This document shows positions 1 through 64,000 of a stretch of DNA of 64,000 nt, in pieces. The DNA lies in assembly GCA_047967505.1 (NCBI GenBank), contig CM106538.1, one strand, 5' to 3'. The notes under the pieces are model-generated. The model had not been told where the DNA came from. It did no database searches and saw only the letters and a list, made by a program, of their open reading frames with translations. Positions within the stretch are counted from its first letter, which is position 1. Every line of letters starts with the position of its first letter. This DNA comes from Dipteris shenzhenensis (taxonomy: Eukaryota). The translations under genes and the position numbers were made by a program.

Positions 1-660
1 AAAAGAATTTGTACATTTTTTGTATAGATCATGAGACCTCATGGCGCACTTTCTAATCTATGTTTGTAAGCTTCAGCTCAATTGCAATAACTAGCTACAC
101 ATCCTAATCTCAAGCATCCATTCTTTAAAGTTACATACAATGCTCCTCCTCTCCCACGAGGAAAAATGGGTGCACCTAAAAATATGCAATGACATTTTAA
201 CCAAAAACTTTATATAAATATACAAACAAAAGGTTTTTATTCAATTCATGACAAAATCATAAAATTAAATGTTTAATAAAGGAAAAGGAATTTAGGACCC
301 ATATGTAGGGGTTTAAATATTAGCCCTTAAACACATATCATATGTGGGTTTTTCACAATTAAACCACAAGGTAGTACTATTTATATGTTCTAACCCGATT
401 TCTAGCTGAGGAGCACGTGAGTGAATAGATATCTCTAGAAGTGCATGCCAATTTGTTCCATTTGTGCAAACAATTGTCATATTGATGATCGTGTACTCAT
501 TAGAGATGTTCTGCATCATGTAGTTTCCATGACTTCCAGTGAACTCTTCATGCATGTGCATGAAAGTGCAAGGGGTTGACGGTGCAGAGGGGGTGATAGT
601 GATTAGGACCCAGGTTCGTTAAGGGAAGATCTCACTTTTTCTAGCATCATAATTCGAGAT

Positions 661-1100
661 GCCATGTTTGAATACCGAGGGGTAGTGAGTGAGAACGAAT
701 GGCTCCTTACTGAAACAAATCACTTGAATGCATTGCTCCAACAATCTAGACAAAGGTTAGACATCAAAAATGCCTATGAGGAGCAATGTCAAATTGCAGC
801 TTCATATCATCAACAAGCACGAGATGCATAGGCCGCACTTCAACATATCAAAGAAGGAGGCTACATTCGTAACCTTGATCCAAATTTTGTGGGCCTGCTA
901 GTCAGAAAGCCCTACCATTTTGGAGCCCATTACTTTTGTGGATGATGAACCTATATGTCCTATATGCCAAGATCATTTTGATATGGTGACCAGTTATTAT
1001 GCTCTCCTATGTTGCCATTAACATCACTTGGCTTGCCATGTGAAGGTGATGGCTCAAAGAATTAGCAAAAGATATGCCAGCATGGAGATGGTGGGAAGAG
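661..1100 (+). pseudogene. Decayed ORF ending in a RING-H2-like zinc finger, probably TE-borne
   Basis: From 941 the frame reads DDEPICPICQDHFDMVTSYYALLCCH*HHLACH (CxxC...CxH..HxxC). The upstream frame from 661 reads MFEYRGVVSENEWLLTETNHLNALLQQSRQRL... with a stop and a frameshift. Confidence 0.35.
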
Positions 1101-1769
1101 TGTGCAACATCCACGCCTCATCTACAAGCCTTGGCCATGAAGGTATTGTCATAACTTTGTAGCAACTCCTTTAGTGAACAAACATAGAGTAACTATAAGA
1201 GAGATCAGAGAGACCTGTAAACCTCTATGGAAATGGTAAAGTGCTGGACGATGTAAAAGGGGTGTGTAGTGATGATGATATGCCAAATTGGGTAAACACA
1301 GATCTTCCAGGTCCCTTGCATGATGATGCTCTTGTGCTTACACATCCTAAGATGAATTAGATCTACAATTCGGAAGAAGAGGTGGTGGCATGATGTACCG
1401 AAGAATACTGATTTGCAAAACTGAATGATTGAAATAGCATGTAGCATGTTCCTAAAACATGTAACATTTGGAATACAATACTCAAAACTCAATTCTTGAA
1501 ATAACATAATGCAAGTTAGAAATTTGCAAATACAACATGGGAACTTTTTATAATTTCTCGCAACATCTCAAAAATCCATTAACAAAATTGATGTATGTCA
1601 TTACAATAGATGTCCAAAGTGCAACGGCATCACTAACTTGGATAGGAGTCCCAACATGTTATAGTCTACCCAACTGAGGATCAGATGATAATATTGCTCT
1701 AATGCCAAGAATATCATACAATTGTCGAGCCAGAGGAGCATTATGGGTTGGACATGCACTCCTAGCATG

Positions 1770-1770
<1 letters not shown>

Positions 1771-1819
<49 letters not shown>

Positions 1820-1826
1820 CCTCCCT

Positions 1827-1858
<32 letters not shown>
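1771..1858. repeat. Compound (CT)n/(CCCT)n microsatellite
   Basis: Seen directly. Confidence 0.95.
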
Positions 1859-2104
1859 ATCCTACATGTCAGCTAGGTCGAGGCAATTTCGACTGGCCGA
1901 AGCAAGCCACCACCTGGCCCTAAAAGATACACACAAAACTAAAAATAGAAGCAAAAAACTCACTAAAGGGAAGGTGATCCAAGTATTGCAGGATTTTGGT
2001 AGCGAACGAGGGAAAAATGTGAGGCGGGTTACTTTTATAGACCTACGCAAAATAACCTCACAATATATCAAGTTACTGTGTAGTAATTGGAGCACCCCAC
2101 TTGG

Positions 2105-2190
2105 CACACATGTACAAAGTTGTCACCCCATGTCCAAAGTTGTCACCACATGTACAAAGTTGTCACCCCATGTCCAAAGTCATCGCCACA
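2105..2190. repeat. 20-bp tandem repeat, about 4 copies (CATGTMCAAAGTTGTCACCM)
   Basis: Seen directly; A and C variants alternate. Confidence 0.85.
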
Positions 2191-3209
2191 TGGTGCAAAA
2201 ATTTACCGCATGGTATATGGATTTATTATGCAGTGAATCAAATTTTACCACGTGTTGTTTATTACAAATACTATGCGGTATATTTGTTTACAACCCTTGT
2301 TTGTTTGGTCAACAAGTCACCTAAAATCGATTGGAAAAATGCATTGTTCATATTATATTTTAAAAATGTACTTTTTAGCCTTGTTCATTTCATGATCAAA
2401 TGGAACAATGGAAGAGAGTCCCCTTGGAACTTGGAAGTGCGTTGGATATGGTGTTTCCCTTGAACTTTTGTCGAAGAAAGATAGATCCTTACTAAGAGAG
2501 AGGTGGAGATGATGATTGATGATTTTCCTCTTGTGATGGGGATTGCGTCTTCTTGTGAATAACTCATGGGACTTATGAATTTCCTTCCCGAAGAAGGGGA
2601 TAAACTATTCATAATCAAACTCTTATATGCATCTATCACCCCTATTAGAGTTCACTTCAAGGAAGAGTCTCATCAAATGGCCATTAGGTGTGAACTGTAG
2701 TGCTTCTAAGTACAAATTTTGGAGTAAGTGTGTAAAATGTCATCATCCATGGGTCACTTCTATGGGCTAGGTATAGACTTGGTTACAAGGTTGGGTACTA
2801 GGTTGATAGCCACATGCTCAACATTTGCAAATTCAAAAATCATTTTGATTTGTGATGACCACTTTAGACGTGTGACCAACCTTTATCAGTTCATAGGTTA
2901 TGAGGAAATTTGTGACCCTAAGTGTATTTGATCTTGTCTTCGGACCTCTATAGGACTTGGACTAGTTGTCTAAGAGACATGGTTTCCTCTTGACATATGA
3001 ACTCGTCTTTGGCTTTCTATAAGATTTGGACCAGTTGTTTACGAGACATGGTTTCCTCTTGATCTATGATCCATGGCTTAAGCTATGCCCTAGAATGTCA
3101 CATCCCTCGCCTCCTCCAATGAATTGATGGTAGCGAGCCACCACAGAGGCAACTTGCTAGACTAATAACAATAGGTGGAAATGGAGTACACACAAGGGGC
3201 CAAATCTCT

Positions 3210-3375
3210 AATGTGGCATCATGTTGCATCTTGTCATGTAGCATCATCATGCATTTTATCATGTGGCATCACATGTGTCACCATCATGCATCATACCATC
3301 ATCATATTGCATCATGCAGCATACCATCATCTCGTTGCATCATGCATCATGTCATCAGTGTTGCATCCTACCATA
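3210..3375. repeat. Low-complexity GCATCAT-like repeat
   Basis: Seen directly; explains the His/Cys-rich spurious ORFs. Confidence 0.7.
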
Positions 3376-4768
3376 TGAAATGTTGCATGGACACAAATTA
3401 AATGTTACAGGTCCTTGAATTGCGAAATGTGATATGCTCCATGCATTGAGACTACACTTTTCCATGTGCTTGAATTTATGTGTATGTAGAATTTATGCAT
3501 ATGTAGAATAGCTTACTTACTATCTACATTTTGCAAATGGCCACAAATACACCTGCCACAACTAGTGCCTACCTTCACATAGGCCATTCAAATTGTCGGA
3601 AGGAGATGAGCCACATCATAATGACAAAGTTGGAAGAGTAGGTAAGAGACACATGAGAGGAGGATCAAGAAGAAGAGGAGTGCAAACATACAATTTGTGT
3701 ACACTGTGAGAGCTTGCAAAGGATTGCCACTACATCTCCCAACATTTTCTAGACACTAAGATCTAGTTAGCATTCATGTTACTGACATCAAGAACTTGGT
3801 GTCCAAGGACGAGGTATTTTCCATTTAGCCATTAGATGCAAAGGACCAATCTGATATACAGAAGGCAAAGCAACCCCTCACTTTTTGAATCTCTCAACTC
3901 ACTACTCCACCACCATCTCCAAGTTTCTTTGATCCTCCATTTTTCCACTACCACTTTTTTTGTTGATCTCCTCCCCCACCTCCACCACCATTTTTTCTGT
4001 CTATCAACCCCCCGTCAACCTCCTCCACCACCACTTCCACTTTTTATCCACTTTAAGGTATACCTCCTGAGACCCTCCCTTCTTTCCCTCTTTTAATGTT
4101 GTGATCTTCCCCCTCACTTTCGAACGCCTCCTACTTCTCATTTCCCCCTCACTTTCCATGTCTCCTGCTTCTCCTTTCCCCCTTCACTCATCTTTTCCCC
4201 TTCAAAGTTCGTTCCTTCATTTGCCCCTTCCCACCCCTTTTCCCATTCCCCCCCTTTAGTCCATTTTTGCCTCTTCTAATGCTTTTTTTAAAGTTGAATG
4301 TTAGAAAATTAGGTGCTCATTTAGTTTGGGAGAAATTGGGTGACCGGCATTCAATTTTTTGTGAAAAATCTATGTTGATTTTGCCAAAAATTGCCAAACT
4401 TTGATGACCTATATATTTTGGTTGACAAATCCAAATCAAATGTAGCAAATATATTTTGGTCATGTAGCATATCAAATCAAATGGCAAGGCATGATTTAGA
4501 TATTTAACATGTTGTTGCACCATTTAATAAAGTCACATGCAACAAATAAGCATTTAATAAATTTATGACCCACTATTTTAGAGCATGATCACACATTTTA
4601 GGCTATCATTTCTCAGGGTGAGGATAACTAGACCCTCCTTTTCCAAGGGGGCATTGAAACAAAAAATACTCTCCCCTTCCATTTTCTTCTACCCCTTTTC
4701 TTTCTCTTTCGCCCCCTTCAATTCTCTCTCCCTCATTCCTCCTTGCTTTTCCCTTTCATTCCCCCTTC

Positions 4769-4918
<150 letters not shown>

Positions 4919-6169
4919 CCCACTTGCTTTTCAACCCTTGAATTTTTGTCTCACGAACATTTGATTTATGTCGGCCACCCTCGTATTTTGTTAGCAAATG
5001 GTACCTTCGATCAAATGTAGAACCCTCATTTCCATTGATTTCCCTCCTCCAATTCCATTACTCCTCTCATTCCACCAAAAATATATCTAATATTTTTTGT
5101 CCATGTATTTTTTCATACCTCCCTTTAATTTTTTGTTGCTCATGCATTGTGGCTGATTTCTCTACTTAGTGGCCACCTTCCTCCTTTTGCTTCATTTGCT
5201 TGCTTGCTTACAATCTACACTGCCATTTATGTTGACCATTTTATTAGCCAACTCCATCATGCACTATGCCTAGTCGCATTGTCCTGGTGGTCATACTACT
5301 CCCTATGCTCCTATCGGTCAACAACACTGCCCCGACAAAACCATAACAAAGCACTACTACCTACCAAGCCATTGCAACATCTAGCTCTACCAATCTCCTC
5401 CCCATGACCACATTACCTAGCACTGCCTACTACTGCTGCCTACTAACAATGAGTTATCGCCACATGACACGTTTGCCCTCCACTGCCACCTCATGCTTCT
5501 ATCATCCCTCTATGTGAGAGCTCAACAAAGCCCTCTACGCACTCTGTTAGTCCCGACTGCCCACCATCATGCTGTGCCATTGCCCGACAATGGCACCTCT
5601 GTTAGTCCCCACTGCCCACCATCGTGTTGTGCCATTGCTCGACAATGGCTGGCCCCTACCCATCTCTATGGAAAAGTCCCTGAACCTCATCAACTAACCC
5701 TACCTAGCCTAATCCAACCCTCAACTAACTAAAATCAATAGGTTAGCTCAGAGGATCATAGTTTTTTAAATGTGATCATAGTCATTAAGTTAGTTTCCTT
5801 TCGACAATTAGATTAAACCAACCATAGACAATTAGTTAACACTAACCATTGTTGGTAAGTCTTTACAATAAGATAATAACTATAGTTAGGTTAACTCCAC
5901 CTAGGCTAGTCAAATCAAATAATAAACACCTAACTACAATAGGTTAGGCTAGCTTTAACCTCAGTTCAAAAAAAAAAAGAGAGATAAAGAAAGAAATACC
6001 CTTGATTGAAAATTGCAAAAATTGTTTTCAAGGCCCTAACTTGTTCATTTGGAGGCCAGCATTGCACACCCTCTTTTTTTTCCCTTGAGTGCCTGCTATT
6101 GCTAGTGTTGGATGGTTTAGCTTGGGGTACTTTACCACCATTAATGCTTGAAGGATCGCCAAATGACTA

Positions 6170-7490
6170 TCAAAGATCTAATGTGGCATTATCCACTTCT
6201 ATTTCCAGGTCCCAGTCAAAGTCTACACTATAGCCTTCAATGATGGCCTTATCAAGTTCATTATCCCATTCAAGGCCAACCATAAACATTGGAACTTCAG
6301 AATGAATTGGGCCTTCATGCATGAGTGAATATTCTACTTGCATGACCTTTGTAGGACTAGATCTAGTGTGTGGCAATTGTCAATGGTTGACAATGCTTGG
6401 ATCCAATTGTCGATATTGCTTTGTGTATCCCCAATTGAGACATTTTGTTGTGGGGAGGCTAATTTCCTAGAGGCCATGGTAGAAGAATATCATCTAGTGG
6501 TCTAGGCACAATTGGTCTTTTTGCTCCTTACCCCACATTAATTCTCACTGCTATGTTGCAAATTTTTATTGTGAGTCTATTGGTTCCCCAATCATGTAAC
6601 ATTGATGCCTCTCATAGGCAAGGGCATCCAAGTAAAACTTGATAGGATGTCTTGGGGAGATCCAATATTGTGGCTGGAGTGAAAATCAGATTCCTGCTAC
6701 CTTTGTGGATATCCCATCCACTACACCCAAGGGTTTTTTGCATGAATCATCTACAAAGCGAATGTTAAATTGAGACTTCTTCATTGATAGGAGGCCCCAT
6801 TCATCGTAGAGATATTTTGATAAGACATTCATACCTGATTGGATTAGGATGTCTTCTATTTCTTCCACAAGCAGAGGGAGATTTGCCAATTTAACCCATA
6901 CCTTGAAAGTCTCCCAAAGGTTGGGGCAATGTCATATGAGAATTTCAATAGGTATGGACACAAGGTAGCTTAGAATGCTTGAGAGTATTGCACCTTCCAG
7001 TTGGCATTGTGGAACATTATGTTGTGGCTTTTGTTGATGGAACAGGGGCTCATTGGTGTCAAGACTTGGTGGAGCCATGTCAGGGACTGAATCTTATGCT
7101 TGTTTTTCAACTTCAAATTGGGCTTGTTCCTTTTCCACCCATTTTTGAAGTGCTTGAAATTGAGCCTTTTCCAATTCAGCGTGGGTATGGAGCTTCTTTG
7201 ATATGTGGATCCAAACCAGAGGTCGATGTACTCAGCTCTTCTTTACTTTGCCGAGGAATGGGCACTTGTTCTTATGTTAAAGATGGGTGCGATGAGGGCC
7301 CATAGGTGCAGTTATGGGTTCCCTTCCTTTTGCATACAATGGTGCAAAAAGCGCTATGGAAGAGAGAAGCAAAGTCATATGGAGAGGCAGCAACTCGAAC
7401 ACACTTAGTGATAAAGTAGTGACCAAGTGCATAATACAATCATGCAAAAAAGCACCCAAAAAGCACCTCTTCTCTCTTTGTCCCCTCAAT
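6170..7490 (-). mobile_element. Degraded Ty3/Gypsy-like gag-protease relic
   Basis: ORF 6686-6889 (DILIQSGMNVLS...FNIRFVDDSCKKPLGVV) followed by SYQVLLGCPCL..LHDWG resembles retroviral-type aspartyl protease. A zinc-knuckle-like remnant lies near 7400-7445. Confidence 0.5.
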
Positions 7491-7790
7491 AGCCACCTTG
7501 CAATCTTTCACCCTCTTGTTCCCTTTACAATGTGCAAGAAATGAAGTGAGCATTGCGGATTCACCATATGCTTTTTAAATAGGTAGTGTAGGAAGACACA
7601 AATACTCCAATCATGAAAGGAAGTGAGCATACGGGATCCATCATATGTTTTTTAAATAGGAGCATAGGAAGACACAAATACATGGATACAAAAGTGGGCG
7701 TAAGAATGTGTGGAGAACCAAGAAATCAAAAGGGTTACTAACCATGTCATAAGATTGAATAAATGCTATGCAAAGGGAATCATCCACTGG

Positions 7791-10700
7791 TTAAAAGATT
7801 GGCCTTGTGCATACCATTGCATACATCAAGCTACCAATTGTTAATGCATATGGAACCCTTAACACATAGTCAATCTCCTCCTTAGCCGGAGGTGTAGAAG
7901 TAAGTTTTGCATTTTGCATTTCAAACCTTTCCAATACCTTTTCAATGTACTCACTCTGAGACAATGTCAACTTTTGGTTTTTCCTATCTCTTGTTATTCT
8001 CATGCAAAGGATTTGCTTTGTAGCACCCGAATCCTTCATTGTTGCAAAAGTATTTGCCAATTTCCTCTTGAGCACATTTATATCATCCTGCATGTTAGAG
8101 CTTGCAATGAGCATGTCATCAACATACAACAACAAGATCACGTATGTACCATTGTCTAGTTTCTAAGAATAAACACAGTGCTTTCAATGACATCTATTAA
8201 AGCCTTGTTTTGCCATAAACCTTTCAAACTTCAAATACCATTGCCTTAGAGCTTTCTTTAAACCATACAGACTTTTCTTCAACCTGCATACCAATTCCTC
8301 CTTTCCTTTGACCTCATATCCCTGTGGTGGTTGCTGCATGTAAATCTCGTCCCCTAGATCCGCATGAAGAAAAGTTATCTTCACATCTTAATGTTCAAAA
8401 TGCAAGTCTTCTACAGCCACAAGACTCAGAATAGTTTTGATTGAAGTCATTTTAACAATAGGAGGGAATATTTCATCAAAGTTTCTTCTGTGCAAACCCC
8501 TTTACAACAAGCCTTGCCTTGTACATCCTTTTTCCTCCATCTTCTTCTTTCACCCTATAAACCATCTATTCCACAAGGTTGTTTTTTCCATAGGCAAGCA
8601 AACCAAATCCCAAGTTTGGGTTTGTAGCAAAGTGCCCATTTCCTCTTCCATGCCTTGCTCCCACTCCTTTTTGGATTCTACCTGCATTGCTTCTTCATAC
8701 ATTTTTGGTTCACTAGAATCAATCAATAAAACATAATTAAAAGTAAGAGAAAATCGCTCAGGTGGTGTACTTACCCTTATACATCTTCTAAGTGCACGTG
8801 GAGGAATTTGAAGTTCTTACTGTTGCTATTGTTGCACATTCTCATTTTCTACAGCCTTTGGAATTTCATCTCCTATGATTTCAACAAGGGCTGTGTATTC
8901 TGTGTCTGCATTTTCTTTCTTACTTTTCTGCAAGTGAGCTTTATACATAATAGGCTCATTAAATACAACATCTCTGCTCCTAATGAATTTGTTACTTTCA
9001 TAATCCCACAGACGGTAACCAAACTCACTAGGATGCACTTCTTGGATTTTGCCTCAATATTTGTTCTCAATTCCTCATCAACATGGAAAAATGCTTCACA
9101 ACCAAAAACCTTTAGAAAAGAATACTTAACATTTTAACCTATCCATGCCTCTTCTGGACACTCCCTCTCTTCTTGGCCTTCGTTTGACTTGCTTCACCAC
9201 CTTACAATTTGGTAGTGTGATGAAGAGTGTGGTATTGAGGGTTGGCACTGATAATTATCATGCCAAGATATGCCCTCGAAAGCAAGGGCATACATGCCTC
9301 CATCTAAGGAACTTGAAGGTGATCTATTTATCAAGTAAACAACTATATTCATGCTTCATCCCAAAGCTATAAGGGTAGCCCTGCATGTAGTTTCATGCTC
9401 CTTGCACAGTCCATGATTGTTCTGCTCATTCTCTCTGAGACTGGGTTTTCTTGTGGCATTCTTGGCTCATTCTTGGAGTTGTCTTCTCTCTAAGAATTCC
9501 ATTGTATGAATAGTAACTATCAAATTCTTTATTGCAGCGTTCACCTCCATTATCAAATCTAAGGGGCCTTCAACTTCTTTCCTACCTCATTCAAGCTTTC
9601 CATTTCTTAAAATTTTCAAGACATTTAGATTTCTTTGAATGCAATAAACCCAAGTTTTTCTAGTTGCATCATCAATAAAAGTAACATAATAGTGAGAACC
9701 ACTAAGAGATCATACATCAGTAGGACCCCATACATCTGTATGCACAAGCTCTGGCTTTTCTCTCTTCTTTTCTTTCCCAACTTTGAGAAATCTAACTCTT
9801 TTGTTTTCCATAAACACAATTCCCACAAAATTCCAAATCAACCCACTTCAAACCTGGCAACAGGCTTCTTGAGTGAAGAATCTGCATCCCCTTCTCACTC
9901 ATGTGCCCAAGCCTATGATGCCACAGAGCTGTATTTGCACCTATAGAAGCTAAAGCAATAGAGGAGTAAGCATTACTGATACACTGAATACAATGTACCT
10001 AGCTTGGGTCCTTTTGCTATTACCATTGACCTTTTTGTGACCTTTCACAAATTTCTTGCAAATGTGTTTGTGCAGCCTTCATCATCCAATTGTCTTGTTG
10101 CTAAAATTAAGTTTCTTTTTAAATCAAGAACATGTCTTACCTCCTTCAGCAACCATTGGTTTCCATTCTACAACTTTATCAACACCTTTCCCTTTCCAAC
10201 AACCTTCAATGCTTCATCATCACCTAAATGAACAACTCCAAAATCACTTTGAACATAGTCTTGAAAACATTTCCTATGAGGTGTAGCATGAAATGAAGCC
10301 CTTGACTCCACTACCCATGTATCAATGATAGTATTTGATGAAAGAATTAAGGCATCTTGCAACACACTACCTGCTACATTTGCTTCCTACATATTCTCTT
10401 GTTGTCAGTCTCCTTCCTTTTTCTTTCGTGACCAATAGTATTTCTTCCATTATCCCTTCTTCCCACAATGCCAGCACTACAAGTTCCCTTTGGATTTGGA
10501 CTTATTGAACATTGAATCTTGACTTGTCGTGATGTCCTGAGCTCTTTCCTCTCTCCCTTTGTCTTCCTCTCTTCTCAAGAGTCAAAGCATTACTTGATGT
10601 TTCACCTGTGCTTTTCTGTCGCATTTCCTCTCTAAGGAGAACACCAACAACATCATCAAACTTTAAAGTGTTCAACCCAAAAATAGAGTTACTCACACAT

Positions 10701-11148
10701 CCATGACCAAGTTATCCCAACATTCTGGCACTGAGCACAAAATCAAGAGAGCTCAAACCTCCTCGTCAAATTTCACTCCTACAGACATTAGTTGGCCTGT
10801 ATTTGTATTGAGCTTATTCAAATGATCAACTATCAATCCACCTTTTAGCATCTCTATATTGAATAGATGCTTCATAAGAAATACCTTGTTAGAAGCTGAT
10901 GGTTTTTCATACAATGTATCTAGTGTGCTCATGAAGTCCTTTGTTGTCTTCTATTCAAGAACATTAAAAGCCACTGATGCTCCCAAACACAGTCGTATCA
11001 TTCCTAGCACCTTTTTCTCAAGAACCTCTGAATCTTTGGCTGACATACTTGTAGGCCACTTTGTGATCCCACCTAATGGCAAGAAAAGGTCCTTCTAGTA
11101 TAGATAATCCTCAAACTACATCTTCCAATGATGGTAGTCCTTACCATT
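7791..11148 (-). mobile_element. Copia element A, left part (degraded gag-PR-IN-RT, truncated before RNase H)
   Basis: [34 protein letters not shown]...[40 protein letters not shown]; many stops and frameshifts. Confidence 0.92.
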
Positions 11149-11319
11149 TGTGGGGGTTAAAGGTCACTGTGCCTTTACCCCGGTTATGTACAATACTCAA
11201 ACACATATATAAATGAATGAAAAAGAAGATTAGGGTGGTTTTGCACCCACCAAAACTTGTGTGGCTCTCTGTCTCTCTCTCTCCTTCTTCCGTTCTTGCT
11301 TCCGTTGAGAGCACTCTCA
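11149..11319 (+). repeat. 5' LTR of element B (171 bp)
   Basis: Matches 16863-16998; contains TATATAAA; followed by the Met-tRNA PBS. Confidence 0.95.
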
Positions 11320-12738
11320 ACTGGTATCAGAGCCCAGGTGATCTAGCCCTGATCTAGCTGAGCGTGCATGAATGCTTGAAGCTCAACAGCTCTGTGGGAA
11401 GCTTTGTGGGTGACTTTACTTGCATTCGAGTGTGTAGAGACCTTAGAGGAACCTTTGGAAAAGTCACTTTGGCTTTACGAAGTGTTTTGAGAGCCTGTTA
11501 AGTGTTTTCAAAGAAAAAGTCATTTTTTTGAGCTTTTCCCTGTTCCGTTCGATGACAGAGACTCCACATTGACTTGTAGAGGCAACTATTGCTTGCTTTT
11601 AGTGTCCACTTCACTTCAGGGGCTTGGAAACACCTTCATTCTTGAATCTGGGATCATTTCATTAGATTTTTGACTCACTGTGTTAGTTTCTGCGTTTTTT
11701 GCCCGGGTATTGGAACTCAAGTTTGGAGCAACCATTTGCAGATCTGTCAGTTCTGGTGGACTCAGAGGTCCTAAATCTTCTATGTTGCTCATCATTTGCA
11801 CTCCGGTGGAGTCTACAAACAACTTTGTTTCCAAAAACGTTTTTCAGTCCGTGTGTTGGACCCAGCGATTGAGACCACGTTTTCCAAAACCGTTTATCCC
11901 ATTGCCTTCCGGATGCCCAAAAACCCCTACCTATCAGTTCTTATGCAATTCGGTGGAGGATTTTCAGAGTTATAGATCTCTATGTATTCGATTTCGTCTC
12001 TCTGTTATGCATTTTTCATTCTAAGGTTTTGAAACCTTAGATTTATGCCACATGGCAGTGGATAAGTGTTGACTCCCATTTCTCACTCATCGGTTGGGAT
12101 TTTCGAGTTCCAACAGAAGAGAGATATTTGCAGATTTTCTTGCTGAGTCCGATTATGCAATGGTGCCCATGTTTTGAGGCATCTCAGGTTCTATTTTTAG
12201 TAGCAGTCATTACCATAGGACCATGATTTCTTGAGCATACCTTATGCAGATCACTCTGGTTGTAGTTTGAGTAGTGTGCGCTCATTCGTGGTATGCATTG
12301 GGTTGCAGTGGATGATTTATAAGCCTTTTGGATGCATTGCGGTCCTTATTGGATAGGCCCAAATTGCCTTGTGGGATACTATTTTTATGGACGCTTTGCA
12401 CATGGATGCTATTTTATCCTGAGGGACAACTTTGACACATTGCAGGTGATGCACTAATAGTGCTATGCTCTCTTGGATGAGATATTATTGATGCATATGC
12501 CAGTGGATGATGTTTATGCTTGAGTCATTTGGCACTTATTGGCATTTTCTTTTGGGCCAGATTTGCTCATATGGATGCATAGTATATGCACATGAGTCAA
12601 ATGCATCTTTTGATGCTTTGAGCTTTGAGTTTTGGTGATATTTCACTCTATTGTGGCATACACATTTGGGTGCACCTGGTATTTGGTGTGATTCTCTCTT
12701 GCAGGTGCTAGCATTTGGGATTTTGTTTCATTTGCATC

Positions 12739-15700
12739 ATGGCATCCTCTTCCATGTCTAGAAAGGAGTTTTTTTAGCATTAAAAAGTTTGATGGGACAA
12801 ACTTTTCTTTGTGGAAAGAACAAATAAGGGATGTGCTTATTCAAAAGAAGCAAATTAAACCCTTGGCAGGGATTGAAGCTAAGCCTACAAATATGTCTGA
12901 GGATGATTGGAATGAGTTGGATGCATTAGCAAAGTCTACTATTAGACTTCATCTTGCAGAGTCAGTTTATTTCACAGTAGTAAATGAGCAGACTACGGAA
13001 GATGTGGAAGAAACTGTGTGCCACTTATGAGAAGGAAACTGCCTCTAATAAAGTTTACCTCATGAAGAGGTTGTTTGAGCTGCAAATGAAGGAAGGGGTC
13101 TCCATTACTTCTCACTTGAATGAATTCAATATTATTTTCAACCAGCTTCAGGCTCAGAAGATGAATTTTGATGTGGAGACTAAGGCAATATTTCTCTTAT
13201 GTTCATTGCCATCCTCATGGGATACCTTCCGTACAGCTGTCAGTAACTCTGCACCTAGTGGAGTACTGAAATTTGATGATGTTGTGGGTAGCTTGTTGGC
13301 GGAGGAGATTAGACGGAAGTCTATGGATGGCAACAAGCAGGATGCAGCCTTAAATGTGCAAAGTGGCAGATCACAGTTCAGGGGGAAGTCCCAAGAAAGA
13401 GGGAAGTCTCGTAGCAAATCCAGGGCATGGAACATTGAGTGTTACCATTGCGGCAAGAAGGGCCATATGAAAAAGGATTGCTACAAGCTGAAAAGAGAGC
13501 AAAAGGATAAGAAAAAGAATGCAAATTGGGGTGCAAATCAAAAGGAAGAGAGTCCAAGGGAGGACAAAGGAAAAGTGAAGATCGAGGAGATCAATGCAGT
13601 CACACATGATAGTGACAATGACATTCTCTTCATGTCTAGTTTATCTATAGAGTTGCTTACCACTTCAAATGATGCATATTCCCAGGATTGGATTTTGGAT
13701 TTTGGTGCTTCATTCCATGTTACTCCCCATAGGGAATGGTTCTCCACTTATGATAGTGGAAAGACAGGTTGTGTGCATCTTGGAAATGACTATGCATGTG
13801 ACATAGTGGGAGTAGGTGACATAAAGTTTTCTTTTGCAAATGGGTCTGCATTTGTTTTGAAACATGTGAGACATGTGCCTAAGCTGACCAAGAGTCTTAT
13901 TTCAGTGGGTCAACTAGATGATGCTGGTTTTCACACCACTTTTGGCTTTCAGAGTTGGAAAATTCAGAAGGGCTCTATGCTTTTGGCCAGGGGTGCCAAG
14001 TGTGGGACTTTGTATCCCTTACATGTATCAGGGGTATTTGATCATGTTGTTGTAATAACCGCGCAGCCAAGCACTTCTTTGTGGCATTGCAGGTTGGGGC
14101 ACACGAGCCAGAATGGAATGAAACTCTTATGCTATTTGGGTTATGTACCGCATTTGAGTTTCTCTGATTTTGAATTTTGTGAGCATTGTCTCTATGGGAA
14201 GCAGACTAAGTTAGCCCATAAAAGAAGGGGAAAGAAAGAGTTTGAAATGCTTGATTTGGTGCATTCAGACGTATGTGGTCCCATGCCTACACGGTCATTA
14301 GGCGGAGCTGAATACTATGTGACATTCATTGATAATGCAACTAGGAAAGTGTGGGCTTATGCTATAGCTCGGAAGAGTGATGTGTTCCAGGTATTTCAGA
14401 AATGGCTGGCCTTGGTTGAGAATCAGTCAGGTAGAACACTTAAATGCCTATGGATTGACAACGGTGGAGAGTATCTCTCTCATGACTTTCAGCATTTCTG
14501 TGATACACGTGGGATTAAGAGGGAGCTCACATCCCCTCGTACTCCAGAGCAAAATCCAGTTGCAGAAAAGATGAACCGTACCATTCAAGAAAGGTTGCAA
14601 TGCATGCTTTCTAATGCAAGTCTTTCTGGTGGTTTTTGGGCTGAGGCAATGAAGACTGCAGTGCATGTGATCAATAGATCACCTAGTAAGAGTTTGGATG
14701 GTGGTATTCCTGAAGAGGCATGGAGTGGCAAGAAGCCCTTTTACTCTCATTTGCATATATTTGGGTGTGAGGCATATGCACATGTGCCAAAAGAGCTTCG
14801 AAAGAAGCTAGATCCTAAGTCTAGGAAACGCATCTTTCTAGGTTATGGTGAAAGTGGAGAGATGGGCTATCGTCTTTGGGATCTAGAAGCAAAGAAGATC
14901 ATACGCAGCCATGATGTAGTCTTCAATGAGAAGAAGATGCATAAGGCACCCATGAGGGATGTAGAAATGAGGAAAATCACTTTCCAGGATGTGAATCCAC
15001 CTGCATATGTTGATAGACAGCAAGCTATCCATGCACCAAATGTGCAAGAAATGGTACCACCAAGTACTCCCACAGGTATACAATCAAGGGTAGATGATGG
15101 ATCATCTATTGGTGGAAATGATGAGCCAAATGTGGCTAATATGCAGGTGGGACAGCAAGCTGAAATGCCCTTGAGAAGATCATCTAGAGTGTCTAGACCA
15201 CCTGATAGGTTTGTTCCAGGGGTAGACTATGTGATGCTTACTGATTGCGGGGAGCCTTCTTGCTACAGAGAGGCTATGATGCATGAGGATCAACGCAAGT
15301 GAAGTGGGAGTATGCTATGCAATCAGAGATGAGTTCACTTATAAAAAAGAATAAGACTTGGGACTTGGTTTCTTTGCCACATGGAAAGAACGCATTGCCA
15401 TGTAAATGGGTTTAACAAATGGTCACAGGTGATGATGTGCCTAGGTACAAGGACCGTTTGGTCGCTAAAGGGTTCAAGCAAGAGAAGGGTGTGGACTTTG
15501 ATGAGATATTCTCTCCAGTTGTGAAGATGACCACACTTAGATGCATGCTTGGACTAGTGGCAGCTCTAGGATATGGAGCTTATGCAGATGGATGTCAAGA
15601 CAGCTTTCTTGCATGGGGATTTGCATGAGGAAATTTACATGGTGCAGCCAGAAGGCTTTGAAGAAAAGGGCAAAGAGCATTTAGTTTGCAAGCTGAAGAA

Positions 15701-16809
15701 GAGTCTCTATGGTCTTAAGCAAGCACCTAGAGAATGGTATCAGAAGTTTGATGCTTTCATTCGGTCCCAGGGTTTTAGAAGGAGTGAAATTGATCACTTC
15801 CTCTACACTAAAAGGGCTAAGGATAATAGCCTGATAATCTTGGCACTATATGTGGATGATATGCTATTGGCTAGCAAGAACACTTATGAGCTAGATGCAT
15901 TAAAGGCCAAGTTGCATGAGGCCTTTGATATGAAGGATTTGGGACTTGCAGGTCATATTCTTGGTATGCGCATCATGCGTGATCAGAGTAGGAAACTCCT
16001 TTGGCTTCACAAAAAGAGTATGTTACAAAAGTATTGCAGCGTTTCAATATGGAGGGGGGGAGGCAGTGAGTACTCCATTGCCTCCATATGTGAAACTGAG
16101 TCATACAGATAGTCCCAAATCAGATGAGGAAAGGGCCATGATGGCCAAGGTTCCTTATGCATCAGCAGTTGGGAGTCTTATGTATGCTATGATAGCTACT
16201 AGACCAAACATTGCATTTGTAGTGGGAGTTGTTAGCCAGTATATGGCTAATCTAGGAAAGAGGCATTGGGAGGCAGTTAAGTGCATCATGAGGTACATGA
16301 AGGGTACCAAGGAGATGTGCATTTGCTTTGGTAAAGGAGACATGCGTGTACTTGGGTACACAGATTCAGACTATGCAGGAGGGCATGTGGATAGTAGGAG
16401 ATGCACTTCTGGTTATGTGTTCACCTTTGTAGGTGGTACAGTGTTGTGGATGTCTCGTGCACAGAAGTGCGTTGCTTTGTCTACCACAGAGACTGAGTAT
16501 GTTGCAGCCACAAAGGGTTGCAAGGAGGCTATATGGCTTGATTGGCTAGTGGGAGATTTGGGGATTCATACAGGTATACCGACATTGCATAGTGATTCCA
16601 TGAGTGCTATTTAGCTAGCACGGAATCCGATCTTTCATGCAAAGACCAAACACATTGAGGTCAGGTACCATTTCATCAGGGAGGTACTTGAGGACAAGCG
16701 CATAGAGCTTGTCAAGGTTCATACACATGATAACCCTGCAAATATGCTGACGAAGAGTTTACCTAGTTAGTGGTTTGAGTATTGTCGTGTATTAATGGGC
16801 ATTAGATAG
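12739..16809 (+). pseudogene. Copia gag-pol of B (gag, CCHC knuckle, PR, IN, RT, RNase H), disrupted
   Basis: ORFs 12809-13030, 12984-15302 (CYHCGKKGHMKKDC, WILDFGASFH, HSDVCGP, IDNGGEY), 15573-16112 (LYVDDML) and 15946-16614 (GYTDSDYAG); several frameshifts and stops. Confidence 0.95.
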
Positions 16810-16862
16810 TATGCTCACTGGTTGTTCTCCCTTAAAGGCATATTGTCCTTTAAGTGGGAGGT

Positions 16863-16998
16863 TGTGGGGGTTAAAGGTCACTGTGCCTTTACCCCGGTTA
16901 TGTACAATACTCAAACACATTGCACCCACCAAAACTTGTGTGGCTCTCTGTCTCTCTCTCTCCTTCTTCCGTTCTTGCTTCCGTTGAGAGCACTCTCA
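16863..16998 (+). repeat. 3' LTR of element B (136 bp; 35-bp deletion)
   Basis: Identical to the 5' LTR except that 11207-11241 is missing. Confidence 0.95.
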
Positions 16999-17003
16999 CC
17001 ATT

Positions 17004-17520
17004 GAACTTCTCGATTTTTAACTTTCCTTCTTCTGTCATTGCTCCCACTCAAACCAAGAACCTCCTTCCTAATGAGTCAACGGATGTTGCTTAAACAAAC
17101 ATTCTAATACCAGTTGTTAGGAGCAATGCAATAACCGAGCAACAATGAAGCTAGTGGATGAAGTAGAGGGCATTGTCATGTCCAGACATGAAGCATAGAA
17201 GAGTGGAAACAACCTATAAGTGTTGTGTGGCTCAAATCAAAGTACCTGTCAACTTCCAAGAGGCATTGAAACCCAAGGAATGGGTTGACGTCATGGAAAA
17301 AGAGTATAACAGCATGATAGATGCACTCATATACTATCACATTTTTTGAGCTCCTCAAATGAAGAATGTGACCAATGAAGAAGAGCTATACTCTATCTTT
17401 TACAAGCTTCCCAGTTTAAGCTTCACTTTTTCCATGAGAGCTTTGCAGGTGTGAGAGTGCATGCATGCAGACTCCTTCCATTTTTTTCAGTTGGCCTCCC
17501 TCTCTATCGTTGAGATGTCT
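17004..17520 (-). mobile_element. Copia element A, right part: gag start, PBS and probable 5' LTR (LTR far end uncertain)
   Basis: ATG at 17039 gives MTEEGKLKIEKFN, continuing GKDYHHWKM across the B insertion. A degenerate PBS (plus-strand TCTAATACCA 17103-17112) is followed by TGTTAGG at 17115. Confidence 0.75.
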
Positions 17521-19244
17521 GCATACAAATGGTTTTTGTCTTCCTAATCAAAGATCTCCAAAACCTTGTACCAAAAAGACAATTAATAGTTTTATGGTAT
17601 GATGGGAGGATAGAATTGGTTGAACCCTACTCAACAAAAACCACTGAAGCCATTCGCTCCTTCTCATCAACAACCATTAAAGCCCCCCACTCCTCCTCAC
17701 TAATAACCAATAAATTAGAGTGTTTATCCATAAATGTATTAAGTTTGTAAGCTTTAATTTATTAGATAAGACTTCCTTTTCCTTTCTTTTATATTGTTTA
17801 TGTGCATTACAATCAAGTTTTTTACAAATCTTGATTATTGAATAATTTTTTATTTTGTTTATAATGTTTTTAAATAATAAATTAAAGTATTGTTTATTAA
17901 TATATTATTGACAAGCTTTAATATATTCCATTATGTACTTTGAAAGATTATAATTATTTAAATAAGAATTATTGTCTTCAAACTTTTATATAATCTTTGT
18001 TTTACTAAAGTCTCCCGCTGCTTCTCATCAGGGTTATTAGACATTAAAACTTCCTTCTACTTTGGAGGTGGCACGATGGTGCTTGGCTCTCACCCTAGAG
18101 GGTACTGAACAGCCATCACTTCTTGTTCCCTAGAGAGCTTTGTGCATGAAACCACTCTAGTCCTCTCTCAGTCCTCTCAAGATCGGGTCAATTATCCTTA
18201 GTTACCTCCTTTATATATCTCTATGCTTGAAGTGCTCCTTTCTCCGTAAAGTGTTTGGCATCTCTTTGGGGAAGTTTGTAGTAGCGAAGTAAGTAGCCAA
18301 ATTTTCATTTCATTTCAATTGCATCAAGAAATGTTTCAAGAATATAGTCAAGGTAACCATGAAGTGTCTCTCCTAGTTTGTGAATCAAAACTCATGTAAT
18401 AGTAGCATCCCTAATGCAAGGAAGGTTCTTTTCATTGAAGGTTTGTTAATGAGGCATACTAATGCTTGATAGTCCACATAAAGTTTAAGTTTTTTCTTAG
18501 CAAATAAATATAAATTTGATACACAATATGCCATGTCTATAGCTTCCCTTTCTATTTATTAGCTTTGCTCTACATATGTAAACATTTTGCTAGTATAGAA
18601 TAAGTATAAAATATTGGAAAATCAAGGCTCCCATAAGGTTTAGTGACAATCAATCCAATGGATGACCCTGATGCATCCATGTACACATGGTTGACAACAA
18701 ACTAATTTATTGGATGATTGTATGTAAAGTAAACATTACTTATGTATTAGCCATGGTTACTCAATGCATATCAAATCCATGTCAGCATTACTAGACATTG
18801 ATTAAGAGGATCGCCCACAACAAGCAAAGAATCGCTTTGGAACTTTAGAAGGATGCCCTAAAGTAATGTGGAAATTGTCCATGAAATGTTTGTGAGAGAG
18901 GAGTAGAAGTCATTTGGAAAAATGTGAGCGAAGGGGAGAGGAAAATTGAGGGGCTCACACAACAAGAGAACTACAATGTACATACTAATGAAAATAAATT
19001 TTGCATATACAACATGGGATGAGAATTGATCCTTATTCCATCATTGTGTCACTACCCACACAATAACCTATGCATATATGATAATAATAATACATGAGAA
19101 CAATCACTATGCTAAGACCTCCCTTTTAATTAAAGATCCATGTCTATGAAATATAGATTTTCTTTGCATGTTTTAAAATTTTACCTTGGGATGCCAAATG
19201 AACTTTAGGAATACAATGTATCTAAATCAAATTTATATACTCAC

Positions 19245-19390
19245 AATTTGATGTCAAGTAATATCATTATGCTTTGCCTTTCCTTGAACTTTTGTATTCT
19301 TTGCTACAATGCTTATGGTCATGCTATCACAAAATATTATAGTGGCTTCCCTTGTGGTTAATCTAAGGTCACCTAGAATCTTTGCAATAT
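19245..19390 (-). mobile_element. Very old Copia RNase H relic
   Basis: Minus frame reads KILGDLRLTTREATIIFCDSMTISIVAKNTKVQGKAKHNDIT*HQI, comparable to the Copia consensus DLG...TIFCDNQSAI.IAKNP.FH.RTKHIDI.YH. Confidence 0.6.
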
Positions 19391-20398
19391 TTTTCTTCAC
19401 ATCTACATCTGAATAAAGCAATATTCTAGGCTTCTATTATTGATACTTGTCCATGCTATACAAAGCTGATTTACTAAAAATGGGCAATCTGCATCACATA
19501 ATCAATGAGGTGTGGATCTAACCTATATCTTTTGGATACGAATGTTGATTGTCCATTATATCGTTTTCCTATAGCCATGGTTTTAAGCATACCGTACGCT
19601 CTCAAGATGATCAAGATTAGATTTCCATATTTTTGCACTAGAAAATTATGTGCTTTGTATTACGTGTAATATATAAAATCAATAAAGCCATCATAGTTCT
19701 AAAAATGACAAAAGGTTTTTATAAATATACAGCACTGATGACCTTAACCTAAGAGAATTAGAAAATCAAACACTCATTTAAGGCCCATAACTACTGATAA
19801 ATATAATCCCCAAAGAAAAAAATCTAGCAAAATTGAATATTGTGATAGGTAATTAGGAAGCAAAGACTTAAGCTCCATTGGAATATACTTCTTTATTTTG
19901 AATTTGCAATCCATAATATTTGAGCTCAACTAATATGCTTTGATTTGTATAATCACTCTCTAATGATTTTGCGTAGCCAACACTTGAAGTCTATGATCAA
20001 CCCCCGATGCCTTCTTGCCTTAAATCTCTTGTCTACCTCAACCAAGCATGTAGTTCATAAATTGGGTCCATGTCAACATCATCAAACTAATATCTAGTAG
20101 GTACCACCCACAAGCACTCCATAACTTGTGCTTCAATTTGAGTCCAATTTTGCCTAAGCACTTCCTTGTGCCTCAGCATGAAGGTAAATATCCCAAGTAC
20201 ACTAAACATTCATGTGCGGTTTTACTAATCTTTGAGCACTCCTAGTTGGTGGTGGACATGCCATGGATATATGAAAAACATCCTCACATGCACCAACACA
20301 TCACGTGCAACATCCATCAAGTTCCCATATCCTTGTGGGCCTCCAATTAATGATGAGTTATCATTCGCAATAGCACACTTGAATTCTCTGGTAAATCC

Positions 20399-20402
<4 letters not shown>

Positions 20403-20467
<65 letters not shown>
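20403..20467. repeat. (CT)n microsatellite
   Basis: Seen directly. Confidence 0.95.
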
Positions 20468-20469
<2 letters not shown>

Positions 20470-20944
20470 AGCTATTACTTTCTCTTCATGATGCTATTCT
20501 TAGTTAGCTCCTAATATTTTTATTATTATTATTTTCTCTATGATATCAATCTCAATCAATCTTACCAGCAAGTCTCGATGCACTAGCAACAATGGATACT
20601 TGTATTACTGAGCATGTTTTATGAGTTCATTGGTTTTCTAGGTAGCCCTCATTTTCCACACGGCATACTTGCTCCAAGTTATGGTACTTGATTTTACTGG
20701 TTGCAAACTCTTTAGAGTTTGTTTGAGTGATCTCTAGATCCCCTTATGTCTTACATTATTGGGAGCCATGGCTATTGCTAGCATGTTGCTTGACCAAATT
20801 TATATGGCATATGGACACTTTAATTGTGTTATGAATAAGTTTATCTTACACTTTTTATGGTTGGTTTATGATTTCTTAATACGCACGCACACGTACGTGC
20901 ATGCGTGTGTGAGTGTGTGTGTGAGAGAGAGAGAGAGAGAGTGA

Positions 20945-23900
20945 GAAAGAAACAAAGAAAGAAAGAACTATTAACATCCGCAGGAGGCCTTGTGGGCCTA
21001 TGGGACCAAGTGCGGAATACACCAAAAGGGAAAAACTCATACAAGCCACAAAGGGCTAGAGCAAAGGGTGCATTAAGGCCCTTGCTGAGTACTATGTTGA
21101 AATAAAGAGCTCAATGGCTCAAGTATAAAACATGTCACATCATATCATATCATGTACTATCTGAAGTATGATGAGAGCTAGAACTAGAACTGGAACTTTG
21201 AATATGAAACTCGGCACTATGGTGGCTCATCTACGAGCGACAAAAATGTCTCATATCTATGTCTATCTGGCTGTCTCATGCTATGGTGGTAGAGGGGGAT
21301 GTTGTCTCCTTGATCTATGAACTCGCTAAGCTATGTTCAAAGTGACCCCTCATCACGATCGGTCTTCTCTAAGGAAAGATCTTATAGGTTGGGGACCTCA
21401 ATCTAGTGAGCTCTGGAGCTGACTCAAAGGCATAGAAATATGTGACATGCCACTGTGTCTAGTTAGCCTCTATATCATGTGGTCTGGTCATCTCTTGTTG
21501 CTCCCTGATCCGTTATAATAGGGTCTCCATGTGTCAGCGCATCTCAAGTAGATAGAGCTCAATGTAGACCTGCAGACTTGGTCATGGAAGTGGTTCAATC
21601 ATGACAGCAAGCTAAAGCCCCTCTCATCCTGATAGAGATAGTTGTATTGCCCTGGACCTTGTAGTAGGTTGGGTAGATGCAGAGAAAGTGCTCCTCTGTC
21701 TCAATCACTCTTAGTGTGCATGGCATGCAGATCCACTACTCTTTGGGTATACATTCTACTCTCCATGTCTTAATCCTCAGCTAATGCGCATCTACCCAAT
21801 GGCGATCCTTAGTTCATGTGAGACTCCTCTGTCATCAAGAACTAGGGTTTGATGATGAATCCCTCCTCTAAGACTCTCAGGAAGTGGTCGCGGTAGAACT
21901 AGGTCTTGGTTGGGAGCTTTTGATCCCCCCAAGTTCGAGATGTGTGGAGTTGGAGGAGGTCTAACTATATGATACGGTTAATCTCATCTTGCAGGATTGA
22001 CTCAGGGGGTGCATCCATATCGATATTGTACTAAAAGGGAGGGAGCATGCCCTTTTGAATCCTATGTCTGCCAAACCATGTGGATATACATGCATACCAT
22101 GTGTTTGCCCTGATCTCAGCTAGTTGTCTAGATGACTCCAGAGCCAACCTCGGTAGTTCTCCAATGGGGTAAGTCCCAGACTCTATGAATGAATGTCACT
22201 GTCTAGAAGATGGCATCAATCTATAGTGGTGTCATGGTGAACTCTGCCTGTACTATCTCATGCAAGACTAAGGGCCTGATCCAAATCATCCTACCACTCT
22301 GCTATCGGTAGGTCACATCCCTAGAAGGGTGTTGCATACATGGCAGTCGGTCAAACTAGCATATCAAATAGCTAGCACTTCATTGGTGGGTCCTGAAAGT
22401 GTGCATGGATGCATTGTCTCTATAGCAGTTAGGCTAGAGTACCCTGCCCTATGTGAGTTGTGCATGGGCTGTATGTGTCATAGTGAAAAGGGGTCCTATG
22501 AAGATTGTTCCTAAATAGGTGTAAGACTACACTATCTCCATTGGCTCGTCTCAATAAGTGAAGCTGAGTCGACGGAGCACTACATGTGAGGTGTTGAAAA
22601 CCATAACCTTGGTCTTCCCAAGGTTGACTTTCAGGTCTCTCTCTCTACAAAACACCTCTAGGGCCTTCAAATGTCTTTGCAATCCCTCCATTGAGAATGA
22701 GATAAGGACTATGTCATCAGCATATAGCAATATCTGTATCATGAGATCAGCTAGTAGTGATCCTTCACCTCCAAGGCTATCTATGAAGGAAGTGATCTCA
22801 TCATTGTAAAGCCCGAAGATGGTCGGTGAGAGGGGGCAACCCTCGAAGGCATCTATGAAGGAAGTGATCTCATCATTTTGTAAAGCCTGAAGAGGGTCAG
22901 TGAGAGGGGGCAACCCTGCTTGACTTCAATCGTACTCTCAACCCAATGCGATAGACCACCTAGGGCGCAAGCTCTGCCTCTGTGACTGACTCATACAGGC
23001 TCATCATCCCCATCTCAGTGTCTCTAGAATCTGTAGCTCCTGTATTCTCCAGATCATGTGGGACTGTGGGGTAGTGTCAAAAGCCTTCCAAAAGTCTACA
23101 AAGCATGTGTAGACCTTCTGGTGTTTGGACTTCATCTCCTCAATCATAGTGAAAATGTGATTTATGGTAGAATGCTATCTCTAGAATCCTACCTTCCCTA
23201 GTGCCCAAGCCTCTGTATGACTATTGAGCTCCCTCTCTAAGACTGATCCATAAATCTTGGCTAGAGTGTGGCCAATCATGAGGGTACGGTAGTTCCCAGT
23301 CTCCATAGGGTCTCCAGCTTTGTGTATCATCACAATAGGGGTAGTGCTCCAAGCAGGTGGGAAGTCGTGGCACACAGCCCAGTTGAACATTTGTGTTAGG
23401 ACCAAGGCTATGACCTCCTGTCCATATGCAAAGTGCTCATTCCATAGGCCCTCATGGTCCTGCACTCTCCGATTGTGTAATTGTCAAAGTGCAACCCATA
23501 CATTATGTGTGGTGAACAAGTGGCAAGTGGTGGGCTGGCATAGAGGACATATCCGATGGTGTTTGCATCTACGCATCATAGAGGTAACATGCATAGGTGT
23601 GCCACACATCTAGGTCGATGATGGAAATAGGTGTCTTTCCCTCCGATAGAAACCCCCATCTAATGATTGAGTTTCCTCCTTGAAAAGATCTGACAATATT
23701 GTCCATCCTATGTGTGAGGAAGGCCCGCCTCTTACAATGTGTCAATTGTTGAAATATCCTCTGTGTCTCGCGTGGCATCATGACCCAAAGCCCGTTCCTA
23801 TGTCGAGTGGGCTCTCTCCTCTCTACACTCGTCATCAAACCAAGGGTTTTGGGGCATCTTCCCAAAAAGGATAGCCACCCCCATGGAGCCTCGTACTCCA

Positions 23901-24828
23901 CTATCTCTCCTAAACTCCCTCCTATGAGATGACTCCCATGTGTATCATGTTACTATGGGCAACCCTTTCTATGGGCTCTCATGTGTCTCAATGTAGATCA
24001 TATCTCTATTACTATATGTCTCTAAGAGACCTCCTGAGTCAGACCATAGTGTGCCATTACAATTCCATACTGTTATTTTCAATCCGATGTGTGTACACAT
24101 CCCATGAGCTCGACAGGGTCACAGTTCTCCCTCTTCCTTCTTTTCCTTCTCTTCTTTATCTTCCTTGTCTCCTCTTTCTCGGATGATCACCCTGTCATCC
24201 CTATATATATAGCCCATTTCCCTACCTCTCTTGTTGCCATTACTCGTACCATACCTTCCCTTTAATGCTCTTTGTTGTAGAAGTGTGAGGTCATCATCCA
24301 AGTTCCCTTCAAAGTTGCTCTCATGCTCATGAGGGTCTTCCTATCCATGGCTATCCATAACTTCAGCACTAGTGGCTTGGTAAGTGCCTTTGGTTTGCCC
24401 ACCCTCCAAGCTGTCTCGCAAGTGAGCTTGACCCCCATTTGGGTGAACAATATCTTGGCATCTCCCATTGGAGTTTCTCCCATTGAAAGCCCCCTCACCA
24501 AGACATTTAGCGCTTTGCTGGTCCTCTTTTCCTCCTCAATTTCTTCTAAGATGAATTCTTTCTTTAGGGCTATTGTGCCTATTTTACCACATCTTTCCAT
24601 TCCATCATCTTGGCTTCCCCGTTGCTGATTTGTTGTTTAAGCTCAGCATGTGTGCCTTGCATTATTTCTTGCATGGCTGCAATCTCCTTCCTGAGAGTGG
24701 CATTTTCTATTTCCAGTTCTTCCATTGCTTTGCAGTTCTCTTCTGGAGTTACTTTCATGTCTTTTATTTGCCTGCACTTCAATTTCCAGAGCATACATCC
24801 TGTCCTGGAGCCTATTTTTTTCACATAT

Positions 24829-24829
<1 letters not shown>
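20945..24829 (-). mobile_element. Non-LTR retrotransposon (LINE) with ORF1 and RT-bearing ORF2, decayed
   Basis: ORF1 coiled coil plus NVLVRGL...WRVGKP..KPLVLK..MDDDLT (24119-24824). RT motifs HKAGDPMETGNYRTL, GCPLSPTIFGLY, LLYADDIVL, LKVNLGKTKVMVF. Zinc finger-like WICMPCT..ETEEHFLC near 21670-21740. (TTCT)n tail at 20945-20967. Confidence 0.9.
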
Positions 24830-24862
<33 letters not shown>

Positions 24863-26914
24863 TGTATCCCTCTAATGCACTCAGTTTTGATGCTCCCTCC
24901 TCCCCTAGTATTTTATACAGAGTGTACCCTTTTGGTGTAAATAGTAACATGTTTGTATAGCATAGGAAAACAACCAAATTGACTACGGTAGTCTAGAACG
25001 AATGGGGTTATGCTAAATTGCATGTACTAAAGTGGGAATTTTATTGGAACATGACTAAGAAGGTGGTATACAATCACACGTGTCTTGCATATCCTACCTC
25101 ATTCATCTTTGCTAAACTTGCTCATTCATGTCTTTATGATAGGCAACCTAGAGGAAAGTTTTCCTTTTGTGAGACCTCATGTCACTATCTTCTAGATGTT
25201 GATCTTCATGAAGATCTAATGGTCTGAATTATGCTTTATTTTTATGGTGGAGAAAATTATTCATTGTGCAAGGCAACATGAACATCTTCAATATGACTCC
25301 GTGCTTTGTTCTGCTCTTTGCCTAGTGTAACCTCTCCATTGCAACTCCAACAGTTGCTTTGTAAAACTCCATGCACCTCATGCACTTCTTTCCCTCCAAT
25401 GAAGAGCAACTTATCCAAGCCATCGCCCAAGCCTCCAGGAAGCCTCCCTCCACCATCTCAAAATCAAAGTTGTCAACACTTGTTCCGATAGTGCCGCTAA
25501 GCTATATTGTGCCACATTAACGATTATCTTAAAGCAACAACAACTAAAGGAGCTACACCACTATAAGAAGGGGAAAGAGCTTCTAGACAATGTGCATGAC
25601 GACCAGGAAAATAAATGCTTTCATTGATGAGGCTTCTAACCTTACCTTGCATCTTAAGTTGGTGTTGAGATCGATGGTGATGGTGTCAACAAGAATCTTG
25701 TGGTGCAGGACGCTACACCAGTTTCAATCATAGAAGGCATAGCATAGATTAGGAAAGCTACTATTTTTGGCTTGCTTCTAATGTGCTCCCTCAAATCTTA
25801 TTCCCATATTCTATAATTACTAAGGTTAGCTTTGTTTTGATCGATTAGTTAATGTATAGATTTTGCAGAAGAAGATGTGGAAGCCCAATGGGATGCGTAG
25901 AGAGGAAATTAATCTCTCAAAGAAAGAAGGAGATTCAGGCATGAGATAGCTCCATGATACATTTGCTATACCATCCCCTTTATTGCTCTTGCTTGCTTGA
26001 GTTCTATTGTTTCTATCCTGGCTTGACAATTTCCAGCCCCCAGATGAGGAGTCCATGATTGTCTAGACTCTGACTTCATCCCCTATTGTCAAACTACATA
26101 TTGCAATTCACCACTTCACAAGCTAGAGCAGTTGAAGATTCACCTTATGGAGAAGGGAGGCTCATCTACCGCATGATGCTATAGTAGTGAAGGGTAAATT
26201 TTTGTAGGCTGCACCGTGTAGGATGTGATTTTTATCAGATTTAAATTCTTTATCTAGTGGAATTGAATAGATCATGCATGATCTATCCCAGCAATTGCTA
26301 ATGGCGGAGAAAACCTCTCAAGCGTGGCCACATTTATGCTCAACGACTCTCGCTCAATGCTCAAATTCCAACCATTTTTACTGTTGCAAGATGCCTATTG
26401 TAGGCTATTGAGCATGGCATTCTCCTTCCTATTTTTGCTCATCATCATGAAACCAAGCCAATGACAAAAGCCCACTCTCAAACAAGGATTATTGTAGAGG
26501 TAGTGCGATGACATGGCCCCTGCCTAGGCAGAGCAGATGGCTGCGTGGGCTATAAGTGGCAGTGCGGGGATTTCAGGGGGCGACGCGTGGGCTACAGGAC
26601 GATGACATGGCACCCGTCCATGGTGACATGGTAGAAACGATTGATAGTGCTGTTGATAATGTGAGTCTCAGAGACCTATTATGTGGCGCAACAGACAACA
26701 GACGACATGGCCGACGTGTCGATGGGTCTCGAAAATGGATGATGTGGCATAGATGACGCCTGCCAACATGGCTCACCAGAGACAGACCACAGACCTCAGT
26801 GGCACTGTAGACATCAATGATGTTGCATGGCGAACCACTCCAGGTGATGTGGCGGTGAAACGGACTCACAGACCCTACTGATATGCGAAGAGAGAGTAAA
26901 TGTGGTGCCGTTGG

Positions 26915-27138
26915 TAGAGAGAAGAGAGAGAAGAGGGAGGAGAGAGAGGAGACGAGAGAGAGACTCAGAGAGGGAGAGGGGAGAGAGATATAGAGAGCTC
27001 AGAGAGGTATATATATGTATATATATATATTTTTTCTATTATAATATTATATGATCTATATATTATATTTAAATATATAATATTATGTATAATATCTAAT
27101 ATATATTGTAATATTATATATATCCATACGAATAAGTA

Positions 27139-27174
<36 letters not shown>

Positions 27175-27267
27175 AAGAGAGAACAAAGAGAGTAGAGAGA
27201 GAGAGAGAGAGGGAGAGAGGAGAGAGAAAGAGTGAGAGAGGGGGAGGGAAGAGAGAGTCAGGGAGAG

Positions 27268-27306
<39 letters not shown>

Positions 27307-27376
27307 GTATTATAATATTATATATATACATACATATAACCAATATATATATAATATAAAGAGAGAACAAAGAGAA

Positions 27377-27421
<45 letters not shown>

Positions 27422-27560
27422 TATGTATATCAATATATAGCTATATAAATATAAATAATTAATTAAATACAAATGCAACATGTATAATATATGATATTAT
27501 AATATAAAATATATAATATACTATAAACTATTATATTTATATATTATATATCATACAATA
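26915..27560. repeat. Compound (GA)n/(TA)n low-complexity block with internal duplicated units
   Basis: Alternating GA and TA tracts; the motif ATAATATAAAGAGAGAACAAAGAGA occurs twice. Confidence 0.9.
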
Positions 27561-27941
27561 TATAGAGTTTGACTATGTTAAGTGGGTATATGGTCTTAAG
27601 CACAGAAGGGGAGAACCTATCCATGGCAGCTAGAGTCCAATTGCAAGCTTACTTTGAACGGAGCATTTGCATTGGTATTTTACAAAAAGTATGACATTCC
27701 GCCCACCTTGCCCCCCAACCATGCTTAAACCCCCATCCATGATAGACACTGTGCTAGAAATCTCCTCTAGAGACATAGCTCTCTAAAACTCTTTAGCTTC
27801 TTAGGTCTTGCCTGCCTCCCACGCCTTCTTGCCAAAGCAAAGCAGGCATAGGATATCCTGTGAAAGACTCTCTTATTTTTTCATTTACATTATCTTCTCT
27901 AAGGAGGGACTGAATATACCACGAATGGATTTGCTGTGGGG

Positions 27942-27987
<46 letters not shown>

Positions 27988-28679
27988 GGTGGTTTAGTGT
28001 CGAAGCTTCCTATCGATGGCAGCGGCTGGCAAGTGTTGGATTTTCGATGCCAACATTTATCACTTATAGTAAATCTCCATGTCTACAATGAGGAACCCGA
28101 AAGCTACTTTTGGGGGATAGATATACATAGGATTTATGGTGTGGTTCCTTAGTGAGTTGCTGGGATCACTAGACCACATAGCATCTCTATGTCCTTAGAA
28201 AACGAAAGCATGTGGACTGGGAGGTTTTTTTTCGAGGGGAAAATGAGGATTATACATTTAGCGTTTTGCACCTTTTCCACAAATCTGTGCTTGTTGATAG
28301 TAAGTATTCTAACTAATGAGTCAGATATTGTTAACATATAATTATATAAGTCTTTTGGTTCAATAATTATAATTCTTGCGCAGATACAAATCTGATTATT
28401 GGTAGTGTGGGATACACCTATCACTGACGCATGCATAGGATAGTACATAGGTGTAGACTTTTTGATTAGGAAGGTTTATGTAGCCAGTTCATCAGGGGGA
28501 TCATTTAGATATTGTATCTTGGCATATATGACTATTGTCCGATACAACATTTTGAAGTACACGCATTTGTAGAGTGGATTTTTTGATAAAGTATGTTGCT
28601 TTCAATTAAATGTCTTTGTTACATGCATATAGACGTACGTACACACACATATGTATATATATAATCTCTCTCTCTCTCT

Positions 28680-29130
28680 CTCTCTAAACCCTAGACCCCC
28701 CTCCCCCCCTCTCTCTCTTAGTGGGTTTTCGCCTTCTCTTGGCTTGGGTTGTCAATAAAAAAGCCATATATTAAAAATGTGCATTAAATGAAACACAAAG
28801 GGCATACAAAGTTGGAAAGCCCATCTACCTAAAATTGAAAATTGGCATTCTATACATCCCACCTTGGGACCCACCAGAGACGGGTCGTAGACGGGTCATG
28901 CTACTCGTGGTATGTAAAGACAAAGTTTTCCCTTCACGTGTAACAATTTCATTCCAAAGGGCCCCCCCTCATCCTTAGAGATAGGGCTAGGTTAAGAGGA
29001 AAGTCAAACACTTTTAACAGGAGGGAGTCTTAATGTTGGAGTCTTATTGTCTATTGTTATAGCTACATAAGTATTGTGTCGAGAAGAGCTTGTAATTGTG
29101 ACATTCGAGGTCACCTTGAACACGTGGGCT
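28680..29130 (+). promoter_or_regulatory. Putative promoter with telo-box, site II and TCP class I motifs
   Basis: AAACCCTA 28686-28693, AGCCCA 28818-28823, GGACCCAC 28867-28874, CACGTG near 28935 and at 29121, all upstream of the ATG. These are short motifs and could be chance matches. Confidence 0.4.
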
Positions 29131-29287
29131 ATGGAAGCTTATCCTTCTCCTGGTTCTGATGATGGGGACCTTCCTCCTCAGCATGGAGACGGCCCTGCTG
29201 CTCCTGGCGATGGCCCTGTCGTCTGCCTCTTCAGTGGCCTTCGTGACGGTTTTGCTGGCGGTGTCATGGGTTCCGTTTTCGGCTTCG
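29131..29287 (+). CDS. Exon 1 of a PRAT (Tim17/Tim22/Tim23) family translocase subunit, HP20/HP22 (TIM22-2/TIM22-3)-like
   Basis: MEAYPSPGSDDGDLPPQHGDGPAAPGDGPVVCLFSGLRDGFAGGVMGSVFGF-G resembles the HP20/HP22 motif PAVCL..FAGDA.GGA.MGSIFGYG as I recall it. It ends at a GT donor (G|GTACGC, 29288), phase 1. Confidence 0.8.
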
Positions 29288-29640
29288 GTACGCCTCATTG
29301 CGTCTCCCCAATCATTTACATCTTTTAAAATCCCTGTCGCTTGCAGGTCCTCCCTGCAGAAGTATAACATCTGATTTTCGCTCTAAGTTGTCATTGAGGT
29401 GTAACATACATAGAGAAAATTGATGCAATGATCTTGTCAATAATTGTACGTGTCCACTTTTGGTAACTTAGTAGTAGAACACTCGCTTCACAGGTTTTGC
29501 AAACAATGAATCGAAGATGCTCACTACTTTCAATGTAGAAACGACGTGTCTGCTCTGTGGGCTTGAGGATGTCAAATTGTTTCAAAACGAATGCTTCTTA
29601 AGTCCACAGTAAATCCTTTTCACAGCGAATATGCAGAGCA

Positions 29641-29785
29641 TTCTAGACCGCTCAGTCTTGATTGTTAGGAGTAATTGCCAATCGTGACCTATGTTCACCA
29701 TGGAACATGCAGGCCTTGACCCGTATAGAAACTAAATTCAGTTGTTGGCAATTACTCCTAACGATCAAGACTGAGCGGTCTAGAA
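29641..29785. repeat. Inverted repeat with 41-bp arms and one mismatch
   Basis: 29641-29681 versus 29745-29785. Confidence 0.95.
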
Positions 29786-30261
29786 GCAATTACTCCTAAA
29801 TTCAGTTGTTGGTTGAGCCATTATCAGATCTTTATCTTTCTCAACAAATTCTGATTTTTGCACTCTTCTGACTCCTTTTGATTAACATGGGATTTTAAGT
29901 GCATTTCTAGTAATTCCAAGTTGTCTCCAAACACTGCCGTCAGGAATTCCAATTATAATTGATAGGTTTTTGTGATTCTCTGGAGCTTGGTTGTTGTCAT
30001 TGGGTCAAGATACCTTTTTTCAGAAATTAAATCTGCGTGGTTTGTTTAGTTTAATGGACTGGTCAGTGGGGAATGGCAGCGTGCACTCTCTTTACAGTCT
30101 ATGAAGCTGTTTGGCATCATAGGATGGATCAGATTTGACCTGTGAGGTTGCTTGCAGCTCTTGTTCATTGTGAAATGCGTTATAATAACTTAGTGGAATA
30201 TGGCAATCTGCCATACCACCTGTAGACCCTCTATCCATTTTTTGTTGTCAGTTACTGGCTG

Positions 30262-31152
30262 CCACTTGGCATGTGTGATAGGATACTTTTGCTGTTATGC
30301 GTCAAAGTCTTATGATCAATCTTTCTACACAACTAGGATTAGTTCATCATTGACTTGTCACCAATCACATGATTCATGTACCGATTTGGAGTACGTGAAC
30401 TGCTAACCAACTTGTATACAGCAGAATGGTGAGACTGTAAATTAAAGTTGCTACAATCATAAAACCTAAATAAAACACGAGACTACTTTTGTCCATGGTT
30501 TAATTCGAGAAATTTGGAGATCATCGCAGGTTCATTTTAGCATGTGTAATAGAACGTACTCGTTGGAACAAGTTGTGGATGCTCTGTGTGTGTGTGTGTG
30601 CGCGCGCGCGCATCTAAAAGCTCCCAAAAACCATTCAGCAAGCAAGTAATGCATTCCTTCACCTAGTAGTAGTGGACCTAGAGGTCATGAAGGTGCTCAG
30701 ACAAGTGACCCAAGGTTTAGAATGTGAAGCTTTCAGCCCTAGTATCCAGGGTTATGTGCCAATTTGCAACAGATTTCAGCATTCACAAGCTGTCTTATGC
30801 TGTTTTGCAGTGAAATATAAACAGTCTACAGTGGTGTGGAGCATGCAGCACCTGGCATGTGTGATATGATACTTTTGCTGCCATGCGTCAAAGTCTTAAG
30901 ATTAATCTTTCTACACAACTGTATCATATTGACTTGTCACCAATCACATGATTCGTGTACCGATTGGAGTATGTGAACTACTAACCAACTTGTATATAGC
31001 AGATGGTGAGTCTACATATAAATCTAAAGTTGCCACAATCATAAAACCTAAAACATGAGACTACTTTTGTCCATTGTTTAATTCGAGAAATTCTGAGATC
31101 ATTGCAGGTGCATTTGTGATAGAACATACCCGTTAGAACAAGTTGTGGATGC

Positions 31153-31199
<47 letters not shown>

Positions 31200-31288
31200 T
31201 TCTCTTGCATAATTTTCTACAGGGCATGTGTTGGAGGCAGCCAGGTTCTCATGCAAGCTATTGGTATCAAAGGATGCTTATGTTGGAT

Positions 31289-31351
<63 letters not shown>

Positions 31352-31490
31352 CTAGATAAGTTGGTGGTGTTATCCTTGTCCCCCTGCTTTGTTCTCAATG
31401 GAAAGGTCAATTCTGTTGTAATGGAACTCCATTTTATAACATTCAGCAAGCAAGTGATGCATTCCCTTCACCAAGTAGGTGGACTGTAAA
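30262..31490. repeat. Diverged tandem duplication, period about 590 bp, with embedded microsatellites
   Basis: 30262-30585 aligns with 30849-31155; 30630-30678 aligns with 31438-31487. Confidence 0.85.
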
Positions 31491-32499
31491 ATGCGGGGAC
31501 TTGCTGTGCAGAAATAGATGAATGCAAACAGAGAACTCAAGCATGAGAGACACAAGAGATCTTCCTAACTATTGCACATTGCTTTATTTATGATGCTGGC
31601 ATAAATGACCTAACTACTGTCTGTACATTATTGCCAGAATGGCGTACAAAATGTATACCCCTCAGAGTATTATGCTGCTGCAAAATGAGTGCGAAATGCG
31701 CGGCTGGATTTGTGGATTTGCTGTGTCAACCAGTTCATCGACCAGGTTAGACTGACCTGGGTGGTCAGTTGGCTGCCCTGGTCTGGGCGGATTGAATAGC
31801 CTCCGGATGGCCTTCGAATGCTGCTGTACTGCCCTCCTCTGGATGGAGGTTGGCCGCCTGTTTTTGCCCTTGTTTGGCTTTTGTTTTGTGCTTTTTGGTG
31901 GTCTAAGCTTGGCCAGCCAGTGTGTTAGTAGTGCATTTGACATTCCCTCCTGCTTATGTTCTAGATGGTGGTAGATGCTGAGGGACTGAATGAACCTGCC
32001 AAGCAAAAGTGATTGTGATGAACACTAACTGTGGCTCGGAACTTGACTGTCCTCCCAAAGAAATGTACTCGCATTGGAACTGTGAATGTACTGCGTAACT
32101 GCTGTAGATAATGCCTTGTGGTGGTAAAAATGTGGCTCAATGTAGACTCTTGAGAACCTGTATTGCTGCGAAGACTGAAAGCTGAATTGCTGTGCCCAAT
32201 CATCCCCACCACGCTACTTCTGCGAACTTATGATCACTGGGTGGTATGGCACTCTAATAGGTGCTTGGAAATATGAATGGAAGCTGCCCTTGTGAAATGC
32301 TGAGGGCTGATTAGGCTGTTGATGCGGGTCACTGAACTCTGGAAGGCTAATGGTATGATACTGGCTACCGACTGCTGGCATACACCCTTCCTACTTCGGA
32401 AGAACCACCTGTCAGAGATCAATGCACCCATCTGTGAGCCCCTGATTAGTGGGGACAAAGGGGCAATAGATTGTGAGGGGGAGGGGACAGTTTTGGGCT

Positions 32500-33836
32500 G
32501 CATACCAGCAGCATTGGAGGCTGGAAGAAGTCCTACTGGACCCCCTGGCAGTCCTTTATATAGGCTGCCTAGGGGCCCTAACTTCAAAGAGTCTGGTAAG
32601 CTAGATGGGCACAAATTACCCCATCTGGAAGGTAAAGTTATGGAGTCACCTTGTGGCCCGGAAGCTTTGGAAGCTCACGATGGGAGTGGACGCAAAGCCA
32701 GAGGATGTTGTAGATCACAAGGGCAGGATTCTAAATCTTGATGCCGGTGGACAAAGATGAACTCGAAGCATGGGAGGATAGAGATTCCCATGCCTTGGCT
32801 TTAATCATAGGGACGACGACGGACTCTATGATTCCTCATATCAAGATGGTTGACTCGTCAGTGGAGGCGTGGGCCACTTTAAATACTTGTATGAGACAGA
32901 TCACACTTCTCGTATCTTGACTCCAGCATGAGCTTGTCAATATGCACATGAATGAGGGAGAGTCAATACTTGACCACTTGACGAAAGGTGAAGTGGTAAG
33001 AGATCAACTGGCATTGGTTGGTCAGAAGGTGGACACCTGTCAGTTGGCACTCTTGACACTCGGGAGTTTACCACACAGCTTCAAGGGATTCGTCACCACT
33101 GTGAGAGTAGAACAAAGGACCAAGCCTTTGAATTCGAAGAGCTTGGGCCCTTGCTACTACAGGAGGAAGCCCAGGAGAAGTTGTACAACAAGGACAATGA
33201 TAAAGCACTTTTGGCGAAGGACAAGCTCGGTAAGGGCAAGTCCAAGGACTCCAAACGACGCAAGGCCAACAACTTGGAGCAGAAAAAGAAGATAAAATGG
33301 TTCTACTGTGAAAAGCTTTGTCATTATGCGAAAGACTGCCGGAAGAAGAAGGTGGATCAAAAGAAAAAGGAGAAGTCTCATAGCAAGGAGTAGCCTAAGA
33401 CAGACGCATCAACGTCACTATTGGAGAGCTTTTCTTGTGCATAGAGCACTGCTTTGCTCATATAGCGAGTGACCACAAGGAGGCTTGGTATGTGGACAGT
33501 GGTGCCTCAAAACACATGTCCAACAAGTAGTGGTTCAAGACCATGGAGGGAATCCATCTCGACTCGAAGGTGACCGTAGGGGATAGCTCGACATGCCCTA
33601 TGAAGGGGGGTTGACAGCATTCCTTTCATCACTACAGCACGAGAAGAGAAGGTTAGATTCAGTGTGCTGTTTATTCCAGACCAGTGCAAGAATTTGCTCT
33701 TTGTGAGTTAGATGGATAAGCATAAGATGTTAGTACTCTTCGAGAATGGGGAAGTACCGCACTTCCAAGGAAGACGGTCAGATGGTGGCCCAAGGTGTCG
33801 AGGACGACGGCTTATACCAATTACATGCTTTAGTTG
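32500..33836 (+). mobile_element. Copia fragment C1 (gag-PR), degraded
   Basis: GKLDG..YPIWKVK, MNEGESILDHLTK, knuckle WFYCEKLCHYAKDC, WYVDSGASKHMS. Confidence 0.85.
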
Positions 33837-34096
33837 TGTTGGCGATATCATAGCCAAAGAGTGTGGTGATGTGATGTGTTAGTGTGAAGTACTAGATCAC
33901 CTAGTACTAGTCTATGTGTGTGAGTCATGTGTGAGTGCCACGTGTCATCATGGGACTTATCCCATATGCACTAGGTGCTAGTGTGTGAGTGAGTAGCCTA
34001 TATAAGGCTTGTACTTCACTTGTCTTGTCATACTTGATGAATGAATGAGAGCCTTTTCATTATGTCTTCATTTGTGCATCATTTCCTCACACCCTA

Positions 34097-34140
<44 letters not shown>

Positions 34141-36097
34141 CCATGTTTCTAACATGGTATCAGAGCCACCTTTTATAGCTTCCACGTCACCCTTGCCCTA
34201 ACCCTAATTTGTCACTCTTGCCCTAACCCTAATTCTGCTTCAGCCTCCTTCTCCATAGATTGCTGCCTCAATTCCGCCTCTATCTGCCCCTCCTTGCATC
34301 CATTTTGCATTTGTTTCTGACCTTACAGCCAGCCGCCTCTATTCAAGCTCTTGTGGAGCACTAGGCGACCTATTCCCTACTGGCCTGTGCGTTTTCTTGG
34401 AGGTTTTTTTTTTTTTGCCGAAAAAACAGTGCTAATTATATTACTTCGAGAACAAGATACAAGAGGTCAGCTTATAGCTGACGGCTGCGTTCACAAATCG
34501 GACGCAGCCCTAAAAGGTAGCAAAATAAACCATCCTCTCACGGAGGGATAAGACGAGTATGAATGAACAGCCATCGGGGTGGTGAGTAATGCCACCGAAG
34601 GCCCTGCGTAGTCTGCGCGAAGAAGAGGCCCTGTGTGTCCCAAGCCCGGAGGAAGCGTCTCCGCTTCTCCTGACCGGCCCGGGAGTCTCCCTGCGTTTTC
34701 TTGGAGGTACCTGCAAGGTGTGAAGGTTTTCGACGCCAAAACTGTCTTTTATTGCTGCTGCTGTGAAGTCGGCCACCTGGCAGCATTCTTTCCAGTAATT
34801 CGAGGTTTTTGAAGGTTTTTTTGACTTGTTTTGAGGCTACTGTTGCATTTTCGAGCTGGTTTGAGAGTGTTGCTGCAGGACCGCCTACTACAGCAGCATT
34901 TTTGGAGCTGTTCCTGGCTTCCAGCTCATCTACAACAGTCGGTTTTCATTGTGGTGGCCTACTACAACATTCAGAGTTGTTCTAGGGAGCCGCCAATCAC
35001 TTCAGAGAACTGCTGTTGCGCTTTTGGAGCACCTACAGCAACCGCCTTTGGACTTTGGGCGCTGCTGTGTGTATTTTAGAGCATTTACAGCCACCGCCTA
35101 TCTGCTGCGAACATCTACAAGAGCTCTGAAGCATTCGAAGCTGTTCCAGGGAGCCGCTTTTCACTTTGGAGCTGTCCTGCGTCATCTCGAGGTGTAATCT
35201 TGCTGCTTTTTCATTAGGGTTTGCCTTTCCGGACACCCTCTTGCTGTGTTTTGATCAGGGTTTACATTTTGGAGCCTCCGAGGCTCTTCTTCTCATTCGG
35301 TGACTCTCCGATTGGCACATTGAGAGTCATGACATGCTGTCCCTCGGTAGCTGCTCCTATGGCCTTCATCGACACATCATTTGCGGGAATCCTTGCCTGG
35401 TTCTTCACCGACATACCTCTTCGCATCAGGATGTGCACACTCTTGTGCGGTAGCTACTTCGGGATCATGGGTTCTCAGCCCTTGCTATGCATAAAATGAA
35501 TGAAAATATTTCTATGTTTGAGTTAAAGGTTCTCGGCCTTGAGTAGTCCCTCTAAAATGAATGTTTGAAGAGTCAATAAGAGGTCCTCTGTCCTGGGTTA
35601 TCCCCCAAAAATGATTGTATTGTGTTTAACTTTGGTCGATGGTATTGACCACCCAGTTCAAAGTAAGGGGGGATGACGAGTGATGGTTTGCCCTTGCCGG
35701 TCGCAAGCTGACTGAGAAGTCACTATGAGACGGGAGGTGTTGGATAGTTGGACTTGCTCTTTGTAGTATTGCGGTGGAGGAAGGATTGGTCTACTCTTGC
35801 GTGTTGCATCTCACACCTCTTTGCTATGAATGGGGGTGTTGGCAATATCATAGCCAAAGAGTGTGGTGATGTGATGTGTTAGTGTGAAGTACTAGGTGAT
35901 CTACTACTAGTCTATGTGTGTGAGTCATGTGTGAGTGCCACGTGTCATCATGGGACTTATCCCATATGCACTAGGTGCTAGTGTGTGAGTGAGTAGCCTA
36001 TATAAGGCTTGTACTTCACTTGTCTTGTCATACTTGATGAATGAATGAGAACCTTTTCATTATGTCTTCATTTGTGCATCATTCCCTCACACCCTAA

Positions 36098-36128
<31 letters not shown>

Positions 36129-36143
36129 CACCATGTTTCTAAC
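33837..36143 (+). mobile_element. Non-autonomous LTR element D (TRIM/LARD-like, about 2.3 kb, non-coding interior)
   Basis: LTRs 33837-34154 and 35837-36143; PBS TGGTATCAGAGCC 34155-34167; PPT ATGAATGGGGG before 35837. No retroelement domain inside and no matching TSD. Confidence 0.88.
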
Positions 36144-36639
36144 TCAGTCTCCTGGCCCTTCTTTGGTGCAGCCCTTGCCTCTTTTGCTCTTCGGTCTACC
36201 TCTATTGATAGAGGCAACAGAGTTGCCTCTCCTTCACCTTCTTCAAGTGCGGGGATTCTTCGTATTCCTTTGCCAGGCTTGATTCATAGGAACTCCTTCT
36301 CCATACTTGTAGATTTGGTGGATATTGGGGAGGAGGAGTTTGTACCCTTCACTTTTGGGAATGCTATTTTGGGAATCCCTATCGACAGGGCACCCCCCTC
36401 TACAGGTGTAGGGGTTCTTTCTCCCATGGATTTTCCTCCCCTTGGCGAGTAAGAGTCTACCTAGGGTAGGTTTGTTTCAGCTACCAGGTCAGGTAAGATG
36501 TTTCATCTGACTTCCTTGCATGGATGATGATTGTTAGTTGGAACATACAGGACGTGGGTGGTGTGCCACATCACTATCGTAGGCAGCTGATTCATATTCA
36601 GCCCCATCTAGGTGTTACTAGGGGCCCCATTGATATTCT

Positions 36640-37490
36640 TTTTGTTTAGGAGCACAAATTGGATACCAGAGATTGTGCCAAATCAGGAAAACTTCTATCA
36701 CTGGAAGACAGGTCTACGAGTGCTGAGGTATCTGAAGGGTACTTGCACATACAAGATGGCATACACTACTGGGATTGAGATAGGCTGTGACTCAGATTGA
36801 GCAAGTGACAACGACACCAGGCGTTCGACTTCAAGGGCCATTTCCTAGCTGAGCAAGAACCAATCCTAAGTTGTCCTTTCTTCTACAGAGACGGAGTACC
36901 GAGTTGTGTGCACTACAACATGCCAAACATTGTGGCTTAGGTGGATACTTGAAGATATGGATACCTTTTGATTAGCCTTCTCCTTTAGTGCTAGCCTTCA
37001 TCATGGCTGAGTCTGCCCTTCACCTCCGGAGTGCCGACAGAAACTCAGTACGAAGACTTTGTATAAATGGATGCTTAAGTATGTGTGGGTGTGTGGATTT
37101 GTATGTGTGAGAGCATATTTTTATACTATGGTCTACACCCACTATTGGGCGCTGATGACGTCAGTGGGGATGTCATAGTAGCTAGTCCCTGCTATGCATG
37201 ATGGAGTTCATGGTTTTCAACCTTGTGAGTGACTATCATGAGATTGAAACTGCACTATGTTGTGTTTTTAGAGGATGAGTTTGGGAATGTTCCTGGATTC
37301 ATCTAGGTATATGGACGTGTTTTAGGAGGCGGCGATGGTGATCATGTGCGACAAGCAAAGTTGCATAGCCATCGTGAAGGACCCATTGTTCCATGCATGG
37401 ACGAAGCACATCGACGTCCATTACCACTTCGTACGAGAGCTCATCATTGACGATGTCCTAGAGTAATGTACTGTCTGAATGCTCATAACC
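36640..37490 (+). mobile_element. Copia RT-end/RNase H fragment, interrupted by a 350-bp insertion
   Basis: RVLRYLKGT, DNDTRRSTS, WLRWILEDM|..VIMCDKQSCIAIVKDPLFHAWTKHIDVHYHFVRELI. Confidence 0.85.
36961..37310 (-). mobile_element. 350-bp insertion with ATACCT/AGGTAT ends and a short flanking duplication; decayed hammerhead-like motif
   Basis: Removing 354 bp restores the RNase H frame. The duplication reads either ATGG (4 bp) or ATATGGA (7 bp). The minus strand carries TATAAAAA. The insertion itself is well supported; the ribozyme reading is speculative. Confidence 0.7.
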
Positions 37491-37518
37491 TTTTCGACCA
37501 GCTCTCCCACAGGAGCAA

Positions 37519-38390
37519 ATGGAGCTCCTCGGGTAGGGGGAGCATGTCCTATTGGACCCCCTTGCAGTTCCTTCTTTCACTATCCCTAACTTTGGAGGGT
37601 TCGGGAAATTGGATGGGACCAATTATCCTATCTAGAAGGTGAAGATCCGGAGTCATTTAGTGGCTCGAAAATTGTGGAAGCTGACAATGGCAACAAAGGC
37701 GATGCCGAAGTGTTGGACAAAGAGGGGACGATACTTGTACCCATAGATGGAGATGAACTTGAAGGGTGGGAGGATAGAGATGCCCAACCCCTGGCCTTGA
37801 TTGTTGGGACAACGGCGGCTCAGTAATTTCTCATGTAAGATGACAGACACATCAGTAGAGGGGTGGGCCATTCTGAAGGATTTGTATGAGACAGATAATA
37901 CATCTTGCATCTTGACTCTTCAGCGTCAACTCTACGACTTGGATATGGATGAGGGAGATTCGGTTCATGACCACTTGACTAAAGTCAAGGTGGTGAGAGA
38001 TCAACTAGCATCGGTTGGGAAGGTGGAATCAAGCCAGTTGGCCTTGATGGTACTTGGGATGCTACCACGCGGTTTCAAGAGCTTCGTTACGACTGTGACA
38101 GTAGGACAGATGACCAAACCTCTGACCTTTGAGGAATTGGGTCCTTTATTGCTATAGGAAGAAGCTCGGGAGAAGCTCTATAACAAAGACAACGACAACA
38201 AGGCGTTATTGGCAAAGGATAAGGCAAGCCTAGCGAAGGCAAGTCCAAGAAGGATGACTCTGGAGATGAAGAGGACACTTCTAGTAAGAAGAGGAAGCAG
38301 AAGAAGAAATGCTTCTATTGTGATGAGCCAAGGCATTTTGCGAAGGATTGTAGAAAGAAGAAGGTGGATCAAAAGAACAAGGAGTCCGAC
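37519..38390 (+). mobile_element. Copia gag fragment C2, same family as C1
   Basis: PNFGGFGKLDGTNYPI*KVK, MDEGDSVHDHLTKVK, CFYCDEPRHFAKDC; collinear with 32570-33390. Confidence 0.85.
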
Positions 38391-38917
38391 GGTGGTGCCA
38401 TTTGGTACTACCTTGGATGGACATGTGTACTAGGATGGTTTGTTTGTGCAAGACCAGACGTGGGGGAGCAGGAGCCATTGGTTGAAAAGCCAGGAATCAG
38501 AATTGACACCGGATTGTCCCAAAGGGTCTGATCTTGGGAGCTGTTGGGCTGTTGGGCCGAGATATGTCGGTGAGAGGGGGTGTTGGAAAGGTCACCTCCC
38601 CATCTGTAAGCCAGCAAATGAGGAGAGCATGGGGGAGGGAGACCTAGGGCAAGATCTGCCCAGAGAAAAGAGGGAGAGGGGGCCGCCACATGGGCAGCAC
38701 TTCACAGCAAACAAAGGCGGGATTGTAAGGCAAAGGCACACTTGTGGCATGGATTGTGGGCAGGCTTATGGCCTGCAACAGGCCCAGGACCAACGCAGGG
38801 AGAACAGCAGCAGGGTCAGCCAAAATGAGTGCTGGTTGGGCTGGTTGGAGCCAGCCAACCAGGCCCGTGATGGAGCGGACAAAGGGACTGGGCCCCCGCA
38901 TGGAGTGAAGGGTCAAA

Positions 38918-41900
38918 TGAAGGTACGATTGAGAGAGAGAGTGTATGCAGTACAGGACGAGTCGAAGATGATAGTCACACAAACTTAGATAGATGGATAA
39001 CGTTACTAAACACAAGTATAAAGTACTTGTATCTAGGCCTAGGACTAAGTGTCCTAGGTGTCACATAGGACTATGTGTCCTATGTGGCATAGAAGGCACT
39101 AACACAATAAGTGTCTACACTTATGCCTACAAGGCACATACCATGGCCTATAGGGCATCACTAGAACCAGCAAAGGATGGCCTACAAACCCCCCTCCATG
39201 GGATGGGCTGAAGTATTCTGGAAACGTCTCAGAATACCTGGTAGTTTCTGGTCATGGTGGCACATGTTCATCCAAAAGGATATAGCCACCTATGAATGTA
39301 CAAGGAATGTCAGATCATGTAACAAAGGGAACCAAGTGTAAAGCCTGTCGGAAGACTTCGAACTTGGGACGAGGAAGTGCCTTTGTAAACATATCTGCGA
39401 TGTTGTCCTCTGTGGGAAGATAGGACAACTCTATGTCGCCTGCTGACAACCGCTCCCGAACATAATGATAGTGAACTTCAATATGCTTGGTACGCGCATG
39501 AAACACTGGGTTACGCGCAATGGCCAAAGCACTCTGGCTGTCAGTGTAGACAATAGTGGAGGATGTCTGGCAAATACCAAGATATGTAAGTAACTGTCAA
39601 AGCCAAACACAATCTACTGTAGCGGTGAAGGCTGCCCTGTACTCAGCCTCACAACTAGACGTGGCAACTGTCGGTTGCTTCTTGCTGAGCCAAGAAATAC
39701 ATGAATTGCCAAGCAAAAAACAATTGCCAGTATGTGACACTCTGGTGTCGGAACATCCTGCCCAGTCACTATCCGTGTAAGCATGCATGGTAAGTGAACC
39801 CTGATCACCATAGAAGAGGGCTAAATCCTGAGTGCCTCTGAGATATCTGAAGACTCTTTTCACTGCCTGCCAATGCTGTGAACTGGGCATGTGCATGAAT
39901 CTGCTGAGCTGAGATACTGCATACTGCAAGTCAGGTCTGGTGTGACATAAATAAATAAGGCATCCAACAGCCTGCTGATAAAGAGTGATATCACATGGTG
40001 GGCTCCCATCATGAGCTGAGAATTTGAAGCCAGGGTCCACTGGAGTAGAGATTGGCTTGCAATCCTCAAACTGAAAACGATCAAGGAGCTGTCCAATATA
40101 CTTGGACTGAGACATCATGATACCCCCCTCAACATGAGCAAACTGAATGCCCAAATAATAATGGAGCCGTCCCATGTCTGACATGTCAAAAATCTGCTGC
40201 AAATCAGCTTTGAAAGCTGCAATTTGCTGAGTATCGGGGCCCGTGATAAGCATATCATCCACATATAAAATCAGCACTAAAAAATCAGATCCACTCCCAC
40301 GGAAATAAAGAGTGGGTTCTGTGGGACTATTCTGAAAACTAAGGGATAGTAAGTGTGCATGAATTTTGGCATACCATGCCCTGGGTGCCTGCTTCAAACC
40401 ATAAAGGGCTTTTCTAAGCCGGCATACCTTATTTTCAGAATTAACAACCTCAAAACCAGGAGGTTGAGTGACATAGACTTCTTCCTGCAGATCCCCATGA
40501 AGAAAGGCAGTCTTGATGTCAAGTTGGTGCACTTGCCAATGATGATGGGCTGCAATGGCAATGACACATTGAATGGTAGTAATCCTGGATGTGGGAGCAA
40601 ATGTCTCCTCAAAGTCAATGCCTTGTTGTTGGGCATACCCTTTTGCAACAAGACGGGCTTTGTATCGATCTATGCTGCCATCAGATTTTCTTTTTAATTT
40701 GTAGACCCAACGCGTTCCAATGGCATGCTTGCCAGGTGGAAGATCTACTAATTCCCAAGTGTCATTTTTGGCAATAGATTGTAACTCAGCTTTCATTGCA
40801 TCCATCCACTCTTTGCTGTCAAAAGCATCTTTATGGCACAAAGGCTCTTCATTGCAAGCTGTAGCAAGGAGTGCAAACTCAAGAAAGTGACCATGCTGTC
40901 TATTCCCTGATCTTGTCCGGGCAGCAAAAGGCTGATCTTGTTTGCTGTCCCTCAATGTATCAAGAAGCCATCTGGGAACTTGCCTTTGCTGTCTATTAAC
41001 AGCTCTTTCTTCAAGGACTGCATCATGAGTAATGGGATCATTTGGTGCCGGAAGAGAAGCCTGCAAATCAGCATGAGGTTGAGGCTGATTATTGCTTTGT
41101 GGAGGGCCTACAGGAGGCGCATGTTGCTGCTCAAAATCTTCTTCTGATGATGGTAGAGGTAACCAAGATTCAAAGGCATCAAACATGTCAATATCTGGCT
41201 TTGCTTTGCAGTCCACAAGAGGAGAAGCTGAATGTTCAGCAAAGATCACATCTCTACTGACAATAATCTTCCCAGTATTTGGTTGATATAACCAATACCC
41301 TCTGCTCTCCTGGCTGTAACCAATGAATATGCATTTGATTGCCTTGTCATCAAGCTTATGTCTAAGCTGAGATGGTACATGAACATACGCAAGAGACCCA
41401 AAAACTTTCATGTGTGAAAGTGAAGGCTTCCTGCCTTTCCATGCTTCATAAGGTGTCATAGTCTGTAATGCCCGCGTAGGTGATCTATTCAGCACATAGT
41501 TGGCACACATTACTGCATCAAGCCAAAATTTATTGGGCAAAGACTTGGCCTTGAGCATGCATCTGGCCATCTCCATTGTGGACCTGTTTTTCCTTTCAGA
41601 AACAGGATTCTGCTGAGGAGTGTAAGGAGTAGTGCATGAGTGAATAATGCCCCGTGAAGAAAGAAATGCATCAAACTCCTTTGACATATACTCACCCCCC
41701 CTATCTGTGTTGAGGGTGACAAGCTTGCAGCCTGATTCATTCTCAACCATGTTCAGCCATCTCTGAAAGCATAAGAAAACTTCAGATTTGGCCTTTAAAG
41801 GATATATCCAGCAATACCTTGTGAAATCATCAATGAGAGTCATGAAATACTTGTATCCTCCAATGGCATTTGTCCTCATTGGGCCACAGACATCACTGTG

Positions 41901-44900
41901 TACTAGCTGCAATTTCCTTTGTGAGAGTTTTGGACAATTCTTTTGAAAAGGAAATCGATGCATCTTACCCAAAAGACAACCCTCACACACATGTTTAGAA
42001 ACTGTGTGAGTCTGAGGTACATCATTAGCCATCTGGTGTGAATGCAGCTTTGCAAGAGCTCTATAATTTAGATGGCCCATTCTCTCATGCGACAGATGAG
42101 TTTCAGCAAGCTGTGAATCTGAAATAGCCAATGCTTCGGTGTAAAGTGCAGCTGCATGATGATCAAGGTGATAAAGCCCTTTTCGCAAGGTGCCAGTGAG
42201 AACTATGGCATTGTCATCACGAAGATCATATACTAGGCATCTGTAGCCATAAAAAATTACTCTGAAACCTGAAGTAGCAATTGCTGAAATTGAAATCAAG
42301 TTGACTTCAATTCCAGGCACAAAAAGAACATTTGTCAGAGTGACAGGATGACTGGAAATGGATGTGAGCTGCACATCTCCAACTCCTTTTACAGCATATG
42401 AAGCATTATTGGCACATGTAACAGTCCCCCCTCGAGGTGCATCAGCTAAAGAATGAAACAACTGTCTGCAAGATGTGACATGCTTGGAAGCACCACTATC
42501 AAAGTACCAGGACTGAGCATCATTAGAAGTAAAAAGTGCATCAGCTTTGGAGGGATCAAATGAGCAATGGACAGCCCATGCCCAATCATCCTGAAGAGCA
42601 TGTGCATGTGAAGCATCTGCAGGCTCATGGGATTCAATGGCATGTGAGGCATTAGCTGTCAATCCTGCTTTCTTTTTCTCCGAAGCAATGCGCTTCTTGC
42701 ATTCTGAAATGTCATGTCCAGGCTTGCGACAATAATTGCATCTTTTCTTCTTTCCCTTATCTGCTGTATTTTTAGATGCATGAGAGGAATTGCAGCTGCT
42801 ATGCGTAGAGGAATTGCAGCTGCTGTGTGCAGATTTTGGCTTGCCCATAGGCTTGGGAGCCTTGCCTCTTCCTGTTTGCTGTGAAGCAAATGCATGATCA
42901 GGAATAATTGCTTGTCTGTTAGCTCTACTTTGCTCTTCCTGCAAAAGCAAAGTAACAAGCTGATCAAAAGAATAGTGGTCTGGATTACCCATGGCCACTA
43001 ATCGAAGGGTTGTAGCAAACCCTTGATATGTATCTGGTAGTCCATTCAATTTAGTACTGACAAGCTGTGAATTTGGCACCACTTCATCAATGTTGGCAAG
43101 CTGTTCCATGAGGTCCTTGACCTTTGTCAAATATGCATCCATTGACTCACCTTCATTCATATTCACTTCCTGTAATTGCCTTCTCAAATATGCAACACGA
43201 GCTTCATTGCGAATCTGATATAGAGAAGCCAATTTATCCCAAGCATCCTTTGCTGTCCTGCAAGAACGGATGTGTGGAATAATGATTCTCTTGCATGATA
43301 AAGCAATGCATGAATGTGCATTTGCATCTCTTGCATCCCATCTAGACTGTTCTTGAGTTGGAAGAGCAACAGCAGAAGTGCTAGAGGAAAAGGCATCAGA
43401 AGTAGTACCACCTGCAGAAGGTGCAGCAGTAGAAACAACCACTGAAGGATTGGCTGGCCTCAGATCAGCCCCAGAAACAATATTCCACAAATGCTTTGCA
43501 ACAAGAATATGTTTCATGAGATAAGCCACATCGGATAGTTGGTGCCATCCAACTTATCATCTTCACGAAGAACTCCAAATAAATCTTGATTGTTCCCAGC
43601 CATAGCAACTGTGATAACTTGTAAAAGACCTGAAAACCAAAAAGCCTCAAGGCTATCACTGCAATAAGCTGGCGGTCCAAAAATGACAGCAAATATCTGC
43701 AAATTTCTGACCCAAATCAAAGGGCAAATGTAGATCTGACCCAAATGTGATTGTGACAGGCAATGTTCACTGCAAAAACAGCAAATTTGGCAAAAGCCCC
43801 AAATTTATTGAGGGCAAATAAGCCAAAAAGAGGGCAAATTCAGAAAAGCCCCAAATCTTGCTGAAATTTCGCAAATGTGACCCAATGTATGCAAATCTGA
43901 CTCAATGTCCTGCAAATCTGACTCAATGTCCTGCAAATGTAACTGAATGTCCTGCAATCTGATTTAATGTACTGCAATCTAATGCAAAAACAGCAAATTT
44001 GGCAAAAGCCCCAAATTTATTTAGGGCAAATAGGCCAAAAAGAGGGCAAATGTGTGAAAGCCCCAAATCTTGCAATGTCTTGCAAAAGCCCTGTAGATAA
44101 ATTCGCACTTCGAAATTGTACAAAGCACTCGGGGCAGGTACAAGCTGTACGGTCAGCTGTTCTGAAAGTACGTGTACGAAATGCAGGTACAAGTTGTACG
44201 ACGGTTGATCTGCAGGTGTACGTACGGAGCAGATGATCGTACGGAGCAGATGAACCTGTACAAAATAGATACGGTGCTAGTACACCTGTACGGAGAAGAG
44301 CGTACGGCTGTCACTGTAGATGCTGATTCCGTACAGCAGGAGTATTAAATACAGGTACGGAAGGTAGTACGGCAAAGTACAACAAAGTACTTAATGCGTG
44401 ATACCACTGAAGGTACGATGGCGCACTGCAGGTACGGCGTACGGCGAACTACCACTGAAGGTACGTGATGACGCAGAATACGGAATACGTACGGAAGGTA
44501 CGGCGAAGCAGGAATGCAGTACAGCGATGCAGCGTGCAGGTACAGCGCGTAGGTACGACGGAGCAGGTGCGACGGGTACTGCAGGAATCTGTACGCAAGT
44601 CCGTACAATCGTACGGATGGAGCGCAACTTCTTGGAATCTGTGTGTGATGCAGATCCGGAGGCAGGAGAACAGATCCAGGAGCACTCTGATACCACTGAA
44701 GGTACGATTGAGAGAGAGAGAGAGAGAGAGAGTGTATGCAGTATAGGACGAGTCGAAGATGATAGTCACACAAACTTAGATAGATGGATAACGTTACTAA
44801 ACACAAGTACAAAGTACTTGTATCTAGGCCTAGGACTAAGTGTCCTAGGTGTCACATAGGACTATGTGTCCTATGTGGCATAGAAGGCACTAACACAATA

Positions 44901-44977
44901 AGTGCCTACACTTATGCCTACAAGGCACATAACATGGCCTATAGGGCATCACTAGAACCAGCAAAGGATGGCCTACA
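38918..44977 (-). mobile_element. Copia element F, full length and young
   Basis: LTRs 38918-39186 and 44697-44977; TSD TCAAA at 38913-38917 and 44978-44982; PBS on minus strand 44695-44682; PPT ATGGAGGGGGG next to 39187. Confidence 0.98.
39315..43603 (-). pseudogene. Copia gag-pol of F, near intact (one frameshift near 43527, one stop at 39597)
   Basis: 1310-aa ORF with CNYCRKPGHDISEC, WYFDSGASKH, HSDVCGP, TDRGGEY, LYVDDML and YTDSDWAG. The N-terminus MAGNNQD...KLDGTNYPMW is in another frame; the RNase H tail is 39315-39527. Confidence 0.95.
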
Positions 44978-46529
44978 TCAAAGGCCCAGTTTTATAGCCC
45001 CACAGGTCAGTGGGAAGGCAGGGTACGAGTCGGCCAAGCAGGTTAGCTACATGGACCTGCAAAAGGGCCTGAATGTAGCCCTCAGTTGGTTTTTTGGGGG
45101 GCAAAAAAGTCGGCCAGCAGGGTGCTGGTTGGTGGGTTTTGTGGGGGCATCTGCCCCTATAAAAGGGCCCCCTTCGGGCCTCATATCACATCTCTGGAGC
45201 AGCCATCGGAGGAGCACTTTGGAACAGCAGTTCAGCACCCTTTGGGCTCACTCCAGGAGGACAACGAAGGCTGAGGAGCTGCAAACATAGCTCACCGGAA
45301 GCTGCCCACCTAGGCTGTACACTGAAGCAGGAAGGTGGAGAGATCTGACACGGAGTCTAAGGTCTACATATGCTCATCAGTGAGCACGCAGACTCAGGGA
45401 TCTAGGCGTGTCTCAGAGGTAGTAGGACAGCATCTTTTGGTGAGGACAAAGGACCACGGTTTGGTGGGACTTTGGCCCTCTGTTGTATTGTGTCCATATG
45501 GGAGGACAGCCCATGTCGAGCTGCAGTTAGTGGTCATCATGATCACCTTAGCTTGGTGGATTCAGTGTCTACCGCCATCTAGTATTTAAGGGGGGGATCT
45601 CACATGCGCCCTTGCACTAGGGTGCATTGTGACACACTAAACTTGCCATTGAGTGCAGCATTATTTCCCAAGTATGATATTTTGTCGTATGCCGTACCCC
45701 ATTCTGAGCCGTAGTCCAAAAACAAGCCAGGCACGAGCTACATGGGTCCATTCCTAGCCTCCAAGGTCACAAGCCACGGCGTAGCAGTTCGGGTTGCTTA
45801 GGCAAAGGGTTGCAAGGTATCGACCTAACAAGAAGCTCAGCAAAGGGGAGTGTCGCGTGCACCAGTGCAAGGCATAGTTGGCAGTGACACCTGGCTGCAC
45901 AGTCATCAGTTCTCAGCAAGGAGTAAAGGCCAGCATGGGTGCCAAAGCCAAAGTGCACGCCATTTGGGGCTATCCAAGCAGCCTGTTTGCAAGCCAGCTG
46001 GGTCACCCATGCTCGGCCTAAAGGCTTTGACTAAGTCGGGTCGAAATGGCCGGCCAAACAGTTCCATCAAAGTGCCTGCCAGATTGGCTTTTTTCCAGCC
46101 CTATGTAAGGGGATCTTTTCCATATAGTGTGGGCTTTTGTCACCTGCAGTCCCAGCTTCCAGGCACACAGATCCAGCCCCTTCAGCCTGCCATGATCAGC
46201 TCCATATACCCTGCAACCAGGGCAGATGATCCACACAGCAAGGGCACTGCCTGGACAGCAGCGGGTGTTTCCAGTCCCGTTTCAGCAGCATAGCTCGTTC
46301 TCCCAAGTTGCAGTTTCCGCCTCAGATAGGGGAATTTCCAGCTCAGTTTTGTATGCCTATTGGCACTCATGTACAGACAGTAGTTAGGGCATTTTTGCCA
46401 GCATTTATACATCATAAATAAAGCAGTGTACAGTAGTCAGGAAGATCTCTGGTGTTATCATGCTTGAGTTCTCTATTTGAATTCATCCTTTCACTATGCT
46501 TCCGCACAGCAAGTCCCTATACGTTACAC

Positions 46530-47020
46530 TGAGGGAGGATAGAAAGAGAAGGTGGAGGTCGATAGGGCAGGGCTTAGAGGGGAGATAGGAAGACGGGGGG
46601 CTGAGAGGTGAGGGGAAAGGGCTGTTAGCAGTAAGAGGGCAGATAGGTGAGGGGCTGTTAGCAGTCGGGGGGGCAGATTGGAGAGGGGAGGGAGAGAGTT
46701 AGCAGCCGGAGAGGACTGAGGGGTGAGTTGGAGTGAGTGTTAGCAGGCGGGGGTGGCTAGGAAGGGGTCGAGAGGTAGAATGTGAGGCAAGGGGGGTTGT
46801 GAGCTGAAGCAGGGGGCAGATAGAAGGTCAGGGGAGCAGGGGGGACAGTCGGAGGCGAGGTGGCGGTGCAGAGAGAGAGCGGCAGGGAGAAGAGGGGATA
46901 GGCGAGGCGAGGAGGGGCTGTCGGGGGGCAGAAAGGAGAGTGGGAAGCGGGGAGGTAGGTGGGAGCAAGGGGCAGCAGGGGAGGGAGAGAGGGCGGCAAA
47001 GGTCAAGGGATATGGGAAGG
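46530..47020. repeat. Purine/G-rich low-complexity tract
   Basis: About 490 bp dominated by G and A on the plus strand, with many GGG+ runs. Confidence 0.75.
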
Positions 47021-47499
47021 ATATAGTTTTTAGGAATACGCTAATGTAAATTCATGCACTAGAAATGCACGACACCATTGCCAATAGAATCTGAATATAA
47101 GTATGGGAATTGAAGGGTGATGGCCCACACATAATGAAGACAATTCTTATCGCTAGAGCCTTGAAATGAACTTTTGGTAAGGTCCAAAAAAGAGCCTTAT
47201 CCTTGAAATGAACTTTTGGTAAGGTCCAAAAAAGAGCCTTACAGATTCTTAGAAATGCTTTTTTCTAAAGAGTTATGCTAGAATCTAAGGCATAAAGATC
47301 TAGCCAAATTTAAACTTATATACCTTACGAATAGAATTGAATTTCTTATCTTAACAAAAACTTGTGGTATAGCTACCCAATCGGATGTTGACCGAATACG
47401 ACTGTAGGGCTATTAATAGAGATGATGAATTCCATTCATGTTTATGGTTGAAAATTATCCTTGGACATTAATCTTTATCAAGTTATGTGAGTTACTTTA

Positions 47500-48030
47500 T
47501 TCTATGATGTGAGAATACTTTTAAAAGACTAGACATTTCTTTGGAGGACAAGTGTTAGAATTTCTATCGAGATGTGCCATTTGAGACTTGTGAGTGTCCC
47601 TATGCAAACCACAAAGATAAGCTAAAGTCTATTTTATGGATGGAAAGAAAATTAATTTTCTTGATTCCACCTATGTAGATACTGATATAGACGTATGGTA
47701 TTGATAGGATTATCCCATGATTATCTATAATAGTGACATCCTTCGAGATGAAATCTACATACAATGAATAGGGAGTGTATAAGTCTTATGACAAATTGCC
47801 TATTCATAAGAAGAACTTTTATAATTGAGTACAACATAAGAATCAATTTTTTGTTGATGGATTAACTGGAAGGATGTTAGTTGATGCAATACTCAATTTA
47901 TTGTAGTATTATGATATATTTCCTTTAACATGTTATGTTTTTTTGAGATCTTGTATAAAGACATTAAAATGACTGTTTTTCTAAGAGAAATTAGTACACA
48001 CATATACTTCCAAAGAAGATCTTTTTTGGG
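47500..48030 (+). mobile_element. Very old Copia RT relic
   Basis: FEILYKDIKMTVFLREISTHIYFQ resembles EIHQMDVKTAFL.GEL.EEIYM.Q. Confidence 0.4.
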
Positions 48031-50278
48031 ATACATAAACCTACGCTTTTACCTTTTGATAGGTTCACTCAAGTTATCTGATTCTGGCACGTGCATTGCA
48101 CTCGCTTCCTTCAGTCTAAATTTGGAAGTGCATGCCTCACCTACTGCTCCAGCAAGTAGCTTCAAGCTCTGCCCACAATGCCATCGTCCAGCTTCAATCT
48201 CTCATCCGTACAGCATCACCGTATGTACATCATGTGCTTGTCATCTACGGAGAACAATCCCCGTACGACAGCCCAGCCTCATCCGTCGTTCATCCGTGTA
48301 GCATGTGGTGACGCGTCCCTACACTGCACAACAGTTACAACAGTATAGCCTGTGGTGACTCATCATACATACGTATGGACTTACGGATAGCTGTCAGTCA
48401 TTGCAAGCGAAGCATCATACATCCATCCAGTTATTTGCCGTTAGCTCAAATGCAAGCGACGTACCTCCCTATAGATTCGCCGTTTGTATACTTTGCACTG
48501 CCAAACATGTCATCCATACTCGTCTGCTGTTCAGTTGTACAGTTTGTCTTTACTGCACTTTTACATGCTGTTTACAGACAAATTTGGGGCTTTGACAGAT
48601 ATTGCAGTCTAGATTACAATTTTACAGACAAATTTGGAAATTGCCCTCAGTTTGGCTTATTTCGCTGTACAAATTGGGGGTTTTGGCATTGGGCTGCAAT
48701 TTTGCAGTGGAAAAAGGCATTTGGCAGCTTTCCTAGCATTACCACGTTTAGTTCATTGATCATTGCTGCCGTAGGGCCTGCCACACACTCGAACAGATAC
48801 GTTGGGACAAGAGAGATGCACAGGCCCATGCAGTGATTGCTATGAATAGCAAGAGGGTTGTTATACCTCGCATTTAGTCTTGCAAGACAAACCGAGACTG
48901 CATGGGACACTTTGGTCAGTCTCTATCAAATTCAAAATATCACTGAGGTCAGGGATTTTAGAGAGCAGCTTATCAATGTTGATGAGATTGTTCGAGATTT
49001 AGAGGTAGTGTCCAACAATACTTGATGGGCTCCGTGAGTCATACCAAGGATTTGCTACGTCCCTGAGGCTAGTGGCCAACTATAATTGCGATCAGCTGTT
49101 TCCATAATCCTACAAGTGGAGCAGAGTCGTCAAACGGGACTGCTTTTACTCATGTAGATCAGGCCTTTGCCACCGATCACAGGGGCAAATGCAAAGGGGG
49201 GGAAAATTACAGCAAGCCCAAACCTTCATCTAGCACCTCATCATCTTCTTCTCTTGTTGGTGGGAAGAAGAAAAAGCGCTGTAATTATTTTATGAAGCCT
49301 GGTCATGACATCTTGTTGGAAGCGCATTGCTTCGGAAAAGAAAAGCCAGCAGCAAGGTCTTGCAGTTACAAATGCTCCTGCTGCCTATGATCACTCTCAT
49401 GAGGCAACAAACTTGGCTCAGGATGAGTTTGCATTTGTTGTGACCTGCCACTACAATCCAACGATGCATGCTTCAGCTTTGTCGATATCTGATTCTACGT
49501 CAGCTTGGTATTTCGACAACAGTGCTTCTAAGCACATTGCCTCATGCAAATCTATATTTCAGTCCTTGAGTGATGCTCCACACGGGGGCATTGTCACTTC
49601 TGCAACAATGCAGCTTATCCCATGAAAGAGATCCAAGTCACATAGTGTCAGGTGATACAATGACACTTGTGGAAGTTTTATATGTTCCAGGTATCAAGAG
49701 AATCTGCTTTCTATTTTAGCCATCTTGTCATGTGCACGGATGGGTATCTGAGGTGTACTGGGTACACAAGACTAGCTCCGGTAGCCTGGGGAGGCTTAGA
49801 GCTAGGCAAGCTTAATTTTCGGGTTGAGTGGCAAGGGTACGAACCAGTTAGAGGTCTTCGCTATTTTCGGCGCTTGGGGCCGGAGTCTATATAAGGGGCC
49901 CAGAGGTTCAGCTCTCAGAGAGCTGGTGGGAGTAAGTCTCATTCCCAAGTGCTAGGTCTGATCCTGGATTGAGTTGCGGATGCGCGCGTGCATCATAGCG
50001 TAGCCCAAAGCCCAGCAGCAGATCCTAGGCTTCACAACACCACCTGGTGGTATGAGACACCAGGCTGGTTAGGATCTGGTTGGGAGTTCATGCAAATAGC
50101 TCAGCTCGTGGCTCGGAGGGGACATCTCCTAATTCGGGATCGCATCCCGTAGATGTGATGGTTGGGTCATGAGCAGCCTGCTCAGTTTCCTCACATTTGG
50201 TGTGTTCTTGTGTTTGCTTGTAGATCAGAGGTTTCAGGAGTGTTGGGGTCGTGTCAATTGGTATCAGAGCCAACTCCT

Positions 50279-52266
50279 TGTTGGGGTAAGTATGATCAAG
50301 GGCTTGCTCTATGGTGCATGTGTGCATCTAGGGGAGTCACATGTGTGTTTGTGTGTGTTGTAAAGGCACATCAAGTGCTATGATGTGTCTAGTGTCTGAC
50401 CTAAGTGATGATGTAAGACAAAGGCAATCACACTGATGTAGGGATTGATTCCCACTGATGTAGGGGCTGATTGCCACTTATGTAGGGAAGGTATTACCTT
50501 CTCCCCCTTTCTATAAGAGAGAGTCCTCTCTCTCACAATCATAATAGAGAACTATCATCTTTCTGTCATTGTGCTCTCACACCTCTTGCAAGATGCATCT
50601 ATTCTATCCTACGGGATTCTACAAATGGTAAGAGAGCTTTAGGTTCTAGATCTAGCCTAGCCTAGCATTAGATCCTATCTCTAGCATAAACTACTAGTTT
50701 CTCATCTTCTCCATTTTCCTTCTTCTTTCCCAAATCTTTGAGAGCTCTGTTCTCTGCCTACAAACGACCATTGCCCAAACCCTTTGAGCTGCAAACTCCT
50801 CACGTATGGGCAAACTTCCAGCTGCAAGCAATCAGAGAAATTTCGACTATACACGCAATGCCAACACTCACACTCTCTGACGAAATTTCGCGCAATGCCG
50901 CCTTTGTACTTACCTATCTGCAAATTCCTCTGAGCTCGTGCTAGACGACACTGCTGAAATCTGAGCTCATTTGGACAAGAGATGGAGGAGAAAACGACGA
51001 AAAACCAGTCTATCTTCTCAAGCCTGGCTATGGTGACCTGGCGCAACATTGCGCCCCTCCTTGCTGGTAGCTCTTCTCTGGTATAAGGCCTTTCTTCCTG
51101 CATAAAAATCCCCTTGAATAGAGCTATGAGCTGTGAGAATTGCACCCTCCAAGTTCTGGTCTTTGTTTTGGACAGTTTTGACAAGGTTGTGAGTTTGATG
51201 CTACATTAGATGCTACTTTAGCATTTCTGATGTTTTAAAGTGTTGAATAGCTTCAGTACAACTATGGCTACAGCTTTGCTTTAAGTTGCTACACGTGGAT
51301 TTGCTTGGAATACTTTCATTTAGCCACCTCTATGAAGCATGCAAGTGAAAGCATCATTGATTTGTAGTATGGAATTTGGTTACAAGTCTTTGCTAAACTA
51401 AATGCTTGTACTTTGAAGGATTATTTTTTATTGCTCATATTTTCACTTGTAAGGCACTAGACACTGTCCTCGGGTAAGACCTTGCCATGGAAGCGAAGAC
51501 CTTTTTTGAGAAGTTGGATGGAACTAGTTTCCATACTTGGCAAACAAAAGCCAAATTTATGCTTATGAAAAAGAAGATATGGAATGTTGTGAATGGAAAG
51601 AAGTCTACAAAAGAAAAAGCTAAAGACAAGAAGGACTACTTCAACAACAAAGCAATTATGCCTGAAGGAAGAACTCCATCATCAAATGAAGAAAATGAAG
51701 ACTATGCTTTTTAGGCACCTTGTCTTTTTTGTTTATCATCACTTGGTCAAATTTTGAGGTTCTCTGCCTGGAGTAGAACTCCAAAAAGAATATGTTATGT
51801 AAATCACCTCTGGTCACCATATGATGTAGCCATAGATTAATCCTTGACCACCATGAGATGGCTTGAGAAACTATGAGACTAGATGTATCCTTGACACTGC
51901 AAGAGGCAACCTCTTGAGGGGGGGTTTGTTGGGGTAAGTATGATCAAGGGCTTGCTCTATGGTGCATGTGTGCATCTAGTCACATGTGTGTTTGTGTGTG
52001 TTGTAAAGGCACATCAAGTGCTATGATGTGTCTAGTGTGTGACCTAAGTGATGATATAAGACAAAGGCAATCCCACTGATGTAGGGATTGATTCCCACTG
52101 ATGTAGGGGCTGATTGCCACTTATGTAGGAAAGGTATTACCTTCTCCCCCTTTCTATAAGAGAGAGTCTTCTCTCTCACAATCATAATAGAGAACTATCA
52201 TCTTTCTTTCATTGTGCTCTCACACCTCTTGCAAGATGCATCTATTCTATCCTACGGGATTCTACA
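50279..52266 (+). mobile_element. Non-autonomous Copia-derived element I (1988 bp) nested in H
   Basis: LTRs 50279-50623 and 51927-52266; TSD CTCCT at 50274-50278 and 52267-52271; PBS-like TGGTAAGAGAGC at 50626; PPT GAGGGGGGG. Only a gag stub is present. Confidence 0.95.
51487..51714 (+). pseudogene. Copia gag N-terminal stub in element I
   Basis: MEAKTFFEKLDGTSFHTWQTKAKFMLMKKKIWNVVNG matches the Copia gag N-terminal KLDG.N...W motif. Confidence 0.8.
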
Positions 52267-53093
52267 CTCCTAAGGTAGGAACTTCTGTTGCGAGAATTTT
52301 GGACGATTTTTTCTCCAAGTATGGCCCTAATTTCGAAATTCGTGTTCATGCCTTGCAAGTGTCTGCTGGTTCATCGGTTAAGGGAAGTGGTATTAGATTG
52401 GGATAGAAGGAAGGAGAGAGAAAGTGAAGGGTGATTTCATTGCAAGATGTGACGGGCTGAGAGAGAGGGAGAGGTGTAGTTAGGAGGAGGTAGTCAAGTC
52501 CGGGTAGAGGCGTCAGAAGGGAGTCAGGAGACAGCGTAGGGCTGGGGCGAACCAAAGGAGATCCTGCGCATCGGCTGGCTGCTCAAGGGTTGTGATGGCA
52601 GGTAGAAGGGGAGCGCAGGAAGGTGCGCAACAGGATAGGGCTAGGCAGCAATCCAGGCCAATTGCTTTTCGGGGGGGGGCCTGGAGGCTTAAAAAGCACT
52701 ATCCCTCTGTTTTTGGAGGGTGAGCTTTTGGAAAAGCAGGGCTTTACTGAAAACCTGCTCTCCCCTTATTAATTCGGCCAGTTTGCCTTCTCTCCTAGCC
52801 TTTAGATTGCGCATACTTCCAGCCCCTTTACACCTTTACGCTCGGGAGCTAGAACACCTATACGGCCTGCTGCAGCACTTTGTACGGACAGCCAGGAGCG
52901 GAATCCCAGGTTCAAGAATTCGAGCTGACTCGTCAGCTCAGCTCAGCCAGCTTACCTTCTCCATCGACCAGCTTTCCCTTCTTCCATTGCCTCCTTCCTG
53001 GCCAGCTTTCACTTCGTTTCTACCTCCTAGCTCCAAGGCCACCTGCTTGCTTCCCTTCTCTCGCCTATCTTCTTTTCAGATCAGATTTCAGTC

Positions 53094-56000
53094 ATGGCTG
53101 ATTTTGTAGACCTCGAGCTTGCGATGGGAGACGAGGATATGAACTACCATGCGGAGGATGACAAGGGGCTCTACGATGATTTGATTACGAAGATAGCCTT
53201 CAATGAATTCACCACTGCTCTTGATGAAAAGTTTGAGCAGGTTAACACGAATCAAACTGAGTTGATACAGCAACTCCAAGGGATTCAGACTATACTCACA
53301 CTTTTGACTAGCACTGTTTAGGCACTCACGCATGTGGATGCCATGGCTTCAATGTTAGGTCTGAACATCCCTCCAGATCCTTTTCTTGAAGATCATAAGT
53401 CTCATACCAAGGAGGTTGCTAACACTTGGTTGCACAAGTGGCAAGTATACTACCAATTTCACCCTTTTCCAGATGACAAGAAAATACAGCTTGCAGCAGG
53501 GTTTATGTCAGAAAAGGCTTTATTGTGGTGGAAGGAACTCTGACCCAAGCCTACAACATGGATAGAATTCGAAGGGGTCTTCAGGAAAGAGTTTCTGAAG
53601 AAGCAGGAAGATTATGATATATTAGGCAAGCTCAAAGCCGTCGATATGTCCAAGCTGAATCTGACTTTGGAGGTTTATCTTTAAAGGTTTCGGGATTTGT
53701 AGACCAGAGCTATAAAGATGGATCCAGTGACCTTGTTAGGTTTCTTTGTGGATGGTTTGCCTGACTCGTAGAAGTTATAGATCAAGAACAATAAGTGCAC
53801 CACTTTGCAAGAGGCCATGAATTACGTGCGCATCTATGATGATACCATGGCCAGCACAAAGGGAACCACAGTTGCCGACACGGGTGGGAAGAACAAGAGG
53901 AAGTTCTTCCAGTCTACTACTGGTACCGGGGAGTCAAAGTCTATAGACAAAGCCTCCAAGAAACATTTGACTCCAGTGAAGAATGGTCGTGCCTGTTTCC
54001 TTCATACATTGAAGTTAAAGAAAGGACGTTGCTTCATATGCAAGCAGCAGGGCCACACTAGGAATGATTGTCCTAAGCGCAAGAATCAAATGCAAGCGTC
54101 GGGACCGAAGCTCCATGCGGATCTAGGTACCAAAGCTAAGGGAGCTAATCAAGTTTCGATGATAGGTATTTCTGTAAATGTCATTACCTGCTCACCTTCT
54201 TGTAATTGCACTTTTAATAATTCGTTATTTGGTTCCCATGATCTTTTCCGAGTTTATGGAGAAGTTAGGGACCAAAGAGTTCACATTCTTTTTGACCAAC
54301 TTTGTTAATTACAAACTTGTGTAGAAGATGGGGTTGTCCACGATACCTAGCGATCACACCTACGAGGTGCAGCTTCCAGTTTGGAAGCAATTTTGGAATT
54401 GCAAGATTGAAGTACTTTCTATGCGGATTCAAGGCTACACAACTGCTCTTACGTGCTATGTCATGTACTTGAAACATGTGGACTTGTTAATCGGAATTGA
54501 ATGGTTTAAAACCCACGATATTTGGATTGGATGGAAAGAGCATACCCTTTCTTTTTTGGATAAGGACATCCAATTTTGTATTCAGTGTGATAATATTCCC
54601 TCTTCTCAGGGACCTATTGTATTTGCAATGTAGCTTCGGAATATTATAAACACTTCTCATTATGATGTGTATCAGTGTGTTTTGATTCCGCTTTCTTCAT
54701 TTGTTGTATCTGTTAATAACAAAAATGATTTAAGTGTGTTTGAACACCGTGAATTGAGAATGTTGTTGGATGATTTCATGGATGTATTCCCTGCTCTACA
54801 GTCGGAAGGTTTACCTCCAGAACGGGCAGTAGTCCATCGCATAGATTTAGTACCTAGGACTCAACCTATTAGTGTTCCACCTTATAGGATGAGCCAGCTT
54901 GAGGAGGATGAGTTAGCTTCATAGCTACAAGATTATCTGAATATGGGCTTATATTCGCCCAAGTAAATTACCTTGGGGCGCACCTGTGCTCTTAAGAAAG
55001 AAGAAAGATAATTCGTGGAGAATGTGTATAGATTATAAACGATTGAATAAAGTGACAATTAAGAATCGATACCCTCTTTCTCGTTCCGATGATTTGATAG
55101 ACCGTTTGGCCAGAGCGAAGTATTTCACTAAGATTGATTTGCGTACGGGTTATCACCAAATTAGTATCTATGCTAGACACATAGATAGAACCACATTCCG
55201 AACTAGGTATGGCCACTACGAGTTTCTCATATTACCTTTTGGTTTGACCAATGCTCCTGCCACCTTCCAACAAATGATAAACGATTTGTTTCATGATTTT
55301 CTGGGCAAATTCGTTGTCGTGTTCTTAGATGACATCTTGGTATATAGCCGAACGCTAGAGGATCACATTGGACACCTTCGGATTGTCTTAGTTATTCTAA
55401 GAAAGCATAAGCTCTATGCCAAGATGAGTAAATGTGACTTCTTTATGAAGGAGATCATTTACTTAGGACACAAGATTTCTTCTCAAGGTATTAGCATTGA
55501 TCTGGATCGTATCTAGAAGGTTTTAGAATGGCCTATCCCTTAGACTGTGAAACAACTTGATTCTTTCCTAGGATTCACAGTTTTTCTACGGAAGTCTGTG
55601 CGTGATTATTCACACATCACAGCACCCCTAACCAACATATTGAAAGGTCGTGGACGCAGGTCTAACTAGCCAATCTCTTGGAATGATGCATTGCACAAGG
55701 CTTTTGAAACCTTGAAGTTAACTATCAAGGAAGCACCTGTTCTTACATTACCCGATCCTACCCGGCCTTATGTTTTAGAGGCCGATGCAAGTGATTTTGC
55801 GATTGGGGCAGCTTTATTCCAAGAGGGCAGACCTGTAGCTTTTAAGAGTAAGAAGCTAGACGACAACCAATATCGTTGGCCCACACTAGAAAAAGAACTC
55901 TATGCGGTTGTGTATGCTCTGAAGGTTTGGAGACACTATTTGTATGGTTCAAAGTTTCTTGTATTGACCGATCACCAGTCAATCAAGTACGTGGACGGGT

Positions 56001-57613
56001 CTGAATTAAGGGGATGAAAGGCTAGATAGGCAGAGTTAATGTAAGCTTTTGATTTTGAAATTCGTTATCGAAAGGGTTTGTTGAATAGTATGGTGGCCGA
56101 GTCAAGTTTGTAAATGCTATGTCATTTACAAAAATATCCTCAGACCTATTTCAATCCTTGAGAGGGCTTTGCGCAACTGATAGTCATTTCAATTCTTATT
56201 GGCAGAAAGTCGTGGATGGGAGCTCCATGGTTGACCAGGACTCGGGGATTGTGCCACCTACGGTACAGGCGGCAGGAGGTCAGGGATGATTAGGAATGGC
56301 TTGCTGTTCCAGAATGGAAAGATATGTGTGCTAGATGTTTCGGATCTTCGATTCAAGATTCTCTAGGAGTGTCATGATGCTCCTAGTGCTAGATATTCAG
56401 GTATACATCAGACTCTGTCTCTTGTGAAGCATATCTTTTATTGGCCTAAGATGCGTGTATTTATTGAAAACTCTGTGGTAAGTTGCTGGGTTTGTCAGGT
56501 TACTAAGGCAGAACGCCTTAGAAGCGCGGGTTTGTTACAGCCATTGCAAATCCCAAGTAAAGTATTTCCATGGATTTTATTACGGGTTTGCCTAGAACGC
56601 GCAAGGATCATGACTCCATTTGGGTCATAGTGGACCGTCTGACAAAAATGGCTAGATTCTTACCTACGAGAATAACCATCTCAGCTGTTCAATTGGCTCA
56701 CGAGTTGTGGACCACTTGTTTAAGCTGTATGGTTTGCCGTCTGACATAGTCAGCGACAAGGACTCAAAGTTTACAAGTAACTTTTGGACACTGGTTTTTG
56801 AGAAGTTGGAAACTACTCCAAGTATGAGTTCCTCAGATCACGCACAATCTGATGGCAGTATAGAGAAGGTCAACCAATTGGTTGAAGATATGCTTCGGGC
56901 ATATGTTTCTAAGAGACAGTATTCATGGGAAGATTATCTACCTATGATAGAATTTGCTTATAAGCAAAGCATTCAAGTATTGGTTACAGTCCTTTTATGC
57001 TTATGTACGGGTTTCAACCTAAGTCACCAGTTATGGTTGGGTTAAAGGGAATCCAAAATGATGCTACAACGACATTCTTGCAAGACATGCAAGAAATGTT
57101 ACAGTTTGCCAAGGAGTCTATTAGAAGTGCCCAAGATCGGGACAGATTTTATGCTAATAGACATCGTTCACCTAGAGAGTTCACTGAAGGAACGATGGTA
57201 TATTTGCATATTCCCAAGGAATCCAAGAGCCTAAGTACTGGTTTGGTTCCGAAGCTATCTCCCAAATACTGTGGTCCGTTCAAAGTTATTAAAAGAATTG
57301 GAGCAGTTGCATATAAACTAGAATTGCCTCCTGATGTTAAAGTACATCCCGTATTTCATGTCAGTAGACTGAAAGAGTTACTGGGTGCGGATGATGAACT
57401 TGTTTCTCCTCAAGAAATACAGATTTGACTTTTATTCCACATGAACCTGCGAGTATTCTTGAATTTCGTGAAAGACAAATTCGTAATAGAACTATCACAG
57501 AATACAAGATCAAGTGGAAGGATCGTGTTGATGAGGAATCAACATGGGAGACATTACAGAATCTCCTGAGGACATTCCCCGGTTTTTTAGCGAACTCAGG
57601 AGTGATTTCTTAG
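53094..57613 (+). pseudogene. Gypsy gag-PR-RT-RH-IN-chromodomain of H, disrupted
   Basis: [75 protein letters not shown]; chromodomain EPASILE...EYKIKWKDRVDEESTWE (57425-57613). Confidence 0.95.
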
Positions 57614-59918
57614 AGGGGTAGTATGTCATGTGCATATACTGGGTACACAAGACTAGCTTCGGTAGCCTGGGAAGGCTTAGACCTAGGTAGGCTTGATTCT
57701 CAAGTTGAGTAGCAAGGGTCTTCGTTATTTTTGGCGCTTGGGGCCCAAGTCTATATAAGGGGCCCAGAGGTTCAGTTCTTAGAGAGCCGATGGGAGCAAG
57801 TCTCATTCCCAGGTGCTAGGTCTGATCCTGGATTGAGTCACGGACACGCTCGTGCATCATAGCATAGCCCAAGGCCCAGCAGTAGATCCCAGGCTTCACA
57901 GCGCCACCTGGTGGTATGGGACACCAGGCTAGTTAGGATCCGGTTGGGAGTTCGTGCCAATAGCTCAGCTCGTGGCTCGGAGGGGACATCTCTTGATTCA
58001 GGATCGCATCCCGTAGATGTTATGGTTGGGTGGTGAGCAGCCTGCTCAGTTTTCTCACGTTTTGTGTGTTCTTGTGTTTGCTTGCAGATCAGGGGTTTCA
58101 GGAGTGCTGGGGTCGTGTCACATCTCCACACATGGCTTAAGAGTTCTTGTTGACGGTCATCGTTGTGCCATGTATGATAACTGGCACGATAACTGTAATG
58201 TACTCATTGGGACACTTGATAGTGGCTTGTATCTCTCCATGATATATTTGAAAAAAGATGTTGCTAAACCATATAGAAGCTAATGCCATTGCTGAAGCTG
58301 TGATTTCCAATACTCACTCATGGCATGGTGCATCCAAGAAGTTGCACCTAGTACAAAGTGATGTATGCAGGCGGATGTGGACAGCATCACTTGGGAGTAC
58401 TTAATACTTTATTACTTTTGTGGATGACTTCACCAAGGTTTACGTGGATTTATTCCATGAAATCCAATTCGGATGTCTTCTCTTGCTTCAAGCATTTTCT
58501 TGCCTTAGTAGAGAATGAGAGTGGGAAAAACTCTTGATTGAGAGGGGGGTTGAATATTTATCCCATGAGTAGCGGTCTGGGTATCATACATCAGTGCACA
58601 GTGCCATACATTTTGTTTTGTTTTGAGAGCCGGCTTTGCTGTGTGAGGCACTTAACCCGCCAAACATTTTATGGAGAACTCTTTCCCCCCGCCTTGTTTA
58701 TTCGGCACCACCTCAAGTGTGGACCCTCCATACTTTATGGAAACTAAGAGAGCGGAGAAGATCCCAGGAACCTGATGGACCCAAGCATGCGGGACTTGCC
58801 TTCGACCCCCAGGCCTCCAGCTCACCATGCTAAAACTCCATAAACCGGCGAGGGCTTGGACTAGAGCTGCCATACACATACACTCCGCAACAAAATGAAC
58901 TTGCAGAGTTAAAAAATAGAAAATCCATGAAAATGGGCAGGTGCATGCGTAAGGGGAAGTCTTTGTTGAATAAATTCTGGTTGGATGCCGTTATGCGTGC
59001 CAATTGTGTGCTCAATCAAGCACCCACTCAAGCATTGAAGACCAGGATCCCTTATGAAGCATGGACGGGCCGCCTGTAATTTCTCACATGCTAGTGTTTG
59101 GATCTCTTGCATATGCACATGTACCCTCTCAACTGAGGCGTAAGCTGGATGATAAGGCCATTAAAGCATTTTCATTGGCTACAGCTCATAGAGAAAAGGA
59201 TGCAAGTTGTTTGCCCAGCACAAGCAAGATCATTGTTAGTAAAGACGTGGTTTTTGCTGAGAATGCAGCTTTATTTTGGACGGATTGTAAAAAACAGCCG
59301 TCAGTAGAAGCCCCTGATATACTTTCATACTGCCCTTCTTTTAGTTACACAGATTCCGATGCCTCTTTGCAAGGTACGACTCCAAATGCTTCTAGCAGTT
59401 CACAGCCTCCCCCCATTGCCAATGTTCAGTCTAATTTGCAGTGACTTGATTATTATGCATTGATCATGTAGTTGATGAGGAGCAGGCTCTCATTAGACAA
59501 TAGAAAAGAGTTTCAAGGTTTGGATACTCTATGGGACAACAAGCAAACTGAGTCCTTGGCTACTCGCGCAAAGGTGCACAAAAATAAATGCATGGCAATT
59601 TGCTTCATGTTGCTTTGATTGCTACTGCCTGTAATGAGGAACCTCTGTGTCATGAGGATAACAGAGAATGGAAGGATGCCATTAGAGCTGAACTTGATTC
59701 TATTGTACATGGTAGTCGTGTGACTTGCCAACAGGCAAGCATGCTATACACACTAAGTGGGTCTACGAATTGAAGCAGAAGGCTGATGGCAGTGTTGACC
59801 GTGACAAAGCGCGCCTTGTTGCAAAGGCTATGCCCATCAACATGGCATTGACTTTGAGGAGACATTTGATCCCACTTCATGCATTACTACCATGTGGTGT
59901 GTCATTGTTCTTGCATCC

Positions 59919-62900
59919 TGTTGGGGTAAAGGCACATTGCCACCCCTTTATTAAAGATATGGCACCTATGACTGTCTTAAGACAGTCATAGGGGGAAAAC
60001 CTAATCCTAATAAAACTTAAGAGTTTGTGGTGTGGCTCATCACTTCACACCCGCATGTTTTGAGTCTCACTCTCTCCCTCTTGTTCTTCTCCCACTCACC
60101 TTCTCCCTTCAACTGGTATCAGAGCCTATTCTCCCTCTCCACTCCCTACCCTAGCCTACCCACCCCCTCGACCTCTACCTAGCCTCTGCAAGGGCAGGCA
60201 GCGCAGCAAGGGCCAGCGGGACAGCAAGGGCAGCGCACCGTACTGCCCACGCGGGTGAGCAGCTGGTCTGCGAGCAGAGTAAGGCGGCGCGGGACAGTGG
60301 CAACACGCAGGTGCACTGCGCAAGCAGTGTGGGTAACGAGGCGGCGCACCCGCAGGCAGCGCGGGGCAGCCGGCCTTCGTTGCAGCAGCTAGCTGCTGCT
60401 AGCTGCGTGTGCGCAACATTTTGCGCACTATACAGCTACTGTACAGACGTACGGCCGTCCGTACCGCCGTACGGTAGCCGTACAGGCGTCCGTACAGTAC
60501 GGACGACGCCGTACTGTTTCCTTGGAAACTGCGACAGGGAGGCGTTCTTTTTTTAAGGGAGCAGCGTCAGGCATCTAGGCACGCAGGCCTAGGTGGCATT
60601 CGAGGAGGAAGAAGAAGAAAATCTCGATTTTCTTCAAAAGTACAGCAGGTCCAGCGAGGAGATTTGGTTTTTTACCCGAGGTGCATTGCATTGCATGAAG
60701 TACAGCAAGTACTTTCTCAGTTATCTCCCTTCTGCGTGGAGAACTTGTGCACAGATATCGGGATTTATGCATCTGACAGAGGATATATGCCTTTATTGGG
60801 TTTGAATCTCAGTTTACGGGTGAGCAGATCATAGGGCTTTTGCCCGGCAGCTTTGTATGCCTTGAGGTAGTGTGGTGTTAGAGTGCACACATTTGTCTCG
60901 ATTTCCGTAGTGTGGAGGTGACATTTTCTTGCAGGTCACATTTCTTGTGCAACACTCAGAGAACCTCAGTTGAGCCACGCTTGGCCAGGGCGCATCGAGT
61001 TTACTCGGTCCCTAACTGTCCATCGTTGACAATGCTCAAAAGGTTCCTCATTGAGTGTTTGTACGTTGGGATCTGTGTATGTCATTTCTACACATGGCAG
61101 TATTTGCATTACACTGTTAGTTGATTTTGTCAGAGAGATTTGCACATTGTATGCCTTATCCCTCATTGTTGAGGTTGTTTTCACTTGGTACAAGTGTCAG
61201 GTCAAGGGGCTTTTGCCCAGATTTTGCTTGAGAGCACTTGGGTTACTGTCAGAGATCTTCGGATGCATTTTATTCCCTTGGCAGAAGGGTAATTGCTTGG
61301 GATTTATCCCATTTTTTGTTGCAGGTTTTGTGACAGGCTGAAGTGTCTGGAGCTCTTTTTTTTTGGTGAACAAAACAGTGTATGCTAAGTGGTTTATGCA
61401 TATTAAATCAGTGCAATATCTCATCTGAGGTGGGAGAAGTGATCAGGACAGCAGTGTTTTGTGCCTTGTCAGCTGATGATGCACTGTTAAAGCACTTGTG
61501 GAGCAGCTGCAGTATTCTGAAATTACTGTTTTTATGCCTATTTGAGCACGGTACAGTGTGTCAGAAGGTACAGTAACTGGAGAGAAATTTTCTGTTGTGC
61601 TGCAGATTTTCTGACAGTAAAAAAAAACAGCACTATTGTGAGTGCTCCTGGCTCTTGATAGAGCAGGTTTTTTCTGAGAAATCAGAATTTTATTCAGTCT
61701 TTCTTGACTTACAGGGAGTCAGGTACTTTCCTTATCTGATATGGCATCAGGGGGAAGTGAATCATCAATTCTGAACATAAAGAAGTTGGAAGGGGCACAC
61801 AATTATGCATTATGGGCAGAACAGTGTTTGAATGTAATTCTGCTTAAGAAGATTTCTAAGCCCATAAGGGTGAAGGGTGTCAAGCCATCTGGGATGTCAG
61901 ATGATGAATGGGAGGAGCTAGATCTGTCCGCGAGGGCTGCTATCATGCTTACTCTCAGTGATTCTCTTGTGTACAATGTTCAGGCTGAAAAGACCTCTTA
62001 TGGTGTATGGCAGAGGCTAGCAGAGTTGTATGCCCAAAAGAGTTCAGCCAGTAAGGTGTATTGGTTGAAGAAGCTGGTTGATCTTCGCATGAAGGAAGGT
62101 ACAGCTATGACCTCACACTTGAGTGAGTTCAATGCCATCTTTACACAGCTGATTGCACAGGGGTTGAACCTGGATGAGGAGTTCAAGGCTACTTTCTTGT
62201 TGTGTACCCTTCCTGAGAGTTGGGACACTTTCAAGACCACCTTGTCTAATTCGAATGTCACTCTTATATATGCTGATGTAGAGAGCTCTCTCCTCATGGA
62301 GGAGATGAGCAGGAAAAATAATGCGGGCAGCAAGTCTTCAAATGCTTTGCAGGTACAGGAAAGAAGCAGGACTCAGCAGAAGGGGAGATCTGCTAGTAAG
62401 TCCAAATCCCGAAGTCAGTCCCGTGGTAAAAAGGACATTGAATGCTTTTATTGTGGCAAGAAGGGACATGTGAAGTCTAAGTGCTTCAAGTTTATACGGG
62501 ATCAGAAAGCCAAGAAGGCTGAAGTAAAGGATGCAGGCAGTGGAAGTAAAGGCAAAGGCAAGGCCAAGGTAGATGACTTGGATGCAGCGAATGTTGCAGC
62601 AGAGGACAGTGACAGTGACAGACATGAGGTATTATGTTCTTCTGCTGTAATTGCACATACCTTGGTTATTGATGGCCATGACATGCACACCTGGCTCTTG
62701 GATTCAGGTGCTTCTTTTCATGATACTCCTCATAGGGAGTGGTTTACTTCCTACACAGGTACTTATGGAGTTGTTCACCTTGGGAACAACTATGCATGTC
62801 AGATTGCAGGGATTGGCAGTATACAGATAGTGTTCCTTGATGGACGTACTTTTATGCTTGATGGTGTTCGCCATGTGCCGCAAATCAAGAAAAATCTTAT

Positions 62901-64000
62901 TAGCACTGGCTTATTGGATGACAGTGGTTACCACACCACATTTGGGGATTCCAAATGGGTGATTACTGATGGCCAGGTTGTAGTGGCTGAGGGTTTTAAG
63001 AGTGATACCTTGTACCCTCTTTATGTTTCCAGTGTAGGTAATCATGTTGTTGCCATAACCGAGCTGCCAAAGGTTTCATTGTGGCATAGCCGGTTGGGAC
63101 ACATGTCTGTTAAAGGAATGCAAGAACTGTCACGTTTGGGTTATCTGCCGTCTCTTTCTTTTTCAGATTTGCCTACTTGTGATCATTGCATGTTTGGCAA
63201 GCATTCTGTGACTCCTCATAAGAGGAGAACTCCCCAGAATAGAGCACCGCTTGATCTAGTGCACACTGATTTGTGTGAGATGCCACAGTTATCACTAGGG
63301 GGTGCAAAGTATTTCATTACTTTTATTGATGATGCCACACGCAGAGTGTGGGTCTATTTCTTGAAGCATAAAAGCGATGCCTTAGCTGCTTTCAAGAAGT
63401 TTGTCGCTCAGGTTGAGAATCGGACAGGTCGCAGGCTGAAATGCCTCAGATCCGATAATGGGGGTTTATGGGTTATGGTGACGAAGGTGAAATGGGGTAC
63501 AGGTTATGGGATCCCGTTAAACGGAAGATTATACGCAGCAATGATGTCATCTTTAAAGAGGATAGTGTACACAAGGAACCCGTGCAACCTGTGGAATACA
63601 AGAGGGTTATTTATGATGATGTTGGACAGCAAAGAATGCCCTTTTATATGCAGCAGCAGGCTGCTGCAGATAACCCTGTTCAAGAGGGTATACAGGCTGG
63701 AAATCAGCCAGATAATTTTGCCAATGATGCACCACTGGATATGCCAGCAGATGGGGCTGTAGAACAGCCAGATATGGTGGTACAGCCACCCGTCATGCAT
63801 GACGAACAGGCTGGACAGCAGCCTAATCCGGAACATTTTGTTAGGAGGAGCACCCGTGTACAACGGCCTCCTGACAGGTTTGTTCCAGGAGCCAAAAATG
63901 TGGCTGATTTTATCATGCTGACAGATTGTGGTGAGCCTTCCAGCTTCAAGGAAGCTATGGGAAGAACAGAGAAAAGGAAGTGGGAGAAAGCCATGCAGTC
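59919..64000 (+). mobile_element. Copia element J (B-like lineage), inserted in G and running off the window
   Basis: 5' LTR 59919-60111 (TG...CA); PBS TGGTATCAGAGCC 60114-60126; 1.6-kb leader; expected TSD CATCC (59914-59918). Confidence 0.92.
61741..64000 (+). pseudogene. Copia gag-PR-IN of J with an internal integrase deletion
   Basis: CFYCGKKGHVKSKC, WLLDSGASFH, HTDLCEMP; after RSDNGG it jumps to FMGYGDEGEMGYRLWD in another frame. Confidence 0.92.

Follow-up and report, generated by a model that had tools for sequence, protein, structure and literature searches.

Does the short insert that interrupts a dead Copia element in this stretch of Dipteris shenzhenensis DNA carry the remains of a self-cleaving ribozyme, or is it a copy of a more ordinary repeat? 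The whole stretch analyzed here (64,000 nucleotides, referred to below as the window) is eukaryotic DNA rich in transposable elements. The earlier note on it read the joined ends of the insert as a decayed hammerhead ribozyme belonging to a non-autonomous family that moves via a circular or tandem intermediate. The analysis presented here points elsewhere: we consider it fairly probable that a highly repeated retroposon has left an ordinary, truncated copy of itself inside a dead Copia, with no working ribozyme.

The insertion into a Copia relic

The insert lies in a decayed Copia relic (36612–37466, plus strand) that comprises RNase H and C-terminal coding sequence and contains several stops, as revealed by translation and by BLASTP against the intact Copia of the window. 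Residues from 36696–36800, in the left part of the relic, match the intact copy (39600–43553, minus strand) with an E value of 3e-5, and residues from 37326–37466, in the right part, match the C-terminal piece of the intact copy with an E value of 4e-17. A direct repeat, ATATGGA, is visible at 36955–36961 and again at 37309–37315. When 354 bp are taken out, the RNase H frame of the relic is restored (...WLRWILEDMDVF*EAAMVIMCD...), and the restored spacing from WLR to the D of CD/TD is 22 residues, equal to that of the intact Copia ORF. The repeat, together with a restored frame that has the spacing of the intact copy, confirms an insertion with a short target duplication. In this respect the earlier note was right, both in stating that the insert splits a Copia RNase H whose frame is restored by removal of 354 bp, which the repeat, the translation, and BLASTP bear out, and in taking the element to have arrived by insertion, which the ATATGGA repeat, as a short target duplication, bears out.

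The bounds given previously (36961–37310) require correction to 36962–37308 or 36962–37312. The left ATATGGA copy (36955–36961) is the target-site duplication, of which 3–7 bp are real, as judged from the Copia frame restored on 354-bp removal. The first four bases of the right copy (37309–37315), ATAT, also match the 3′ end of the repeat family described below, so that the duplication proper is anything from GGA to ATATGGA. The element spans 36962–37308 (347 bp) if the whole of ATATGGA counts as target duplication and 36962–37312 (351 bp) if judged by where the alignments of other copies stop.

The window holds several other elements. A near-intact Copia polyprotein (39315–43553, minus strand) consists of a 1318-aa frame with gag, a protease-like barrel, integrase, and RVT_2, followed after one stop (39597–39599) by an RNase H tail of 93 aa that reads in the same direction; its nearest Atlas clusters are labelled Streptophyta, a label that comes from the few members with a taxon record. 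Further Copia copies or pieces lie at 12984–16611 and 61708–63998 (both plus), 7794–8162 (minus), and 32921–33292 and 37801–38528 (both plus), and a second Copia gag starts about 330 bp beyond the relic in which the insert sits. A fragmented Ty3/Gypsy element (53781–57428, plus strand), split over at least eight frames, retains a zinc knuckle, an aspartyl protease (weak match), RVT_1, RNase H, an integrase zinc finger, and SH3_Tf2-1. An additional RVT_1 fragment (22554–22925, minus strand; motif ILLYADDIVLIS) is 28% identical over 40 residues to the reverse transcriptase of the Gypsy element, and this low likeness suggests that it is probably a LINE remnant; its tail is unlike the insert.

A repeat family with a fixed right end

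The repetitive nature of the insert was assessed with Logan contigs of four coded public runs (X1, X2, X4, and X5), which were aligned on 36500–37800 at a likeness of at least 80%. The contigs aligned number 820 in X1, 543 in X2, 18 in X4, and 159 in X5, and their cover is confined to 36962–37312/13. Summed word depth, which is not equivalent to copy number, amounts to 5.5e4–1.05e5 over 36984–37291 in X1 as compared with 0–9 on the adjacent Copia bins, and to 6e3–1.8e4 as compared with 0–38 in X2. In X1, 290 of the 820 contigs are at least 99% alike. Hundreds of distinct contigs restricted to the insert indicate a heavily repeated, young family that is present in several organisms, consistent with the earlier proposal of a multi-copy, non-coding mobile family. 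The inserted copy thus belongs to a very abundant repeat family (36962–37312; plus probably the sense strand). The window contains no second copy of the insert by blastn with a word size of 7, and exact family patterns gave 0 matches in metagenome, viral, and genome contig collections.

The two ends of the insert differ in kind: the right end is a terminus of the family, and at the left end the insert is truncated in comparison with other copies. On the right, separate contigs cease aligning at 37311–37313 in X1, X4, and X5, and the letters behind 37312 are diverse (agreement of 0.42 among 16 contigs in X5; three different continuations in the table of joints). On the left, a break at 36962 is forced for every contig because the window has Copia sequence there; the letters that overhang before 36962, however, agree with one another (0.94 among 5 contigs in X1) and resemble those of X4 and, less closely, those of X2. 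This mutual likeness indicates that many copies continue leftward past 36962 into conserved sequence. The view that the ends of the insert are the ends of a unit is not supported, as other copies run past 36962 into sequence that is unlike the other end of the insert. Local alignments of this leftward sequence with the Copia flank or with the insert are no better than those of shuffles (p 0.24–0.97), and on this basis we rejected both the end of a preceding tandem unit and a homologue of the Copia flank as its identity. A 30-nt upstream consensus of the other copies is absent from the 64-kb window.

Further information on the behavior of the family comes from joints within contigs, of which 15 of 34 are listed; at 80% likeness, such joints can come from repeats or from other organisms. 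Tandem copies are absent from the window, and the listed joints include three in which the complete right end (37312) is followed by 15–29 other letters and then by a restart within 37237–37264 (at 37264, 37250, or 37237); these restarts represent left-truncated copies in the orientation of the first. One X2 contig joint runs back from 37281 to 36966. A head-to-tail junction, 37312>36962, is not among the 15 listed, and these joints lend no support to the circular or tandem intermediate opened in stem III that had been proposed. Among the 24 loose ends listed of 487, overhangs of low agreement lie before internal places and behind them in a ratio of about 9 to 3. Depth across the insert is roughly flat, without a rise toward the 3′ end, which fits a SINE and not a strongly truncated LINE family.

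In another X2 contig, a Copia-like stretch ending at 37447 is followed by 15 other letters and then by the element from 37006 onward; this joint represents a second, independent insertion adjoining Copia RNase H-like sequence, in another organism. Many contigs of the family also skip internal parts within 36998–37290, and skips of 58, 99, 109, and 71 bases were each seen twice. Their recurrence suggests that the family has deletion variants or short repeats inside it, and some may be artefacts of joining at 80% likeness.

Hammerhead-like strings and a plus-strand hairpin

The strings and pair counts on which the hammerhead assignment was built are all present on the minus strand. Its 3′ end reads GACTCAGC-C-ATGATGA-A-GGCTAGC-(13 nt)-GCTAATC-AAAA-GGTA and its 5′ end reads (ATA)TACCT-A-GATGAATC, giving a stem I with 6 of 8 pairs and a stem II with 6 of 7 pairs, one of them G-U. 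String scans place the 5′ half at 36962–37013 (minus strand), with stem I at 37013–37006, AUGAUGA at 37004–36998, the arms of stem II at 36996–36990 and 36976–36970, AAAA at 36969–36966, and GGUA at 36965–36962. The 3′ half (37296–37309, minus strand), which is usable only with the ends joined, consists of UACCU (37309–37305), A (37304), and GAUGAAUC (37303–37296); on the plus strand, 37296–37304 is the 3′ arm of the terminal hairpin discussed below. What was described as a perfect palindromic stem III is a pair of 5-nt inverted ends, TACCT/AGGTA, placed together, with a zero-length loop for a 348-bp unit and a 3-nt loop (AGGTA-ATA-TACCT) for a 351-bp unit that has the right end of the family.

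In terms of the catalytic core, the CUGANGA box (C3–A9) is replaced by AUGAUGA at 37004–36998 of the minus strand, GAAA (G12–A15.1) is replaced by AAAA at 36969–36966, and an extra A follows A9. The substitutions of AUGAUGA for CUGANGA and of AAAA for GAAA are two lethal core changes. The earlier note attributed the core mutations to decay of this particular copy. An X4 contig of 559 nt with different flanks covers 36962–37313 with 5 differences in 352 bp (98.6% identical), and these differences coincide with 37000, 37013, 37076, 37144, and 37209, the positions at which the 14.3-depth contig of X4 differs. The X4 contig is unchanged at 37004 and at 36966–36969, and the A at the C3 place and AAAA are thus kept in an independent copy. 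Because both core letters are common to this copy and no majority variant at 37004 or 36966–36969 is listed in any of the four runs, they do not reflect decay of the copy in the window. The variant rows listed are those that reach about 44% or more in at least one run; minority variants may be present among 65 weaker rows, and a majority change at the two core places would presumably have appeared among those listed. The only common change within the core box, 37000 A>G, accounts for 86% of the depth in X2 and for all of it in X4; it falls on the free position N7 and gives the X4 copy AUGA(C)GA. As far as these data reach, then, the family keeps neither CTGANGA nor GAAA, the outcome that had been named in advance as evidence against the ribozyme.

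We further investigated how readily such strings arise by chance. A partial core, defined as CUGANGA with at most one mismatch, a gap of 0–1 nt, a 7-bp stem II with at least 6 pairs, and GAAA with at most one mismatch, turns up at 51 separate sites in the window, both strands counted (20 block shuffles: mean 23.7, range 16–31), and the partial core of the insert is not more than chance. A search for the full motif under equally loose rules gave 2 linear sites in the 128 kb of strand (13062 and 49786, both plus); among 20000 randomly drawn 351-bp pieces, 58 contained it once their ends had been joined (first box within the final 170 nt). The complete joined motif is therefore uncommon by chance, but the thresholds were fitted post hoc to this single candidate.

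Predicted folds do not favor the ribozyme either. Shuffled sequences fold as well as minus-strand 36962–37030 does (z +0.55), and the best fold of this stretch lacks the proposed stem II. With the ends joined, the hammerhead-like three-way junction is worth −2.1 kcal/mol for the 348-bp circle and −4.2 kcal/mol for the 351-bp circle, whereas the best folds of the joined forms reach −9.6 and −11.7 kcal/mol (z −0.38 and −1.09), leaving the hammerhead-like fold 7.5 kcal/mol worse than the best. No favored three-helix fold surrounds the core with a UH cleavage site, and the helices exist only with the ends joined. Rfam hammerhead models gave no match, even at E ≤ 10, on either strand of linear 36000–38300. 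Pairing of the leftward continuation with AGGTA to form stem III is also not kept in other copies, as read from loose ends: X4 has AACT for ACCT, and X2 has no pairing. With a broken core, a disfavored joined fold, and no linear Rfam match, the claim of a hammerhead ribozyme is not sustained.

Motif scans of the plus strand revealed no hammerhead motif. A perfect CTGATGA at 37152–37158 of that strand was considered and rejected, having no GAAA in reach and no stem II; it is part of a near-palindrome around TGACGTCA. That string (37156–37163) is followed by CCAAT (37148–37144) and TATAAAAA (37125–37118) in a promoter-like order on the minus strand, and the last of these locates a string that had been reported earlier from inside the insert. 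CCAAT is private to the copy in the window, as 37144 A>G holds about 99% of X1 depth; within TATAAAAA, 37119 T>G holds 44–46% of depth in X1 and X2.

A stable structure is predicted on the plus strand at 37273–37304, where a 14-bp stem with an AUGU loop and five G·U pairs is followed by an 8-nt tail, AGGTATAT. This hairpin has a folding energy of −16.8 kcal/mol (z −4.04; 0 of 200 shuffles as good), compared with only −6.4 kcal/mol for the minus strand, and sits 8 nt from the fixed right end. The tail beyond it is AGGTATAT only, with no poly(A) or simple repeat beyond ATAT. The five pairs that are not Watson–Crick are all G·U when read on the plus strand, and this suggests a structure of plus-strand RNA. 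In “stringent” LINE–SINE pairs, a 3′ stem-loop is recognized by the reverse transcriptase of the partner. By its fold and position, 37273–37304 is probably the 3′ recognition hairpin of a retroposon RNA. Plus is then the probable sense strand of the family, and the hammerhead-like strings probably lie on the antisense strand. Given an antisense location, the need for a junction that is not seen among the listed joints, and two lethal core changes common to other copies, we judge the hammerhead likeness to be, on balance, a chance resemblance with no part in the movement of the element; this judgment goes together with the retroposon reading set out below.

A probable truncated retroposon and its rivals

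Taken together, the terminal hairpin, a 3′ end that is fixed, a 5′ end truncated at varying places, and a short duplication that has ATAT microhomology fit target-primed reverse transcription (TPRT) of a plus-sense retroposon; for the two ends, the evidence comes from the subset of loose ends and joints listed. We therefore favor, with some reserve, the interpretation that the insert is a 5′-truncated, plus-sense copy of a young, very abundant, non-coding retroposon family that entered a TA-containing site of a dead Copia by TPRT. In such a scheme, the 3′ terminus of the RNA (...AGGUAUAU, just after the G·U-rich stem-loop) would pair with ATAT at a nick, cDNA synthesis would then stop, or the cDNA would become joined, at 36962, and a target duplication of 3–7 bp (GGA up to ATATGGA) would be left behind. 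We infer the three steps, like the sense strand and the mechanism, from the features of the insert and its relatives. As to class, the element may be a SINE, the tail of a LINE, or a Penelope-like derivative that is non-autonomous.

Several properties of the family are reminiscent of SINEs and LINE-tail retroposons: it is short and non-coding, has very many copies, a fixed 3′ end, and 5′ truncations, and the insert has a short duplication of variable length, microhomology at the 3′ junction, and a stable stem-loop near the 3′ end. Unlike these elements, the insert has no poly(A) or clear simple-repeat tail and no visible tRNA-like head; ARAGORN found none in 36500–37800, and the 5′ part of this copy is missing. 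A partner LINE with an insert-like tail is absent from the window. Other classes were tried on the ends, and neither Helitron ends (TC...CTRR) nor LTR ends (TG...CA) fit them.

The background on retrozymes and Penelope hammerheads given in the earlier note agrees with the portions of the literature drawn on here (PMC4918200, PMC7761336, and PMC8557442). Plant retrozymes are described as having two hammerhead-bearing LTRs of 300–400 bp (type III), a center of 300–600 bp, a PBS and a PPT, and a 4-bp duplication (PMC4918200, in excerpt). The insert resembles them in being near the size of one such LTR, in being non-coding, and in having a short target duplication; it differs in lacking a type III hammerhead, in having ends that are not LTR-like, and in a duplication of 3–7 bp instead of a defined 4 bp. 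No second direct repeat, PBS, or PPT of a plant LTR retrozyme is present in the window.

Penelope-like elements require closer comparison. According to sections of PMC8557442, they are found in the green lineage, with some of those in streptophyte algae at very high copy number, and exhibit 5′ truncation, partial tandems, an optional tail of 30–40 bp, and microsatellite targets; short palindromic stems III are typical of their hammerheads, and in its supplementary hammerhead table (for example acc/ggt) every row has ctga... and ...gaa. Minimal type I hammerheads without a real helix III are reported in Penelope pseudo-LTRs, where they may act as dimers, and animal retrozymes are described as tandem units of 150–300 bp (both PMC7761336, in part). 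A 2026 preprint derives animal retrozymes from Penelope pseudo-LTRs (10.64898/2026.07.22.740005, in part), and an anole element whose hammerhead is mutated remains able to insert in vitro (PMC11167929, in part). Set against these accounts, the insert family is like Penelope-like elements and their derivatives (pseudo-LTRs, Chlamys/PLE-X, and animal non-LTR retrozymes) in its 5′ truncation, apparent partial tandems, and optional extension at one end, and also in a TA-type target bias and in high copy numbers such as are reached in some streptophytes. It is unlike them in lacking a canonical core (A for C3, A for G12), in a motif split between its ends, and in the probable antisense orientation of that motif. 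No canonical minimal type I hammerhead was found on the sense strand of a pseudo-LTR. In the window, reverse transcriptase matches are to Copia, Gypsy, and one LINE-like fragment, and none of the 111 ORFs of at least 90 aa, each scanned at least once at E ≤ 0.001 or looser, contains a GIY-YIG or recombinase domain; the linked Penelope reverse transcriptase/GIY-YIG or tyrosine recombinase that the earlier note proposed to look for is not found among these ORFs. Strings of 11–18 nt from the insert had 0 hits in the supplement of PMC8557442, which holds tables and protein sequences, not DNA consensuses.

It follows from this literature that a weak form of the ribozyme proposal, in which a dead hammerhead relic sits in a Penelope-derived family, stays alive at a low level of probability. 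The insert would then be a minus-sense, non-autonomous Penelope-like or retrozyme-like derivative whose hammerhead was already dead in the master copy, and the conserved leftward extension past 36962 could be an optional Penelope-type tail. We regard this as quite unlikely. The scarcity of the full joined motif among random pieces (58 of 20000) speaks for it, as does the fact that the right end of the family makes stem III a hairpin of 5 bp with a loop of 3 nt; the partial tandem joints at the right end and the TA-rich right flanks in contigs are in keeping with it. Canonical hammerhead Penelope-like elements with a palindromic stem III (ACCGGT) are described from a streptophyte alga and spike mosses, and in some families (TA)n is the preferred target and copy numbers are very high (PMC8557442, in excerpt), while the anole mutants indicate that insertion in vitro can proceed with a mutated hammerhead (PMC11167929, in excerpt). 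However, all of the approximately 40 rows of the PMC8557442 table keep “ctga” and “gaa”, both of which are broken here and in the X4 copy, and the cleavage half is found at the opposite end of the element, across a junction absent from the 15 joints listed of 34. The leftward continuation does not retain stem III (AACT for ACCT in X4, no pairing in X2), the plus strand is indicated by both the G·U hairpin and the truncations on the left, and no Penelope reverse transcriptase or GIY-YIG was found in the window. A more specific version, in which the family is a streptophyte counterpart of animal non-LTR retrozymes that carries a minimal hammerhead as a fossil (A3, A12), its palindromic stem III lying across the unit junction, and was amplified to very high copy number without self-cleavage, seems to us slightly less probable still.

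Two further explanations concern the way in which the DNA itself was placed, and we consider each of them about as improbable as a Penelope-like derivative. The perfect 5-bp inverted repeat TACCT...AGGTA, flanked on both sides by TATGGA, would suit a small MITE-like DNA transposon with a 6-bp target duplication, as would a short, non-coding, abundant family. Terminal inverted repeats are usually about 10 bp or more, however, far above 5 bp, and inward of these five the ends align poorly; other copies align 3–4 bases further right, to 37312/13, and 36962 is not a family terminus, as other copies run on into conserved sequence. The reliance of the hairpin on G·U pairs also points to RNA, not DNA. 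Filler DNA would instead be a piece of the repeat, for example of an LTR or promoter-bearing unit on the minus strand, copied into a double-strand break, with the ATATGGA repeat arising via microhomology. The ATAT common to the target and to the end of the repeat is consistent with such an event, as are a copy that ends where others continue and the TGACGTCA and TATAAAAA motifs on the minus strand. Insertion at staggered nicks, however, normally leaves just such a signature, a clean direct repeat (here of 7 bp) with all target bases retained, and this fixed right end recurs in several other left-truncated copies; the ends do not read TG...CA, and no conserved continuation, such as a primer-binding site, follows 37312.

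A real ribozyme at this locus would have extended retrozyme-like elements to a new group of the plant lineage. As it stands, the case illustrates how easily AT/GA-rich repeats give rise to loose hammerhead-like strings, and how any insert yields a “palindromic stem III” once its inverted ends are joined. The truncated retroposon copy favored here belongs to a sharply bounded, very abundant family common to several related organisms, which could serve as a marker for annotation and dating, and its G·U-rich 3′ stem-loop offers a lead to the autonomous partner of the family.
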